A stretch of DNA of 64,000 nucleotides from a virus. Lineage: Duplodnaviria > Heunggongvirae > Uroviricota > Caudoviricetes. The position numbers were made by a program, and so were the translations under genes. Each line of letters opens with the position of its first letter. Position 1 is the first letter of the stretch. Location of the stretch: positions 1-64,000 of IMG/VR virus record IMGVR_UViG_3300047409_000308; one strand, written 5' to 3'. The notes under the pieces were generated by a model that saw only the letters and a list, made by a program, of their open reading frames with translations, searched no databases and was not told the origin of the DNA. Shown piece after piece: positions 1-64,000 of the stretch.

Positions 1-80
1 TCGCGCGGTGCAAGCGGGGGTGCCGGGTACGTGGGGTCTGTAGGGCCAGGGATGGCCCGTAGCACGCGCTACAGCGTGCA

Positions 81-1016
81 TCAAGGCACGGTTGGCACCG
101 TGCTATCACCCGCTGCATCGGCCTCGCCGCTGCGTGTAGCAGCGTGCGCTGTGTCCTTAGCACTGATCGGTGCTGATTCTACTGATTGTTGTTCCCCCAT
201 TGCAGGTGGGTCAGTGCTTTGCCTGACAACTGGTTGATTCAATTGAGATTGTTGTTCTTTCTGTGCTGACTGCCTTACCTCGGCAGTCACCTCCACCTCA
301 TCAGCATCAATTGTAAGTCCTTGTCTTCTATCAGTTAATGTTGCAAGTGGTTGAGGTGGGTTCTCGAAGAACGCTCTCAACTTTGCGAGCAGTGTCGCCT
401 GGAGTTCGTGCGCTGGCACTGTGATGTTGGTTGTCTCTGTTCTCGTCACGAACATTCCAACCTCCGCAACCTTACCCAGTAGCTCTAGCGCACGCACTCG
501 CGTGCTATCGGTGAATGCTTCACGCGACTCGATTAACAGACGGTCGATGACATACTCACGAATGGCAGAAGCGTTCAGTCTCTGCTTATTGGTGAGAGTG
601 AGCGCCTGCTTATCCATCGCAGCGACGATAACAGGATGATTGCTCAGGTGATAGGCTGAGGTGTGCAAAGTGCGAGTTGCGCTCTTGTCGTTGGGGTAGG
701 CTGTCTTATACGCATGGATAAGGGTATCACCTGCAAGCATCTGATTCAGAAAGGTTGTTTGGTTTGGTGTAAGTTGATGTGAGTATCCCTTTGTGTATCG
801 TTCAGCTTCACTGGATGAGACTTTGATTGCTTTACGCAGTGATGACTCAAGTTTCTTGAGGTCAGACGCACTTGGTGCGGTAGTTCTATCCAGGATGTGA
901 GCACCTGGGTGTTGCCCAGTTTGTGCTTTGGTTTGAGTGCCGCGCAGGTAGTCTGATGAGAGTTCGCGCGCTGCTTCGCGTTGTTCTGAGCCAATGGATT
1001 CGTATGGAGATGGCAT
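81..1016 (-). CDS. Terminase small subunit (Terminase_2-like), 311 aa. The ORF extends to 1178, but the SD-supported start is the ATG at 1016.
   Basis: Motif 'LTPNQTTFLNQMLAGDTLIHAYKTAYP...ALELLGKVAEVGMFV' matches the Terminase_2 small-subunit family. AGGA Shine-Dalgarno 5 nt upstream of the 1016 ATG; none for 1178. Confidence 0.65.
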   Translation of the reverse strand: MPSPYESIGSEQREAARELSSDYLRGTQTKAQTGQHPGAHILDRTTAPSASDLKKLESSLRKAIKVSSSEAERYTKGYSHQLTPNQTTFLNQMLAGDTLIHAYKTAYPNDKSATRTLHTSAYHLSNHPVIVAAMDKQALTLTNKQRLNASAIREYVIDRLLIESREAFTDSTRVRALELLGKVAEVGMFVTRTETTNITVPAHELQATLLAKLRAFFENPPQPLATLTDRRQGLTIDADEVEVTAEVRQSAQKEQQSQLNQPVVRQSTDPPAMGEQQSVESAPISAKDTAHAATRSGEADAAGDSTVPTVP

Positions 1017-1186
1017 GGTGTTGGTCCTGGGATACGTAGGTATCGCAGGATACCTGAGGCATGGAGCGCTGGCGTAGCCAAGCGTAATGTTAGCCGAAGG
1101 ACTAACCCACCCGAAGTGGGGGCTGATTTTGACGTTAGCTGGTTGCAAACATATCTCAACCCGCTTCAGACCTTTCATCTGCCAGG

Positions 1187-1210
1187 CAGCCTAGCTTAGG
1201 TGCTAGGCTG
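1187..1210. repeat. Perfect 9-bp inverted repeat CAGCCTAGC-ttaggt-GCTAGGCTG (hairpin or protein-binding palindrome)
   Basis: Read directly from sequence. No U-tract on either strand, so not an intrinsic terminator. Confidence 0.4.
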
Positions 1211-1287
1211 CTCGTAGGGAACAACCTCCCCCACGCCTTCCAACGGAAAGATTATCGCGGTGCATCATTCTACTTTGAATAGATGCT

Positions 1288-1548
1288 GTCTCAGACTATC
1301 CGGCTCCTGAATCTAGCCTTGCTGCACGCTCTGAGACTAAACCGCCCACGTATTTGCCCCGTAGCAGTCGTTCCTTGGGCACATATCACGCACGTCAGTC
1401 AGTGGGGTTCACCTCTTTGATGGCCCGTGCGGATCACACAGGGTGTCTTCCCTGCACGCATCAGAACTATCCGCTCATATTCCCGGTCAAGGGGAGCATC
1501 TGATGCGTTCGCCTTCCATTTTCACTGCGGAATTGCTCGTCTGAGACT
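1288..1548. repeat. Three copies of GTCTCAGAC/TCTGAGACT in the noncoding region upstream of TerS: 1288-1297 inverted, 1330-1338 and 1540-1548 direct. Candidate cos/pac or regulatory repeats.
   Basis: Read directly. Copies 1 and 2 can form an 8-bp stem with a ~34-nt loop. Location matches the lambda cosB R-element arrangement next to the TerS gene. Confidence 0.3.
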
Positions 1549-1662
1549 GGAACCCGCACTCATACACACGTTTCCGGGGGGTATTTATCCGCCAGCACAG
1601 CAATCTCCCCGCAGCTACTTCCGGGGCAGTTGCCGAACTTTAACTGAGGCAAGCCGCTGTTG

Positions 1663-1950
1663 TCAACCACTGAGGAACCCGGCCTGGATAAACGGTATCG
1701 GGTCAACATCCTTCGGCATCCACCATTGCTTCTGCGCCGGATTCCACCGTGCGCCCATGGCTTTCGCCTCATCCTTGCGCTCATAGGGCACCGCGAGCCA
1801 CACAATCGCATCACTCCCATGCGCAGGCATCCCGCACATGAGGTGCGATAGCTTTGATTTCCCAGGCGCAGCCAGGGGAATAAAAACCCGCTGCCCTTTC
1901 CATTTCGCTTTTCCCTCCACCGAAAAACCCGATTTCCTGTATGCGCCCAT
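1663..1950 (-). CDS. Small DUF5710-domain protein (95 aa)
   Basis: C-terminal 'WLAVPYERKDEAKAMGARWNPAQKQWWMP' matches the DUF5710 motif seen at primase/ligase C-termini. Confidence 0.55.
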   Translation of the reverse strand: MGAYRKSGFSVEGKAKWKGQRVFIPLAAPGKSKLSHLMCGMPAHGSDAIVWLAVPYERKDEAKAMGARWNPAQKQWWMPKDVDPIPFIQAGFLSG

Positions 1951-2083
1951 AGCGGATTCTCCTATGAAAATCAGCGCAACCGCAAAACGCGGCTGAACTT
2001 CCGTTTTTCGGCACCCTACCCGACCTGCGAACCGTTCGCAACACCCTGAATGTGATGGACTAATAAAAAATGTTAGAAACTAG

Positions 2084-2113
2084 TTGACAATCACATTTTC
2101 TCCCATTTATACT
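2084..2113 (+). promoter_or_regulatory. Strong sigma70-like promoter: TTGACA, 17-18 nt spacer, TTATACT, with an A/T-rich UP-like element upstream
   Basis: TTGACA at 2084-2089 and TATACT at 2108-2113, preceded by 'taataaaaaatgttagaaac'. Points into the plus-strand operon. Confidence 0.5.
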
Positions 2114-2119
2114 GCGAAT

Positions 2120-2975
2120 CGTTGTAGAAACAAAACGGCACCGGGAGACAGCAGGGCGGCAGGCATCAAAGGTCGCCAGAACCTCAACCCCGGCAAGCGT
2201 GGAAGGGCAGATAGTAGTGCCAGGATGGAAGTCCGATTGCAAGTGTACGGCGAGTGCAGCGCCCGTAAGAGGCGAGCATGAGCAGGGTGCCTGAGGCGGC
2301 ATGCGTACTGACAAGCGGCTGAGAATCAGACATCTGGCATGAACGCTGTTCCGGGCAGTGCGGTTTGACTGTCTCATCCATCTACCGGGGATGTATGGCC
2401 CTGGATAGCGGAACACAGAAAGCAAGCGCCTGGGATAGCCCCACGTTGAGAAACGGTTGGGTCTGGTGTACACCCCCAAGTCTCTCTCGCCTTGCAGCCT
2501 GACCCAACGCACAGCAAATCCCGCCATTCGAGGGTATGCGAGAGTACGTCCTCTGCACTCGGCCTCACCTGGGACATCCCCTGCTGTGCTCCACACGATT
2601 CCCGCTTCCTGGCTACCCCTGTTAAAGGTTCCCTGCGGCCCAGGCGGAAGGCGTGCGGTAGTCCGATGAATCAATCGGCTCTGCCCCAATGCGCGAGACC
2701 TCAATTTCAGTTGAGGCCGCTACAGGGGCATTCCAGACGCTATTACAGGCTCACCAAGGCATGAACGATGCTCAGGGTAGGGTCCAAGGGTAGCTGCGCA
2801 GGATGTGGGTGATTGGCAACCGCCCAGGCCAAGGACAAGAGTCCCTTGTTACTCAGCCGGTAATTACATCATGCGTAGGTCGGCGCAAGGCAATGCGCCT
2901 TGAGTGCCTTGTTCGTACAGGGCATTCAAGGGGCATTTCGCCCATAACCAGTAGTCAACTTAGGAGCTACCCATC
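2120..2975 (+). other. ~850-nt GC-rich untranslated leader or candidate structured ncRNA between the promoter and the first gene
   Basis: No ORF with an RBS or plausible composition on either strand. Local hairpins such as caaggc-aatgc-gccttg. The first SD-preceded ATG is at 2976. Confidence 0.3.
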
Positions 2976-3215
2976 ATGACCAAGAAAGTCGCAACTCCCG
3001 CTGTCCCCGCTACCCCGGCTGCTGCCATACCGGGCCTCTCTACCGTCAGCCTCCCCTTCGACCGGGAAACCAAGAACACCTTCCGCTTCAGCGAGGTGTT
3101 GGCCGAGGGCGTGAAGTCCGTCCTCCCCGTAGGCACGATCTACGTCAACAAGAGCGCCTTCGGTGGCGAAGGGGTCGCCGCTCCCGCCTCGTTGACTGTC
3201 ACGCTTGCGTGGTAA
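2976..3215 (+). CDS. Hypothetical protein (79 aa), first gene of the early operon
   Basis: ATG preceded by AGGAGCTACC; Ala/Pro/Thr-rich N-terminus. Confidence 0.6.
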   Translation: MTKKVATPAVPATPAAAIPGLSTVSLPFDRETKNTFRFSEVLAEGVKSVLPVGTIYVNKSAFGGEGVAAPASLTVTLAW

Positions 3216-3352
3216 GAGCCTAGTCGATGACCCCTGCGCTATTACAGGCAGGGGATTCGACTGTGCTTTTCGGCACGGTGCAACATCGCCACAAGGTAAC
3301 AGAAAGTCCCGTAGGGACTGTATGGAGCCGAAGGCGACCACCAGGAGCTACC

Positions 3353-3619
3353 ATGCATATCAAATCCAACGGCCAGCGCACAAGTGCGCTCCAACCCCGC
3401 AGGTTCTTCATCTCCCATCGGCATGAGGATTTCCCCATCGCCTACCTCGGCGGTACGGGCAGGTTTTTCTACCGCCCCGCCATCCCCAACCCCCCGGTGG
3501 AAGTGACATACCGCAAGCGGGAAGTGGATATTTTCGGGCAATTTCAGGCGTCAGCACTGATCCCCCGCAGTGGGGACATCACCGTGTCCCGCCAGCATTT
3601 CGCTACGGTGGCAGCATGA
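3353..3619 (+). CDS. Hypothetical protein (88 aa). Alternative start at 3227.
   Basis: ATG directly follows the AGGAGCTACC motif; in frame with track ORF 3227..3619. Confidence 0.5.
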   Translation: MHIKSNGQRTSALQPRRFFISHRHEDFPIAYLGGTGRFFYRPAIPNPPVEVTYRKREVDIFGQFQASALIPRSGDITVSRQHFATVAA

Positions 3620-3834
3620 GCTTCGCCCCGGAGGTCATTGCCGATTCAAGCGGCAAATTCTGCGGCAACAGCCTGCGCTTCGCCACCCGCGAGGAAGTAG
3701 AGCAGAACGTGCGTGACCTGGAGTTCCGCTGGATGGCGGTGCGCGAGACCCGCGTTGTTGAGTCATCCGACCCGGTGAACTACACCTACCTGCCCGGCAC
3801 GGATGGCAGGCGCACCCTGGAGGCGGCGGCATGA
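3616..3834 (+). CDS. Hypothetical protein (72 aa)
   Basis: ATGA start/stop overlap with the upstream gene. Confidence 0.5.
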   Translation: MSFAPEVIADSSGKFCGNSLRFATREEVEQNVRDLEFRWMAVRETRVVESSDPVNYTYLPGTDGRRTLEAAA

Positions 3835-4067
3835 GCAATATCAGGCAACGCACTGATCCACCAGCAGTGGGGATCACACCTGAGCAAATAGCCCAAGGGG
3901 AGCGGCAATGCCGGGAATACGAAACAGCCCAGTTTGCAGCCCAGTTTGATTGGCTGGAATTCATCCTCGTCGTCTTTTTCTTCTGGGGGTTCGCCCTACA
4001 GGCATTGATCGCATCGATCTTCATTTGCGATTGCGATCGGCAGGATACCGATAGGAGGGATATATGA
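3831..4067 (+). CDS. Hypothetical small membrane protein (78 aa)
   Basis: ATGA overlap; hydrophobic segment 'FILVVFFFWGFALQALIASIFI'. Confidence 0.5.
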   Translation: MSNIRQRTDPPAVGITPEQIAQGERQCREYETAQFAAQFDWLEFILVVFFFWGFALQALIASIFICDCDRQDTDRRDI

Positions 4068-4486
4068 AATTCCGCAACGTTACCCGCGAACAACTCGAAC
4101 AAGCCCTCTATACCACCTCCATCATCCACTACCCGGACCCAAGCCCAGAGAACTATGGCGGCGGCGGTAATTTGATCTGGAAGCGTGCGCCAACCCGCAA
4201 AGGCAATGCGTTTATCGCCACTTTGCGCGTCAAGGACAGCCACAAGGCAGGTGCGCGTCTGTCGGCGCAAGGCAAGCATACCGTCGCCGCTTCCTGGCAT
4301 GCCCACCGGGATTTCTTCCGTACCCTCCTGACCGTCGCCCCGGAGTGCATCATTGACACTGGCTTGTACGGGGCACAACGCTATGCGGGGCTGGAAGATT
4401 TCGAGCAGAAACACCCGGCGACGTATTTCATCAATATCGGCAGCGAGGCATGCCATGTTCGCATCGGCGAACTGTCCGTACTGTAA
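4064..4486 (+). CDS. Hypothetical protein (140 aa)
   Basis: ATGA overlap with upstream gene; GGAG-like RBS ('gatagGAGGgatatATG'). Confidence 0.6.
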   Translation: MKFRNVTREQLEQALYTTSIIHYPDPSPENYGGGGNLIWKRAPTRKGNAFIATLRVKDSHKAGARLSAQGKHTVAASWHAHRDFFRTLLTVAPECIIDTGLYGAQRYAGLEDFEQKHPATYFINIGSEACHVRIGELSVL

Positions 4487-4581
4487 CAGGACGAAACCAC
4501 CCACAGCAGGAAGGCTGTCGCATAGGGTGGTCAGCGGGTATCCGCCCGCTCTGACGAGTCCAACCCAGGAGCTACCGCGCC

Positions 4582-4695
4582 ATGAGTGAAAAATCCGCTA
4601 ATCCCCGCCCGTTGTCGAAGGCGCAGATCGAGGCAACGATGCATCGTTTGAAGTATCGCTACGATGAACGAATCCGCAATAAAGATGAAAGATGA
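4582..4695 (+). CDS. Small hypothetical protein (37 aa)
   Basis: ATG preceded by the conserved AGGAGCTACC motif. Translates MSEKSANPRPLSKAQIEATMHRLKYRYDERIRNKDER. Confidence 0.35.
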   Translation: MSEKSANPRPLSKAQIEATMHRLKYRYDERIRNKDER

Positions 4696-4969
4696 TGCGG
4701 AAACGAAAGCCCTGTGCGCCTTGCGCAAGAAAGAGCTTGAGAAAATTCTCACTTCATGCACCCCGGACCAGCGCAGTGCAATCATCCGGGCAGTGGGCGC
4801 TGATGATATTCCTGGCATCCCGAAAGCCAGAGGGCACGCTGCCGGGGCACATGATTTGTTTCATCAGGCATTAGACGACCTGGAATACACCCTCGTCATG
4901 GCCGATAACCACACCTTCCAGCACGCCATTGACGCCTTCGAGCAGAAGGTCAGCAAGCTGTTGAAATAG
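4664..4969 (+). CDS. Hypothetical protein (101 aa). Alternative start at 4685.
   Basis: Six-frame ORF; overlaps the preceding small ORF in another frame. Confidence 0.5.
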   Translation: MNESAIKMKDDAETKALCALRKKELEKILTSCTPDQRSAIIRAVGADDIPGIPKARGHAAGAHDLFHQALDDLEYTLVMADNHTFQHAIDAFEQKVSKLLK

Positions 4970-5052
4970 GACGAAATGCCATCCGGGGCATCTGCTGGTC
5001 TTGCCAGCACCGATGAGTCCGTCATTCACCGGAACTTTAATCAGGAGCTACC

Positions 5053-5274
5053 GTGGATAACTCAGGTATTCAGCCTTGGAGCCAAGGCCCGTTGTACCCC
5101 GCAGTCATCGCCCGCATCGATACCGTCGGCGCGGATGGGAATACCGTGCGCAGCGAGTGGGAATTGACCTATGGGCAGCACGTCATTACCTACCGCAGCC
5201 GCGAGATGGCCGAAGGCATTGCCCGTCACTTCAAGCAGCTACATGAATATCACCGTCAGCAGATAGCAGCGTGA
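5053..5274 (+). CDS. Hypothetical protein (73 aa), GTG start
   Basis: GTG directly after the AGGAGCTACC motif. Confidence 0.5.
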   Translation: MDNSGIQPWSQGPLYPAVIARIDTVGADGNTVRSEWELTYGQHVITYRSREMAEGIARHFKQLHEYHRQQIAA

Positions 5275-5453
5275 GCAGAAAACCACTTGCTGGAAAAAAA
5301 GCATTCTACGCTATGGGACAAAGCGATAAAAGTAGAGCCGTAAAAAGGCGCTTTACCCCGCCGCCCGACCCCAATCGCACCCCGCCTTCGGAATGGCCGG
5401 TTTGGGCTAAGACCGCGTATGTTCGCGGCTGGCACGGACTGGGACTGAAATGA
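5271..5453 (+). CDS. Hypothetical protein (60 aa)
   Basis: Start/stop overlap with neighbours (translationally coupled chain). Confidence 0.4.
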   Translation: MSRKPLAGKKAFYAMGQSDKSRAVKRRFTPPPDPNRTPPSEWPVWAKTAYVRGWHGLGLK

Positions 5454-5632
5454 AAGAACAAACCGTCAATATCGACTGGACCGCTGCAAGGTTGAAGCGG
5501 TTCAACGCAGCCTATGCCGCTGCCTGCGTGGCCGGAGTCGATACCTTTCGCTTCGAGGGCAACGAGTTCGTGGTGAGCTATGCCAAGTACCTGATCGAGT
5601 ACTTACAGGGGAGGTTCAATGGAAAACGGTAA
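5450..5632 (+). CDS. Hypothetical protein (60 aa)
   Basis: ATGA overlap chain. Confidence 0.45.
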   Translation: MKEQTVNIDWTAARLKRFNAAYAAACVAGVDTFRFEGNEFVVSYAKYLIEYLQGRFNGKR

Positions 5633-6134
5633 AGGGATCAGCCGGGAGCAGGTGACAGAGGTGCATGCACGCTTGGTGGAGATGGCGCAAGGCATCGTGG
5701 AACTGCGCGAATGCGAGTCCATCCTGCTCGCATTGGAACCCATGGAAAAGAAGGATGGCAGCTTCGGCCTTGCCCCGGTGCAGTACGGCCTCTATCCGCT
5801 CTCCGATGTCAGCAAGATCGCGCTCCCCTTCTTCATGCAAGCCATGGCGAAGCGCTACGGCCTCGCCGTGTATCTGTGCGAGGCGTGGCAGGTAATCCGC
5901 TCGGAGAAGGAAGTGCAGACACAGGAATACAAGCCCCCATCGCAATGCGAGGACCGGGTGGAGGTGGTGGTGATGTTTTTTGTAGCTGACGGCTGGCGTG
6001 CCCAGGTGTCCCATCCCGTCACCACCGTCAACGGCAAGCGCACCCTACCGGATGCGGCAATCGTCTATGAGGACAAGGACACCCGCTTCATGGGCGCGAT
6101 GGTGGGCAGTACCCCGGAGAGAACGGTGCAGTAA
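5619..6134 (+). CDS. Hypothetical protein (171 aa)
   Basis: Long ORF, 14-nt overlap with upstream gene. Confidence 0.55.
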   Translation: MENGKGISREQVTEVHARLVEMAQGIVELRECESILLALEPMEKKDGSFGLAPVQYGLYPLSDVSKIALPFFMQAMAKRYGLAVYLCEAWQVIRSEKEVQTQEYKPPSQCEDRVEVVVMFFVADGWRAQVSHPVTTVNGKRTLPDAAIVYEDKDTRFMGAMVGSTPERTVQ

Positions 6135-6232
6135 AACGAAGCCGATTGCCCATGGGAAAGGACATGGGCAGCGGGCTGCGCTTTAGCGCATGACCGGTCG
6201 ATGGCGGAATCCATCGCTTTGCAGGAGGCAGC

Positions 6233-6565
6233 ATGAAGGCATTTCATAGTTTCACCCTGGAAACCCGCACCTTCGGGTTGAACGCACGGCCCAGTACGCA
6301 CGGCAACCTCTACGACAAGGTTGTAGCTGTCGGGACTTTTTTTCTTGATCCTCTGCCTGCCGTGGGCATGGACAACGCCCGCTTCACCATCAAATCCCCG
6401 TTGGGCGAAAGAAAGCGCGTGCAGTCCCTCGATGCGGCGCACAAGGCGATTGAGGCTTGGGCCATCGATGCGGCGGCAGGCTTGCCCTCGTTGCATGGCA
6501 CCGACTCGGCGCTGGTGGCGTGGAGGATTAAAAATTACTGCGGTGGGCACAATGCCGTGGCTTGA
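6233..6565 (+). CDS. Hypothetical protein (110 aa)
   Basis: AGGAGG RBS: 'gcAGGAGGcagcATG'. Confidence 0.55.
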   Translation: MKAFHSFTLETRTFGLNARPSTHGNLYDKVVAVGTFFLDPLPAVGMDNARFTIKSPLGERKRVQSLDAAHKAIEAWAIDAAAGLPSLHGTDSALVAWRIKNYCGGHNAVA

Positions 6566-6688
6566 GGTGCTCAACTGGATATTCTGCGGGCTCAACCTCG
6601 CTATCTATTTCGCCTTCGGCCACCTGGATAGCTTGATCGTTGGATGCCTCAACGGTTTCACCGCAATGAACATAAGGACTCCACCGCA

Positions 6689-7144
6689 ATGAGCAAGAAA
6701 CCTGTTCTCATGCTGATGCTGAACGATGGCGCGATCAAGAGCGTCATCACCGATACCCAGGACTGCGCCGAGTTCATCATGGTCAATATCTGCACCCAGG
6801 GTTCGCCGCAGACGAACTTACAGCCCCTTGCCATCACGTTCTCCGATGGCACGAAGCAGGAGGTGCTGGCAAATCTGACACGCCTGCATGTCAGGACCGC
6901 GCCTCCAGGAGATACGGTCATGGCGCAGTTCCACGCAGTCTGCCCGCCGGGAGAGTACGACATCGAGCGCACCGAACACGTAGAAGTCAGCGTGGACAAG
7001 GAGGGGACCATCTCGCCCAAGGACCATGACAGAGTGGCGCTGCGCACACGCAATGTCATTGCCGATTTTCAACGCACCCTGCAAAAGGACTACGGGCTGG
7101 ACTTGAACCCCGAAGACTTCCTGAAGTACCACCCGGAGGATTGA
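6689..7144 (+). CDS. Hypothetical protein (151 aa)
   Basis: AAGGA RBS before the ATG at 6689; in frame with track ORF 6644..7144. Confidence 0.5.
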   Translation: MSKKPVLMLMLNDGAIKSVITDTQDCAEFIMVNICTQGSPQTNLQPLAITFSDGTKQEVLANLTRLHVRTAPPGDTVMAQFHAVCPPGEYDIERTEHVEVSVDKEGTISPKDHDRVALRTRNVIADFQRTLQKDYGLDLNPEDFLKYHPED

Positions 7145-7518
7145 AGCGAATGAACCGCGAGGAAAAGATCATCGTTGCAGCCATTTCCGCCCTCTCCCGC
7201 ATCGACCCGAAAGTGCTGGCCCTGGGCATTGTGCGCGCCGCGCATGCCGGACTGGCGGATAAGGGCAAGCCCATGCCTGCAACGCGCAAGCGCGTTCCAG
7301 AACAGTACCGCCAAGTCCAGGCGGCGCTCGCCGCGCTCGGCATGATGCAAGACCTCATGGAGCACCTGGAGAAGTTCAATGCCGACCAGCGTGCCAGGAA
7401 GGAAAGCGAGAAAGAAGTGAAGGATTCGTCTTTCTCCGCAGAGGATCAGGCGCGGGCGGCTGAAATCCTGGCCGCGTTCATGGAACGTTCCGGGGTGCAT
7501 ATCAAGGGCGAATCGTAA
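7141..7518 (+). CDS. Hypothetical protein (125 aa)
   Basis: ATGA overlap with upstream gene. Confidence 0.55.
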   Translation: MKRMNREEKIIVAAISALSRIDPKVLALGIVRAAHAGLADKGKPMPATRKRVPEQYRQVQAALAALGMMQDLMEHLEKFNADQRARKESEKEVKDSSFSAEDQARAAEILAAFMERSGVHIKGES

Positions 7519-7688
7519 TGTTCACCCTGAATCAGATACTCAAGGCACATCCGGAATGGGGCGACTTGGATGTGGTTGTTTATCGCAGTGACGGTTCCTA
7601 TGACTATGTAGGAGCGTCCGGCGCTGTATATGAAGCGCCGGACGAGAACGAAGAAAACAGGCGTGTCCTTGTTTTTGCTGGCAACTAG
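7518..7688 (+). CDS. Small hypothetical protein (56 aa)
   Basis: TAATG overlap with upstream gene. Translates MFTLNQILKAHPEWGDLDVVVYRSDGSYDYVGASGAVYEAPDENEENRRVLVFAGN. Confidence 0.3.
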   Translation: MFTLNQILKAHPEWGDLDVVVYRSDGSYDYVGASGAVYEAPDENEENRRVLVFAGN

Positions 7689-7766
7689 ACCGAAACCACC
7701 CTCCGTGGTGGTCAGCGAGTATTCGCTCGCTCTGATGATGGTCAGCAACTCAGAATAGGAGAACCG

Positions 7767-8375
7767 ATGGAGGAAACACAGATCAACCGCGAGGAATGGC
7801 TCGGGTGCGTGATGGATGAACTGCGCCCGGTGTTCAAGAAAGTGTGTTTCCCGCTGCCGAAGAACATCCGCGTTACCTGCGGCTTTCCCTCCACCCATGC
7901 CCGCACTGCGCTGAAACGCGCCATCGGAGAGTCGTGGTCTAGCAACGCTTCCGGGGATGGCACGTATGAAGTGCTGGTGTCGCCGGTGGAGGGCGAATCG
8001 GTCGCTGCTGCCGCCATCCTGGCGCATGAATTGTCCCATGTTGCAGCAGGCCACAAGTACGGACACCGGGGACCGTTCGTGACGTGTATTCGTGCAGTGG
8101 GCCTCGTTGATAAACCTACCGCAACCCATGCTGGTCCAATGTTTAAACAGTTCATGGATGGCGTTGTATCGTTATACGGGTCGTACCCGCATGCTTCGTT
8201 GAACGTGGTTCCACTGCGCAAGGTGCAGGGGACAAGGTTGTTGCGCTGCCGCTGCCCCGACTGCGGCTATACCGTGCGGGTGACGATGAAGTGGCTCGAT
8301 ATTGCCGGTCCTCCGCTGTGCCCGAATTTCTCCGGGCACAACGGCAGGGTAGCTCCGGTCAGGATGACGGTATGA
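7767..8375 (+). CDS. Putative zincin-type metallopeptidase (HExxH) with C-terminal Cys4 zinc ribbon (202 aa). SprT/ArdC/DUF2201_N-like.
   Basis: Motif 'AILAHELSHVAAGH'; C-terminal 'CRCPDCG...CPNFSGH'; GGAGAA RBS. Confidence 0.55.
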   Translation: MEETQINREEWLGCVMDELRPVFKKVCFPLPKNIRVTCGFPSTHARTALKRAIGESWSSNASGDGTYEVLVSPVEGESVAAAAILAHELSHVAAGHKYGHRGPFVTCIRAVGLVDKPTATHAGPMFKQFMDGVVSLYGSYPHASLNVVPLRKVQGTRLLRCRCPDCGYTVRVTMKWLDIAGPPLCPNFSGHNGRVAPVRMTV

Positions 8376-8506
8376 ACATCATCAAAATCCTGCTCCTGAT
8401 CGATCTGGTGCTGCTGTATGCCGTGCTGTATCGCATGCGGTGGCTTGCGATATGGAAACCGTGTTTCGATAGCTTGAAAACCTACATGAGAGACAGGCAA
8501 CGGTGA
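8372..8506 (+). CDS. Small membrane protein (44 aa)
   Basis: ATGA overlap with the peptidase gene; one hydrophobic helix 'IIKILLLIDLVLLYAVLY'. Confidence 0.35.
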   Translation: MNIIKILLLIDLVLLYAVLYRMRWLAIWKPCFDSLKTYMRDRQR

Positions 8507-10161
8507 AAGCGACGCTTCAACAACTCATTAACGACTACAACCAGGGGACTACTGCAATGGCAATCAGTACGATCACGGATCGCGCCGCATTCTACGCTTC
8601 CCGCACCGGGGAGCATCTCACGCGACTGCTGTCCATCGTTAGCAAGACTAGCCTCGCCGAATTGAAACAACGCAAGCTCGGCAAGGATGAAATCATCGAT
8701 GCGCTGGATGGCTTTGGCGCGGACACCTTGCTCATGGCCGATAAGATTCTGGCCTCGGGCGGCGGGGGGCAGGAAGGACAAGGGGGACAGCCGGTAGAGG
8801 ATAACGTGGTGGCGGGCGTGGTGAAGGAAATCGGCGGCATCATCACGAAAACGGTGAACGCCCGTGTGGAGCCGGTGGAACTCGCGCTTATCTCGCTCAA
8901 GAACGAGAACATGAAGGTCGTCAAGACCACCAGCGATATCGCCACCGTGCTGAAAGACAACATCGATGCCCTGGCGAAGGACATCAAGGATTTGTCCGAT
9001 GCCTCGGTGGGGCGGGCGGAGTTGCCCGGCTTGATCGGCAAGCACGGCATTTCCGCTGCGGTGTTGAACGCTGCGGTGACGGAGGCGGTGAGTGCAAGGC
9101 TGACCCTCTACACGGCAGACACGGAACCTCTGACTGAGGATGAAATCAAGGCGGGGCAGATTCCCAAGGTTGCAAAGACAAAGGGTGAGGCGAAGCTCGC
9201 CATCCTCGCCAACCGCCCCCGCGTGGTGAAGGTGGTGGATGCGCAGTCCTTGTTCGGCATCGACTTGAAGGATGCCGGGGGCGCACCGCTCCAGGTGGAA
9301 TTGTGGAATGACCCGGACCATGAGCGCGTGAACCCGGATTACGTGTTCGACCCGGAGAACCTGCGCGTCGCCTTGCTGGCGCTGTCGAAAAAGCCTTGCC
9401 GTAACGTGTTTTGCTTCGGTGAAACCGGCACCGGCAAGACCGCTTTTGCGCGGCAGTTGTCGGCCTTGCTGAAGCGCAGGCTTTTCAGGATCAACTTCGA
9501 GAACGGGGCGGATTCCTACAACTTCATCGGCGGGGAGCGGGCAAAGGATGCAAGCACCGTCTATCAGTACGGTACGTTCTCCCTCGGCCTCATGCATCCG
9601 GGAGCGCTGATCCTGCTGGACGAACTGTGCTTTGGGAAGCCTGGGCATCTTGCAGCCCTTCACTCCACCCTGGAAGAAGAAGGCAAGCTCACCATCACCG
9701 AGACCGGAGAGCGGATTGAGCGTGAGGAAGGCGTATGCATCTTCGCTGCCGACAACACCAATGGCACCGGAGACCGCAGCGGGCGCTATGACGGCCTGTA
9801 CACGATGAACTCGGCCTTGCGGCGCAGGTTCTCGTTCTGGATTCGCTTCGAGTACATGAGCCCGGAAGCGGAGACTGACCTTGTGGCAAGGCACGCCAAG
9901 GTCAGGAAGAACGCGGCCAAGGCGGCAGTGGCGCTGATGAATGCGCTGCGGACTGCGGCAAGGGCCGGAAACCTGTCGGATTCTCCCTCGCTCCCACACG
10001 CCATTGCATTCTGCGAACTGGCGGCAGCAGGGAAATCGCCCAGGAAGGCGTATGAAGAAACCATCGTCCTTGCCACGTCTCCGGAGTACGCGGAGAAGTT
10101 GCAGGAAATCTACGTCGCTTCGTTCAACGAATCGTCCTTTGCCAAGGCGATTGCCGCATGA
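8503..10161 (+). CDS. CobS/MoxR-like AAA+ ATPase with a ~245-aa N-terminal extension (552 aa). GTG start at 8503; alternative ATG at 8557.
   Basis: Walker A 'FGETGTGKT', Walker B 'LILLDE'. CobS-type N-motif 'VNPDYVFDPENLRVALLAL'. Sensor/arginine region 'FAADNTNG...RRRFSF'. Confidence 0.8.
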   Translation: MKATLQQLINDYNQGTTAMAISTITDRAAFYASRTGEHLTRLLSIVSKTSLAELKQRKLGKDEIIDALDGFGADTLLMADKILASGGGGQEGQGGQPVEDNVVAGVVKEIGGIITKTVNARVEPVELALISLKNENMKVVKTTSDIATVLKDNIDALAKDIKDLSDASVGRAELPGLIGKHGISAAVLNAAVTEAVSARLTLYTADTEPLTEDEIKAGQIPKVAKTKGEAKLAILANRPRVVKVVDAQSLFGIDLKDAGGAPLQVELWNDPDHERVNPDYVFDPENLRVALLALSKKPCRNVFCFGETGTGKTAFARQLSALLKRRLFRINFENGADSYNFIGGERAKDASTVYQYGTFSLGLMHPGALILLDELCFGKPGHLAALHSTLEEEGKLTITETGERIEREEGVCIFAADNTNGTGDRSGRYDGLYTMNSALRRRFSFWIRFEYMSPEAETDLVARHAKVRKNAAKAAVALMNALRTAARAGNLSDSPSLPHAIAFCELAAAGKSPRKAYEETIVLATSPEYAEKLQEIYVASFNESSFAKAIAA

Positions 10162-10412
10162 GTGCAGGGGTAAAAGAGGGATTGCGCGGGACCGTGCATT
10201 GCGACAGTTGCGGGTGGGATTCGGAACCGGGGGAGGTGTTGAACGCCTGGTTCGACCGGCCCTGCCCGCACTGCGCAGCGCTCCTGATTAACAAAAGCGA
10301 CAAGGCGCTGATCGAGGGGCTCGATGCGGCCATCCGGATTGGGCTGGCCAAAAATTGCAAGCCGGGAGCCGAGGGAAGTATTCACATCGATACAAGGAAA
10401 AACCATGAGTGA
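10158..10412 (+). CDS. Small zinc-ribbon protein (84 aa)
   Basis: 'CDSCGW...CPHCAA'; ATGA overlap with the AAA+ gene. Confidence 0.5.
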   Translation: MSAGVKEGLRGTVHCDSCGWDSEPGEVLNAWFDRPCPHCAALLINKSDKALIEGLDAAIRIGLAKNCKPGAEGSIHIDTRKNHE

Positions 10413-10590
10413 TGTGCTCGGCGTGGAGCGCTGGCGCATGGTGAAAGATGTGCGCAAGTTGGACCGGATTGCCCGGCTAGTAGAGAAAATCGAGGCCGAA
10501 CCCCAGACAGTCATTGAACCTGCTGTCTCCGTGCAACTAGGACGACAGCAGGTAGCCGATGAACTGCGTGCCATTTTGGAAAAGGACTGA
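10405..10590 (+). CDS. Hypothetical protein (61 aa)
   Basis: ATG overlapping the upstream stop; in frame with track ORF 10324..10590. Confidence 0.4.
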   Translation: MSDVLGVERWRMVKDVRKLDRIARLVEKIEAEPQTVIEPAVSVQLGRQQVADELRAILEKD

Positions 10591-10592
10591 GC

Positions 10593-12728
10593 ATGGCAAA
10601 TAAACCAACCACCCCCCTGGGAGCAGTCAGGGGGTTCGAGATCATGAATAGCCTGGGCGATACCATGAGGACGGTGCTGGAGACAAATAAGCCCTTCACC
10701 GAGGACTTCGCCGCAGGTGGGCTGTCGGTAGCATTCAACGGCAATGAAGCGTTCTCGTCCTGGGCGAGGAATGCAGCAGGCGGGATTTCCGGCATCCTCA
10801 ATGCCCCGTCCCTGGCACCGGATGCCCACCTCTCGCGCCATCAAGCGGACCTGTACGTGGGCTATGGACTGCATGAGATGGGCCACATGTGCTATTCCGA
10901 CCACGGCCCGTTCCAGAAGATGAACGAGCGGCAGGGGACGATGGGCGTGGCATTGCTCAAAGCCCTGGAAGACCCGAGGGTGGAGCAGGCGGTGATGCAA
11001 TCGAAGATGGCGGGCAATTCCCGCGCCCTGTTCGAGAACTTGGCCTGCGCCATGTATTCCAACGCCATCACCCAGGGCTATGACGCAAATAGCATCAATT
11101 GGCTGCCTCTAACCCTGTCCTTGCTCGGGCGGGATCGCAGGGGCCAGCATTTCCCGGAGTCAAAGGACATCCGTGCGGCCATGAACCCGGAGAACCTGTC
11201 CCTGGTCGATGAAGCCCTTGCCATGATGGACAAAGCCCCGCTTACCTCTGATGGCACCCAGGACGCCAGAGCGGCAGCGCAGTACATCATCGACAAGCTG
11301 AACCTGCCGCCACAGCCGAACCCGCCACCGCAAGGCAAGGGAAAGGGACAGTCGCAAAAAGGGCCAGGAAAACCCCAGGAAGGCCAAAAAGACGGCACCC
11401 AGGGCGATAACGATGATGGGGAGTGCCAAGGGGAAGGGGACGCAGAAGAAGGCCAGGGAAGCTCTCCTGGGCAGGGTAATGAGGAAGGTGAAGGTCAGGA
11501 TGCTGGGGATGGGAAGGGAGAAAAAGGCAAGCCCGGTGACTATGCCGATGGGGGCGGGGGCAAGGGATATTCCAGGCATGGCTCTGGTGCTAAATGGACC
11601 AAGGTGGACTTGAGCAAAGCCACGCCTAAGCAGGTGGGGCCGGAGCAGGCCATCGATCAGGCTGCAAAGCATGCCAATGCGCAGGCGATACGCTCGGGGA
11701 GTCACTTCGACCCGTATGAATTTCCATCGGCCATTGGCAACGAGTATGACTTCCGCCATGGGAAATCTTATTCTTCCTACTTGCATCATGGTGCGAGCCA
11801 GGAGAAATATGAGCAATTGAAGCGCCGCCTGCCCTCCGACCTGGGTTCCATGCGCCATGCCTTGTGGCGGCTCCTGAACTCACGCGATGAAGCCTATGTG
11901 GACCGCTACCGCGAGGCGGGGCGCTGGGATAATCGCGCCATGCCGAGGATGCTGACCGGAGGCACCTCCCTCTACAAAATGACCACCGAAGTCATGGGCT
12001 TGAGGACAGCGGTATCGATCATCGTGGATGCTTCCGGGTCCATGAGCGGTAACTCAGCGGTCAATTCAGCCTCGGTGTGCATTGCCCTCGCAGAAACCAT
12101 GGAGCAACTCGCCGGGCATGGCGTGGTGTATCAGATCGCCTGCTTCGAGGACTTTGATGGCGGCACACGCGATGGTCAAAATGCCGCTAATGACTTCCTG
12201 CACAAGTTCTCCCTCCGCACAAACTGGCGTAATGCAGGAACGAGCAAAATCAACCACGCCCGCCGCACCCTTGTCCCGCAGGACAAAATGAACTGGACAA
12301 GAAGGCTGAATGAAACCCGCGCCACCTGGGCTGCGAACATTGCCATCTTCAAGGGTTTTAACGACCGGCTGGCGACCTGCCGCGAGGCCATTTCGACCAT
12401 GGCGAACTTCGTAGGCGGGGGCACGCCCGATGCGGCTGGCGTCGGACGCGCGATCTACCATGTGCTCAACCGTCCCGAGCCGAACAAGATCGTGATGGTG
12501 ATTACCGATGGCTGCGGGCAGGAGGATGAAGTCAGGAGCTTCTGCAAGTTCGGTGCCGAGGTAGGGGTGGATGTCATCGGCGTGGGCATTGGCGACACCT
12601 CGGTGCGCAAGGTCTATCCCATCAGCGTCACCGCGAGCAGCATCGAGGCCCTGGGCAAGGCTGCCTTCGGCAAGATGGTGCAGGTGGTGCTCAACAACCG
12701 GCGTAGGCAAGGCCGACAAGCTACCTAG
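10593..12728 (+). CDS. CobT-like protein with C-terminal von Willebrand A (VWA) domain and internal acidic/Gly-Gln-rich low-complexity region (711 aa)
   Basis: MIDAS motif 'IIVDASGSMSG'. Acidic G/E/Q-rich stretch ~aa 235-330. Immediately downstream of the CobS-like ATPase. Confidence 0.8.
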   Translation: MANKPTTPLGAVRGFEIMNSLGDTMRTVLETNKPFTEDFAAGGLSVAFNGNEAFSSWARNAAGGISGILNAPSLAPDAHLSRHQADLYVGYGLHEMGHMCYSDHGPFQKMNERQGTMGVALLKALEDPRVEQAVMQSKMAGNSRALFENLACAMYSNAITQGYDANSINWLPLTLSLLGRDRRGQHFPESKDIRAAMNPENLSLVDEALAMMDKAPLTSDGTQDARAAAQYIIDKLNLPPQPNPPPQGKGKGQSQKGPGKPQEGQKDGTQGDNDDGECQGEGDAEEGQGSSPGQGNEEGEGQDAGDGKGEKGKPGDYADGGGGKGYSRHGSGAKWTKVDLSKATPKQVGPEQAIDQAAKHANAQAIRSGSHFDPYEFPSAIGNEYDFRHGKSYSSYLHHGASQEKYEQLKRRLPSDLGSMRHALWRLLNSRDEAYVDRYREAGRWDNRAMPRMLTGGTSLYKMTTEVMGLRTAVSIIVDASGSMSGNSAVNSASVCIALAETMEQLAGHGVVYQIACFEDFDGGTRDGQNAANDFLHKFSLRTNWRNAGTSKINHARRTLVPQDKMNWTRRLNETRATWAANIAIFKGFNDRLATCREAISTMANFVGGGTPDAAGVGRAIYHVLNRPEPNKIVMVITDGCGQEDEVRSFCKFGAEVGVDVIGVGIGDTSVRKVYPISVTASSIEALGKAAFGKMVQVVLNNRRRQGRQAT

Positions 12729-12729
12729 C

Positions 12730-13077
12730 ATGCTGCGTATTGCGTTTAAACCCTACGACAAGGTGCGCTTCGGCGTGCCTTGGGCGGGGGTCGTGTATGC
12801 GTGGCGCTCGGTGCTGCCCCTCGACGGACTGCGCCCGCCGCATGGCCTGGATGTCCTGGGAAAGTGGCAAGGCAGCGCTCGGGATGGGGGGCATGTGCAT
12901 TTGCTTGCGCGCATGCCGCCCATTCAAATCGGGGAAGTTCTCCGCTGGGGCCAGCGCAACCGGGCAACGGGCAGGACGGTGAATGAAGGCTATGGCATCG
13001 TGCTCTCGCCCTCCACCTACAAGGTGGTTGACAGGCACATGGCATGGCAGTGGTTCGTGACGGTAAGGAGGGTGTAA
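12730..13077 (+). CDS. Hypothetical protein (115 aa)
   Basis: ATG one nt after the CobT-like stop; in frame with track ORF 12571..13077. Confidence 0.5.
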   Translation: MLRIAFKPYDKVRFGVPWAGVVYAWRSVLPLDGLRPPHGLDVLGKWQGSARDGGHVHLLARMPPIQIGEVLRWGQRNRATGRTVNEGYGIVLSPSTYKVVDRHMAWQWFVTVRRV

Positions 13078-13337
13078 TGATGGACATGATTATGGATGCA
13101 AAAACGTACATGGACGCACCGCCTGAGCTATTCAGCGACGTGGCGCATGAGTTCACGCGGGACAAGTCGCTACAGTTCGTGCGCCTGTACCACCGTACGA
13201 AGGATAACGGCTGCGATTGGCTGCCGGTGCTGTGCCGCGACCCGGTAATCGACCTTGAACAGGAGACGAAAAATGCCAACCAGGAAGGATGGAATTATAT
13301 CGCCACCCTTACAGACCACGGCTGCGGCCATGCGTAA
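13077..13337 (+). CDS. Hypothetical protein (86 aa)
   Basis: TAATG overlap; starts MMDMIMDAK. Confidence 0.45.
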   Translation: MMDMIMDAKTYMDAPPELFSDVAHEFTRDKSLQFVRLYHRTKDNGCDWLPVLCRDPVIDLEQETKNANQEGWNYIATLTDHGCGHA

Positions 13338-13533
13338 AACGCCTAAGAAAAAACCGCCAGCCAAAATGCAGATCAGCGCATCGATTGACCGTGAGGCGAT
13401 GCAATTGCTGCACCGTATGGCGGCAGATGACCGGCGCTCCATCTCGGGACAGTTGAATACGCTCATCTATGAGGCCGGGAGCATGCGGGGGATGGATGTG
13501 TCCTATGTTCCAGACCGGGTGGCGATTCCATGA
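13255..13533 (+). CDS. Putative ribbon-helix-helix (CopG/Arc-like) DNA-binding protein (92 aa). Alternative starts at 13273 or 13330.
   Basis: Segment 'KMQISASIDREAMQLLHRMAADDRRSISGQLNTLIY' has an RHH-like pattern. AGGAGA RBS before 13255. Confidence 0.4.
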   Translation: MNRRRKMPTRKDGIISPPLQTTAAAMRKTPKKKPPAKMQISASIDREAMQLLHRMAADDRRSISGQLNTLIYEAGSMRGMDVSYVPDRVAIP

Positions 13534-13724
13534 ACCGATTGCACAAACGCAGAATGAAACGCCTCTACGTCGCCCAGGCTCACCTGACCGTATGGATCGA
13601 ACTGCGCACCACCATCTCCACGCTGGAGAACTTGGTGCGGTTGCGCGACATCACCATTTTGCGCCAGGAGCAGCAGATCGCCGTGCTGCGGGCCGCATTG
13701 GAGCATCACTGTGAAGACTTTTAA
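13530..13724 (+). CDS. Hypothetical protein (64 aa)
   Basis: ATGA overlap with upstream gene. Confidence 0.4.
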   Translation: MNRLHKRRMKRLYVAQAHLTVWIELRTTISTLENLVRLRDITILRQEQQIAVLRAALEHHCEDF

Positions 13725-13743
13725 CCCAGGGAGGGTGTAACGC

Positions 13744-14019
13744 ATGACATTCCATGTGGGAGATCGCGTAAGGGCCATCCATGATGGCGAGGGCGAGGCT
13801 TTCGGCAGGGACTTTCAGGACAAGCGGGGCACGGTCACGGAAATCGAAGGCAACAACTATTGCCGCGTCCGCTTCGACAACATGAACCCGCCGCGAGACG
13901 GTACGGACTGGCGCTGCCGCAACAATGGCCTTGTGCTCATCCACGACAAGGACGAGGAAATGATGCGGGCATTGGAGCACAGCCTACGCAAGCTGTTTCA
14001 GCCCATGGAGGCACCGTGA
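13744..14019 (+). CDS. Small protein, paralog 1 of a 'GDRVR...EGTVTG' family (KOW/SH3-like motif), 91 aa
   Basis: AGGGAGGG RBS; N-terminus 'MTFHVGDRVRAI...RGTVTEIEG'. Confidence 0.55.
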   Translation: MTFHVGDRVRAIHDGEGEAFGRDFQDKRGTVTEIEGNNYCRVRFDNMNPPRDGTDWRCRNNGLVLIHDKDEEMMRALEHSLRKLFQPMEAP

Positions 14020-14021
14020 GC

Positions 14022-14285
14022 ATGTGGACGGTAGGCGACAGGGTGCGCTTTATTACACCGGGCTTGGAATGGACCGGGATGGAAGGAACGGTAACAGGAA
14101 TAATACGTTATGGGTAAAATGCGATAAACATATTTGTGCATATACCTGATCATCCCTGCCCCTATCATGAGAACAACAAGCCACGCGACTGGATTTTCAA
14201 TGACTACAATGTGGAATTGATTGCAACACCGCTCGAAGACGAGCTTACCGTCGCACTCACTCCGCTATTCATGGAGCGCGCATGA
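14022..14285 (+). pseudogene. Paralog 2 of the same family, interrupted by an in-frame TAA at 14115-14117. 31 aa, stop, then 55 aa continuing in the same frame.
   Basis: 'MWTVGDRVRFITPGLEWTGMEGTVTGIIRYG*NAINIF...TPLEDELTVALTPLFMERA*'. The C-terminal part aligns with paralog 3 'TPLGTSLEQELTTAMAPLF'. Confidence 0.5.
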
Positions 14286-14560
14286 AATTTACCATCGGAG
14301 ATAGGGTCAGGTTCAACAACACAGACTATCCGGAATGGGTTGACATGGAGGGGACTGTCACTGGCGCGTTCACCACTACAGCGAGCTTTGTAAAACTGGA
14401 CGGCAAGGTGAATCCAAACTGCATCGGTAATGGACACACAGGAGACTACGCTTTCCAGAACAGGAACCTCACCCCTCTCGGTACATCGTTGGAGCAGGAA
14501 CTCACCACTGCCATGGCCCCGCTGTTTCAGTATTCGGCAATCTCGGAAAAATCCTCATAG
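14282..14560 (+). CDS. Paralog 3 of the 'GDRVR...EGTVTG' family (92 aa)
   Basis: 'MKFTIGDRVRFNNTDYPEWVDMEGTVTGAF'; ATGA overlap with paralog 2. Confidence 0.55.
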   Translation: MKFTIGDRVRFNNTDYPEWVDMEGTVTGAFTTTASFVKLDGKVNPNCIGNGHTGDYAFQNRNLTPLGTSLEQELTTAMAPLFQYSAISEKSS

Positions 14561-16275
14561 GTTCCGGCCATGGGATTGAACCGGATCGAGGCGCTGCCCT
14601 GAGCGCCGATCCACCTGTACCTGCATTTCCACACATCGATATGCACCTGCTCGCCTGTGCCACGATGCACCGTGATGCCGCAATCGGCCTTGGCGAACCA
14701 CGCCGCGCTGCCGGAAATGGTTTCACCGTCAGGATGATTGGAGTTGCCGTACATTTTGGTCGGGTGCGCGACGAACCAGACATGTACGTCGTTCGCCTTG
14801 GCGAAGGCTTGCACCTTGGATAGCATCTCGCCAATCTCGTCCGTCTCCGTGCCCTTTCGCTCCAGGCGGATGTAGTTGTACGGATCGATGACAAGGCCGC
14901 GTATGCCCATCCGCTGCACTGCCGCCCTGGCCCGCATCAGGATCGCATCGATGGTGGGGGGTTCGGCGTCGTTGAAGTCGATGAAGGTGAAGTGTTTGTT
15001 GATCCAGGCCAAGGCCGTGCCGCGTTCTTCCTCGCTCATGCGCAGGTAATCGCCGCCTTCGCCATGCTCGAAGAAGGGTTTGCCGGTGGTGATTTCAAGG
15101 AGGCGCGCAATGTGGACAGCGGGCGTATTCTCGAACGAGCAGTAAGCTGTCTTGAACTGCACCGAGCGGGCGAGGTTGATAGTAAGCTGATCGATTACAT
15201 TCGACTTACCTGCACTCGGTTTGCCCGTAACCACGGTAAGCTGCCCCGGCTGCACCGAGTACAGATCGCGCAAGGCAGCGAACCCGGTGTCGATGCCCCT
15301 GCCGGTGCGCTTGTTGTACAACCCGATAATGTCCTCGGCATAGTGTTCGGCTGTGAATAGGCCGGAGATGGGATAGGGTTCGGCTTGGTCGATGACGAGC
15401 TTCAAGGCGGGTGCGCCGTGTTTAACGAGGACATCATTCGCATCCTTGCAGCCTGGAGGATAGGCGACGGTCCAGCATTTTTCCTTGCCGATGCGCCGGG
15501 CGAGTTCTTCCTGCAACGCCTGCCCCGGCTCGTCGTTGTCTACCGCCAGCACGATCTTCGACACTTTGTTCAAGAGCACCCTCGCTTCCCCCACGCAGGC
15601 AAAGCGCCTGTCCTCGATGGGCGATGCCTTGCCCATGGAAACGAGAAGGGGCGCACCGCTCGGGACCGACACCGCATTCTCCACCCCGGCCTCGGTGCAG
15701 GACAATGCATCGATTTCGCCTTCGGTGATAACGAGTACGTCCACCTTGGGGTTGACCCGCGCGAGACCGTAGAAGATATGGTTGCCCCCGGCATCCTGCA
15801 TGAATGCTTTGGCCGTAGTACGGTACTTGTTGCCTGTGACATGATTATGATCGTGGTAGGGAAAGGCGATGCACGATTCGATGGCGTTGGTGGCCTTGAA
15901 GTATTTGCTCGCGGTGTACAGCCCCGCCGCAGTGCAGGTTGCCTGGGAAAGTCCCCGCCCCTGGAGGTAGGCGAGTTCAGTTGCACCAAGTACGGTATTG
16001 ATTGTTGTTTCTGGCTTGGCAAAGGACAACGCTTGCGCCGCGTTCATGGATCGATACCTCCGGTATTTATCTGGGTTAAATGAGGAGCGCTGGCGCACAA
16101 CACCCTGTTCGGAGCAGTGCCAGCAGTAGTACAGCACGTCGCCGTTATCAGCACGGTCAACGGATAGGCATGGGTCACGCGGGGATTTCTTGCGCGACGA
16201 CGAACACCAGGGACACAGGATGCGGACATGCGATGCGCAGGCGACAGCAGCAACGATAAGCGCATCTTGAAGCAT
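14527..16275 (-). CDS. Bifunctional DNA primase/helicase, T7 gp4-like: Zn-binding N-terminus, TOPRIM, DnaB-like helicase (582 aa)
   Basis: N-terminal 'CPWC...CWHC'. TOPRIM 'VLVITEGEIDALS...VLAVDNDEPGQ'. Walker A 'VVTGKPSAGKS'. Helicase motifs 'VWFVAHPTK'. Confidence 0.85.
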   Translation of the reverse strand: MLQDALIVAAVACASHVRILCPWCSSSRKKSPRDPCLSVDRADNGDVLYYCWHCSEQGVVRQRSSFNPDKYRRYRSMNAAQALSFAKPETTINTVLGATELAYLQGRGLSQATCTAAGLYTASKYFKATNAIESCIAFPYHDHNHVTGNKYRTTAKAFMQDAGGNHIFYGLARVNPKVDVLVITEGEIDALSCTEAGVENAVSVPSGAPLLVSMGKASPIEDRRFACVGEARVLLNKVSKIVLAVDNDEPGQALQEELARRIGKEKCWTVAYPPGCKDANDVLVKHGAPALKLVIDQAEPYPISGLFTAEHYAEDIIGLYNKRTGRGIDTGFAALRDLYSVQPGQLTVVTGKPSAGKSNVIDQLTINLARSVQFKTAYCSFENTPAVHIARLLEITTGKPFFEHGEGGDYLRMSEEERGTALAWINKHFTFIDFNDAEPPTIDAILMRARAAVQRMGIRGLVIDPYNYIRLERKGTETDEIGEMLSKVQAFAKANDVHVWFVAHPTKMYGNSNHPDGETISGSAAWFAKADCGITVHRGTGEQVHIDVWKCRYRWIGAQGSASIRFNPMAGTYEDFSEIAEY

Positions 16276-16336
16276 GCGAACCCCAGGTGGACTACGTGGC
16301 TATGTGCGATAACGGACGTACCGCAGAACAACCACG

Positions 16337-16735
16337 TTATGCCTGTTCATCGTCTTTCGCAAGCACAAAAACCTGGACCTCGACCCTCGGATTTAAACGG
16401 TCTATGTGGTGGTACAGGTGCTTCTCTTTGATCTGCCGGTCGTTCTCGTAGATGCGATTTTGCATTGCATCAATCAATGCGTCATCGCACAAATCCGGGC
16501 GGCGTGAAGCGTAGTAGAAATCCATCCTCAGGCAGACATCCCCGGTGAGCAATGGGTGAAGCTGCCGCACCTGCAAGCGCACCGCATTAGCGTAACCCCT
16601 CGCCTTGGCCGACTTGATGACGGCAGGGCGATGGTTGATGGTGACAATCTGCCGCTGGTTCTTTGCGGACGCGGGTTCACCGAGCACGGTGAAACTGCAA
16701 ACGTGGATGCGTTTCATGTCGATATTATGCACCAA
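16337..16735 (-). CDS. RusA-like Holliday-junction resolvase (132 aa). Alternative start at 16718.
   Basis: 'RPDLCDDALIDAMQNRIYENDRQI' resembles the RusA catalytic Asp cluster (D..DN...D..QI). Size and context fit. Confidence 0.5.
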   Translation of the reverse strand: MVHNIDMKRIHVCSFTVLGEPASAKNQRQIVTINHRPAVIKSAKARGYANAVRLQVRQLHPLLTGDVCLRMDFYYASRRPDLCDDALIDAMQNRIYENDRQIKEKHLYHHIDRLNPRVEVQVFVLAKDDEQA

Positions 16736-16987
16736 TTGATTGAACTGTTGTTCAGTCTATGGTAGCTTAGAAAAATTCAGCGCATATTGTTGCTGCTGTG
16801 TTGCTGCTGTCTTGTACACAGTGGCACCCGGTAATAAGCTGGACAGCGGTTTCGCCCCTTCAAAGCGCGAGACAGGCCGAGGCAACCAGAGAACCAGGGG
16901 AGCGCGAATGGAAGGGTGACGCCTTCCCTCCGCTATGCTCAACCCGGACTGGTCGTTGCGCTGAATCCTTATTTGTGGAGGAGTTTG

Positions 16988-17218
16988 ATGGCAAACGCAA
17001 GCAATGAATGGTTGCAGAACGTGAAGGTGGGGGATGTGGTGACGCGCAATCTGGCGGGGGTGCCGATGAAGCTGAAGGTGACGGAGGTGACGCATGACCG
17101 CATCCTCTGCTCACCCTGGGAGTTCTCACGGCGCAATGGCGCTGAAATCGACGGGGACATGGGTTGGAACGAGAGCGTAACTGGTTCATTTTTGGAGGCT
17201 GAAGATGACAATGCGTAA
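16988..17218 (+). CDS. Hypothetical protein (76 aa)
   Basis: GGAGG RBS before the ATG at 16988; in frame with track ORF 16916..17218. Confidence 0.4.
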   Translation: MANASNEWLQNVKVGDVVTRNLAGVPMKLKVTEVTHDRILCSPWEFSRRNGAEIDGDMGWNESVTGSFLEAEDDNA

Positions 17219-17360
17219 AGGCCGCAAGGCACGTAAGGTTTTGGATGCACGCAGCACGGACTACAGCAGGATGATTTCGCCAGGCATGCCACATGAAGGC
17301 AAGGTAAGACAGCGTATCGAGAGTGGCGGGTACAAACGGCCAGGAAGTAACAAGAAATAA
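17205..17360 (+). CDS. Small basic hypothetical protein (51 aa)
   Basis: GGAGG RBS 6 nt upstream; MTMRKGRKARKVLD... Confidence 0.3.
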   Translation: MTMRKGRKARKVLDARSTDYSRMISPGMPHEGKVRQRIESGGYKRPGSNKK

Positions 17361-17569
17361 TGAAGACTAATGTTGCCTTACCAGAAATCACAGCCAGGAT
17401 CATGTTGATACTGCTCGACCTGTACCTCACCGAGGAAGAAGCAGATGCATGGCTGGATTCAAAAGCGCCTGCCTTTGGCGGGGCCACACCGCGCGAGATG
17501 ATAGCGACGGGACGGGGGAAGGAAGTGATGCGGCTACTCGATGCGACAGTAAGCGGAGCCTATTTATAG
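17360..17569 (+). CDS. Orphan Xre/MbcA/ParS (DUF2384)-like antitoxin toxin-binding domain protein (69 aa)
   Basis: 'EEEADAWLDSKAPAFGGATPREMIATGRGKEVMRLLDATVSGAY' matches the DUF2384 consensus (A..WL....paLgG.tP.e.l.t..G...V...L....yG.y). Confidence 0.5.
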   Translation: MKTNVALPEITARIMLILLDLYLTEEEADAWLDSKAPAFGGATPREMIATGRGKEVMRLLDATVSGAYL

Positions 17570-17578
17570 GGGGGCCAC

Positions 17579-17818
17579 ATGAACATTGTCAGGGTGCTGG
17601 AGATAGCCGTGCTCGCGGTGGGGATATTGCTATTCATCACGCAAATCACCATCCCGCTCTATCGGGGGCGACCCATATTTCCATGGTTCAGGCGCGAGGG
17701 CAAACTGCTGTCCGAAGTGGAGGACCTGCGGCAGCAGAAGGTGGAGCAGGAGTTGCAAGACATCATCAATAAGGCGAAGTCCGGATTGAAGCATCAACCT
17801 AAAAAGGGAAGCAAATGA
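17579..17818 (+). CDS. Small membrane protein (79 aa)
   Basis: N-terminal TM 'VLEIAVLAVGILLFITQITIPL'; overlaps the SPFH gene start. Confidence 0.45.
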   Translation: MNIVRVLEIAVLAVGILLFITQITIPLYRGRPIFPWFRREGKLLSEVEDLRQQKVEQELQDIINKAKSGLKHQPKKGSK

Positions 17819-19020
17819 TTTCATGGAGAGGCATCAGTATTCTCGGCACGGCGGCAGTGGTATTCGTAATCGGTATGTTCGTGCTGTTCAGTTGCGTCGA
17901 ATGGCTCGATGCGAAACATGTCATGGTGATTCAGTACCCGAACGGGGAGCTTGCCGCTTTCACTGAACCAGGACCTAAGCCGCAGTGGTTTGGCAATGTC
18001 ACCACCTATGAGCGCCGCGCACAGATCGCGTTCGGCGAGAAGACCGGCGGGTATCCTGCGCTGCGAGTAAGGTTTAATGACGGAGGGCATGCAGACATGA
18101 CCGGGGCGGTGTCGTGGGAGATACCGATCAAGCCGGAGCAACTGATTCGTTTGCAGAAGGACTTCGCTTCGCAGCAGGCCATCGAGCAGCAGTTGGTGGT
18201 GCGCGCCCTGAATAATGCGGTGTACTTCACCGGCCCCTTGATGTCCTCCACCGAGTCCACTGGCGAGCGGCGGGCGGAGTTGTTGAACTACATCGACGAT
18301 CAGGCGAGGAACGGCGTATTCCAGACGCAGACCCGCGCAGAGAAACAGAAAGACCCGATCACCGGGCAGGAAAAAACCGTCAACGTGGTGGAGATTGTGA
18401 AGGATGCGAAGGGTGTGGTGCAGCGTAACTCAGGTTCGGCCATTGGCGACTATGGCATTGCCCTGATGCCGCCATCGATCAACGAAATCAAGTACGACGA
18501 GGTGGTGGAGAAGCAGATCAAGGAGCGGCAGAACTCCATCACCCAGGTGCAGATTTCGCTAGCGAACGCAAAGCGTGCAGAACAGGACGCCCTCACCACC
18601 GCAAAGCAGGGCGAGGCCAACGCGGCCAAGGCCAAGTGGGAGCAGGAAACCATCAAGGCGAAGGAAGTGACGCTGGCGCAGCAAAAGCTGGAGGTGGCGC
18701 AACTCGGTGCCAAGGAAGCCGAGCAGATCAAGCAGCGTGAGATTCTGCTGGGGCAGGGCGAAGCGCAGCGGCGTCAGCTTGTCATGTCGGCAGATGGAGC
18801 ATTGGACAAGAAGCTCGAAGCGCTGGTGAAAATCAACGAGTTCTATGCCGCAGCCATCAAGGACTACAAGGGCAACTGGGTGCCCAATGTGCAGATGGGC
18901 GGCGACAAAGCCGGAGCGAATCAGGGACTGGCATTGATTGACCTGCTCACCGCCAAGACCGCACGCGACCTCGGCATGGATTTGTCCGTGACTGGAAAAA
19001 GCAACACAACGGGTAAATAA
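17815..19020 (+). CDS. SPFH/band-7 (HflC/prohibitin-like) domain membrane protein (401 aa)
   Basis: N-terminal TM, then an SPFH-like core ('MVIQYPNGELAAF...ALRVRFNDGG...') and a long Ala/Glu/Lys/Gln coiled-coil. Confidence 0.7.
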   Translation: MISWRGISILGTAAVVFVIGMFVLFSCVEWLDAKHVMVIQYPNGELAAFTEPGPKPQWFGNVTTYERRAQIAFGEKTGGYPALRVRFNDGGHADMTGAVSWEIPIKPEQLIRLQKDFASQQAIEQQLVVRALNNAVYFTGPLMSSTESTGERRAELLNYIDDQARNGVFQTQTRAEKQKDPITGQEKTVNVVEIVKDAKGVVQRNSGSAIGDYGIALMPPSINEIKYDEVVEKQIKERQNSITQVQISLANAKRAEQDALTTAKQGEANAAKAKWEQETIKAKEVTLAQQKLEVAQLGAKEAEQIKQREILLGQGEAQRRQLVMSADGALDKKLEALVKINEFYAAAIKDYKGNWVPNVQMGGDKAGANQGLALIDLLTAKTARDLGMDLSVTGKSNTTGK

Positions 19021-19023
19021 AAG

Positions 19024-19434
19024 ATGAAAACAGTTTTAATCCGCAATGGTGCGTGGCACTACTGGCTTGCCAGAGAAGGTGGATATAGACCGGAACACGA
19101 CGAACCTGACCTATGCACCTACATGGCCGCGATAGGCAAGACTATTGTGGCTGGCTTGTTCGTAGCTATGGTCATATCCATCGCCTGTGGTGGAACTATT
19201 TATCTCTTGGCTGATTTCATCGGCTGGTTCATCGCCGTACTGTACTGGGGGTGGGTGCCACTTGAGGCACCAGGCATGGTATTCGTAATGCTTGTCGGCT
19301 GTGGAATTGGTGCCCTTCTATTTAAGTGCCTATGTGAACTTCTGGGTATGGCAGTAGAGCACACACCTGACTTCGTACCCGCTGCCTATGAATCCTTCCG
19401 CGACAAGGTGTGTTTCAAGATCAGGATTGAATGA
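19024..19434 (+). CDS. Polytopic membrane protein (136 aa)
   Basis: Three to four hydrophobic segments. Confidence 0.5.
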   Translation: MKTVLIRNGAWHYWLAREGGYRPEHDEPDLCTYMAAIGKTIVAGLFVAMVISIACGGTIYLLADFIGWFIAVLYWGWVPLEAPGMVFVMLVGCGIGALLFKCLCELLGMAVEHTPDFVPAAYESFRDKVCFKIRIE

Positions 19435-19435
19435 C

Positions 19436-20356
19436 ATGAGCAAAATTGTCAACGCCAGCAACCTCCCGGCCAGCATCTACCGCCTGCTCGTCAACATTTT
19501 AAATCGTGACGACTACACCAAGGGTGCGGCGCACCTGTCCGTTACGCAGTTGATCGGCCCCCCGCGCATCCGGGTGCTGCGCCAGTTGCACGATGCCGAG
19601 GTGGAGATAGATGCAGCCTCGTCCTTGTGGCAGCTTATTGGGCGGGCGATGCATAAGGTGCTCGAAGGCGGGGCCGATGCCGGGCACCGGGCCGAGGAAC
19701 GCCTATTCGCCACTGTGGGTGGCGTGCGCATTTCCGGGGCCATGGACTTGCAGGAGGAAGGCGTGACGGTGCCATCGCTGCATGTGAACGATTGGAAGAT
19801 GACATCTGTGTTTGCATTGAAGGAGACAAAACCAGAGTGGGAACAGCAACTCAACATGTACGCCGAGCTATGCCGCCTGAACGGCAGAACTCCGACGCGG
19901 CTGACGGTGACTGCGATCCTGCGGGACTGGTCACACACAAAAATCCAGAACTATTCCGACTATCCGCAAGCACCAATACAGGTGGTGGATGTGCCGATGT
20001 GGACGCCGCAGGATGCAAACGACTACCTGCATAAGCGCATCGAACTGCATCTCGAAGCACAGCGGGCGGCGGACTTTGGGGAACCGCTGCCACTCTGTAC
20101 GAAGGAAGAACGATGGGAGCGGGAGGATAAGTTCGCGGTGATGAAGGTGGGCGGCAAGCGGGCGGTGAAGGTGTACGACACCGAGGCTGAAGCAATGGCC
20201 CATCCTGGGGTGCTGCAACGCGGCAGTCAATTACGCATTGAGAAACGTCCGGGTGAACCGATACGCTGCCTCTCGTACTGTAGCGTTTCACGCTGGTGTA
20301 CTTTCGGACAGCAGGCATTGGCTGCGTCAACTATTAAGGGAGTCAAAGATGAATGA
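19436..20356 (+). CDS. PD-(D/E)xK exonuclease (Cas4/RecB-like, C-terminal Cys cluster), partner of the ERF recombinase (306 aa)
   Basis: 'ISGAMDLQEEG...LHVNDWKMTS' gives D...D/E-x-K. C-terminal 'CLSYCSVSRWC'. Confidence 0.6.
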   Translation: MSKIVNASNLPASIYRLLVNILNRDDYTKGAAHLSVTQLIGPPRIRVLRQLHDAEVEIDAASSLWQLIGRAMHKVLEGGADAGHRAEERLFATVGGVRISGAMDLQEEGVTVPSLHVNDWKMTSVFALKETKPEWEQQLNMYAELCRLNGRTPTRLTVTAILRDWSHTKIQNYSDYPQAPIQVVDVPMWTPQDANDYLHKRIELHLEAQRAADFGEPLPLCTKEERWEREDKFAVMKVGGKRAVKVYDTEAEAMAHPGVLQRGSQLRIEKRPGEPIRCLSYCSVSRWCTFGQQALAASTIKGVKDE

Positions 20357-21107
20357 AATGGAAAGTGCTGCTGGTAAGCCGAAGACGCAGATTTACGCAA
20401 GCGGTTATCAAGCCCCAACACCCGTTATGAACCCAGGTCCGAACGTGCTCGGTGCCATGCACCGGGTGATGCAGGCAGTGGGCTATGCGCAGAAGCAAGG
20501 GGAGAACGAGTTTCACGGCTACAAGTACGTGACCGAGGCCGATGCCATTGCAGCCTTGCGTCCGGCCATGGTGACAGAGGGATTGATTTTGATTCCCTCC
20601 ACTGATCGCATCTGGATGGACGAGCAGGGCAACACCCATGTGCTCATCCGCTACACCCTGTTCCATGCGGGGAGCGGGGAGTCAGTGTCTTTTTTCGTGC
20701 CGGGGTCGGGGAACGACATGGCGAAGAACGGCAAGGTGGGGGACAAGGGGGTCTATAAGGCGCTCACTGGCGCATCGAAATACGCATTGCTGAAGACCTT
20801 CCTGATGGAGACAGGCGAGGACCCGGAGGTGGCGTCAGTCCATGACAAGGAAGCCGTGGGCACGCATACGCCGGAGGAAGAAGGGCACCTGAAAGCGGCG
20901 CTCGCCTTTGCCCAGGCGATGATTACCGATGCGGCCAAGGCGGGAAACGATGCGGTGCTGAACGACCTGTGGCGGCAGCAGCATGCCGGGATCGAGCATC
21001 TGCGCAGCAACTACCCGGAAGTGTTCGCCAAGGTGCGCAATGCCTTCACCAAGCGCAAGGAAGAACTGGCTCAATCACCCAAGACGGAAGGAGAACAACA
21101 TGCGTAA
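20349..21107 (+). CDS. ERF-family single-strand annealing protein (252 aa)
   Basis: 'FHGYKYVTEADAIAALRPAMVTEGLILIP' and '...ASKYALLKTFLMETGEDPE' are typical of the ERF family. Confidence 0.8.
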   Translation: MNEMESAAGKPKTQIYASGYQAPTPVMNPGPNVLGAMHRVMQAVGYAQKQGENEFHGYKYVTEADAIAALRPAMVTEGLILIPSTDRIWMDEQGNTHVLIRYTLFHAGSGESVSFFVPGSGNDMAKNGKVGDKGVYKALTGASKYALLKTFLMETGEDPEVASVHDKEAVGTHTPEEEGHLKAALAFAQAMITDAAKAGNDAVLNDLWRQQHAGIEHLRSNYPEVFAKVRNAFTKRKEELAQSPKTEGEQHA

Positions 21108-21423
21108 CGAGTACACCCCGCGCGAGGATAGCGGTGCGCTATTCATCAACACCAAGAAGGTTGCCGGTTCCAAGCAGCCGGACTACCAGGGGGACCTTGC
21201 CTTATCCGCTGATCTGGTAAAGCACCTGCAAGCGACGCTGACAGCAGGCAAGGTGCCGACACTGCGGCTGGCTGGATGGAAGCGCGTATCCAAGGGTGGT
21301 ACGGCATGGCTGTCGCTGCAACCAGCCAAGCCTTACGTCCCAGGACAGCAAGCCTACGCGCCGAAGGGCACAACAAAACCGCCAGTGGGATTTGACGAAG
21401 ACAAAGACGGTATACCTTTCTGA
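21100..21423 (+). CDS. Small protein with SSB-like acidic C-terminal tip 'DEDKDGIPF' (107 aa)
   Basis: GGAGAA RBS. C-terminal D-I-P-F motif identical in type to the bacterial SSB tail. Located after the SSAP, as phage SSBs usually are. Confidence 0.45.
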   Translation: MRNEYTPREDSGALFINTKKVAGSKQPDYQGDLALSADLVKHLQATLTAGKVPTLRLAGWKRVSKGGTAWLSLQPAKPYVPGQQAYAPKGTTKPPVGFDEDKDGIPF

Positions 21424-21424
21424 C

Positions 21425-22405
21425 ATGGACAACAACGGAGACAACATGGAAACCAACGCAGTACCGGAAACGCCTGCGACGCGGACGATGCAGTATGCGG
21501 TGGCCGAGGCGGCGAGGAAACATGAGGAACGGGAGAAACGGATTGCCGAGGTGGCGGACTACATCAAGGCGCACCCGGAGACGGTGAGGCCGAACATCAT
21601 TACGCACTTCGCCGAGCAATACCAGATATCCAGGAGCGGCGTCACCAACTACTATGAAGTCGCCCAAGCGCGACTCAATGGGACCGTCACGGCAAGGGCA
21701 CAGCGCGTCGTCGGCGGGCCAGCCAAGCCCATCGTGGTGAACGGGGTGCGCTACTACAGCAACTCGGCGGTGGCGCGGTTCCTACGCATCGAACCGGGCA
21801 CACTCTCTTACTGGAACCACACCGGCAAGGGCATCAAGTCCTCCACGGTGGTGTCGCCGAGGACCGGGAAAACCTACCAGATGTACACCCGCGCCGAGGT
21901 GGAAACCTGGAAGGCCGCACACACCGACTTGCTCGCCAAGGTGAAGCGGACCAAGGTGGAGGCGAAAAGTGGTACGGCATTGCAGCAGAAAAAATCGACC
22001 AAGCAGTCCGCAACGAACCTAAAACCACTGTTGGAGGCGGAGCAATCCGGGCTGATCGTCGGAGCCAGGGGGCTCGCTGCGTACTTCGGCGTTTCCCATC
22101 CGAAGATGAAGTATTACCTCGCAAACTTCGGCAAACCGGAGCATGTCCTCATTCACCGTTCCGGGACTCCAGCCTTTGGCTACACCTCGGAGGAGGCAGA
22201 TGCCTGGGCTGCGAGTCATTCCGCATTGGGCCTTATCGCTGTAAAGGTGGTGCGTAAGCCCGCTGCCAAAGCACAGGCTGGTTCCGCCTCGCCAGGGGAT
22301 GCCATCAGCCAGCGCACCCTGGAACTTACCCAGGCGAGGGACATGGCGCAGGCAGCCCTGGATGCCTGGAACGAGCGCCTTGCCAAGCTGTTCAGCGATG
22401 TCTAA
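21425..22405 (+). CDS. Hypothetical protein (326 aa)
   Basis: ATG one nt after the upstream stop; long ORF. Confidence 0.55.
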   Translation: MDNNGDNMETNAVPETPATRTMQYAVAEAARKHEEREKRIAEVADYIKAHPETVRPNIITHFAEQYQISRSGVTNYYEVAQARLNGTVTARAQRVVGGPAKPIVVNGVRYYSNSAVARFLRIEPGTLSYWNHTGKGIKSSTVVSPRTGKTYQMYTRAEVETWKAAHTDLLAKVKRTKVEAKSGTALQQKKSTKQSATNLKPLLEAEQSGLIVGARGLAAYFGVSHPKMKYYLANFGKPEHVLIHRSGTPAFGYTSEEADAWAASHSALGLIAVKVVRKPAAKAQAGSASPGDAISQRTLELTQARDMAQAALDAWNERLAKLFSDV

Positions 22406-22964
22406 ACCCTACAATGCCATGCCGTTCGAGGCGGTGAAGGTGTCGCTGCGCCAGAACCGGGAGGGGGTGATGGTGTCCTTTGTCGTCCATCCTGACGACA
22501 TCCAGCCGTTCCTGCTCACCGATCCGGTCGGGACCCGGTATCAGCTTGTGGCGGTGCGGTTGGGGGATGGTGTGGAAATAGCCCAGGAAGGTGCCGCAAA
22601 GGCCCTGGAACGCACGCCTGGGCGCACAACGGGGTCCGGTAGGGGTAAGGGTACTCCCGGCGAGAAGTCTCCTGGGAACCCCCTGGAAGTGGCACAGCAG
22701 AACGTCGTCGCCAGCGCTGGCATCCTGTGCCGTGACAAGCGGTTTCAGGATTGGGTGGGTTACAGACGCCTTGTAGCCAAGAGCGGGAGCACGCCAGTCA
22801 CGGTTTGGCCGCAGGCAAGCGAAGTCGAAGCGGTGGAATGGCTGCTGGAACAATGCGGGGTGAAGTCCAGGGTGGCGCTGAAGACAAACGAGGTGGCAAG
22901 GGCCAATTTCTTTGGGGTGAGGAAATCGTTCGACGCGTGGGCGGAGAGCACACCACCGTTCTAA
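22398..22964 (+). CDS. Hypothetical protein (188 aa)
   Basis: ATG overlapping the upstream stop; in frame with track ORF 22299..22964. Confidence 0.5.
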   Translation: MSKPYNAMPFEAVKVSLRQNREGVMVSFVVHPDDIQPFLLTDPVGTRYQLVAVRLGDGVEIAQEGAAKALERTPGRTTGSGRGKGTPGEKSPGNPLEVAQQNVVASAGILCRDKRFQDWVGYRRLVAKSGSTPVTVWPQASEVEAVEWLLEQCGVKSRVALKTNEVARANFFGVRKSFDAWAESTPPF

Positions 22965-22990
22965 TGTTTAAACAAGGAGATTGAACAAGG

Positions 22991-23491
22991 ATGAAAGAAA
23001 TGTCGTGGGATAACATTAATAAAAGCGGCTGGCCTGACGGACCCTGGAAGTTCGAGAAAGATAAAATCCAGTTCGAGGACGAGGCCACCGGGCTGCCCTG
23101 CCTGATCGTGCGCAACCCAGGCGGGGCTTTGTGTGGTTACGTCGGCATCACCGAAGGCCATCCCCTGTTCGGCAGGGATTACAACGAGCCGGACTTCCCC
23201 ACCCTGGATGTGCATGGTGGGCTGACCTTCAGCGATTTCTGCGCCGACTCCGAGGACGAAACCCGGCATATCTGCCACCTGCCTGAGCCTGGGGAACCGC
23301 ACCGAGTTTATTGGCTGGGTTTCGATTGTAACCATTGGGATGATTACATGCCCGCCTACGAGAAACTGAGCGCCATCCTCGATGGGGAGTACCGGAACGT
23401 AGCCTACGTGCAGGCTGAGTGCGCAAAATTAGCCGAAGGACTAATCCACCTGCAATGGGGACTGGCTCAACAAATCAAGGAGTTGGCATGA
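22991..23491 (+). CDS. Hypothetical protein (166 aa)
   Basis: AAGGAGA RBS: 'aAGGAGAttgaacaaggATG'. Confidence 0.55.
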   Translation: MKEMSWDNINKSGWPDGPWKFEKDKIQFEDEATGLPCLIVRNPGGALCGYVGITEGHPLFGRDYNEPDFPTLDVHGGLTFSDFCADSEDETRHICHLPEPGEPHRVYWLGFDCNHWDDYMPAYEKLSAILDGEYRNVAYVQAECAKLAEGLIHLQWGLAQQIKELA

Positions 23492-23697
23492 ACGCAGTGT
23501 TCGCAATACTGCTGTTTGCCGCAGTGACCTATGGCCTGCTGTGGGGGCAAATGTGGATTATCTATACCCTTTTCGCCATTGGCTTCGTCATCTGTCTGCT
23601 GACTGACCCAAACCTGGGGCTGATACTCGGCCTAGCCCTGATGGCGTGGTTCGGCTACACGATAGGCTTCGGCGAGGGTAAGCAGGATAAGCCATAA
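23488..23697 (+). CDS. Small membrane protein (69 aa)
   Basis: ATGA overlap; two hydrophobic helices. Confidence 0.45.
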   Translation: MNAVFAILLFAAVTYGLLWGQMWIIYTLFAIGFVICLLTDPNLGLILGLALMAWFGYTIGFGEGKQDKP

Positions 23698-23708
23698 GCG
23701 CCGCCATC

Positions 23709-23930
23709 ATGAAACCGAAACCTTTCTACATGGTGAGACTGGCTGGCGGAATTTGGGAGCCAAAGGTGAAGCACACCACCCTGGCTAAAGCCATGGAAGT
23801 TGCATTCAAGATGGCTAAGAAACACAACACACGCGCTACGGTAATCACTTCCGTATCGATGGTGGAAGTGGTGGACGGGAAGCCTGTCTGGACAGACAGA
23901 ATGCGCAGGGAATTGACAGGCAAGCAATAA
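23709..23930 (+). CDS. Hypothetical protein (73 aa)
   Basis: Short ORF; the last gene before the terminator-like hairpin. Confidence 0.45.
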   Translation: MKPKPFYMVRLAGGIWEPKVKHTTLAKAMEVAFKMAKKHNTRATVITSVSMVEVVDGKPVWTDRMRRELTGKQ

Positions 23931-23974
23931 CCCGGCATCATAAACGTGCAATGTGTTGGCATTGTACGCATGAC

Positions 23975-24062
23975 GAAGCCACATTCTCCTCATGCTTCTC
24001 ACCCGAAAGGGCCGGTGCCAACACACCGGGGAAGCATGAACAGACTGTGGCTTTTTCTTTTC
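23975..24062 (+). terminator. Long imperfect hairpin (about 20-bp stem with an internal ccc-gaaa-ggg stem-loop) followed by TTTTTCTTTT. Candidate intrinsic terminator.
   Basis: 'gaagccacattctcctcatgcttc...gaagcatgaacagactgtggcTTTTTCTTTT'. Confidence 0.45.
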
Positions 24063-24280
24063 CGGTTGCCGTCAGATCGCGTTAGCTAATGGCCGAGTCC
24101 GGGCGCAATCAGAACAGGGCCAGCATATCCGAGGGCTGTATATATCGGAGGGGGCACAAATCCAGGCTCTGTAAACCGGCACGCAACCTGGTCCCATTTT
24201 GAGGGCTAACGAGTACCCATCATCCCCCCGTGCGGAGGATCATGAGGGAAAGAGCCGGTCCTATTGTCTAACGGAACGTA

Positions 24281-24613
24281 ATGTCCATCTGTAAAGGCTG
24301 TGGGTTGGAGGTGCGCTGGCTTAAGATTGGGCGCAGTTGGCATTGTCGGAATGCCGACAACACTGACCATCGTGAGTTGTGTAAACAGATGCGCTTGTTC
24401 GAGGGAAAGGAGACTGGAGATTTATATCGTGTAAAACCAAAACCCAAGCCAAAGAATAAAAGAGAACAGAAAAACACACCGATAATCGATTACATCGAGG
24501 GCAAGGAAATCATTGGCGCGAACTTCAGGAGGGACGATGCCTGCAAGCATTGCGTTCCACCCTGGGAAGATTGCCCTGGATGCCCGCTTCAATTTAATCA
24601 GGAGAATAAATGA
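24281..24613 (+). CDS. Zinc-finger protein (110 aa)
   Basis: 'CKGCG...WHCRNADN' and 'CKHC...CPGCP' Cys pairs. Confidence 0.5.
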   Translation: MSICKGCGLEVRWLKIGRSWHCRNADNTDHRELCKQMRLFEGKETGDLYRVKPKPKPKNKREQKNTPIIDYIEGKEIIGANFRRDDACKHCVPPWEDCPGCPLQFNQENK

Positions 24614-24801
24614 TATGTCCTTGCGGTGGACCGATTAAATACAGCGAATCCGTCAACAAGAAGCTGGGCATTGTTGTTTATTCGCGGCGATGCCCTGCCT
24701 GCCATCGGGAGGAAAAGAGCGTGGATGAAGTGCAGTGGCTGGCACCGGCTGCATTCTGGGCGAAGCATAAACAGGAACACACAGGAGCACCCAAGACTTG
24801 A
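24610..24801 (+). CDS. Small zinc-ribbon protein (63 aa)
   Basis: 'CPCGG...CPACH'; ATGA overlap. Confidence 0.45.
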   Translation: MICPCGGPIKYSESVNKKLGIVVYSRRCPACHREEKSVDEVQWLAPAAFWAKHKQEHTGAPKT

Positions 24802-25049
24802 GCACTGAACCCACGCTTTCACAGCAATTGCGGCAGCAGGTAAGGGGCAACTTAAAAAGCCCTGCATTCATCCGGCAAATGGAAGCGCTGATGATGCAAG
24901 CTGCGTATTGTTTAGACGAGCTTGAAAAACAGCTTGCCGAAGCGAACCGCACTATCGATGATTGCTGCATCAAGGGTGCAGAACTTGAGCGCAGGCTGGC
25001 TGCCATCGATGCGCTGAACGAATTGAAAAAGGCAGTGATGAAATCATGA
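24798..25049 (+). CDS. Hypothetical coiled-coil protein (83 aa)
   Basis: TTGA overlap with upstream gene. Confidence 0.45.
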   Translation: MSTEPTLSQQLRQQVRGNLKSPAFIRQMEALMMQAAYCLDELEKQLAEANRTIDDCCIKGAELERRLAAIDALNELKKAVMKS

Positions 25050-25234
25050 CCCTCACCTTCCCCTGGTGGGCCTTTCCCCTCGCCTCGGTGCTCGGGGGCT
25101 TTGCGCTCATGATCTATTTTGCTTTGCATCCGCGCGGGGACTTCGATCTGGTGAGCCCGATGGTGGGTGCGGCCTGCTTCCTTGTCGGCCTCACCACCGC
25201 CATTGCCATGGTAGTAGGGAAACTCTGGCTGTGA
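25046..25234 (+). CDS. Small membrane protein (62 aa)
   Basis: Two hydrophobic helices. Confidence 0.45.
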   Translation: MTLTFPWWAFPLASVLGGFALMIYFALHPRGDFDLVSPMVGAACFLVGLTTAIAMVVGKLWL

Positions 25235-25458
25235 GTACGCTGCGTGAGGAGATCATTGCCAAACTGCGCGAGCCGAAATGGAACGCGGGGCAGGGCCGAA
25301 GGGAGCAGCGCATGGTGGCGCTCACGGCGGAGGAGGCTGAACGCATCATCTGCGACCTGAAGTATGCCGGATGGGCCTATGCTCAGTTAGAGCGTATCGA
25401 GGTGGAGAACGCGGGTGAACCTGTGTTGCTGCGCAGGAAGGGCGACAAGCAACCGTAA
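25231..25458 (+). CDS. Hypothetical protein (75 aa), GTG start
   Basis: GTGA overlap with upstream gene. Confidence 0.4.
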   Translation: MSTLREEIIAKLREPKWNAGQGRREQRMVALTAEEAERIICDLKYAGWAYAQLERIEVENAGEPVLLRRKGDKQP

Positions 25459-25473
25459 CAAATAAGGAGACAG

Positions 25474-26343
25474 ATGGAATTATTGACGGTGGCTGAATGC
25501 CTGCGGCTGTACTTGCAGGCGAGGGCTGGACTGATCGTTGACGAGGAACGGGCGCTGATTGCGGTGGAACGGCTTGAAGCGCGCATCGTGGTGGAAGCGG
25601 TAGGGGCGGGACTGTTCGATGCCACGGCCCGCTATGCGCGGCAGCGTGGGATGGAGGTGGCTTCCTCCACGGTGCGGCGGGAACTGGGGGTGCTGAAGGC
25701 AGCCCTGCAATGGGCGTGGAAGTCGGGGAGGATTGCCTTCGTGCCTGCGCTGCATGCGGCCAAGTCGATGCCGCCGAAGCTGCGGGTGCTGAACGATGCG
25801 GAGTTAAAGGCGCTAGTGTCTGCGGCAGAGAAGCAGCCAGTGTGGTTATACAACTTCGTCCTGCTGCTCCTCCTAACCGGACAGCGTAAGTCAGCGGTGC
25901 TGAATCTGCGGTATTTCCAGATCGACCTTAAAAACAGGGTGATTAACTTTCCAGACCCATACATGCCTTTGGCGGAGCGCCGCAAGGGCAGGGGAACGGT
26001 GCCGATGAACGATGAACTGTATGCCCTGCTCAAGCCAGCAATGGAGAACATTGGGTTCGAGCACCTGCATGACTATGTTATCCACAACAAGGGCCAGCGT
26101 GTCTTCCACGTCTATCGGGACTGGGAGAGGATGACCAAGGCTGCTGGTTTAAACGGTGTTACACCGCATGTGCTGCGACATACCGTGGCCACGAACCTCG
26201 TCCGGGATAACGCGAATATCTATCAGGTATCGAAACTCCTGGGACATGCCTCGGTGCAGACGACTGAACGTTGCTATGTCACGCATAATCCGGAGAACCT
26301 GCGGGGGATGATGAACCACGTCAGCGCGAGGGGCAAAGCATGA
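25474..26343 (+). CDS. int: Tyrosine recombinase / phage integrase family protein (289 aa)
   Basis: C-terminal catalytic motifs 'HVLRHTVATNL' and 'LLGHASVQTTERCY' (R-H-R-Y). AAGGAGA RBS. Confidence 0.85.
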   Translation: MELLTVAECLRLYLQARAGLIVDEERALIAVERLEARIVVEAVGAGLFDATARYARQRGMEVASSTVRRELGVLKAALQWAWKSGRIAFVPALHAAKSMPPKLRVLNDAELKALVSAAEKQPVWLYNFVLLLLLTGQRKSAVLNLRYFQIDLKNRVINFPDPYMPLAERRKGRGTVPMNDELYALLKPAMENIGFEHLHDYVIHNKGQRVFHVYRDWERMTKAAGLNGVTPHVLRHTVATNLVRDNANIYQVSKLLGHASVQTTERCYVTHNPENLRGMMNHVSARGKA

Positions 26344-26708
26344 TCGAGCATAGCCTGAATGCCACGGAGAAAAAGCTGAAGGATGTATTCACCAAGATCG
26401 AGAACCACAACCTGCAACTGCATGCCTGCCCGCTGTGCGGAAGCGAGGCTGAGTTGTGGGAGCGCTGCGAGGAAAGCACATTGACCGGGGAGATGGTGGC
26501 GCACAAGGCCGTCATGTGCGCGAACGGTGAGCCCATCGGCCCGCTCGATGTCTGCCCGCTGTACATGCCGCCAGAGCCGTTCTATCTGTCGCGCAGGGTT
26601 GAGGCTGCGTATTTTTGGAATGCCTTTGCTGTGGCTGCATCGAACTTGGCGAAGAAGAACCAGCGCTCAAGGATAACGAAACCAACACACGACAAGGAGG
26701 GCCTATGA
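26340..26708 (+). CDS. Lar-like restriction alleviation protein (122 aa)
   Basis: 'LHACPLCGSEAEL' followed by a second Cys pair and 'VEAAYFWNAF', matching the Lar pattern (KPCPFCG..EL...C..CG...A..AWN.R). Confidence 0.45.
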   Translation: MIEHSLNATEKKLKDVFTKIENHNLQLHACPLCGSEAELWERCEESTLTGEMVAHKAVMCANGEPIGPLDVCPLYMPPEPFYLSRRVEAAYFWNAFAVAASNLAKKNQRSRITKPTHDKEGL

Positions 26709-27064
26709 CCGTATCCGTACCGATAAAAGACGAAGACCAAGCCTTTATTGATGCAACTGGTATCCAGGAATTTCCAGGCTGGCTAGGCTGCTATACCACG
26801 CGCAATGCGCCCGGAGCGCTGCCTGCCGGAACCCGCGTGACGAAAGCGCTGGACGAGCCCGGCGACACCCATCATATCGGCGATGAGGGCACGGTGCTCG
26901 GCAGCATCGCCATGCCAGAGGGCGAAGTGTTCGTAACGCCGTTCGGGCCGGTGAAGATATTCCTGTTCGTGGAATGGGATTCTGACCCCAAGGTGGCGGT
27001 AGGGATTATCGACGTTAAGATCAGGAGGACAAGCAATGGCGCTGACGCCGACACAGCAAGCTAG
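26705..27064 (+). CDS. Hypothetical protein (119 aa), distantly similar to the 'GxRV...EGTV' small family
   Basis: AGGAGG RBS; 'GTRVTKALDEPGDTHHIGDEGTVLG'. Confidence 0.5.
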   Translation: MTVSVPIKDEDQAFIDATGIQEFPGWLGCYTTRNAPGALPAGTRVTKALDEPGDTHHIGDEGTVLGSIAMPEGEVFVTPFGPVKIFLFVEWDSDPKVAVGIIDVKIRRTSNGADADTAS

Positions 27065-27293
27065 AGTGGATAAGTACATCGAAGCCACTCCGGTACTATC
27101 GAAGGGTATTGTAAGCCGGGCGCTTGCTGGGTCGAGCAGCCCCAGGCAGGCAATCAAGGCCAAATGCCTGACCTGCACGAACTTCGACCGGGAGGAGATA
27201 GCCGAATGCCGGGTGGTGATCTGTCCGTTGCATCCCTACAGGCCGTTCCAAACCCAGGCAGAAGCGGAGGATGAGCATGACGAAGGAGGATGA
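27036..27293 (+). CDS. Hypothetical Cys-containing protein (85 aa)
   Basis: 'CLTCTNF...CRVVICP'. Confidence 0.45.
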   Translation: MALTPTQQARVDKYIEATPVLSKGIVSRALAGSSSPRQAIKAKCLTCTNFDREEIAECRVVICPLHPYRPFQTQAEAEDEHDEGG

Positions 27294-27516
27294 ATTGAGG
27301 TGCGACCCAAAGCGTGAATCAACACCGGAAACCACATCAACCGGCATTTACGTCAGGGCGATGAAGGATGGCAAGTGGGAGAGCGTGGACATCTACGAGC
27401 TTGACCTTCCCTCCCTGATGCTGTGGCTGCGCAGCCGTGGCGGGGATAACCCCTGGGCAGAGAACACCGTTGCCATTCTGCTCGGGCATGAACCGCCGGA
27501 TGAAACTGCAACGTGA
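27271..27516 (+). CDS. Hypothetical protein (81 aa)
   Basis: GGAGGA RBS: 'gaaGGAGGAtgaattgaggtg'. Confidence 0.4.
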   Translation: MSMTKEDELRCDPKRESTPETTSTGIYVRAMKDGKWESVDIYELDLPSLMLWLRSRGGDNPWAENTVAILLGHEPPDETAT

Positions 27517-27701
27517 GCGACTACGGTTGGTTTGCCATCAAGAATATCGCCATCGTCGCTGCGGCTGCATTTGCCTGCTGGTTCATTCAATCTGCATGGC
27601 CGCTGCTCGCTCTTGGCTTCATGACATCGTGGACCGGAGGTGAATGCAAATGCAACGAGGACAAAAATAAATTGAACGACAACACGGAGGCAACAACATG
27701 A
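27513..27701 (+). CDS. Small membrane protein (62 aa)
   Basis: Hydrophobic N-terminal half. Confidence 0.45.
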   Translation: MSDYGWFAIKNIAIVAAAAFACWFIQSAWPLLALGFMTSWTGGECKCNEDKNKLNDNTEATT

Positions 27702-27883
27702 ATAAGCTGATACGCTGGACTGACCTGCACAAGTACAAGTATGGCTACCGCGACAGCCACAATACCGATGTCCTCGAAACCATCCGGCGCGAGCAGAGGC
27801 GGCTGAAGGCGGAAGCGGAAAAGGCTGAAGCGGAGCAGGCAGAAACGCAGAAGAAGGTGACGCAAATTAAGGGTAAGGCTTAA
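27698..27883 (+). CDS. Hypothetical protein (61 aa), basic/coiled C-terminus
   Basis: ATGA overlap; GGAGG RBS. Confidence 0.45.
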   Translation: MNKLIRWTDLHKYKYGYRDSHNTDVLETIRREQRRLKAEAEKAEAEQAETQKKVTQIKGKA

Positions 27884-27885
27884 CC

Positions 27886-28095
27886 ATGGCTATCGGTCCT
27901 GGCAGCTATGACCCGGCGCTGACGCAAGCCCTGAAAGAAAGCAAAGCCCACATCGGTATTCTGATCGTCGGGGACGGCGAGCACGGCCCAGGCTTTTCAG
28001 TGCAGGCTGATCTCGGGGCACTGCTAATGTTGCCGAAGGTACTGCGCTCGGTGGCCGACCAGATCGAAGCAGACATGAAGGATGGCAAACTCTAG
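27886..28095 (+). CDS. Hypothetical protein (69 aa), last plus-strand gene. Its 3' end converges on the endolysin.
   Basis: ORF with an ATG 3 nt after the upstream stop. Confidence 0.4.
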   Translation: MAIGPGSYDPALTQALKESKAHIGILIVGDGEHGPGFSVQADLGALLMLPKVLRSVADQIEADMKDGKL

Positions 28096-28523
28096 GTGAT
28101 AAACAGCTTTGCCTCCGCCTCGCGCCGGGTGATAAGCCCAGGCATCGCCACCCCGGATGCCTTGTTCCAACGCCGGATTTGGGCTGGCACCGCATTGAAA
28201 TTTCCTGCGTTTAACAACTGCAACAAGGTCGAGCCTTTGAAGTTCTCGCAGCCGAGGTTGTAAATCCAACTGACCAGTGCCCCACGCTGGTTCTCGCTGA
28301 GATCAACATCAACCCATGCGTCCAGACAGCGCTCGGCGTCGCCAATGTCCTCAAAGAGCCACTGTTCGGCTTCGTCTTTGGTGCAGGTATCGCCAGGGCT
28401 GACCCCATGCGCTCTGCCATAACCAATGCTCCAAGGAGCGCCGCGTGTACCCGGATCGGCATAGGCGAAAATACGCAATCCTTCTGCTGATCTGATGAGA
28501 TCAACAGCCGCTTTGCAGATCAC
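28092..28523 (-). CDS. Endolysin: T4-lysozyme-like glycoside hydrolase, GH24 (143 aa)
   Basis: 'LIRSAEGLRIFAYADPGTRGAPWSIGYGRAHGV...KDEAEQWLFEDIGDAERCL...LSENQRGALVSWIYNLG' carries the catalytic E-D-T pattern. Confidence 0.8.
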   Translation of the reverse strand: MICKAAVDLIRSAEGLRIFAYADPGTRGAPWSIGYGRAHGVSPGDTCTKDEAEQWLFEDIGDAERCLDAWVDVDLSENQRGALVSWIYNLGCENFKGSTLLQLLNAGNFNAVPAQIRRWNKASGVAMPGLITRREAEAKLFIT

Positions 28524-28732
28524 GCCTGTGCCGCCTCCGCTTTTCTGCGATTGGCAATAGCAATCACAAGCTCGGCTCTTGCCACATCATCTGCGAGGGC
28601 GAGCCCGTCCAGTTCGGACGGCAATATATCGCGTCCAGCAGCTTTCGCATTTGCAAGCAACGTGGTAATCGTCGCAGCCTGATTTATCAATGCAATCAAA
28701 AGTTCTACAGCCAATTCTGCACCTGAACCCAT
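28520..28732 (-). CDS. Hypothetical protein (70 aa) upstream of the endolysin
   Basis: Amphipathic and Ala-rich. Not clearly a TM holin. Confidence 0.35.
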   Translation of the reverse strand: MGSGAELAVELLIALINQAATITTLLANAKAAGRDILPSELDGLALADDVARAELVIAIANRRKAEAAQA

Positions 28733-28738
28733 AATAAT

Positions 28739-29266
28739 TTATGTTCCTTTTTTCGTCCTGCGATCTCGCGCATATTTAGCGCCACACTCACGATGCATTG
28801 CTACATTCTTTTTCGGATATACATACATCCGATTAGGATCATCAAATGTCTTGCAAAATGCGCAATACATAAAATTGGCATTGCCGCTTGCGTCAAGCGC
28901 ACGTTGCCTATAGTGCAAAATCCTGTGATACCAATGATTCGGACAGACCACTAAATTGCTATGAGAATTGTCAGACGGATTTCCATTCAAGTGATGCACT
29001 TCTGCTTTTGGTGGCAATGTTTTTCCGAGAATTCTCTCTACCACCAACACATGCTCGCGCTTGTGTTCACCATTTGAATTATGACTGATATACCCATTAG
29101 CATCTATAGAGCCAGTTCCGTCCAGCCTTTTAGGTCTTGCGGATAGAGGATCACCATTGCGCTTTTGAACTTTATAGTGGGTGTCACAAAGTCCATTGCC
29201 ATGATGTTTTCTATTGCAGCCTTCAATACTGCACAACCGCTGTTGCTTTACAATTCGATTAGTCAT
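28739..29266 (-). CDS. HNH endonuclease (175 aa)
   Basis: N-terminal 'CSIEGC...HHGNGLCDTHY' Zn motif. HNH core 'EVHHLNGNPSDNSHSNLVVC'. Confidence 0.7.
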   Translation of the reverse strand: MTNRIVKQQRLCSIEGCNRKHHGNGLCDTHYKVQKRNGDPLSARPKRLDGTGSIDANGYISHNSNGEHKREHVLVVERILGKTLPPKAEVHHLNGNPSDNSHSNLVVCPNHWYHRILHYRQRALDASGNANFMYCAFCKTFDDPNRMYVYPKKNVAMHRECGAKYARDRRTKKGT

Positions 29267-29339
29267 GACGCAGCCCTTTCTGCCGATTGATTAGAGCCAG
29301 TGCAGCGTCATCAGCGCTGTTCTGGCTCGCGTATTCTAA

Positions 29340-29732
29340 CTACTGCGACGAGCGTGTAGCAAGGTACTGTTGAAGGGCAACTAGCACCGTGTTCGTCGCG
29401 GCGAGTTTGGCTTCAGCACTGGTAAGGTCAGTTGCGGCAAGCGTGCGTGCTACATTAAGACCGTCGCGCGCAACGTCTGTGACCTGTAAGACATTGGTCC
29501 CGTCGTCAGCCGTTAGCTTTCCCGCATCGAGCAGCGTCGTCGCGGTAGAGCGTAAGGTGGACACAAGTACGTAGCCCGCAGCGATACGCTCATTCAGCGT
29601 CTGAGGCAGGAGCACGGAGCCCATGCCGTTCGTTCCCTGCGCACACCCCGCGAACTGCGGTATGCCAACGGTAAGCGTGGCAGCCACGCACACCGCCGCC
29701 AGAATGCCCCACACCTGACGTATGGGTGTCAT
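29340..29732 (-). CDS. Putative lipoprotein or spanin-like lysis accessory protein (130 aa)
   Basis: Signal-like N-terminus with lipobox-like 'QFAGC', then an Ala/Thr/Leu-rich helical region. Confidence 0.35.
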   Translation of the reverse strand: MTPIRQVWGILAAVCVAATLTVGIPQFAGCAQGTNGMGSVLLPQTLNERIAAGYVLVSTLRSTATTLLDAGKLTADDGTNVLQVTDVARDGLNVARTLAATDLTSAEAKLAATNTVLVALQQYLATRSSQ

Positions 29733-30058
29733 GCTGCCTTCTTTGCCTTCTTTGCACCAGCCGACTGTGCGGCAAGCTCGGCTTCCAGGGCTTGCGTTTT
29801 CTGCGCTTGGCCGATCTGAAACGGCATCCAGGTGCAGTAGTGCCCGCCGGTTGGAACCGGATTGTCATCCTGAATCAGGAGCACGCTCGTTGCCGAGAAC
29901 GGTATTCCATTCGCATCGAACCCGCCGACATTGATGCAGGTATCGCTCCACACCCGCGCCACCATGGCAGGCAGCGGTATCCCTTTCCCCGCTGCGACTC
30001 CGGTGAACCCCGCCCCAGGATGAAACAAAACAACCCTGCCGACTGTTGGAACGATCAT
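29729..30058 (-). CDS. Hypothetical protein (109 aa)
   Basis: ORF with start/stop overlap with neighbours. Confidence 0.4.
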   Translation of the reverse strand: MIVPTVGRVVLFHPGAGFTGVAAGKGIPLPAMVARVWSDTCINVGGFDANGIPFSATSVLLIQDDNPVPTGGHYCTWMPFQIGQAQKTQALEAELAAQSAGAKKAKKAA

Positions 30059-30105
30059 TTGAGTCTCCTTCCCTTCATGTTGCTGGCCTTCCGGACCAGC
30101 ACGGT

Positions 30106-30207
30106 TCAGTGCTGCGTGACAAGGTTAAGCAAGGCAAGAAACAGTATCAACACCAGAATCGCAATGGCAATGTCGGACCAGGATATAAAACCACGCTGTC
30201 TTAACAT
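30106..30207 (-). CDS. Tiny single-TM peptide (33 aa)
   Basis: MLRQRGFISWSDIAIAILVLILFLALLNLVTQH; speculative. Confidence 0.2.
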   Translation of the reverse strand: MLRQRGFISWSDIAIAILVLILFLALLNLVTQH

Positions 30208-30292
30208 CGAAGCCAGCGGCACATCAGGAGCACTGCGCCTGACGCGAGCGAATAGGCGGCGACACAGATTGCTATTTTTTCAACAATGGACA

Positions 30293-30646
30293 TCAAGTGT
30301 GCCCGGCAAGTGGAATCGTTTCCGGCAGTTCCGGCGCGATGACTGCAATGAGCTTTGGTACTTCGGACGGCGGAACCAATGGAGTCGGCCCGGTCACGCG
30401 ATCGGCCACAATGATCCCAGCGTTGAGCGCGATGGCCTCACGCTGCCGCGTTGCTTGCTCAGTCTGGTACACATTCCACTGGCTCAAACACACCGACAGC
30501 AGCACCAGGAAGCCGCCGAATCCCTCCGCTATGGCCGCAGTAGTCGCGTCGGTCAGGTGGTGCCCAAGTGCCGCGCTAATCGCGCCACAGCCCAGGATAA
30601 CGGCCCTGCCAGCGGATTCAAGACGTGCTTGAAGTAAAGGGTCCAT
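30293..30646 (-). CDS. Membrane protein, holin candidate (117 aa)
   Basis: Two to three hydrophobic segments ('AVILGCGAISAALG', 'GFGGFLVLLSVCLSQW'). Confidence 0.4.
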   Translation of the reverse strand: MDPLLQARLESAGRAVILGCGAISAALGHHLTDATTAAIAEGFGGFLVLLSVCLSQWNVYQTEQATRQREAIALNAGIIVADRVTGPTPLVPPSEVPKLIAVIAPELPETIPLAGHT

Positions 30647-31089
30647 TGGTGTCCTGTGTCAGGTGTCCCGTATCAGATTCGAACTGATGATCTCCACCGT
30701 GAAAAGGTGGCGTGCAAGGCCAACTACACCAACGGGACCGGGCCGGACGCATAGCTGTTGTCGCCCCACAGAGAAGAAGCCCTGGGCCTTACGGCTCCAG
30801 GCACCTGTGCATCCGGTTTTGTTTTCATTGCCACCCCTCCGCAAGCCAAAAATGCCAATGGCAATTGCACTTGGCAATCAGCATCAGGAGCAGCGTTGTC
30901 TCAGCCGCAAGGCACAACCCCACGACGCCATCCCATGCACGCCAGAACCCGCGTTGCTTCCTCATAGCGCCTTCGCCAGCTTCTTCACCTTGCGCGCTTT
31001 CTTCACTGGCGGTGGCAGTCCGAGCGCCTTGATTCGTTCTCTAACTTTCTTGGAGGACAGGTTGTACATAACGTGGTCGTGCAACTGCA

Positions 31090-31401
31090 TTACCTCGCTC
31101 TCCTCGCCGCTGCCAATTCGTCCTTGAGTTCCTTTACCGTGTCAATCAAAAAACGGTGCTCTGCGGAAAAGCCAGCGATAGCCACCTTAAGCTCGTTGGC
31201 GCTATCCCGACCCTTCTCCATTTGTTCCTTCAACATGACCACCTGTTTGGACTGCGCATCCTGGGACGTTTTGATTTCAGCGATGGCATCGATCTTCCCG
31301 AACACCCCGGTCACACCCGCCACCACAAAGCCCAATATCGTTGTCGTCATCGCCATCACGGCGGTGCGTACAATCTCCCCACGCATTCCAGGCATGTCCA
31401 T
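31090..31401 (-). CDS. TM plus coiled-coil protein, i-spanin/Rz-like or holin-associated (103 aa)
   Basis: N-terminal TM 'AVMAMTTTILGFVVAGVTGVF' followed by a charged coiled-coil. Confidence 0.4.
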   Translation of the reverse strand: MDMPGMRGEIVRTAVMAMTTTILGFVVAGVTGVFGKIDAIAEIKTSQDAQSKQVVMLKEQMEKGRDSANELKVAIAGFSAEHRFLIDTVKELKDELAAARRAR

Positions 31402-31402
31402 G

Positions 31403-31522
31403 TCATTGCTGGTAGTGCAGGCGCAGGAACCAGACGAGCGCAGTGAATATCAGCGTGACAGCGAGGGCGAACAAATCGCGGCTGGAAATATACAGGAAGC
31501 CCTTGGGCGGAGTATTTGGCAT
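31403..31522 (-). CDS. Small single-TM peptide (39 aa)
   Basis: MPNTPPKGFLYISSRDLFALAVTLIFTALVWFLRLHYQQ; stop adjacent to the next gene's start. Confidence 0.3.
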   Translation of the reverse strand: MPNTPPKGFLYISSRDLFALAVTLIFTALVWFLRLHYQQ

Positions 31523-31566
31523 GGGCGCGCATTATCGTCTATTGCGGTCCCGTTGTCTGTACGGTG

Positions 31567-31791
31567 TCAGTTCGAGGTAAATGTTTCGATTGCCTTCAGG
31601 CGGGCGGTAATCTCGGCCAGCTTGGCCGGTGGTGCTGATAGGGTGAGTAGCTCACGCAGGTGGGCAAGGATGCATGTCTGCCCCTGCGCGAGCCTGCGCT
31701 GCGCCTGCTCGATCATGACCAGACGGTGTTGCAGGTCATGATCCTGGCTGGAAGAACCTTCAAAACTGTGAATGATTCTTACTTCTTCCAT
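31567..31791 (-). CDS. Hypothetical protein (74 aa; the ORF extends to 31875 with a TTG start)
   Basis: Six-frame ORF; start uncertain. Confidence 0.3.
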   Translation of the reverse strand: MEEVRIIHSFEGSSSQDHDLQHRLVMIEQAQRRLAQGQTCILAHLRELLTLSAPPAKLAEITARLKAIETFTSN

Positions 31792-31880
31792 GATTTCATC
31801 ATGGATTATACTGAGCGGGACGCGAGCGGTGTATTCAGCACCGCCAGCGCCCCTACCACACCGTTTGAGGAGCAACCGGC

Positions 31881-32483
31881 ATGGATACCAGCAAGCCTAG
31901 CAGACCTGTCAAAAATCAGCACGGAATTGTTTCCCGCATTGAGCGCAACTGCCTTACGTGCGGAGCGCTGATATTCGTTAAGCCAAGCGTTATTGCAAAA
32001 GGTGGCGGAAAGTATTGTAGGCATGCATGCTGGGCAAAAAGCATCAGCACTCATGGCGAGACAAAAAGCCGTGTCAGATCGCCTGAATATATGGCTTGGG
32101 TAGCTATCAAAATGAGATGCCTGAACCCCGCCGATAAACATTATCCCAACTATGGCGGTAGGGGTATTACCCTTTGCGCTGAATGGAACGAGAGCTACGA
32201 AGTTTTTCTTGAGCATATTGGCAGACGACCATCGGCTAAACATAGCATCGACCGCATCGATAACGAAGGTAACTACGCTCCAGGGAATGTTAGGTGGTCT
32301 ACGATACGGGAGCAAAATCAAAACCGGCGCTCGAACAAGCTCATTACTTTTAATGGTGAAACCCATTGCATCAGCGAATGGGCCAGAATCTTGGGGCTTC
32401 ATCCAGATACCATCGCACACAGATTGAGGCGCGGATGGGACATTGCCAGCGTTCTCACACCGCAAATTTGCAAAACACGATGA
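31881..32483 (+). CDS. HNH endonuclease (HNH_3/AP2-type), opposite strand to the surrounding late genes (200 aa)
   Basis: 'SIDRIDNEGNYAPGNVRWSTIREQNQNRR' motif. Confidence 0.7.
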   Translation: MDTSKPSRPVKNQHGIVSRIERNCLTCGALIFVKPSVIAKGGGKYCRHACWAKSISTHGETKSRVRSPEYMAWVAIKMRCLNPADKHYPNYGGRGITLCAEWNESYEVFLEHIGRRPSAKHSIDRIDNEGNYAPGNVRWSTIREQNQNRRSNKLITFNGETHCISEWARILGLHPDTIAHRLRRGWDIASVLTPQICKTR

Positions 32484-32484
32484 G

Positions 32485-35400
32485 TTATTTCTGCGCATGC
32501 GCAGAAACGTACAGTCTATTCGAGTTTTGAATCACATAGTCCATTTGTGCATCAAGCCGCTTGCTGATTGTTCTTTTAAACTCCTCCGGCACGGCGGAGT
32601 CGGCGAGTATCTTCCGTTTCTGCCCGCGCAATGCGGCAAGCTGCGCGTCTGCCTTGGCAAAAACTCCGGCAATCTGCAAATCCTTCTGGTGCGTAGTCAG
32701 AACTTCTTTTACGCGCTCGGCGTCATGGGTCGCAATTGCTTCTTTCATTTCGTTTCTGATCGTCAGTACCTCAGCCGCGTGGGTATAGAAGCTCTCTGTT
32801 TCAGCCCGCTTATCCAAACCGCCGACAACTTTTCTTAGGAATGGAATGCCTGACACCTCAACATCCGCTCCATCCCCAGTGATTGCCATGTAGGCACCAC
32901 GGGCAGTTCGTTGTGCAAACTTCCCTGCTGAACCTGTAATGAAATCCATCAAATAGGAGAGTGTCTCCGGCGAGATATCAACCGCTCCAGGTATGGCTGT
33001 CGTGCCTCCGCTGATTTTGTTTATCCATTCACTCAGCTTCACATATGGCAACGCTGTATTCGACCAATATAATTGGCTGTTTGGTTTCTGCCCCGGAGAG
33101 AATGGATTTTGTTCAGGCACTATCGTCTGACCGGCGAAATTTTTGTTGGTGGACAAGTCAACAAGTGGATCGAAAAGCGTCGGCGACACGAAATTGAGCC
33201 AGTTCTGGGTGCCCCCAAGGGGGTTGGCTGCATCCAGCGCGGTCATGATGGTGGAATTCACCGCTTTGCCGACAGGCGTCTTCCCGGCAACCATCGAGGA
33301 CAAATTGCGGCCCGCGTTGTAGAACGCATTGAACCCGTAAGGCATTGGAATGGCGATGTACTTCGTTGAGCCTGGCATCATGAGGATCATATTGTGCTCA
33401 CCCGCCCACGCTTTCGTGCGCATGATCTTGTCGTAGGCGTTCTCCCCATCCTTGTCATCGGGGGACATGGCCCGGTTCAGCATGTCGATGAGGAAGGCCG
33501 TGCCGACAATGCCATAGGCGATCTTCCTCACCCGAGGGGACTTGAGCGCTCCCACCATCACCATGGTGCCCTGGAGTGATGCGTTGTAGAACAGGTACAG
33601 GCTGTTCATCAGCGTCTTGTATTGTCCGCCCCTGGAGAAGTTGACGGTGATGTTCCGGGCCAAGGTCCCCGCTTGCTCCTTCGTCGCCCCTGCATCGATG
33701 GCCGCTTTGTAGGCAGCAAGCCGGGTGGCATTCTCGAACACCGTATTGACCTGCTCCAGGTATTCCCCGACTGCACGCACCGTATCCATCACCTTGCCGG
33801 TGACACCTCTCCCATCCTGCATGGCCTGCACCCGTTTCTGGATCACCTCTATCTTTTTCCCGATGTCCCGCAGCCCGAGAAAGGCGGTCTTCCCGCCATG
33901 TCGGCTCATGTCATCGAACGCCATTGCCCATTCGTTCGTCGCTGCTGCCGGGTCGTTTTTCAGCGCGAGATACACCCCCTTGATGGCTGACGGGATGTTT
34001 CCCGCGATTCTTCCAGCCACCCCCTTGTAGTCCGTGCCTTGCAGCACGATCTCCGCCATTGCTATGTCTTTGGGAAGGTTGGACAGGAAGAACTCCGGGT
34101 TCCAGGCGGTGTTGACGCGGGCAAGGATAGTGTTTAACCGGCCCATGACTTTGATGATGGTGCCAGCGGTTTCATTGTTTGCCGGATTCACCCCCTTGAT
34201 CGCCGCAGCAAGGCGGTGGTCATGGATGAGGAACTGCGCTTCCCGGATTTTGCCTGGATTCTGCTGGTCGGCTTCCTTGACGACGAGCGTGTTCGGGTCG
34301 TTGTAGGCCGGGTGCTGTTTAACCCTGATGGCTCCATCCTCATCCACTACCCATTCCTTCTGCGTTGGCACGAACTTCTGCTCCTCAACCGTGCCCTTCA
34401 TGATGGGTTCAGCCGAACGCACCAGTCCGGCAAAGGCCCGCCCCACGTTTGCCGACTCCGCGCGCTCGATGGCTTTCTCGTTTTGCATGATGGCCTGAGC
34501 AATGACATGCTCCGGGTCTTTCTTGCGTCCGGTCATCTGCGGGTCTTCCCGCCCGCGCACATCGCCCATCAGCCCGGTCTTCCTCCACTGCGGGATCGGC
34601 GACTCGTCCACGTCCTCCTCGGACTTCCGTAACGGGGCATAGTGTTTAAACCCGAGGGCTGGGTCGTACACCTCGGTCAAGGCGTTGTCCTGCCGCACCT
34701 CATTCGTATTCCGGATGATGTTATCGAACAGGTCGCCAATCTTCTGCATCTGCGCTGCGCCATATTGGGCCTCGATCTTCGCCTGCAACACCGGGGCAGC
34801 AGCGTCGGTATAGCTCGGGCCGGAGCCGTTGATGACGCCGAACTTGGCCTTGAGATAGGCATTGCGCTCGGGCGCATGGCGGGCGGCGAGCCAGGCATCG
34901 GCCTCGTTGATGGGGACTTTGCTGCGCTTCAACTCATCGATCAGCGGGGTGTAGAGCGTCCTCTCCGCCCGGTCGATGCGGTCGCCGATGACGTTGTTCA
35001 GGGCATCGGCCTTGACGTAGGAATTGAAGGCATCGGGCACCGAGCCGTTACGCGCCTTGATGAAGTCGTTTAACCGTTGCAGCGACAGGTTGCGGTCCTG
35101 GAACTTGATACGCAGGTCATCCCGGTGGCCCATCGGCGTGGTGAAGTCATGCACCGCATCAGCGAGCACCGGGAAGCGCCTGCCGAGGCGCTCGGCCAGC
35201 CCTTCATCCCGCACCATCCGCACCCCGTCGCCAGTCAGGGAGAACTTCTGGTTCTTCGGGTCGAACTCCTCGTTCCACACGCTCTTGATGTTCCTGCCAT
35301 CGAACACCGCCACATTCGTCACGGCGTCCTCGGTGATGGTCATGCCGTCATAGCCCGCAGCGCGGATGACGCTATGCACCGGATGCTGCTCCATGGCGGG

Positions 35401-38400
35401 CCAGTTGTGCGTGGCTTCGCCAAAGTTGTTGACGATGTAGGCTTCCACCCTCCGTATCATTCCCTGCGTGGGGCGGATGCTGCTTTGCAGGATGTCGATG
35501 TAATCCTGCGTCTCCGGCAGGTCCGACATGGAGGTGAGCAAGCTCAACAACCTTTGCTCGTACAGCTTGTCCTTGGTTTCTCTGAGAATGCGCGCCGCGC
35601 CTTCCGGAGTTTTGAGTTCGTGATATTTCGGATTTACATAACTCAGGGTCCGGAGTTCGACCATGTGCAACTGCTCTGCATTTTTAAACGCTGCATTGCG
35701 AACGAGGGAGATTAAACGCCGCATGTCGTCGCGTTCTTCCGATAGCAGGTAGCGCCCACGGGCGAACGCCGGAATGACCACGCCCATGTGCGTGTCCTCC
35801 GGGTCAACCAGGCCATACTGCGCATCATATCCAGCGTAGCCGCTCGCAAAGGACGGGCTCGTAGAAAGAAATGTCATTGGGTAGAATCCACGCATGCCTG
35901 GCTCGAATGACTCGAACAGGGTGTGCCTCGGCTCCGTGTCGGTATGCACCGGGTAGCCGGTGCCATGGTACAGAACCAGCGGCAGGTTGTTCCGATCACG
36001 AAGATTGGAGCGGCTGTCGTAGAAATTGGCGAACTTCGGGTTCAGCGTCAACCCGCGCACATAGACATCAGAGATGGAGTATTTCCGCCTGTCCGCATCC
36101 ATCTGCACCTGCTGCTCTGGCGTGATGACGGAGGCTATCGACGGGGCCTGACTGACCGGCCCGCGCAGGATTGATGCAGCCCGCTCGTCCTTCAGGATCG
36201 ACTGCACCCCGAAATGAAGGTTCTTCGGCAATTCATCGGGCTTCGTCCAGGCGTAGCCCTGCGTCTCCCAATCCATGCTCGGGGTGAATTCATGGTCCAC
36301 CTCGGCAATGAAATTGTGATACGAAAACGCACCCTTCTTGAAGGTGTAGAGCGGGGTCAGGTCAAACACACCACTGTATCCAGCTTCTTCCATCACCTCC
36401 CGGCGCACCGCATCCTGCGGGGTTTCATTGCGGTCGATGGCCCCGCCCCAGGTGCCCCAGGTTCCTGGCTGCTCCACATCCTTCGAGCGATGCGCCAGCA
36501 TCACCCGGCCCGTATCCCGCGCCCGGAAGATGACCCCGGCCCCGGCATTGCCCCAGAAGCCCGTCTCGGCCAGCGCCCTGGCGTGCGCTTCTTCGTCGGC
36601 CATGGAGTAGCTCGAACCAGGGTGGGTGGAGAACGTGCTTTCTGGCGGACTTTCAGGAGGAACTGAAACAATCCATCGTGAATTGATGCTACCGCCTCGC
36701 GGATACTCGATTAGCTCCGCTTTGTTTAATTCATGCATTACCTTATGCGGAATTTCGGTGCCATCATCGAAAATAGATTTTGCGGAATTGCCGAACATGA
36801 GCGTCGGGAGATCGCCACCTTGCATGCGTTTAAGCACCTTCTTTGCGGCAGGAGATAATTCCTTGTCAGATAGCGAGAACCTGCCAGATGACGGGGATGG
36901 TCCTACTCCCGCATCAGCCGCAGATGGTCTTCCAGGCTCTCCGCCTGCGGGGCGGTCTTCACGGCCTTCTCCAACAAGGCGACGTACTCCGGGGAGGTCA
37001 CTCTCATTCCCTCCTGCTTCGCTGGCCTCAGCAAGCCTTCCAGATACCCCTGCGCTCCCGGTGGATTCTGGCCCACCAGCCAAGCGGATTCCACGATTCG
37101 TGAGATTTCCATTTCTGGTCCTTGTAAAATAATCCGTTACGGCCTTGTAGTCGCGCAGCAGTTCACGCAGGGTGACGACGATCTTCTGCGAGTCCCCTGA
37201 TACCGCCAGCACCACCCCCATGCGTTGCAGTTCTGGAATGAACCCAGTCTCGCTGTGGTTGTGTTCCGTGTGATGGACAAGCTCATGGATCATGGTGCTC
37301 AGTACCCTGACGCTCGCCTGATGAATCGAGGCCGGGTCTGTGCCGAATCCATCGCGCACGATGGTCGGGTTGAGCATCATTGCCTTGAACGGGATGGACG
37401 TGTTGACCCCGTAATACTCCGTGTCCACGCTAACTCCGACCGGAACCTGGCTTGCATCCGCATATTGCGGCCCGCCCTCGCGCACCACCGCATCGCGCAC
37501 GCGCTTGAACACATTGCCCATGCCGCGCAGATACCCGTACAGTTGCGCCGTCCCCACCTCCTTCGCCGCTTCTTCGAGGTAAGGCTTGCCATCGAGCAAC
37601 ACGTTATCGTGGACGATGAGCATCTGTGGGTCGAGCAGGTTTTGATCCACCCGGAACTGTGTTGGATCACGCTGCATGGCCTTGAGATTTTCCTTGGTCA
37701 TCTCAGGCATGATGCGGTTATTCACATACAGTCTGCCGTCCCTGACTTCCACCTTGTCGTTCTTGTCGATTTTAAGCGTCGTGCTCTGCTTCGCTGGCGG
37801 GACATTGAGGTTGACGCGCGTCATGCGCGTTCCATCTGGCGACCATTGCGCCAGCGTGCCGAAGGATGATGTGGAGGCTTCATCCTGTTTGTTGGCGTAG
37901 AGCACGTTGATATATTTTGTCAGCGTCTCGAAGTCCGACTTCGCCGCCTGCGAATATCCCTTGCGGTTCAGTGAAATCGGATAGTTTGGCGCATCGGCTT
38001 TGACATCCGGTTCGATGTTGAAGAAGAATTTATATGGAACCGACCCGGAAAATATATCCAGCGGGTCTTTGCTGATCTTCTCATCGAACTGAAATAACCC
38101 ATTTGATAGCACCGACACGTTGTTATAGCCTGGGTACTGTGTCTCGGCCACCAGCACGCGCACTTTGCCCCACGGAAACTTCGCCACTGTCATCACGGTA
38201 TATTCATCTGCTGGGAAATTCTTTCCGATGGGCACCGTATCGCCGTTCACTCTGACATTGACGGGCTCGAACAGCGGGCTTTCCTTGAGGAAGCGATGCG
38301 CATCATAGGAATCTGGAAACTGGATGGGCTTATCTGTCCCGTCCTCATCGTCGTGGTACGTCTCCGGCACCTTGACTGTAACCACCGTACCTGATGGTGC

Positions 38401-41400
38401 GGACGTTTTACGCATTAGGATATCCGGTGCCTTGGATGGGTCAGTGAATGCGCTCATGAGTTGCGCACCGGAAGTATTCAGGGTGCTCTCTAGGCCGTTA
38501 CGCACCGTGCGCAGTTGCAGCGATTCGTTGCCGAACAGGAACAGCATCTTTGCAATGCCAAGCCCGCCGGATGCCCGTTCCGTTTCCTTCTGCGTTCCGG
38601 CGAGCGTGAGGAATGCCTTGTTGATCGTCTCCGGCGTCATGCCCGTGCCATTGTCGGTCAGCGTAATGGTTCGGTGCGTATCGTCCAGGTCGATGTCAAT
38701 GTTTGCCTCGCCCTTGTGGCCTTGCGCCAAGGCTCCCTTCAACGCATCGAAGGAGTTCTGGAACATCTCCTTGATTGTGACCGGGCCGATGTCCTTCATG
38801 TTGCCGTACAACTGCGGGCCAAGGAGTTTCGCCATGCGCGCCATGTCCACGCCTGGCGTAGCACGCACGCTACCGGGCTCATCGGCAAGCGAGAACTTGC
38901 TGCTCTTGTCCTGGGCAATCAGATCGCGTGCGGCCTGTGCTGCATCATCATAGGAATCATGCATCGACTCCTGCCCCTTGTAGAGCAGGTGATGTTTGGT
39001 ACCGATGACATTGCCCTGCGCGTCACGGTATTCATGGCGCGTCAGGATGGCGGGGAATAGCGGCCCGCGCGACCACGCTTGTACGCTTGAGTGCGGCGTT
39101 ACATCCTTGCCGCCTGTCCGGTCGGAAAGGGAGAGCTTCGTTCCTGGCGCTACTTGGGCTTGGCTGGCGGCATCGATTTCGAGCTTGGCAGCGTTCCGCC
39201 GAGCATCATGTAGCCGAGCGAGTAAATCCGGTCCCCCGGCTGCGCGACTCTCTCTTTCGAGAGCACTTCCTCCGGGGTCGGGATTGGCCCCGGTGGTGCC
39301 CCAGTTGTGAACGAAGTACCGGGTTTCAGCGCCAAAGGTACTGGTTTGCGCAATGTCATGGTGCAATGCCTTTGCAAGGATTCTCATCTGGATGTGGAAG
39401 TCCGCATCCGTCATCATGAATGGTACGCCGTCAGCACGGAAGTTCAATACGGCAATCTCATTCGGCGCAACCTTGGTGTAGGACATTTCAGGATGCGCCT
39501 GCTGCAACAGGGCGTACACGATCTGTTCCTGTTGTAACGTCAGGTCTTGTTTAAACTCGAAGCTGCGCCCTGCGGCATAGCGCGGATCGTTCTGGTTGAA
39601 CGCGATGTCCGGCCTGATCCACGGCACTGCTGCCTGCCGAAACACGTACTGCCATGCACGCACGTACTGGTTCACCTTTATCTGCGGCGTATTGCCGGGG
39701 AAGCGCACCAGCGCATTGGGATTGACGTTACCCTCGAACGCACCCGTCGATAGCGTGATGCTCGGGGCCGGAATGCGCAGGCCCGTGGCGATGATGTCCG
39801 TGCCCGCCCTGGGCTGGATGAGGTTGATGCCGCTCCGGGTGAAGGCTTCCCTCGCTGGCGTGGGCAGGCTCAAGATAGCAGGGCCTACCGCTATTTCCTT
39901 CGCCGGTACTGTCTCCAGCGCCCCTGTGCGGTTGCCGTATTCGTCAGCAAGCGATTGCCTTGTCTGCGGTGCTGCCTCGCCTGTCTGCCTGCGCATCTCA
40001 CCAGTGGTTCCAATTCCCGCCTCGCCTTGGCCCATGCGTTCGAATATATCGTCGGCGGAATGGAAGCCTTGGCCTGTCAATCCATTGCGCAGCGCCTCGA
40101 AGAAATTGCGTATCTTGTGATAGATGCCTGGGAAGAACCCGGACACATGCAGATCGCCCATGGCGTGCGCTGCGAACATGTCGGCCACAGCTTCTTCGTG
40201 CAGGCTTTCCTGCGTCAGGTTCTGTCCGGCATAGCGCGTGCGGATCGAATCCTTGTGCTTGCCAATGGGCCGGTCGAGCCAGCCTTCGCGGTCGATCTTC
40301 GCTTTCAGCAACTCCCAGTTCTTATCCGAGATCAAGCCATGCTCTCGCAGGGCATGGACGATCTCATGGTGCAGGGCGCGCATCGGCTCGCGCATGGGCG
40401 AATCCAAGGCCACCGCAATCATGTTGGCGAAATCGCGCCATTCCCCTTCAGCCCGCCTGCCGACTCCAGCGGGGATGAGGGTTTCAAGCGACAGCGCTAC
40501 CTGCTTCGCATCCAGTCCTGCCTGTGTCATCACGCCCTGGAGCATGCCTCGCATGTTGTAGATTTGCTGTGCCGCGAGAGCAGCCTTGGGCACTACATTC
40601 GGCTGAACCTTGACCGGGGTGCGTATCCTCGCTGCAACCTCTGCGGGTGAACCACCTTGCGGAACGATGACCGACGCCACCCCGCCAGCCGGGGCTGCAC
40701 CACCCTGCCTGCGAGTTGCTTCGTCCGCAGCCATTTGCGCCACCCGTTGCTGGGCAATGGATGGGCCAGGAATCCGGCCAAGGGATTGTTCCTCCGGTGT
40801 CCGTGTGTCTTCTCCAGCTTGCCGCATGGCAGACAGGGCTTCGTCGGACGAGCGCTCAACCCCAGCCGCACGCGCTGCTTCTTCGGTGGGGAAGGTGGCA
40901 ATGGGTTGGGCTTGCCTGACTCCGTTCGTGGACCCGTACAGGGAATGCCCCTGGGTCGTTCCCTGGGCCGTTGCGGTGGTCGTTGGGACAATCTGATGTC
41001 CAGGTATCAACTCGGGTGCGTTCGCGCCTACAGCGGCCCCTACGGGCCTTCCATGAGCCTCTGCGGGCATTCCTGTGGCAGCTTCAGGTGCGGCCAGCTT
41101 GGTCAGGTCGGTGAGGACGGGGAATTTTTGCATCTCCTGTAATATCTTCAGCACAGCAAAGCGCTGCGGGTGGGACATGGTAGTAATGTCTTCCCAGCCC
41201 GTGATCTGCTTCATCAAACTCCGGAACCCTTCGTTCTTCCCGCCGTTGGTGACGATGTTTGCATCGTCATGCGCGGCCTTGGTGATCTGATCCTCAGATA
41301 CCTTGGCCTTCAGCTTGAATCCGTGCCGGATGGCAAGCAGGCGGTCGATGTGGTTTGCTCGGTCTGCTCCGGACGTGGTGCCGTTTTCAGAGAGCGCCGC

Positions 41401-42657
41401 TGTCACCTCGCTGATGGTCATGCGTTCCGGAACAGGCTGTCCCGTCTTCTCCGCTATCCGCTGAACGAGCGGTGCGCCAAGTTCCTCTGTTGAGAATGTC
41501 TCTGCTTGCGGGATGACTGGCGCAGCCGGTGCTGCCTCTAGCGTTGGCGCAGCCTCACCTTTGTGTTCCAGGCGTAATTGTTCTGGATCGACGCCTGTAG
41601 CGCCTACATTCTGCGCCGTGCGGGCTTCTTCCCTGCGTTTTTGTGCTTCCAACAAGGCATACAGACCTTCCTGGCTCGGCATATCACCGGGTTGCAGCAG
41701 GTCCCTCGCCAAGGGCGGCTTCGCCGGGCCTTCCAGTCCAGCCATGCGCGCAAGACCGCCTATTCCGGCCCCACCCACCCCACCGGCCAACCCGGCCTGG
41801 AGGATGTTCTCCATGCGCTTCGAGGTAAAGAAGTCGGTGTCGGTCAGATTTGCCGCTGCCGCTTCCTGCATCACCTGCTGCGCAGCTTCGGTGAACGTCT
41901 CGGCCATCGTGCCGGAAATTGCTGGATGTTCCGCGACAATCGCTGAAAGTTTCGATGCAAGCGTACTTGCGCCAGCCGCTTCGACTTCCTTCGCCGTACC
42001 CCCGCCCAAGGCCCTGCCTATTGCCCGGACCAGCGGCTTAGTCCCATAGGTGGACAATGCCTTTGACATTTGCCCGAGGGTGAAGGTATCGAGCATGCTG
42101 ATTGGGACGGCCACCACCTTGGCCCACAGCTTCGCCTGATCGTCCGGGATGTTCTCCTGCCGGAACTGAAGATAAGTATCGCCAAGGTTGAGCGGATAGG
42201 CCCCGGCAAAGCCCCCGGCCAGCCCGCCAACTACCCCACCGGGCGGTCCAGCCAGGGCAGTACCGGCAGCGGTGCCTGCGGCCATGCCACCGAGGATCAA
42301 GGGGGTCGAGGTGATTGCACTGCCAAGCCCCTGGCCCAATGTTTCGCCAACCACCTGGCGTGGTTTTTCAAGCAGTGCGAATGGACCCGCCGTGGGGATG
42401 TCTGCCGGTGGACCGTTGATGTCTTCCTGGGACAGAGTGCCTATCCCGGCAGCAGCACCAGCCGCCTTCAGATTCGGGATGAATCCCTGGAATGGCTGTT
42501 TAAATGCAGAGCCAAGGGACTCAAAGAAACCGTAGCGATGCGGTTCTATGCCGTGCGCAGGAAGAATCTCTTTTTCGATAACACTGTTGATTTCATCACT
42601 GGACATGTCCTCCGGGAAGCGGACATTGCCAACGCCTTCAATTGCAACAAGAGCCAT
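32485..42657 (-). CDS. Giant multi-domain 'polyvalent' virion protein (3390 aa). Hydrophobic Gly/Ala-rich N-terminus, HExxH #1, GHKL ATPase, HExxH #2, NUDIX box and a weak ART-like segment.
   Basis: Verified on DNA. HEIVH at 40354-40368. GHKL G1 box DNGTGM at 38638-38655, N-box 'EMFQNSFDA', G2 'GGLGIA'. HELVHH at 37261-37278. Nudix box 'GGAIDRNETPQDAVRREVMEEAGY' ending 36376-36402. 'LYHGTGYP' at 35950-35973. Confidence 0.85.
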   Translation of the reverse strand: MALVAIEGVGNVRFPEDMSSDEINSVIEKEILPAHGIEPHRYGFFESLGSAFKQPFQGFIPNLKAAGAAAGIGTLSQEDINGPPADIPTAGPFALLEKPRQVVGETLGQGLGSAITSTPLILGGMAAGTAAGTALAGPPGGVVGGLAGGFAGAYPLNLGDTYLQFRQENIPDDQAKLWAKVVAVPISMLDTFTLGQMSKALSTYGTKPLVRAIGRALGGGTAKEVEAAGASTLASKLSAIVAEHPAISGTMAETFTEAAQQVMQEAAAANLTDTDFFTSKRMENILQAGLAGGVGGAGIGGLARMAGLEGPAKPPLARDLLQPGDMPSQEGLYALLEAQKRREEARTAQNVGATGVDPEQLRLEHKGEAAPTLEAAPAAPVIPQAETFSTEELGAPLVQRIAEKTGQPVPERMTISEVTAALSENGTTSGADRANHIDRLLAIRHGFKLKAKVSEDQITKAAHDDANIVTNGGKNEGFRSLMKQITGWEDITTMSHPQRFAVLKILQEMQKFPVLTDLTKLAAPEAATGMPAEAHGRPVGAAVGANAPELIPGHQIVPTTTATAQGTTQGHSLYGSTNGVRQAQPIATFPTEEAARAAGVERSSDEALSAMRQAGEDTRTPEEQSLGRIPGPSIAQQRVAQMAADEATRRQGGAAPAGGVASVIVPQGGSPAEVAARIRTPVKVQPNVVPKAALAAQQIYNMRGMLQGVMTQAGLDAKQVALSLETLIPAGVGRRAEGEWRDFANMIAVALDSPMREPMRALHHEIVHALREHGLISDKNWELLKAKIDREGWLDRPIGKHKDSIRTRYAGQNLTQESLHEEAVADMFAAHAMGDLHVSGFFPGIYHKIRNFFEALRNGLTGQGFHSADDIFERMGQGEAGIGTTGEMRRQTGEAAPQTRQSLADEYGNRTGALETVPAKEIAVGPAILSLPTPAREAFTRSGINLIQPRAGTDIIATGLRIPAPSITLSTGAFEGNVNPNALVRFPGNTPQIKVNQYVRAWQYVFRQAAVPWIRPDIAFNQNDPRYAAGRSFEFKQDLTLQQEQIVYALLQQAHPEMSYTKVAPNEIAVLNFRADGVPFMMTDADFHIQMRILAKALHHDIAQTSTFGAETRYFVHNWGTTGANPDPGGSALERESRAAGGPDLLARLHDARRNAAKLEIDAASQAQVAPGTKLSLSDRTGGKDVTPHSSVQAWSRGPLFPAILTRHEYRDAQGNVIGTKHHLLYKGQESMHDSYDDAAQAARDLIAQDKSSKFSLADEPGSVRATPGVDMARMAKLLGPQLYGNMKDIGPVTIKEMFQNSFDALKGALAQGHKGEANIDIDLDDTHRTITLTDNGTGMTPETINKAFLTLAGTQKETERASGGLGIAKMLFLFGNESLQLRTVRNGLESTLNTSGAQLMSAFTDPSKAPDILMRKTSAPSGTVVTVKVPETYHDDEDGTDKPIQFPDSYDAHRFLKESPLFEPVNVRVNGDTVPIGKNFPADEYTVMTVAKFPWGKVRVLVAETQYPGYNNVSVLSNGLFQFDEKISKDPLDIFSGSVPYKFFFNIEPDVKADAPNYPISLNRKGYSQAAKSDFETLTKYINVLYANKQDEASTSSFGTLAQWSPDGTRMTRVNLNVPPAKQSTTLKIDKNDKVEVRDGRLYVNNRIMPEMTKENLKAMQRDPTQFRVDQNLLDPQMLIVHDNVLLDGKPYLEEAAKEVGTAQLYGYLRGMGNVFKRVRDAVVREGGPQYADASQVPVGVSVDTEYYGVNTSIPFKAMMLNPTIVRDGFGTDPASIHQASVRVLSTMIHELVHHTEHNHSETGFIPELQRMGVVLAVSGDSQKIVVTLRELLRDYKAVTDYFTRTRNGNLTNRGIRLAGGPESTGSAGVSGRLAEASEAGGNESDLPGVRRLVGEGREDRPAGGEPGRPSAADAGVGPSPSSGRFSLSDKELSPAAKKVLKRMQGGDLPTLMFGNSAKSIFDDGTEIPHKVMHELNKAELIEYPRGGSINSRWIVSVPPESPPESTFSTHPGSSYSMADEEAHARALAETGFWGNAGAGVIFRARDTGRVMLAHRSKDVEQPGTWGTWGGAIDRNETPQDAVRREVMEEAGYSGVFDLTPLYTFKKGAFSYHNFIAEVDHEFTPSMDWETQGYAWTKPDELPKNLHFGVQSILKDERAASILRGPVSQAPSIASVITPEQQVQMDADRRKYSISDVYVRGLTLNPKFANFYDSRSNLRDRNNLPLVLYHGTGYPVHTDTEPRHTLFESFEPGMRGFYPMTFLSTSPSFASGYAGYDAQYGLVDPEDTHMGVVIPAFARGRYLLSEERDDMRRLISLVRNAAFKNAEQLHMVELRTLSYVNPKYHELKTPEGAARILRETKDKLYEQRLLSLLTSMSDLPETQDYIDILQSSIRPTQGMIRRVEAYIVNNFGEATHNWPAMEQHPVHSVIRAAGYDGMTITEDAVTNVAVFDGRNIKSVWNEEFDPKNQKFSLTGDGVRMVRDEGLAERLGRRFPVLADAVHDFTTPMGHRDDLRIKFQDRNLSLQRLNDFIKARNGSVPDAFNSYVKADALNNVIGDRIDRAERTLYTPLIDELKRSKVPINEADAWLAARHAPERNAYLKAKFGVINGSGPSYTDAAAPVLQAKIEAQYGAAQMQKIGDLFDNIIRNTNEVRQDNALTEVYDPALGFKHYAPLRKSEEDVDESPIPQWRKTGLMGDVRGREDPQMTGRKKDPEHVIAQAIMQNEKAIERAESANVGRAFAGLVRSAEPIMKGTVEEQKFVPTQKEWVVDEDGAIRVKQHPAYNDPNTLVVKEADQQNPGKIREAQFLIHDHRLAAAIKGVNPANNETAGTIIKVMGRLNTILARVNTAWNPEFFLSNLPKDIAMAEIVLQGTDYKGVAGRIAGNIPSAIKGVYLALKNDPAAATNEWAMAFDDMSRHGGKTAFLGLRDIGKKIEVIQKRVQAMQDGRGVTGKVMDTVRAVGEYLEQVNTVFENATRLAAYKAAIDAGATKEQAGTLARNITVNFSRGGQYKTLMNSLYLFYNASLQGTMVMVGALKSPRVRKIAYGIVGTAFLIDMLNRAMSPDDKDGENAYDKIMRTKAWAGEHNMILMMPGSTKYIAIPMPYGFNAFYNAGRNLSSMVAGKTPVGKAVNSTIMTALDAANPLGGTQNWLNFVSPTLFDPLVDLSTNKNFAGQTIVPEQNPFSPGQKPNSQLYWSNTALPYVKLSEWINKISGGTTAIPGAVDISPETLSYLMDFITGSAGKFAQRTARGAYMAITGDGADVEVSGIPFLRKVVGGLDKRAETESFYTHAAEVLTIRNEMKEAIATHDAERVKEVLTTHQKDLQIAGVFAKADAQLAALRGQKRKILADSAVPEEFKRTISKRLDAQMDYVIQNSNRLYVSAHAQK

Positions 42658-42660
42658 GGC

Positions 42661-44448
42661 CTATGGTTTTCCGGGTTGATAACCACCTGCCCTTGTGTAT
42701 GTGTATGCGCCAATCGGAGCCGGAGTCGTATCCTCCTTTGGCATGCTTCCAAGCCCTTTCCTTATCATTTCCTCAAGTTTCATCTGCGTGATGGCGCTGT
42801 TCCTTGCCTCCCGGTAGATATATGCCTCACGTTCCTCATCGGACAGGGAGCCAAGTTTCTGCCCAAGCGGGGTTGCCGCAGAGTCGGGTCTGGTAAGGAT
42901 ATTCATGAGCGTCTTGCGCCCCTCTGCAACATGAACGCCGATTGCCCCGTATAGCTTATTCTTCTCCTCCTGCCCGAGCTTCAGCTTCATCAACTGATAG
43001 TCGGAATCGAGACGGGCCTGCGTATCATTCGCGCTTGTCGCGGCATGAATGTTCGCTGCTGCAATCGTGGCAGCGTTTCTTTCCCTTCCCTCGGCAAGAC
43101 CGAACTGGCCGGAGATGGCGTGTCCTATTCCTTGTGCCCACATCTGCTTCTGGTCGCTGGTCAGTTTGGCGAACTGATCCTGGAGATGTCGCTGCTGCGT
43201 CATCGCCCTATCGACATTGCCGACAGCTTCTGCCCGCTGCGCCTGCTCATAGGTGGCTGCAAGCGTGGTCAGCTTCATCTTGGTATCGTCATCCGCCTTC
43301 TGCGTTTCGAGGTACTGCCTCATCCCCGCTCCAGCCCCAGCCCCGATGTTCGTCATGGCATACGGGCTGGTGCCAGCCATGGTGGCGAATCCAGCCTGCA
43401 TCAGTGCCTGTCCAAGCCTGCTTCCGCGTTGGTCAGCAAGCTCCCCTTGCATCTTCTTCAGTTCGGCCATGGATGTTTCATAGGGCTGCCCTGAAGGCAT
43501 CAAGGCATCGGTTTCTCGTTTGATGTCAGCCAGTGGCCGGTTGGCCTGCACCCCAGCCTTCGCCAGGTCTGCGGTTCCGGGCGCGTTCTTCATCGCCTCA
43601 GTCACTTGATTCATGATGGCCTGAATATCAGGCGTGTTCGCTGTGCTCTCAGGCATCTTCAATCCCACCCCGCCAGTGCGGACAATCGGACGTTTATACG
43701 TGTCATCCGGGTTCGGTGGCGGCGGCACAACCACATTCGCCCCGCCAGCGCCAAGACTGGTTGGCCCGCTGATTCTTTCTTCGGGTTCTCCGGTGTACAA
43801 CGACGGTGTTACTGCTGCTGGAGATGTTGTTGGACGCAACGGATCAAACGATGGATCAAGACTTTGTTGCCATGTTGGATTGACGGTTGGTTCACGGGAC
43901 CTGTCGTACATCGCGCTAGGGATATTCGACAAGTCATACCCTTGCCTACCGAACAGGGTATTTCCAAGCCATGCCGGATAACTATCTGGTTCAGGTACGG
44001 TTTCACCATTAGCAAGCGACACGATTCCACCACCAGCATAGCCTTGCGGCTTCATCGGTTGCTGCATCGGCTGCGGCGGTTGCTGTTGCGCCATGGGCTG
44101 CTGCGCTCCTTGGGTAAGCGGTTGAAGCATCTGCTGTCCGGGCTGGAGCATTTGCTGGCCTGGTTGCGGCTGCGGTGCCTGCTGGAATAGTTGTGGCTGA
44201 GGTGCAAGGGTGCCTGGGGGCAAAGCCCCGATACCAGAAAATTCCCTCTGCAAATCTTCCATGACGGTGGAGGTGGGTGGATTGCCGCCTTGCTGCAACC
44301 GGGCCGCATCCATCAACTGTTTCTTGCCTATCAGGGCTGGAGCCGCCACCGCTGCTGGCATCGTCGGAAACTGCCCGGCAATGGCTTGCTCCAACTGCGG
44401 GATGCTCATCCCCTGGGCTTGCTGCCAGAGAGCGTTTATATCAGGCAT
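42661..44448 (-). CDS. Virion-associated protein with Gln/Pro-rich region and a 'GYAGGGIVSLANG' motif (595 aa)
   Basis: Immediately upstream of the giant gene. Shares a 12-aa motif with the ORF at 45914..46903. Confidence 0.55.
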   Translation of the reverse strand: MPDINALWQQAQGMSIPQLEQAIAGQFPTMPAAVAAPALIGKKQLMDAARLQQGGNPPTSTVMEDLQREFSGIGALPPGTLAPQPQLFQQAPQPQPGQQMLQPGQQMLQPLTQGAQQPMAQQQPPQPMQQPMKPQGYAGGGIVSLANGETVPEPDSYPAWLGNTLFGRQGYDLSNIPSAMYDRSREPTVNPTWQQSLDPSFDPLRPTTSPAAVTPSLYTGEPEERISGPTSLGAGGANVVVPPPPNPDDTYKRPIVRTGGVGLKMPESTANTPDIQAIMNQVTEAMKNAPGTADLAKAGVQANRPLADIKRETDALMPSGQPYETSMAELKKMQGELADQRGSRLGQALMQAGFATMAGTSPYAMTNIGAGAGAGMRQYLETQKADDDTKMKLTTLAATYEQAQRAEAVGNVDRAMTQQRHLQDQFAKLTSDQKQMWAQGIGHAISGQFGLAEGRERNAATIAAANIHAATSANDTQARLDSDYQLMKLKLGQEEKNKLYGAIGVHVAEGRKTLMNILTRPDSAATPLGQKLGSLSDEEREAYIYREARNSAITQMKLEEMIRKGLGSMPKEDTTPAPIGAYTYTRAGGYQPGKP

Positions 44449-44449
44449 G

Positions 44450-45490
44450 TCATTGTCCTATCTTGTTGGCGAGCGAACCCAACCCTGCCCCAGCCATGCC
44501 TATCCCCGCAAGCTGGCCATATACCGAAGGTGGGGCCTGGAATGTCTGTGCGTCTGTGGTGGGGCTGACTGGCAACCCGCGCAGGATGCCGGAGAGGAAT
44601 CCAAGCTGTTGCTGCGGATAGGCTTGAGCATTCTGGAACTGGTTGTAAGCGGCATTCAACTGGTTCTGCTGCTGCGTCTGCTCCAATGCCCCAAGGGTTT
44701 GCAGATTGTTGATGCCCTGCTGCCCCATATTGGCCTGCTGCCCGCCGATGTTGGCAAGGTTTTGCCCCTGCAATCCAGCGAGGCCATAGCCGGACAATCC
44801 CAACTGCTGCGCTCCTTGTGCAAGCTGTCCCTGCTGTCCCATCGCCTGCAAGGCCGTGTTGAATCCCTGCTGTCCACCCTGCATCTGGATGTTGTTGAGG
44901 AGCGTATTCTGGTTGAACTGATCCTGCGAACCGCGCAGTTGGTCCCTGTACCCGCCCAAGGCCCCGTGGGACGCCGCCTGGGCGCTTGCCGCGTTTTGCT
45001 GCTGCCCGAATTGCACATTCGCTTGCTGCTTCGCAATGTCCGTCACCCCCTGCTGGTAAGGGTTCATCCATTGCTGCACATTCTCCGGAGAATAGATTGA
45101 GGCAAGGCCGGACGCGCTCTGTCCCAAGCCGAGTGCTCCCTGTCCAGCCTGTTGCGTTAGCCCGGCACCAGCACCCAAATTGCCTATGCCCTGCCCGGTC
45201 TGCTGTGCCTGAAGCCCAGACGCATTCGCCCCAGTATTGATGGCTTGCTGCTGCAACGGGGAAGTATTTGCAACAAGCTGGCCTGGATAGGCTGGGTACG
45301 CTCCCTGCGATACATCCTGCGCCCGGTTGAGCATCGACAAGTAATACGGCATCGCCTCAGGGGCAACATTGCTCTGCGTCACCGTCTGACTGGTTGCCGC
45401 AGGTGGAGCACTCCCCCCACCCTTGCCATTCACCGGAATTGGTGGAAGCCCCAATGCCAGGAGTCGTACCTGTTCAGGCCGCAGCAGCAT
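44450..45490 (-). CDS. Gln/Gly-rich low-complexity virion protein (346 aa)
   Basis: Extensive QQ/GQ repeats; frame maintained over 1 kb. Confidence 0.5.
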   Translation of the reverse strand: MLLRPEQVRLLALGLPPIPVNGKGGGSAPPAATSQTVTQSNVAPEAMPYYLSMLNRAQDVSQGAYPAYPGQLVANTSPLQQQAINTGANASGLQAQQTGQGIGNLGAGAGLTQQAGQGALGLGQSASGLASIYSPENVQQWMNPYQQGVTDIAKQQANVQFGQQQNAASAQAASHGALGGYRDQLRGSQDQFNQNTLLNNIQMQGGQQGFNTALQAMGQQGQLAQGAQQLGLSGYGLAGLQGQNLANIGGQQANMGQQGINNLQTLGALEQTQQQNQLNAAYNQFQNAQAYPQQQLGFLSGILRGLPVSPTTDAQTFQAPPSVYGQLAGIGMAGAGLGSLANKIGQ

Positions 45491-45917
45491 ATTTCACCTC
45501 TATTTTTCCAATCCAGCGCTCGGCTTCTTCAACGAGCAACCCGTACACCCAGCCATCGGAACCGTTCCGATACACCCGCCGGAGCAACCCTTCGCGTTTA
45601 AACCCAATGCCTTCGCAGAGCCGTATCGACGGAAGGTTCGTGCGTTCGATGATGCAGGTCACACGGCCAGCACCCACATCGCGGAACGGATAGGACAGCA
45701 ATGCCTTGATCGTCCTGCGACTGGCCCAGCGCGGGCTGTCGGCAGCGATAGCCATCTGCATGTTGTTTCCGTCGTAATCATAATAAAGACAAGCAGCAAT
45801 GATGCTTTTGCCGTTCCCAATAGCAATCCCTACATTAGGTCCAGCCGATCTCATCACCGGAACCCGTTGCAAAACCCACGGCCCACAATCCAGTCCATAC
45901 AAAATATCGAGGCTCAC
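45474..45917 (-). CDS. GNAT-family N-acetyltransferase (RimL/RimJ-like) embedded in the structural module (147 aa)
   Basis: 'VGIAIGNGKSIIAACLYYDYDGNNMQMAIAADS' and C-terminal 'NLPSIRLCEGIGFKREGLLRRVYRNGSDGWVYGLLVEE' match the typical GNAT motifs. Confidence 0.6.
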   Translation of the reverse strand: MSLDILYGLDCGPWVLQRVPVMRSAGPNVGIAIGNGKSIIAACLYYDYDGNNMQMAIAADSPRWASRRTIKALLSYPFRDVGAGRVTCIIERTNLPSIRLCEGIGFKREGLLRRVYRNGSDGWVYGLLVEEAERWIGKIEVKYAAAA

Positions 45918-46903
45918 GCTGGCAATACCTCGTCAGGATTGATATCCTGCGGCTGCTTCGGCAAACCTGCTGTCCTGTTTATACGCTGGACCATATCGTG
46001 TAATCGCTGGCTACCGGCTTTGGTTGAACCGTTACCAAGAGCAGCCACGGTACGCGCTGGTATAACGTGTTCACCTTGGCTAAGAGCAGCAGGTTGCGCA
46101 CCGTCAATAAGCGCAGAAATCCCATCACTGGTTCCTGTTCCAGGCCCATCCACCAATCCGCCACCACCACTAAAGGCAGCAGTAAGTAAGGGATCATTTG
46201 GCGATCTGATTCCGAGCTTTAATAGGGGGCTGTCCGGATTGCGTAGGTCGCGCTGCGCTGCTACCAGGGTTGGATAAGAACTGCGTATAAACGCAGTGGC
46301 CGAACGTCGCCGGGCGATCTCCTGAGCCATACCTGGAAGCGGAGCCAACCCGCCGCCAGCGAGAGAAACGATGCCGCCGCCAGCATAGCCCAGTCCCTGT
46401 AGATGCGGAGCGGAGTAGGCGTTGTACATCGCCATCGGGTCCATCAGCGTCTGACTCATCGGCCCCGGCTTAATCTGCGCAAGGCGTGACTGTAAGGCTG
46501 CATCCTGCTGCTCCTGACGCTTAGCCATTAATTGCGCCTGGGTTCTTCCGGCAAAGGTGCTGGCAAGACCAAATGCAGAAGCACCCAGCATGCCTGAGAT
46601 ATATGGGTGTTTGTCGATAAACTGACCGACAGGTTTGAATTTGTCTGCAAACTGTCCCGCCTGATCCCAAAAACCAGGTTGTGCCAAAGACGATAAACCT
46701 GCTCTCGTTGCTTCATAAGCCGGATAGGCAGAACCTGCACCGGCTGCATTGGCGGCAGCGTCAAGACCAGCATCAGCCCCTAGCGCTGAACTACCGGCAC
46801 CAAAAGCCGTTCCGGCAGTTCCAGCAAGAGATGCAGCCTCCGCAGCCGCAGCATCGGCAGCCATTACCTCGGCTAAGGTTCCTCCATAAATAAGACCTGG
46901 CAT
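45914..46903 (-). CDS. Virion-associated protein with a 'GYAGGGIVSLAGG' motif (329 aa)
   Basis: Ala/Gly-rich N-terminus; shared motif with 42661..44448. Confidence 0.5.
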   Translation of the reverse strand: MPGLIYGGTLAEVMAADAAAAEAASLAGTAGTAFGAGSSALGADAGLDAAANAAGAGSAYPAYEATRAGLSSLAQPGFWDQAGQFADKFKPVGQFIDKHPYISGMLGASAFGLASTFAGRTQAQLMAKRQEQQDAALQSRLAQIKPGPMSQTLMDPMAMYNAYSAPHLQGLGYAGGGIVSLAGGGLAPLPGMAQEIARRRSATAFIRSSYPTLVAAQRDLRNPDSPLLKLGIRSPNDPLLTAAFSGGGGLVDGPGTGTSDGISALIDGAQPAALSQGEHVIPARTVAALGNGSTKAGSQRLHDMVQRINRTAGLPKQPQDINPDEVLPA

Positions 46904-46906
46904 GAC

Positions 46907-47221
46907 TTACGCCCTCTCAATCAAGGTTTCATCGATCTTCTCCGGGTCCGTCACCTCGGAGGCATGGACACAGAACCATACAATGTCATCCAGCGCCTTG
47001 ATGATGTGACGCTGCCCGCGCACGATGATGATGATGGACCCAGGCTGGTATTCAGTCTTCTTGCCATCGACCTCGACTTCCGCCCGGCCCTTGCACAGAA
47101 AGGAAAAATGGTCATAGGTGTGAGCATGGGAGAGGATGTAACGGCCAGCAGGAACCCGTATCTCCTTGGCGTAGATGCCGGTGGCAAAGTGATGCTGTGT
47201 ATCGCCCTGTGTCATTGTCAT
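46907..47221 (-). CDS. Cupin-domain protein (104 aa)
   Basis: 'YILSHAHTYDHFSFLCKGRAEVEVDG...PGSIIIIVRGQRHIIKA' shows the cupin_2-like two-motif pattern with His residues. Confidence 0.5.
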   Translation of the reverse strand: MTMTQGDTQHHFATGIYAKEIRVPAGRYILSHAHTYDHFSFLCKGRAEVEVDGKKTEYQPGSIIIIVRGQRHIIKALDDIVWFCVHASEVTDPEKIDETLIERA

Positions 47222-47250
47222 GAACTACTCTACCACGTTAAGTTTAAACG

Positions 47251-47487
47251 CTAAATTGCCGTACCCAGGTCGGTCGTCGTCAACGTCCCGGTCGTGGATA
47301 CCGTAATCTCCCAGAAGTGGGGCGGCGTGGCGGCGTCACGGAGGATGAGTTTCTTGCTTGGGTCGATGACGATGTTCCGGCGCTGCATGTTCTCCACCCC
47401 CACCGCCCACAGTTCGAGCTTCCTGAATATCCTCTGGAAAGAACTCGCATCGTATTCATCCGGCGCAAGGTCAATTCGCAGTGGCAT
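47251..47487 (-). CDS. Hypothetical protein (78 aa)
   Basis: Internal ATG adjacent to the upstream gene's stop. Confidence 0.4.
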   Translation of the reverse strand: MPLRIDLAPDEYDASSFQRIFRKLELWAVGVENMQRRNIVIDPSKKLILRDAATPPHFWEITVSTTGTLTTTDLGTAI

Positions 47488-49388
47488 TACCGTCTCCCAT
47501 CCTCGCGTGCTTGTACACGGGTAACGCCCAACTGCCAGTTCACACCGATGCCTGTGGATTCGATCCTGAAATTCGCCTGCCGTCCGCGCAGGCGCACCCA
47601 TAGCTGGTCGGTATAACGCTCTGGATCGACCTGCGACGCCGAGGCCACGGTGGAAACAACGGGTGTACTGTAGGCCGAACCCGGCGCACGGCGCGTCTTC
47701 AAGGTCAGCGTCACCGTGGGGTCCACCACCGTCGAACCCTCGAACGACACATCAGGCAGGATGCGGTTGACGAACATCAGCTTGTCGCCATTGCCAATGT
47801 TCAGGTCAGCCGTTTCAATGAAAGACACAATGGGGGATATAGGCTCGGTGGAACCATCGTCCACCCCCCAGTCCTGCCAGTACAGGTAGCCATTTTGGTC
47901 CGTCGCCTGCGGGTTCGAGCGCAGGTGGCTGTCGATCCAGGCGGAACGGGCGAGCGTGCCGTAGGTCCACACGTCCTCCTTGAAGTTGTACGCCACCATC
48001 CGGTCGATCAGCGTGGAGTTGGCCGAGCAATAGAACCAGATGATCTCGCTAAAAGCATTGTTGTTTGCCGCATATACCTGATAGAACTGCGTCGGGTTGA
48101 TGTCCATGAACACATGCCGCCACAGGTCGCAGCGCAGGGTGTCCACCCGCCCGTTATAGAAATAGAACTTATCCCGCCCCATCCAGTAGGCAATCTCATC
48201 GCCCACCGCCACTGCGTTCGGCCCGGCAAACGAAATGTTGCGCGACAGGAAGGTGAACCCGAACGTATCTGGAGGCCCCAGGAATTGCATCGAATACACC
48301 GATGAATCCGTCCACACCAGCACCTCGGCCTTCATCTTGCGCGAAGTCAGGATCGTGCTTCCGGTGGACAGCCGGTATCCACCGGCGGTATTGGTGATCG
48401 TGGGCGTCCAATCAGCCAGGCTTTCCTGCGTGGCCCAGCGGATGAATAACGGGTCCTGGATCGCAGTGCCAAGCTCATTCGTCCCAAAAGCAACGAGGTG
48501 CCTGTCCTCGGTGAACAGGATCGACGATGCCACCGTGGGCACATCGCTTGCCCCGGCAATCGTGGTCAGGTTGATCGCCCGCGTTCCCACACCGCTGGAA
48601 GCGTCCCAGTAAAAGATCGGCCCGTTCAGCAGGTTGAATACCAAATCCTCGCCGAAATTGTCCTGGCTCCATAACCGAAGCTGCTGCGTAATTCCAATGC
48701 CCATGGTGGAACCCGGTACGGTAATCGATGACCCCCATGTCCCGCGCCCCCAGGTGCCCGTGCCCCAACCCACTCCGGCTGTGGCAAATAACAATCCCAC
48801 GTTCACCTGATACGCCGCCACCACCGCGATTCCACCGCCCGACGAGGTGGCATTCGGCGTGGCTCCGACAACGATGGAATACGAGTTCGCATCGATAACC
48901 GTGATCTCGAATTCCTGGTTTAAATCCCCTGCGGTGAGGCCGTTGAACCCGGTCGCTCCGGAGAAGGTGACGAAATCCCCATTCGCTGCGCCATGCCCGA
49001 CATGGATGACAATCACCGTTGTCGAACCGGAAGTCGTCGAAAACGGATCGGCTCCAATCGTCATGGGGGGAAGGCGCAGCGGGGTTATGTCATTCAGCGT
49101 CCCGCCTTCTTCGAGGTAATACTTCACATTGGTCCCGATGGCGAGCAGGTTCAAACCCGCCAGCGTCAGCCAGCCGAACAACGCCCTGGCTACACCGAGG
49201 AACTGCACCGAGTTGCACCGCACCCAACCACCTATCTTCTGCGGCTGTCCGGACTTGAAGCGCACCATGTCACAGGCATAGAAATGACCGGATTCAGTGA
49301 ATCTGCTTCCCTCCTGGTTCACGCCTGGCTTCAAAGCAAGTGGAATGAGTGGCATGGTCAGATCAATACTCAATCCATTTCGCGCCAC
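47487..49388 (-). CDS. Tail fibre / tail-associated protein (633 aa). GTG start at 49388; alternative ATG at 49355.
   Basis: Thr/Ser/Gly-rich beta-strand composition; 'GTGTWGRGTWG' repeats. Confidence 0.55.
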   Translation of the reverse strand: MARNGLSIDLTMPLIPLALKPGVNQEGSRFTESGHFYACDMVRFKSGQPQKIGGWVRCNSVQFLGVARALFGWLTLAGLNLLAIGTNVKYYLEEGGTLNDITPLRLPPMTIGADPFSTTSGSTTVIVIHVGHGAANGDFVTFSGATGFNGLTAGDLNQEFEITVIDANSYSIVVGATPNATSSGGGIAVVAAYQVNVGLLFATAGVGWGTGTWGRGTWGSSITVPGSTMGIGITQQLRLWSQDNFGEDLVFNLLNGPIFYWDASSGVGTRAINLTTIAGASDVPTVASSILFTEDRHLVAFGTNELGTAIQDPLFIRWATQESLADWTPTITNTAGGYRLSTGSTILTSRKMKAEVLVWTDSSVYSMQFLGPPDTFGFTFLSRNISFAGPNAVAVGDEIAYWMGRDKFYFYNGRVDTLRCDLWRHVFMDINPTQFYQVYAANNNAFSEIIWFYCSANSTLIDRMVAYNFKEDVWTYGTLARSAWIDSHLRSNPQATDQNGYLYWQDWGVDDGSTEPISPIVSFIETADLNIGNGDKLMFVNRILPDVSFEGSTVVDPTVTLTLKTRRAPGSAYSTPVVSTVASASQVDPERYTDQLWVRLRGRQANFRIESTGIGVNWQLGVTRVQAREDGRR

Positions 49389-51711
49389 TGTAGATCAACT
49401 TGAACACAGCGTTGGCCGCAAGCAACTTATTCGCTCCACTCGTGGTCTGGATATTGGCATTGTTCGTCAGCGTCGTGTTGGCATTGGTCGTCAGCAGGTA
49501 GATGACCTGACCGGCACGCGGATTGAGAAAGTTAGTGATTGCGGTCACGCCGCTGTTCGTGACCGTGAAGCAGTTTCCGTACTTCACATCAGGCGTTGCG
49601 GATAGATCAGGGAATAGCTGAAATGGCGAGAGCGCAAGCGGCCCGTACAACTGCGCGACCTTGTCAGTCAGCGGTCGCGGTTCCTCCTTTGTCAAGTCCA
49701 CACCAATGAAGCACGTAGGTTCCGAAAACCACACATCGCCGGTCTTGTTCAGCCCGTCCGTGTCGGAGCGCAGCATGATCTCTATCGTTGTGGTTCCTGC
49801 TGGAATCAACGCCATCGCAGTCAGCAATTCCCAATTGCCGCTGCCGCTGTGGACGCAGTTGCCGAAGGTATTGATCTTCAAATTGCCCAATCCCGCCACG
49901 GCGCTCTTGCACCACACGGAGGCAACAAGTGTGCGCTTTTCCAGGTTCGCAGCCGAGACCTGGTTTGGCGAACGATTTGCGCCGGTAGGAGATGCGATAG
50001 AAAACGCCAGATTCGAGCGTGATGCTGCGAGCGTACATTTGACCGAGAACGCAGCGCCACGCACGGTCGCGGCATCTTGTGACCAAGCCCCGCTATTCAC
50101 ATGCCAATTCGTCGGGCATGAGTTGGCAGCGTCCCAGGACTGGAAGTGAGAGTTAGCTATAAGATTCTGGCGCGACTTGTTCGACTGCGGGAACTGCAAG
50201 TTGAACCCGACCGGGCCGAATTCTACGTTGTTCCCCCATCCCTCGTCCAAGATCATTGAATTGATGTTTGCAAAGTTCTTCGTGAGGTGTACACCAGTGA
50301 TCGAGCAGGAGAACGAATTGGCGTCGAACCAGTACAGCTTTGCCGGTGATCCAGTCTCGTAGTAAGGCTCATGCACATTGATGTTTATGCCGCCAATCTT
50401 GTATGCTGCGGTGCCCACGGCAATTGTCTCGATCGGATCGCAGTCGCCTTTATAGAGCGTATTGGCGGTGCCGTTGAGCACATAGGGGATATCGAACCTG
50501 CCATTGACGGTGATGTTGCGTCCGCTGTTCGCGTTGGACGACGGGAAGCCGCCATCGTTAAAGTACCCGACCAACGCGTTGACGCCAGCGGCGGTCGTGT
50601 TCCGTATGTAAATGTTGTCAATCTTGGCGTAGTAGCAACCGCCTGCGACAACTCCGGTCGGGGAAGGATAGATCGTTGCGAGGGAACCCGTTCCAACACG
50701 GAACGAAACCTGATCGAAGTTTTCAACATATATAGACTCGACCACGGGATGCGTTCCAAGTACGCATACCCCGCTTTGGTTCGCGGCATAGCTTTTAAGC
50801 AAGAACCGCCTGAACTCTTGCCCGCGCCATGTGTTCAGCGTCATCGCATAGCCAACGCCGTAATAGCTGAATTCGACGCCTCCAAACTCCGGATGCGCAG
50901 TATCCCCAACACATTCGGCCTCGATGCCAACGTTGAAGAAATCAAGCCTGGTTGAATATTTGTACCGCCCTGCTGGGACTCGCAGCGTTCTACCTGGGTT
51001 GGCCGCGATTGCAGCCTGCCACCCAGCCGTTACATCGCGTGTTGCGGTGCGAGCTTGGATGTCCGCAATATCGGCAGCGCTCATGTACTGAAACACACTG
51101 ACCCACTGGCGCGCATTCGATTGCAACTCGGTCTGCACCGCCCCGACTCCGGCTTGCAGGAAGCTGACGAGGGCAGAGCCGTTTGGACCGGATATATCTC
51201 CACCCGTTCCGCCGTTAGCTGCTGGTAAAAGCCCCCCGGTTCCACCGTTGGCTACCGGCAAAACACCTGACACAGAAGTTGCAAGGTTGACAGCGGGAAA
51301 AACACCAATATCGACGGCATTGACGACATTGGTTCCATCGCAAAACAAAATCATGATGCCGCCATTCGGCACGGCTACTCCGGTTCCAGCCGCCGTCTTC
51401 AGCGTAAGCGCAAATCCGCCGGTCGTGGCATTGCGAATGACATATAGTTTCGATGAAGTTGGACAAATGACATTGCGCGGCGCGGTCAGCACCCCGCTCA
51501 CATCAAGGATCATCTGCCGCGCTTCGTCAGCAGCACCGTTAGCCACTGTCAGCACATAATTGGCCGCATCCGGATGGATGACAGCAGCCCGGCCAGCGAT
51601 GGCTTGTTCGAGTAAGACCCAGTTGGAGGTAGCGATATTTCCCCAGGTAAAATTCTGCTCGCCAGGAACCATCTCCACGGTACGGGTAAGCGGCGAATAG
51701 CTGCTCGGCAT
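49363..51711 (-). CDS. Tail fibre or tailspike with parallel beta-helix-like region (782 aa)
   Basis: GGGAG RBS before the ATG at 51711; 'ANGGTGGLLPAANGGTGGDISG' repeat; Asn/Gly/Thr-rich. Confidence 0.6.
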   Translation of the reverse strand: MPSSYSPLTRTVEMVPGEQNFTWGNIATSNWVLLEQAIAGRAAVIHPDAANYVLTVANGAADEARQMILDVSGVLTAPRNVICPTSSKLYVIRNATTGGFALTLKTAAGTGVAVPNGGIMILFCDGTNVVNAVDIGVFPAVNLATSVSGVLPVANGGTGGLLPAANGGTGGDISGPNGSALVSFLQAGVGAVQTELQSNARQWVSVFQYMSAADIADIQARTATRDVTAGWQAAIAANPGRTLRVPAGRYKYSTRLDFFNVGIEAECVGDTAHPEFGGVEFSYYGVGYAMTLNTWRGQEFRRFLLKSYAANQSGVCVLGTHPVVESIYVENFDQVSFRVGTGSLATIYPSPTGVVAGGCYYAKIDNIYIRNTTAAGVNALVGYFNDGGFPSSNANSGRNITVNGRFDIPYVLNGTANTLYKGDCDPIETIAVGTAAYKIGGININVHEPYYETGSPAKLYWFDANSFSCSITGVHLTKNFANINSMILDEGWGNNVEFGPVGFNLQFPQSNKSRQNLIANSHFQSWDAANSCPTNWHVNSGAWSQDAATVRGAAFSVKCTLAASRSNLAFSIASPTGANRSPNQVSAANLEKRTLVASVWCKSAVAGLGNLKINTFGNCVHSGSGNWELLTAMALIPAGTTTIEIMLRSDTDGLNKTGDVWFSEPTCFIGVDLTKEEPRPLTDKVAQLYGPLALSPFQLFPDLSATPDVKYGNCFTVTNSGVTAITNFLNPRAGQVIYLLTTNANTTLTNNANIQTTSGANKLLAANAVFKLIYSGAKWIEY

Positions 51712-51712
51712 A

Positions 51713-52141
51713 TCAACTCCCGGTAATTCTAACAATAGCCGTCAGCGCACCTGCTGGCGGGAACGTCACAAGGAAGGAAGTCTGCGCCGTCTTGTCCAAC
51801 CCGAAGTCGAGCACCGACACCGCACGGTTTGCCTTGGACGAATTGTAGATAAGGCCGTAGCGAATGCCTGAGCCAGTCAGACTGAAAGTAACATCCTCGA
51901 AATCGCAATAGGCTGTGACGCCTGATGTAGCGGGGGCAATATTTGTCAGCGCCAGTCCGCCAGCGGTGTAGCCCGGCAGAGTGATCTCACCCGTCGTTGA
52001 GTAGGCTGTCGTGGAGGAATTTAGCGTGGCGGAGGAGGTGAACAACGCGAGCTTGAGTACATCACCACCAACGTCGATGACATGTAGTCCCAGGAATAAT
52101 TCCCGCAAAAAGCTGACAGGGGTGCATTGCGTCGATGCCAT
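51713..52141 (-). CDS. Hypothetical tail protein (142 aa)
   Basis: Stop 1 nt from the next gene's start. Confidence 0.45.
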   Translation of the reverse strand: MASTQCTPVSFLRELFLGLHVIDVGGDVLKLALFTSSATLNSSTTAYSTTGEITLPGYTAGGLALTNIAPATSGVTAYCDFEDVTFSLTGSGIRYGLIYNSSKANRAVSVLDFGLDKTAQTSFLVTFPPAGALTAIVRITGS

Positions 52142-52142
52142 T

Positions 52143-52775
52143 TCACTTCACCACGTTCTTGACCTGAGCCGTAAAGTAAGAATCCTGCCGGTCCATGCCG
52201 TCTCCCACTTTTTTAAGCAATGATAGATTCTGCTTGAACAAGCTGTCATACAAATCAACGGTTTCCTTCTCCAGCTTCAAAAAACTGGCCGCATACACCA
52301 GCGAACCGTACAGGAGCACGGAATCCCAATGATCGCCCAGCCATGACGTGCCTGCCGTGACAATGGATACCGGCAACCGGAAGTAATGCACCTCGGTTGG
52401 GTACACCGCATCCGGCGTCGGGCCGAGAATGAACTGGGTGTCGTCATAGATGGCATAGTATTTCGGCTGCCCCACCGTCACCGCATCCGGGTAGGCTTCC
52501 TGCATCCACTCCACGTCCTTGAAAAAAAGCCAGCGAGTCACGCCCCCATTCAGGATACCCAGTGAACCAGGGGCCAGGAAGCCCGTGGGAACGGCCAGGA
52601 AGCGATTGGCAGCCACGGTCGATGGGGTAGCCACACCTTGCGTAGCGGGCAGTTGTACGCTCGTATAGATAGTCTGCTCGGCCTGCTGGATGAAGGACGG
52701 AATGTTGGCGACGAACGCAGGCTCATCGCTTTCGGTCGTGGAAATAATCGCAGCAGTGAGTTCCGGAAGGGTCAT
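52143..52775 (-). CDS. Hypothetical structural protein (210 aa)
   Basis: ATG at 52775 overlaps the upstream stop; in frame with track ORF 52143..52841. Confidence 0.5.
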   Translation of the reverse strand: MTLPELTAAIISTTESDEPAFVANIPSFIQQAEQTIYTSVQLPATQGVATPSTVAANRFLAVPTGFLAPGSLGILNGGVTRWLFFKDVEWMQEAYPDAVTVGQPKYYAIYDDTQFILGPTPDAVYPTEVHYFRLPVSIVTAGTSWLGDHWDSVLLYGSLVYAASFLKLEKETVDLYDSLFKQNLSLLKKVGDGMDRQDSYFTAQVKNVVK

Positions 52776-53083
52776 CACATCACCACGATTTTGACTGTGC
52801 CAACCGCAGCCACGGCAAGATTGCCAAGCACCGGGTCCCAACCGAACAAACCACGCTCAGTCAGCAAGTCCGGACGCGCATGCTCCAGCGCCTGCGGGTC
52901 GAAGATCGGATACTTACCGACGAGGTACTGAGGATGGTCTGCATTCCAACAATCTGCACACACCCGCAGCCCGGTATCCTTCAGGTTGACGATGAGCCGC
53001 CGCAATTCCTTGTATGGGACCGTCTGGGCGCACACATCGCAATTTCCGAGACTCTCCCGCCCGGAGGCGTAAGGGATGCTCAT
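52775..53083 (-). CDS. Hypothetical Cys-containing protein (102 aa)
   Basis: 'CDVC...CADCWNADHP'. Confidence 0.4.
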   Translation of the reverse strand: MSIPYASGRESLGNCDVCAQTVPYKELRRLIVNLKDTGLRVCADCWNADHPQYLVGKYPIFDPQALEHARPDLLTERGLFGWDPVLGNLAVAAVGTVKIVVM

Positions 53084-53817
53084 AGCGGAATATTCCTCGG
53101 CACCCAGCGCGTCGGCGCACGCTCGCGGTCCTCCCCTGCGGCAAGGTTATAGGCGTCATCCGCATTCTGCTTCAGCCACGGCACCCGCTGCTCCAGCCCT
53201 GGCTTCCTGATGACGATCTGGTAAGCAAGCCCTGCCACCAAGGCGGGGATGAAGCGCACCGGCATGTCGAGCGTGTTATCGGGGGAGCCCGCATCCTGCA
53301 CCCGGCGCATGTAGTAGTAGTAGAGGGAATAGCTGTCCCGGTCTGGAACCGGCCATAGCGTCACCGTGGGTGCGATTAAACGGTTCACCAGAAACTGCAC
53401 CGGACGGCCCTGCGTCAACTTATTCGGCAGTGTCGAATACACCGGAAAGGAGATGCGCTGTATGGCAAGATCGGACTGCGTTGCCGGATCGCCCGGATTC
53501 TGGCGGATGGCAGCATCCATGATGTCCACGATGTCCAGCGGCAAGGCGTAAGTGGCAACCCCTGGGAGCAAGGCGAGCGTAGTGGAGGTGATGGTCCAGA
53601 GATTCACTCCCAAATTTCCCCATTGCTGGAGCAGCGAGTTCAGCGCAAACCGTGCCATCCGGTAGTCATATCCGGTGCGTAGCTCCGCCCCAGCCATGCT
53701 GGATGCATCTTCCAAAATATCACTGATTTCAGGGTTAAACGCCACCGTGCCTGAAGTCGGACTTGACGCACCCACTTGAACCAAGGCGATCGGCGTACCT
53801 GTCCCTATACCGCTCAT
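53080..53817 (-). CDS. Hypothetical structural protein (245 aa)
   Basis: Long ORF in the late-operon chain. Confidence 0.5.
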   Translation of the reverse strand: MSGIGTGTPIALVQVGASSPTSGTVAFNPEISDILEDASSMAGAELRTGYDYRMARFALNSLLQQWGNLGVNLWTITSTTLALLPGVATYALPLDIVDIMDAAIRQNPGDPATQSDLAIQRISFPVYSTLPNKLTQGRPVQFLVNRLIAPTVTLWPVPDRDSYSLYYYYMRRVQDAGSPDNTLDMPVRFIPALVAGLAYQIVIRKPGLEQRVPWLKQNADDAYNLAAGEDRERAPTRWVPRNIPL

Positions 53818-54755
53818 GACACTTGTTCCGCAGTTGGATTTGTGAAGTTAAAACCGGACTTCTGGCACCAGACATACACTTGCCCGGCATCAAGGAAAAA
53901 TCGCGCTACACCAGATTGGTTCGTCCGACCGGAAGCAACAACATTCATTCCGGCAATATCCGTGGACACCCAAATGTCCGCATCGGCAAGCGGCAGTCCC
54001 GTAGCGGAATTGTTCAAGGTATAAGTCCAGAAAATAGCACCTGCTCCAGCCACTGCCACAGTGCCAAACTTTTGCCCGGCAGTACCAGGAGCATAAGCGC
54101 CAGGAACAATCGTACTCCATGGATCACCCGCTGCACTCGCCCCGAACAATCCTGCCCCTGCCGAACCTGCAACCACATGTCCTGCAAGCGCCTCATCCCA
54201 CACAGCGTCGGCAACAATTGTTGCGCTTGGTGGCGTTGGTGCAGGTGGTATCGTTCCCAAAGCTGTCGCCAGTTCAGCATTGGTCGGCAGATCGTCCACG
54301 CTCGCCTGTGTTGCTGCGGTTTTAGCTGCGTCATAAGCCCCAGTCAGTGTCATCGCGCTACCTATCGCGGCAGGACTGGCAGGAAGGGTGTCGGTCTTCG
54401 CCTTGATCGCCACGTTGTCGCCTGTGCCGCCTGCTTTGACGATTGCAAAGCTGTCGCCGGTCTGCGTAACGTCAGTACTCGGGTCAGTGTTTGTCGCCAG
54501 CACGTTGATGGCAACCGGAATTGCCCCAGTCGCCGTGAAAAAGAATCCGAGATCATTGCCGTTCGTGTCGGCTTGAGCAAGCGCGCACTTGTAGAATCCT
54601 AACCCCGTATCCTCGGTGATAGCTCCACCGCCTGCGGCAAAGGTCCCGTCGATGCACCTTCGGTATGCGAACGTCGCACCAGTCAGCGCAGCGCCAGTGC
54701 TCGCGCTGATACCTGCAAAGTGTAAAACCTGGCCTGAGACATTTTTTCGCAGCAT
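53814..54755 (-). CDS. Ala/Gly/Thr-rich fibre-like protein (313 aa)
   Basis: Composition and context. Confidence 0.5.
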   Translation of the reverse strand: MLRKNVSGQVLHFAGISASTGAALTGATFAYRRCIDGTFAAGGGAITEDTGLGFYKCALAQADTNGNDLGFFFTATGAIPVAINVLATNTDPSTDVTQTGDSFAIVKAGGTGDNVAIKAKTDTLPASPAAIGSAMTLTGAYDAAKTAATQASVDDLPTNAELATALGTIPPAPTPPSATIVADAVWDEALAGHVVAGSAGAGLFGASAAGDPWSTIVPGAYAPGTAGQKFGTVAVAGAGAIFWTYTLNNSATGLPLADADIWVSTDIAGMNVVASGRTNQSGVARFFLDAGQVYVWCQKSGFNFTNPTAEQVS

Positions 54756-55664
54756 TTAAGAAGACGCTCCGCCGATTGTTGTTGTGGACCGCGCTGCCCA
54801 GGATGGTTTGAACGCAGCCGCTACGGTGTAGGTAATAACGATAATGCCCTGTGCGCCTGCTGCACCACGCCTTCCTCCTCCGCCGCCTCCGTACAATCCG
54901 CCAACACCACCCGCTGTTCCAGCGAGAAACTCACCTCCACCTCCGCCGCCTGAACCATGAGTAGAGTCAAATTCAGTGCCCGATCCACCTGGAGCGCCTG
55001 CGTTGTTGGTAGTTGTGAACCCTCCACCACCACCCCCGCCATTCATTCCAGCCTGCGCGGGAGCGCTTGCAGTTGCACCAGCCCCTGCCCCTGTACCTCC
55101 TTGATTCGCTCCTCCAGCACCACCAGAAGTCGCCTGTGCAACCTGTCCCGCGCTGCCGCCGCCATTTCCTCCACCACCACCCGATGCTACGCCAGAGGAA
55201 GCGCCAGCCCCTCCATTCGCGCCATTACTTAGAGGACCACCAGCCCCGCCGCCGCCACCAGACGTTACGTTAACACCACCACCATTGCCACCTGCAAATT
55301 TACTATCCCCACAACCGCTCGCAGATAAACCGCCATCACCGGCAGTCGTACCGGCCTTCGCGCCGCACGATATTGCAGTGCCGTTGGCTATGGCATTTGC
55401 AACGCTGGATGCGTTAAACCATGTATCTCCTGCGGCTGCGCCAACCTTCAGCGCGCAACCATTCGATGCTGTAATTGCATTAGATTTAGAATAAGCTCCG
55501 CCGCCACCACCGCGCCCTGCACCAGTGGAACCGGCACCACCGCCGCCAATGCATTCAACCTGAATCGCCCCGCCGTCCCAATTGACAGGCGCAGTCCATG
55601 TTGTTGCTGACGTACTGGTAATGAATTGAACAGCGGTTGTCACGCTAGCACTACCCACTTCCAC
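54756..55664 (-). CDS. Glycine-rich (poly-Gly run) fibre or collar-like protein (302 aa)
   Basis: Runs such as GGGGGGG and GGGGAG typical of phage glycine-rich tail proteins. Confidence 0.5.
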   Translation of the reverse strand: MEVGSASVTTAVQFITSTSATTWTAPVNWDGGAIQVECIGGGGAGSTGAGRGGGGGAYSKSNAITASNGCALKVGAAAGDTWFNASSVANAIANGTAISCGAKAGTTAGDGGLSASGCGDSKFAGGNGGGVNVTSGGGGGAGGPLSNGANGGAGASSGVASGGGGGNGGGSAGQVAQATSGGAGGANQGGTGAGAGATASAPAQAGMNGGGGGGGFTTTNNAGAPGGSGTEFDSTHGSGGGGGGEFLAGTAGGVGGLYGGGGGGRRGAAGAQGIIVITYTVAAAFKPSWAARSTTTIGGASS

Positions 55665-55760
55665 GGCCCGTTAACCGAGGACACATCCACTACGCCGTCG
55701 GTGACAACGCCTGAGCCTCGGATGAACTCGACTACGTGCTGTTTCATCGCGCAGCCAACC

Positions 55761-55976
55761 TCATTTCATTGCTCGTCCGCCACCGCGCGTTGCGCAGCCC
55801 ATGCCTCGGCCAACCGAACCACCCTTGGCGTACCCGGCAGTCTTGGCCTGCTTGCGGTCATAGGCTTCCTCGGCCTTGGACCCCTCTTTCATGCCTTTTG
55901 GCTCCACGTCCTTGCCCGACTTCTCGAACGCAACGAAGCCACCCTTTTTGTACTTCCCGGATTTTTTATCTGCCAT
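55761..55976 (-). CDS. Small basic Gly/Lys-rich protein (71 aa)
   Basis: AAGGAG RBS before the ATG at 55976; 'AGYAKGGSVGRG'. Confidence 0.45.
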   Translation of the reverse strand: MADKKSGKYKKGGFVAFEKSGKDVEPKGMKEGSKAEEAYDRKQAKTAGYAKGGSVGRGMGCATRGGGRAMK

Positions 55977-56077
55977 GCTGTACTCCTTTCCAACAGATTG
56001 CGGGATGCCAATGTTGCTCTTGCCAGCAGCGGCTATTCGCATCGCCAGCGCCTGACGAGCGCTCGTCGATGGCACTT

Positions 56078-56308
56078 TTATCTGACTCCGATAAATCTGG
56101 TGCCACGAATCGCAGCACCGCCGCCTCTCGACTTGCCACCGCCATACCCGGCTTTGCTGTCTCCAGGAGCAGGTCCCGTCTTGATGGGTGCCTGCCCGAC
56201 AGTCGAGCCACCGGAGATGGTCCCGCTTGTCTTTAGCCCGGCTTTCTGCAACCGACCTACGCCGCTGCCCGCACCTGCCGTCATCGATGATGCTTTGCCC
56301 TGTGCCAT
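56078..56308 (-). CDS. Small basic Gly-rich protein (76 aa), paralog-like of the previous gene
   Basis: AAGGGG RBS; 'AGYGGGKSRGGG'. Confidence 0.45.
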   Translation of the reverse strand: MAQGKASSMTAGAGSGVGRLQKAGLKTSGTISGGSTVGQAPIKTGPAPGDSKAGYGGGKSRGGGAAIRGTRFIGVR

Positions 56309-56387
56309 GATACTTACCCCTTGATCTATACCGCCTGGTTTAAACTTCCTGTCTATAACACTACGCCTGTTCACAAACATCGTTACA

Positions 56388-57662
56388 TCATCCTGCCGAC
56401 AAGGCTTGCATTTGGGCGGCGCTCTGTTGACTTAGGTAGATATACACAGGCGCGATCGTGCCGCCCCACTGATTCGTTCCACCACTATGTCCAATTTCAA
56501 TCACTGCGCCTGAGCCCATACTGCCATCAAAGAGCACGTTTGTGCCCGGAGCCACTCCGTCCCCGGTTGCAGCCAATCCGGCAGCGCCCCATGACGTTAC
56601 GCGCTTTCGCACGCCAGTTGACATTGCGCTCAGACCGACTTTTATGACCTGATTCGTCCCGTCGTTCACATCGATTTCAGTATCCACGCCAGTGCTGCGC
56701 AGATACATAATTCGGCCCGTCGAAGAGGCTGCAATAGCGTAGCAGTTACCGGCAGTTGCGTTTGATGTGTAGTTTGTCGTCAATCCCGCAAAGGCCGTTC
56801 CTTGCGTAAAATCGATGTTTCCGGCGCTTGCTAAACTCAGCACGTCCGCAGCCCTTGCAGCGCCAGCGCTTGCCATCGGACTCGTAGCGAAGATATTCGC
56901 CGCGAGCGCCTCGAACTGATTGAAGTCCGCTTCGATTGCGTCGCCTGACGATCCAAAGATGATGCCATAGACGGCATTGAGGACGGACGCATTGAGTTGG
57001 ACGCGCGTGTAGGTCACAGCATTGAGTTGCGCAGTCACATCCAGTGTTGTCGCGCCTTGCTGGATTACGACGGTGCCACTGCCAGTTACGCGTCGCAGGA
57101 AGACGCTGTAGGTGCGCGAGGAAGCCGCCGCAACCAGCGTTTGCAGGATCGTGCCCCCTGGCGCGGTGGCGGTGAGCGTGCTCGCCGTATTTGCCACGCC
57201 AGTAATGCCGGTTGCCGTTTTTGCTGCGGTTACACCAACCTTGACCCAGCTTGCATCCGTCATGTCTCTGATACTGGCGCTTGGAGTGACCAACTGAATT
57301 CCAGCACTTTCCGGAAAATAACCTCCATACGGTCCCACTGCCGTATCCCGGCCAAGATAACAACTGCGCGGGACCCCGGTTGAGATTGATGCCCACAGTC
57401 CGCTTGCGAGCTTGGTCAGAGCAGGCCCGACTCGGGTAAAGGTGGCGGGGCCAACTCCCTGCAATAGCGCTAGATTGACGCTGCCATTGCCTAAATCATT
57501 CAACGGAAGAATAAACGAAGTCGCACCCACGCCACTGCCGCCAGCAGTACCGCCAATGCCGCCGCCAGGTTTGCTGATGCCGCCAGGCGCACTGATGCCA
57601 GGCAGGGACGCAAGTCCCCCCGCAGCCGATATTCCCAGAGCGCTGCCAACCCCGCCGATCAT
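56388..57662 (-). CDS. Tail fibre-like protein (424 aa)
   Basis: Gly/Ala/Thr/Ser-rich composition. Confidence 0.5.
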   Translation of the reverse strand: MIGGVGSALGISAAGGLASLPGISAPGGISKPGGGIGGTAGGSGVGATSFILPLNDLGNGSVNLALLQGVGPATFTRVGPALTKLASGLWASISTGVPRSCYLGRDTAVGPYGGYFPESAGIQLVTPSASIRDMTDASWVKVGVTAAKTATGITGVANTASTLTATAPGGTILQTLVAAASSRTYSVFLRRVTGSGTVVIQQGATTLDVTAQLNAVTYTRVQLNASVLNAVYGIIFGSSGDAIEADFNQFEALAANIFATSPMASAGAARAADVLSLASAGNIDFTQGTAFAGLTTNYTSNATAGNCYAIAASSTGRIMYLRSTGVDTEIDVNDGTNQVIKVGLSAMSTGVRKRVTSWGAAGLAATGDGVAPGTNVLFDGSMGSGAVIEIGHSGGTNQWGGTIAPVYIYLSQQSAAQMQALSAG

Positions 57663-58201
57663 TACATATTTGCCCCTGCGTTGATGACGGTCAGGTCGGC
57701 ATAGCCTGCGGTGAAGGCCGATACATTCAAGCGCGTTGCAAAAGGCGGGGCAAAGTAATTGCCGTCCGCCGAAGCCGTCTGGTTAAAGAGGATCGAGTGC
57801 GAGAAGATGCGCGCCATCTCCACCATCACCCCAGGCGCGGAGAACGCCGCCCCGGAATTGGCTACGGTGTAGGTGACGCTGTTCTGGTTCGGGACCGACG
57901 CAACCGCAAAATCCCCGTCAAGCGGCGCACCCGCCCCCTGGACATGAATCCAGTCCCCAACGGACAATCCGTGGTTGGTGATAGGCACCGTTGCCACCGT
58001 GGTAGATCGGGTGATCGGCGACAAGGGGGCAACCGGCGTAAGGATGTTGTCGAACGTGTGCTGCACCGTGTAGGTCAGGTTGGCGTTCGAGGAGAGCTTC
58101 ACCCCGAACCCGACGACGAAGCCTGGCACGAGCCACGTGAGCGGTATCCAGTTGGAGAATCCTGCGGCTGTGACCCTGACCGTTGCCGGACGCATTGCCA
58201 T
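57662..58201 (-). CDS. Hypothetical structural protein (179 aa)
   Basis: ATG/stop overlap chain in the late operon. Confidence 0.45.
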   Translation of the reverse strand: MAMRPATVRVTAAGFSNWIPLTWLVPGFVVGFGVKLSSNANLTYTVQHTFDNILTPVAPLSPITRSTTVATVPITNHGLSVGDWIHVQGAGAPLDGDFAVASVPNQNSVTYTVANSGAAFSAPGVMVEMARIFSHSILFNQTASADGNYFAPPFATRLNVSAFTAGYADLTVINAGANM

Positions 58202-58281
58202 GATGCTGCTCCTTCAAAAAACAACGCCGGAAGAAAAAGCTCCCTCCGGCGTGAAGCGCTCGTTCGCGCGAGGCCGTTATC

Positions 58282-59226
58282 TCAGGCATCAGCGGCTGGA
58301 AGTAAATACCCACTTTTATCGGCAGTTCCTGAGTAGTAGTTTTGACTAAACACAAAGCCAGAACTTGCCGTGACCAGGACTTCGGTGGTGGCATCCGCAG
58401 CGAAGATGTGGTTGTTGGCAATGATCCCTGAATTCGTGCTGCCGTTCGTTGTAATCAGGATGCCAGCCGTGGCCGTTGACACATCGACAAAGTTGAACAC
58501 ATTGCGCTGTACGCGCAGGTTCGTCACCAGTTTGCCCGCCGCAATCGGCATCAGCTTCGCCGCATCGTCCACGCTCGCCTGACTGAAGTATCCATCCAGC
58601 ACAGAGACACGGTTGTTCGTCCCGTCCATGCGGATGATGGTGGAGGTCGCCGTCGCAGTCAGCCCATACCAGTTGGTGCCAGCGAGAGTCAGCCCATCAG
58701 CATCATTCGACGTAGCACTGGTATCGACCAGACACACGAAATTCAGGATCGCGCTCGTATCCCGGAAATCGCATTGGTTCAAGGTGAAGTTCTTCGCCGT
58801 GGTCAGGGTAAAAGCAGCCGCTACATCCGCTCCGCCAGTCCCCGCAACAAAGAGACAGTTGGTGAACGCCACGTTAGCCGCACTCACCGCAATCGTTGCA
58901 GTCGGCGCAGTCCAGGTAAAGGTGGGACGCGCGGACCCCACCCCCAATCCGACCAGTTGTACCGCCTTGGACAGCGCCCCGAAGGAAGTGGCGGTCGAGA
59001 TCGTCTCCGCATGGCCCGGAGCAATGAGCAACGTATCCCCGGCTGTTGCCGCTGCCACAGCCGTAGCCACCGTAGTATAAGCCGTCGCAGGCGAGGTTCC
59101 GTCCGCCGCACCCGATGACGCGGAGTTGACAAACAACACATTGCCCGCCGTCAGAAAACCGCCCCCTGGACCGATAATGGGCACCCCGAACGAGGAAACA
59201 CCGAAGGGGAAATTGGTGACTGCCAT
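58282..59226 (-). CDS. Right-handed parallel beta-helix (pectate-lyase fold) protein; tailspike or depolymerase candidate (314 aa)
   Basis: 'AYTTVATAVAAATAGDTLLIAPGHAE' and periodic Asn/Thr/Val beta-helix rungs. Confidence 0.55.
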   Translation of the reverse strand: MAVTNFPFGVSSFGVPIIGPGGGFLTAGNVLFVNSASSGAADGTSPATAYTTVATAVAAATAGDTLLIAPGHAETISTATSFGALSKAVQLVGLGVGSARPTFTWTAPTATIAVSAANVAFTNCLFVAGTGGADVAAAFTLTTAKNFTLNQCDFRDTSAILNFVCLVDTSATSNDADGLTLAGTNWYGLTATATSTIIRMDGTNNRVSVLDGYFSQASVDDAAKLMPIAAGKLVTNLRVQRNVFNFVDVSTATAGILITTNGSTNSGIIANNHIFAADATTEVLVTASSGFVFSQNYYSGTADKSGYLLPAADA

Positions 59227-59249
59227 GGTGATGCTCCTTCGTTTAACGG

Positions 59250-59834
59250 TTAAACCTCAAACCGATTGCCCTTGCTGGAGTTATCGACATGAGGAATGAT
59301 TCTTAAATTCCAGGGCGTGTGCAGTCCACATACCACATCAGACCGAATTGGAATAATGTGGTCAACTGTATATAACTCTCCAGTCGTTTTTGTCATCTGC
59401 ATTGCCATCCGGTACATGTTTTTAATCTGTTCACGATCTTCCCTCGACAACCACTTCGGCATAGCAGTCCTGACGCGCCTGCTATACATCTTCGCATTAA
59501 CTGCGTCTTGCTCAGGGTGTGTCTTTTTCCAAGTCCTTTTATATTGGCGTCTTAACTCAATATCAGTCAGATTTGCCTTTGCAATCACCAACTCCTTGTT
59601 GGCTGCATAGTACCTTTGTTTCGATGCCAATCCCGCCGCTGACTTATTGTAGGCGCTGAAGTATTCCGCCCGGCCCGCAGCACTTTGCTGCCACTCCACC
59701 TTGATGCACTCAACACACGCACCCTTGGTTTTACGCAGAGCTATGTGTCCATGCTTGCATGGCAGCCCGGTAAAGTAGTGCGTCGCTCCAATCCGTTTCG
59801 CTTCAGCCCTCGTCGTCGGTACTTCGTCTTTCAT
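59250..59834 (-). CDS. HNH homing endonuclease inserted between the capsid and tail genes (194 aa)
   Basis: N-terminal 'YFTGLPCKHGHIALRKTKGACVEC'. HNH core 'VDHIIPIRSDVVCGLHTPWNLRIIPHVDNSSKGNR'. Confidence 0.7.
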   Translation of the reverse strand: MKDEVPTTRAEAKRIGATHYFTGLPCKHGHIALRKTKGACVECIKVEWQQSAAGRAEYFSAYNKSAAGLASKQRYYAANKELVIAKANLTDIELRRQYKRTWKKTHPEQDAVNAKMYSRRVRTAMPKWLSREDREQIKNMYRMAMQMTKTTGELYTVDHIIPIRSDVVCGLHTPWNLRIIPHVDNSSKGNRFEV

Positions 59835-59897
59835 TTTCAGGCTCCTTGTTATTTGATACAGGTAAGGAACCTGATGATACAGATTTACCGCATTTTG

Positions 59898-60809
59898 TCA
59901 ACTCACACCTGGCGAACCCCAGACTCCTAGCGGGTCGGACACGCCGAATGAATAGCGGGCCCTCGCCTTGTAACGAACATTCCCAGTCTCGAAGTCCCCA
60001 AGCATTTCTGTCTTCAGCGGAACCCTATCGAAATACTTAAGGCCATTTGGGATGTCGGTTTTTATGAACCACCCGTTAGCGTCGGTCAAATAATGGTTGA
60101 TCGTCCACCCATCCGGGATGGAGTTGAGCGACTTCAGCGCATTGATGTCGTTGTTGGCGGTATTCACGCGCAGTTCGGACTTCAAGAGGCGCTGCACGAT
60201 GAACATGTACTCTTTGGGGATGATGAGCTTCTTTGCCTGGCAGGCGATCAGGAGGCCCCGTTCGTCGAGCCAGCCCGCGATCTGGATGATCGCTGCTTCA
60301 AGGCTGGTTTCATTCAGATCGGCTCCGGTGGTTGGCCGGTTGGAATTCACTCCGCCTGAGGTCAATGGGTGCGCAGTGTTGAACAGGGTTACGCCGTCGC
60401 CATAGGTGAAGGCAGCAGTGAAGCCGTTGTTGAGGATGTTGGCTGCAATCACCTGCTTGGTATAGGCCATGCCACGGGCGAGGGCCTTGGTGTAGCGGGC
60501 CGAGAGGCTGTCGTACAGGTTGTCCTCCATGGCCTCCTCGGTGATGGCGAAACCCATGGCGATGGTCTGGTGGGTGTAGCGGGCGGACCAGGCTTCCTGC
60601 GCGTTGTCGTAGGCGATGGCAGCCCCTTCCTGCTTGACTGGAGCGGCACCGAAGCCTGAGAGCTTCAGTTCTTCCTCGAACGAGCGCTCGGAGGTTTCCT
60701 GTTCGTAGATTTCCTTGTCTTCTTCCTCGTACTTCTTGTACTCCAGCCCAAAGAGGGCGTTCAAGCCGGGGAGGAGTTCCTTGAGTAGCTGTGCGCGACT
60801 GATTGCCAT
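59898..60809 (-). CDS. Major capsid protein, lambda gpE-like (Phage_cap_E family), 303 aa
   Basis: N-terminus 'MAISRAQLLKELLPGL' resembles lambda E 'MSMYTTAQLLA'. GGGAGAG RBS. Sits after the decoration-like gene, as in lambda. Confidence 0.65.
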   Translation of the reverse strand: MAISRAQLLKELLPGLNALFGLEYKKYEEEDKEIYEQETSERSFEEELKLSGFGAAPVKQEGAAIAYDNAQEAWSARYTHQTIAMGFAITEEAMEDNLYDSLSARYTKALARGMAYTKQVIAANILNNGFTAAFTYGDGVTLFNTAHPLTSGGVNSNRPTTGADLNETSLEAAIIQIAGWLDERGLLIACQAKKLIIPKEYMFIVQRLLKSELRVNTANNDINALKSLNSIPDGWTINHYLTDANGWFIKTDIPNGLKYFDRVPLKTEMLGDFETGNVRYKARARYSFGVSDPLGVWGSPGVS

Positions 60810-60825
60810 GATTGTCTCTCCCGAG

Positions 60826-61431
60826 TTAGACGCCAGCGGCGATTTGATAGGAGTGGATACCGAAGTTCCACGATACGACAAGCTCCGTGAACGCATCGCC
60901 CACCGTGCTGCCCTGGCCTGGGTTGTTGACGAAATCGATCAAACGCCACGGGAATCCAGCGGTGGTTGCTGTGGTTGCCGCAGCCGCCATCAAGCTCTTG
61001 CCGGTCACGGTCGAGCCGGTCAGGCCGGTAAATCCGGACGTGGCGGAGACATTGACGTTCTCGCCGAGGGCAGTCTGGGGCACGGTGCCATCGGCCTGAA
61101 TCTGGAACAATGCAAACGGATCGTCGATCACATGTCCCAAGGCGTCAGCAGCCACGGTGCTCGCGGGCCAGAAATTGCTGTTGATGAAATAGCGCGTCGA
61201 GCTTGCCTGGGTGAATTGGCAGCCCATGAACACCCCGACCACCCTGGGGCTGGTGCCTACGTCCATCGCCACCAGAGTGCCGGTGGTGGCATCGATGACC
61301 ACCGCCTCACCGTTGAAGATGTTGCTCGAATAAGCCGATGCGATCTTGATCGCCCGCGTCGAACCGGCAAATGGCGTGCCGCCGATCTTGTTGATGGGGC
61401 GCAGGCCGTAAGGCTGGAGGCTGAAAGCCAT
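60826..61431 (-). CDS. Head decoration-like protein, lambda gpD position (201 aa)
   Basis: GAGGAG RBS; beta-rich Thr/Ala/Gly composition; immediately upstream of the major capsid gene. Confidence 0.4.
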   Translation of the reverse strand: MAFSLQPYGLRPINKIGGTPFAGSTRAIKIASAYSSNIFNGEAVVIDATTGTLVAMDVGTSPRVVGVFMGCQFTQASSTRYFINSNFWPASTVAADALGHVIDDPFALFQIQADGTVPQTALGENVNVSATSGFTGLTGSTVTGKSLMAAAATTATTAGFPWRLIDFVNNPGQGSTVGDAFTELVVSWNFGIHSYQIAAGV

Positions 61432-61452
61432 GGTTTAAACTCCTCGAAGTAG

Positions 61453-61926
61453 TCAAAGATTAGGTTCTTCGCTGCGCGAACCGAAGGTCACGGTGCGCTT
61501 CCTGTCGTTGATGAGCGGCATGCGCGGGTCTTCGCCACGCATGTAGTTGGTGGACGTTGCACGCTCCTGCATCGCCGTGCGTTTGTCGTAATACGCCTTG
61601 ATTTTCTCTGCCTGCACGGTGGGGATGCTGCATAGGAGAAGCCCGCCGATTTCCACGTTGCCCGCCTGCGTCCAGCGGGAGTTTGGATCGGTAATGATGT
61701 GCAGTTCTGGATGGTCTTCCAGGCGCTCCGGGACCCAGCCCTCGCGGTAGCGCTTGGACATGTTCGTGGGATCGGGCTCTCCGAGCGTGGAAGCCCGGAT
61801 GTAGCGGAAGGTCTTGCCTTCCTGCGGAGTAGGATCAGGCAGGGTCGATGGCGGGAGCCAGGACTCAGGATCGGGCCGGGATTCTAGCTCTCTGCTGCGT
61901 GGGTGTTTTGGTATTCCGCGTGGCAT
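61453..61926 (-). CDS. Hypothetical head-module protein (157 aa)
   Basis: ORF in the late-operon chain. Confidence 0.4.
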   Translation of the reverse strand: MPRGIPKHPRSRELESRPDPESWLPPSTLPDPTPQEGKTFRYIRASTLGEPDPTNMSKRYREGWVPERLEDHPELHIITDPNSRWTQAGNVEIGGLLLCSIPTVQAEKIKAYYDKRTAMQERATSTNYMRGEDPRMPLINDRKRTVTFGSRSEEPNL

Positions 61927-61950
61927 TGCTTACCTCGACAAAGTGGTGGC

Positions 61951-63024
61951 TCATGCAGATTTGTCCCTTAACTGGACTACCTGCTGTGCATAGAGTTCAA
62001 GCGGAACGCCAAGCCTTTTCGCTACGGCTACCTGCGTCTGCGTGAGCGTCACTTTCTTCGAGGGGCCGGAGCGGGTGACTCCGGCGACAACGGAACGTGC
62101 GGTGGAGCGAGTCTCAGACTCGGGCGCAGACCTCTCGACGGGGTTGCCAAACTGCTCCGGGAAGTGCTTGCGCATTTCGGCATCGAGGCGGGCGTAGTAT
62201 TTATCGCTCCTCGCATCCATGCCTTCCTTCACAAATTTCGAGTGAAGGCCATAAGCCGTGGCGGTCATGACTTCATCTTTGCCGAACCAGTCGTTCTTTG
62301 CCGCCCACGCTACCGCTTGTGGGTCGGGTTGGTTCGGACGCGGGGTGGGTTGTACCGATTCCCCAGCCCGTTCAACGCCTTGTACTCCCCTTTCCCCTTT
62401 TTGTAAAGATTCTCTTTGTAAAGGTTTAAACGCATCAGCCTCGCGCTTCTCGGCGGCGGCATTGTTCATTTCGACGAGGGCGTCCGCAATCTTGGCCCCG
62501 TCCCCGCTGCTGTAGGCTTCTTCGTACTTTCGCTTCGCCTCATTCAATGCAAGTTCGGTGCGCTTTTTCACCTGCTCCAAAAGGTACGATTCACCCTTGG
62601 ACAAGTAGGCTTTGGTCTGCGTCAATTCTCCGGAGAGGCTCTGCGCATAGCGGATCGCTTCCTCATTTTCCCGTGTCGCCGCCTCGCGGGCGCTTTTCTC
62701 GTCCTGGTACTTCATGTACAACTGGCGCATGCGCTGCTGCGAGCGCTTGCCGTAATCCCGGATTTCCTCCTCCAGCGCATCCTTCGATGCCGGGATGTCA
62801 GACAGTTCCTCCTCTGCCTGCTTCAGCTTCTTGCGGCGTACCTCGTTTAACTTGCGCTCCTCCTCGGGCAGGTCATCGATGACCTCGATCTCAATCTCTG
62901 GCGCAGCTTCCTTTACTGGTTTTTTTAAGACCACTCCCTCCTCGGCTTCGACCTCGGCTCCAGGGGTATCCTGATCGAAGTTGAGGTTATCCTCGTCTTT
63001 GCCATTCGCTTTATTCGTTGCCAT
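61951..63024 (-). CDS. Scaffolding-like protein: Glu/Lys-rich coiled-coil (357 aa)
   Basis: Acidic/Lys-rich helical N-terminal two thirds; position upstream of D/E-like genes. Confidence 0.45.
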   Translation of the reverse strand: MATNKANGKDEDNLNFDQDTPGAEVEAEEGVVLKKPVKEAAPEIEIEVIDDLPEEERKLNEVRRKKLKQAEEELSDIPASKDALEEEIRDYGKRSQQRMRQLYMKYQDEKSAREAATRENEEAIRYAQSLSGELTQTKAYLSKGESYLLEQVKKRTELALNEAKRKYEEAYSSGDGAKIADALVEMNNAAAEKREADAFKPLQRESLQKGERGVQGVERAGESVQPTPRPNQPDPQAVAWAAKNDWFGKDEVMTATAYGLHSKFVKEGMDARSDKYYARLDAEMRKHFPEQFGNPVERSAPESETRSTARSVVAGVTRSGPSKKVTLTQTQVAVAKRLGVPLELYAQQVVQLRDKSA

Positions 63025-63036
63025 GATTTGCCCTCG

Positions 63037-63528
63037 TTAACCTGCCTTGGTGATGCCGCGCGGGTCAGGCGTCACCCCTTCCACCACGTCCTCGTTGATG
63101 AATCGATACTCCTGCCCGAGGTACATGAACCTCGTCCCTGCATAGGAGCGCATCAGGATGAAGTCCCCCTCCTTGCACCAAGGCAATGAGTAGCGGGTTT
63201 TGTCGGTGTAGCAATCCTTGCCAAGGGCAATGACAAAACCCACGATGGTGGCCTGCTGTTCGCGCTCCAGGGTTTCCGCCGCCTTGACAATACCGCCACG
63301 GGTCGCCTCCTTTAAACGCGGAATGGCGATCAGGATTTTCCACCCGGCAGGCTGCGGCAGGTTCTCGGCTGCTTCCCAGGCAAGCTCTGCGATGGGGTGC
63401 TCCACGTCGATTTCATTGAAGGTATTACGCGGTTCGTAATATTGCTCCTCCACCTGTGTCTTAAACTTCTTCACCCCATGCTCCGATTGGATTCCACCAA
63501 AGGAAGTCACTTCCGCTGTCTCACTCAT
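63037..63528 (-). CDS. GroES-like (cpn10 fold) co-chaperonin homolog with an N-terminal extension (163 aa)
   Basis: Aligns with GroES: 'KILIAIPRLKEATRGGIVKAAE' against '[22 protein letters not shown]', 'ATIVGFVIALG' against 'GEVLAVGNG', and 'KEGDFILMRSYAGTRFMYLGQEYRFINEDVVEGV' against '[36 protein letters not shown]'. Confidence 0.55.
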   Translation of the reverse strand: MSETAEVTSFGGIQSEHGVKKFKTQVEEQYYEPRNTFNEIDVEHPIAELAWEAAENLPQPAGWKILIAIPRLKEATRGGIVKAAETLEREQQATIVGFVIALGKDCYTDKTRYSLPWCKEGDFILMRSYAGTRFMYLGQEYRFINEDVVEGVTPDPRGITKAG

Positions 63529-63724
63529 CTCCACCCCCTTGTGCTTTGATTGCCGCATCCACCATGTCGAGCAGCATGCGCTCGGCATAGGCCAAACCTT
63601 CGATTACGCCGTTCATGCGCCGGTAGGCGGCAAAATCCTGGCAGGCCCCGGTCGCCATGCTGTCGGTTACATCGTTCATGCGGTCGCGCAGGTGCTTACG
63701 CAGAAGTTCAGCGTTGATTTCCAT
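63521..63724 (-). CDS. Hypothetical protein (67 aa)
   Basis: Internal ATG of track ORF 63521..63907. Confidence 0.35.
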   Translation of the reverse strand: MEINAELLRKHLRDRMNDVTDSMATGACQDFAAYRRMNGVIEGLAYAERMLLDMVDAAIKAQGGGDE

Positions 63725-63947
63725 CTTCAACCTGTTCGTGTTTCTTGAACTGTGTTTCAGGATCGTGCATGCCTGTAAGAACTTGATCCAGACGAAAACC
63801 TTGAAAAGGACCATTACGATGAATACGCTTGGGCACGATAATAATGTCGCAATCCCAAACCTCATATTCTTTCTGGCTTGGCTTGAGGTTTTCTCCGGCT
63901 GGAGCAAAACCGGAGAATCCTCCCATGAGTTTCGTCATGCCTTCCAC
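63708..63947 (-). CDS. Hypothetical protein (79 aa)
   Basis: Six-frame ORF at the window end. Confidence 0.35.
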   Translation of the reverse strand: MEGMTKLMGGFSGFAPAGENLKPSQKEYEVWDCDIIIVPKRIHRNGPFQGFRLDQVLTGMHDPETQFKKHEQVEDGNQR

Positions 63948-64000
63948 CTGTTGACCACCTCCGGCAGTTAATGCGAGCCTGGCCCGAACAGTAATCGCCC

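Follow-up and report, generated by a model that had tools for sequence, protein, structure and literature searches.

When a phage carries a GroES-like gene among its head genes, is the product a lid for the host's GroEL, or has the GroES fold been put to some other use? The question is raised by a gene in IMG/VR record IMGVR_UViG_3300047409_000308, a virus assigned to the Caudoviricetes, of which we analysed positions 1 to 64,000 (we call this whole stretch of 64,000 nucleotides the window). A first-pass annotation, made from the sequence alone, had described the gene as a GroES-like co-chaperonin at the head of the capsid module. Below we ask how firmly the protein can be placed among the Cpn10 proteins, how tightly the gene is tied to the capsid genes, and what the residues that should touch GroEL look like, and then we weigh the possible functions.

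The gene and its Cpn10 domain

The gene lies on the minus strand. Its longest open reading frame extends as far as 63588; the ATG at 63528 shares bases with the stop codon of an upstream ORF of 67 amino acids (ATGAGTGA), and the same start is used by an independent gene call for this contig. From this start, the protein has 163 amino acids and a mass of 18.4 kDa. The source contig is about 74 kb long with 57% G+C, and a public collection contains the identical protein on a 74-kb contig under the JGI name "co-chaperonin GroES (HSP10)." The gene and its parts are as follows (with the basis for each in parentheses):

63037..63528, minus strand: GroES-like (Cpn10-family) gene, 163 amino acids (open reading frame and start codon)
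63355..63528, minus strand: N-terminal extension, residues 1-58 (AlphaFold2 pLDDT and homologue alignment)
63070..63354, minus strand: Cpn10 domain, residues 59-153 (Pfam, PDB profile, and Foldseek alignments)
63244..63318, minus strand: equivalent of the mobile loop, residues 71-95 (Cpn10 alignments and helix prediction)
63040..63069, minus strand: C-terminal tail past the end of GroES, with the motif D-P-R-G-I-x-K/R (family conservation)

Several kinds of comparison lead to the same family. Residues 60-152 match positions 4-92 of the 93 in Pfam's Cpn10 profile (PF00166) with 31 bits, where the curated gathering cut-off is 21.1 bits, and PHROG 3188, "co-chaperonin GroES," matches the protein with E = 3.9e-13. 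When the protein was compared to all PDB sequences with phmmer, the hits below E = 0.4 were Cpn10 chains only, and a family profile from 68 members also found nothing but Cpn10 chains (down to E = 3.5e-07). We used the alignment of those 68 members to build a single-chain AlphaFold2 model, which has a mean pLDDT of 74.7, with most of the Cpn10 domain at 86-94. A Foldseek search of the PDB with this model gave Cpn10, GroES, or gp31 structures for all of the top 36 matches, with target-normalised TM scores of 0.54-0.75 if two-domain Cpn20/23 chains are excepted. So the earlier claim that the protein aligns with GroES over the whole domain is borne out by Pfam, PHROG 3188, the PDB profile, and Foldseek, and structure prediction, which had been suggested as a check, gives the same answer. 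We also considered the fold of the dehydrogenases and quinone reductases that are likewise called "GroES-like," but this first appears at Foldseek rank 37, with E > 0.1. In our judgement the resemblance in sequence and in predicted structure is far beyond chance, and the protein belongs in the Cpn10 homologous family.

All 11 of the NCBIfam models for GroES score the protein far under threshold (13-35 bits, as against cut-offs of 96-147; the best score is 34.6 bits for a cut-off of 120), so it is not an orthologue of cellular GroES. If we take E. coli GroES and Mycobacterium tuberculosis Cpn10 as examples of the cellular proteins, then there is homology across a domain of about 95 residues with the same predicted beta-barrel, and the G-G-hydrophobic motif of the loop is shared, but the identity in structural alignments is just 20-28% or so. 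The stretch that corresponds to the roof hairpin (residues 104-117) has been kept at nearly the length that it has in cellular Cpn10. The hydrophobic N- and C-terminal strands, which form the ring interface in GroES, are conserved across the family and are compatible with a heptameric ring.

The relationship to the phage co-chaperonins of T4 (gp31) and RB49 (CocO) is at the level of the fold only. The overall fold is alike, with the gp31 structure 1g31 at Foldseek rank 31, but the identity to gp31 in structural alignment is 10-12%, and neither gp31 entry (1g31 or 2cgt) appeared in the phmmer or profile searches of PDB sequences. Furthermore, gp31 does not have the roof hairpin (PMC5649160), which is retained in our protein. 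By sequence, the protein belongs to the GroES group described from the virioplankton and not to the gp31/CocO family. The annotation had also likened the position of the gene to that of gene 31, and here it was mistaken: in a T4-type genome, gene 31 is found in the company of genes for nucleotide metabolism, between those for dCMP deaminase/polynucleotide kinase and DNA ligase, away from the head genes.

The capsid gene block and the family

Upstream of the GroES-like gene, and on the same strand, are the genes for the large terminase and for a portal-sized protein of 795 amino acids, as well as two small ORFs. The order within the block is portal, small ORFs, GroES-like gene, 357-aa protein, 157-aa protein, gpD-like decoration protein (201 aa), and HK97-type major capsid protein. 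Neighbors of the gene in this block are:

63521..63724, minus strand: acidic ORF of 67 amino acids directly upstream, whose stop overlaps the start codon of the GroES-like gene
61951..63024, minus strand: charged, acidic, scaffold-like protein of 357 amino acids (PHROG 28737 at 2.5e-38)
61453..61926, minus strand: conserved protein of the cassette, 157 amino acids (PHROG 36003 at 2.9e-17)
60826..61431, minus strand: probable capsid decoration or cement protein, 201 amino acids (AlphaFold2 model with pLDDT of 80, and Foldseek)
59898..60809, minus strand: HK97-type major capsid protein, 303 amino acids (Pfam Phage_capsid_4, PHROG 371, and gene call)

The major capsid protein matches Phage_capsid_4 from Pfam (44 bits, 3.9e-11), Mu-like gpT, and PHROG 371 (major head protein), and the gene has 72% DNA identity with the major capsid protein gene of Pag-Yong1. 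(The longest ORF at this location, 59898-60896 on the minus strand, would encode 332 amino acids and shares 71 nucleotides with the end of the 201-aa gene; the 303-aa form, which starts at 60809, is backed by the gene call and by the relatives.) The 357-aa protein has 35% charged residues and a pI of 5.4, and its relatives are annotated as "kinesin-like." For the 201-aa protein, the best Foldseek matches are mostly cement or decoration proteins (from Pam3, Sf11, lambda gpD, P21 SHP, TW1, and BB1) at E values of 0.014-0.4, which weakly suggests a gpD/SHP-like decoration fold as the probable one. We found no match to the 157-aa protein in Pfam, NCBIfam, or the PDB sequences, and PDB sequence searches with the major capsid protein and with the 201-aa protein also gave nothing useful. 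As was proposed at the outset, the GroES-like gene does come first in the capsid block; the decoration protein as a neighbor is supported weakly.

Inside the block, we found no terminator-like or promoter-like site on the coding strand. Translational coupling links the 67-aa ORF to the GroES-like gene, and in 41 of 77 related loci a homologue of this ORF could be detected immediately ahead of that gene. At the other end of the block, an endonuclease VII/HNH-like gene (59250-59834, minus strand; PHROGs 1035 and 8660) follows directly after the major capsid protein gene, and ahead of it, at 59901-59874, is the one strong sigma-70-like site of the minus strand. Possibly this gene was inserted into the structural block as a homing endonuclease. 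Finally, the GroES-like gene is not part of a groESL operon, which would place it beside groEL: neither an inspection of the large ORFs nor tblastn with an E. coli GroEL sequence identified a GroEL homologue in the window or in the adjoining 10 kb.

How general is this arrangement? IMG/VR, GTDB genomes, and GenBank together yielded 138 related loci. In 57 of these, the sequence continues downstream for 4.2 kb or more, and each of the 57 has a homologue of the major capsid protein on the same strand, some 2.1 kb downstream. A homologue of the 357-aa protein comes right after the GroES-like gene in 54 of the 57, the 157-aa protein lies between the scaffold-like and decoration-like genes in 54, and all four downstream genes are present in the same order in 53. 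On the other side, a homologue of the portal is found upstream in 76 of the 77 loci with enough upstream sequence. The homologues from GenBank are in phages of Pelagibacter (HTVC023P and HTVC027P), Planktothrix (Pag-Yong1), Roseobacter (CRP-901 and CRP-902), and Caulobacter (RW), as well as in 023Pt_psg01 and DSL-LC04, and they are likewise annotated as GroES. They are 28-43% identical to our protein, as compared to 44-59% for those from IMG/VR metagenomic contigs. In the GenBank phages whose surroundings we examined (HTVC027P, Pag-Yong1, 023Pt_psg01, RW, and CRP-901), the order of the five genes is the same. Three GenBank records (OQ594354.1, OL906435.1, and PP438419.1), which are assigned to different hosts among the cyanobacteria (Synechococcus MinM2, Planktothrix Pag-Yong1, and Pra-JY27), are each 65,014 bp long with identical hit statistics, so they may be one phage that was deposited three times, and the stated hosts should be viewed with caution.

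To judge by a HMMER scan with the family profile, this is a large family. Of 1.84 billion representative sequences, 991 clusters had E <= 1e-10 and only 2876 had E <= 1e-3, which indicates a large family, with about 990 clusters at 50% identity, that stands well apart from cellular GroES. We do not think that these are prophage or cellular genes: the matches in the genome collection are all on contigs of metagenome-assembled genomes (MAGs), many of them short and several of about 60 kb, and no family member was found in the isolate genomes of that collection. Overall, phage-like contigs and MAG contigs were the only places where the family turned up. The only match on a chromosome-sized contig is a full cassette near the end of a 466-kb contig from a Pseudomonas MAG (JASGKM010000021.1, 2188-14511; locus L097), and this could be either an integrated or carried phage or a chimera from assembly or binning.

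Both the family and its place in the genome had been described before. Marine et al. reported in 2017 that the GroES of virioplankton is syntenic with a "kinesin-like" protein and a head protein, and they proposed a role like that of gp31 (PMC5649160). The synteny and the hypothesis were repeated for pelagiphages (bioRxiv 10.1101/2019.12.14.876532), and GroES is one of 13 core genes in HTVC023P-type phages (PMC9599517). The GroES of these phages (PHROG 3188) belongs to the same family as ours and has the same gene order: in our window, too, the GroES-like gene is followed on the same strand by the charged "kinesin-like" protein and then by the head protein. Only details differ, such as the N-terminal extension of 59 residues, which is among the longest.

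We also note a few features from the rest of the window. A single ORF of 3390 amino acids (32485-42657, minus strand) has the Pfam domains LPD38, NUDIX, and HATPase_c as well as ART-PolyVal below threshold; it looks like one of the giant "polyvalent" proteins that are found in some phages and conjugative elements. An AAA_5 ATPase (8503-10161, plus strand) adjoins a CobT/VWA-domain protein (10593-12728, plus strand), and by their domains we take these two genes, which lie in the genome's early or replication half, to be a CobS/CobT-like pair. Last, the genes at 57662-58201 and 49363-51735 (both on the minus strand) encode probable tail-fibre or depolymerase proteins. One of them has an endosialidase beta-barrel domain that falls just short of the threshold (30.7 versus 35 bits) and the other has the C-terminal domain of a phage depolymerase, which may hint at a capsulated host.

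The GroEL-contact loop and the phage-specific residues

In cellular Cpn10, the loop that touches GroEL has a glycine and then three hydrophobic residues, which in E. coli are I25-V26-L27. The first-pass annotation had noticed a GGIV motif in this region, and G78-G79-I80-V81 are indeed there, but the next residue is a lysine (K82) at the position of Leu27, so that the tripeptide is I-V-K (nucleotides 63283-63291) instead of three hydrophobics. Compared with cellular Cpn10, the loop also has four extra residues, and AlphaFold2 predicts a helix for residues 84-92, which follow the tripeptide.

The lysine is not a peculiarity of this phage. Across 250 unique members of the family, the third position of the tripeptide is Lys or Arg in 211 (84%) and hydrophobic in the other 39. 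A charged residue in the tripeptide was already noted for virioplankton in 2017, when 23% of the GroES sequences were reported to have position two or three occupied by a charged or polar residue (PMC5649160). The members that are at most 39% identical to the core of our protein (from CRP-901, HTVC027P, 023Pt, and loci L136-L140) all have a hydrophobic third residue, and several of these most distant members have the canonical motif GG[IV][ILF][LMI]P. Wherever there is enough sequence downstream, they occupy the same cassette. Because the most distant members keep the hydrophobic residue or the canonical motif, it seems that the lineage probably began as a GroEL binder with a standard loop and that the lysine is a derived state.

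Other parts of the protein also set the family apart. The N-terminal extension of about 60 residues, which had been called unusual, is real, but it is unusual only in its length. Every member of the family has an extension, and the number of residues ahead of the proline that matches Pro5 of E. coli is 59 here, while the family median is 29 and the range is 11-72. Residues 1-35 are predicted to be disordered (AlphaFold2 pLDDT below 50). A short predicted helix at 46-54 covers a stretch that is conserved in the family and that ends with L57-P58; A54, L57, and P58 are each shared by 111-118 of 120 homologues. Among homologues of 72-77% identity, the last 30 or so residues of the extension are conserved at the protein level. 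At the other end, the C-terminal tail of 10 residues has no counterpart in E. coli GroES, yet its motif is nearly always present (of 250 sequences, 242 have D155, 249 have P156, 233 have R157, and 241 have G158). Within the domain, Y107, W117, C118, R133, R142, and D147 are invariant or nearly so in the 250 unique sequences, and these have no equivalent in E. coli GroES either. The obligatory N-terminal extension and the invariant residues that are not those of GroES suggest to us that the protein has additional or different surfaces for interactions.

What might the protein do?

Our preferred explanation is that this is a phage-specific and highly diverged Cpn10 that acts as a GroES-type lid for the host's GroEL and helps to fold the products of the adjacent head genes. 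We would put the probability of this at roughly 0.6. Its gene and those for the head proteins would be expressed as a single late transcription unit, and the protein would form a heptameric lid. It would cap the host's GroEL, because the phage has no GroEL that we could detect. Its main client would be the HK97-type major capsid protein (33 kDa), and the portal might be another. The terminal additions may tether the lid to its partners in assembly. If this is correct, then the job would be analogous to that of T4 gp31 and RB49 CocO, a phage-made lid for the host's GroEL that aids head assembly, while the protein itself would descend from a true GroES. Nevertheless, the rationale for gp31 is not directly transferable, since a capsid protein of 33 kDa does not need an enlarged folding chamber.

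Much of what we have described fits with a lid. The homology to Cpn10 covers the full domain, the top 36 structural matches are exclusively Cpn10, GroES, or gp31, the loop retains G-G and two hydrophobic residues, and the strands of the ring interface are conserved. The gene has a fixed slot and the status of a core gene (PMC9599517), the start/stop overlap and the lack of any terminator-like site on the coding strand of the block are as expected if it is expressed with its neighbors, there is no GroEL homologue in the window or the next 10 kb, and the same function was proposed earlier on (PMC5649160). On the other hand, gp31 and cellular Cpn10 have three hydrophobics in the loop, while 84% of this family has Lys or Arg at the third contact residue. 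The longer loop with its predicted helix, the low scores from the NCBIfam models for GroES, the many invariant residues without a counterpart in GroES, and the DPRG tail also sit uneasily with an ordinary lid. Our literature search for experiments on any member of the family, such as virion proteomics or complementation, found none.

These same features could be explained if the Cpn10 fold had been recruited to serve capsid assembly as a dedicated factor, with the capping of GroEL weakened or lost. Such a factor would act on the scaffold, the portal, or the capsid protein by means of the N-terminal extension, the helix ahead of the domain, the W-C-K hairpin, and the DPRG tail. Even in very divergent phages the gene is without exception tied to the capsid cassette, every member has additions at both termini, and the distance from cellular GroES is considerable, as is apparent from the HMMER scan (just 2876 of 1.84 billion sequences at E <= 1e-3) and from the NCBIfam scores. 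Along with the charged third residue and the invariant residues that GroES does not have, these observations make us take the proposal seriously, but we still think that it is unlikely. The G-G and hydrophobic residues of the loop are kept, and the deepest members of the cassette have canonical GGxxLP loops. Also, where the members of a family are around 50% identical, conserved residues say little about new surfaces. Finally, we know of no precedent for a Cpn10 that takes part in phage assembly independently of GroEL.

A related and similarly doubtful proposal is that the protein is an obligatory, capsid-dedicated component that is not a plain lid: it might act directly on the scaffold, the portal, or the capsid protein, or it might bridge these to GroEL. 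The features that can be cited for it are the derived ones, namely the lysine in the tripeptide, the longer and partly helical loop, the invariant W-C-K hairpin, the DPRG tail, and the N-terminal tether.

It also seems quite improbable to us that the protein is a general auxiliary chaperone that serves in host takeover by boosting or retuning GroEL for many phage and host proteins, so that the position in the head operon would reflect late timing only. It is true that the capsid protein is small enough for the ordinary chamber of GroEL and GroES, and GroES genes are widespread in the phages of the virioplankton in several genomic contexts, including some beside a phage GroEL (PMC5649160). But auxiliary genes are usually mobile, while this one keeps the same position in all of 57 loci and counts among the core genes (PMC9599517). 

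As a last alternative, the gene could encode a prohead protease or some different head protein with a chance resemblance to GroES. In lambda-like phages the slot just after the portal gene is that of the prohead protease, but no protease or other non-Cpn10 family, which is what the annotation had named as the outcome that would overturn it, was matched in Pfam, PHROGs, NCBIfam, PDB sequences, or Foldseek (where the top 36 matches are all Cpn10, GroES, or gp31), so the sequence and the predicted fold together exclude this idea.

Returning to the lid for GroEL, which we prefer, we should be clear that the gene family, its fixed position on the capsid side, and this functional reading were all published before. 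Because the family and its position have already been described in abundant aquatic phages, our find is real but ordinary: a published family of GroES-like phage proteins gains a member, and the overall picture is unchanged. But the family is very common, and most of its members have a charged residue where contact with GroEL normally needs a hydrophobic one. What is at stake is whether the folding of the capsids of these phages depends on the host's GroEL or whether the GroES fold has been turned to another use.
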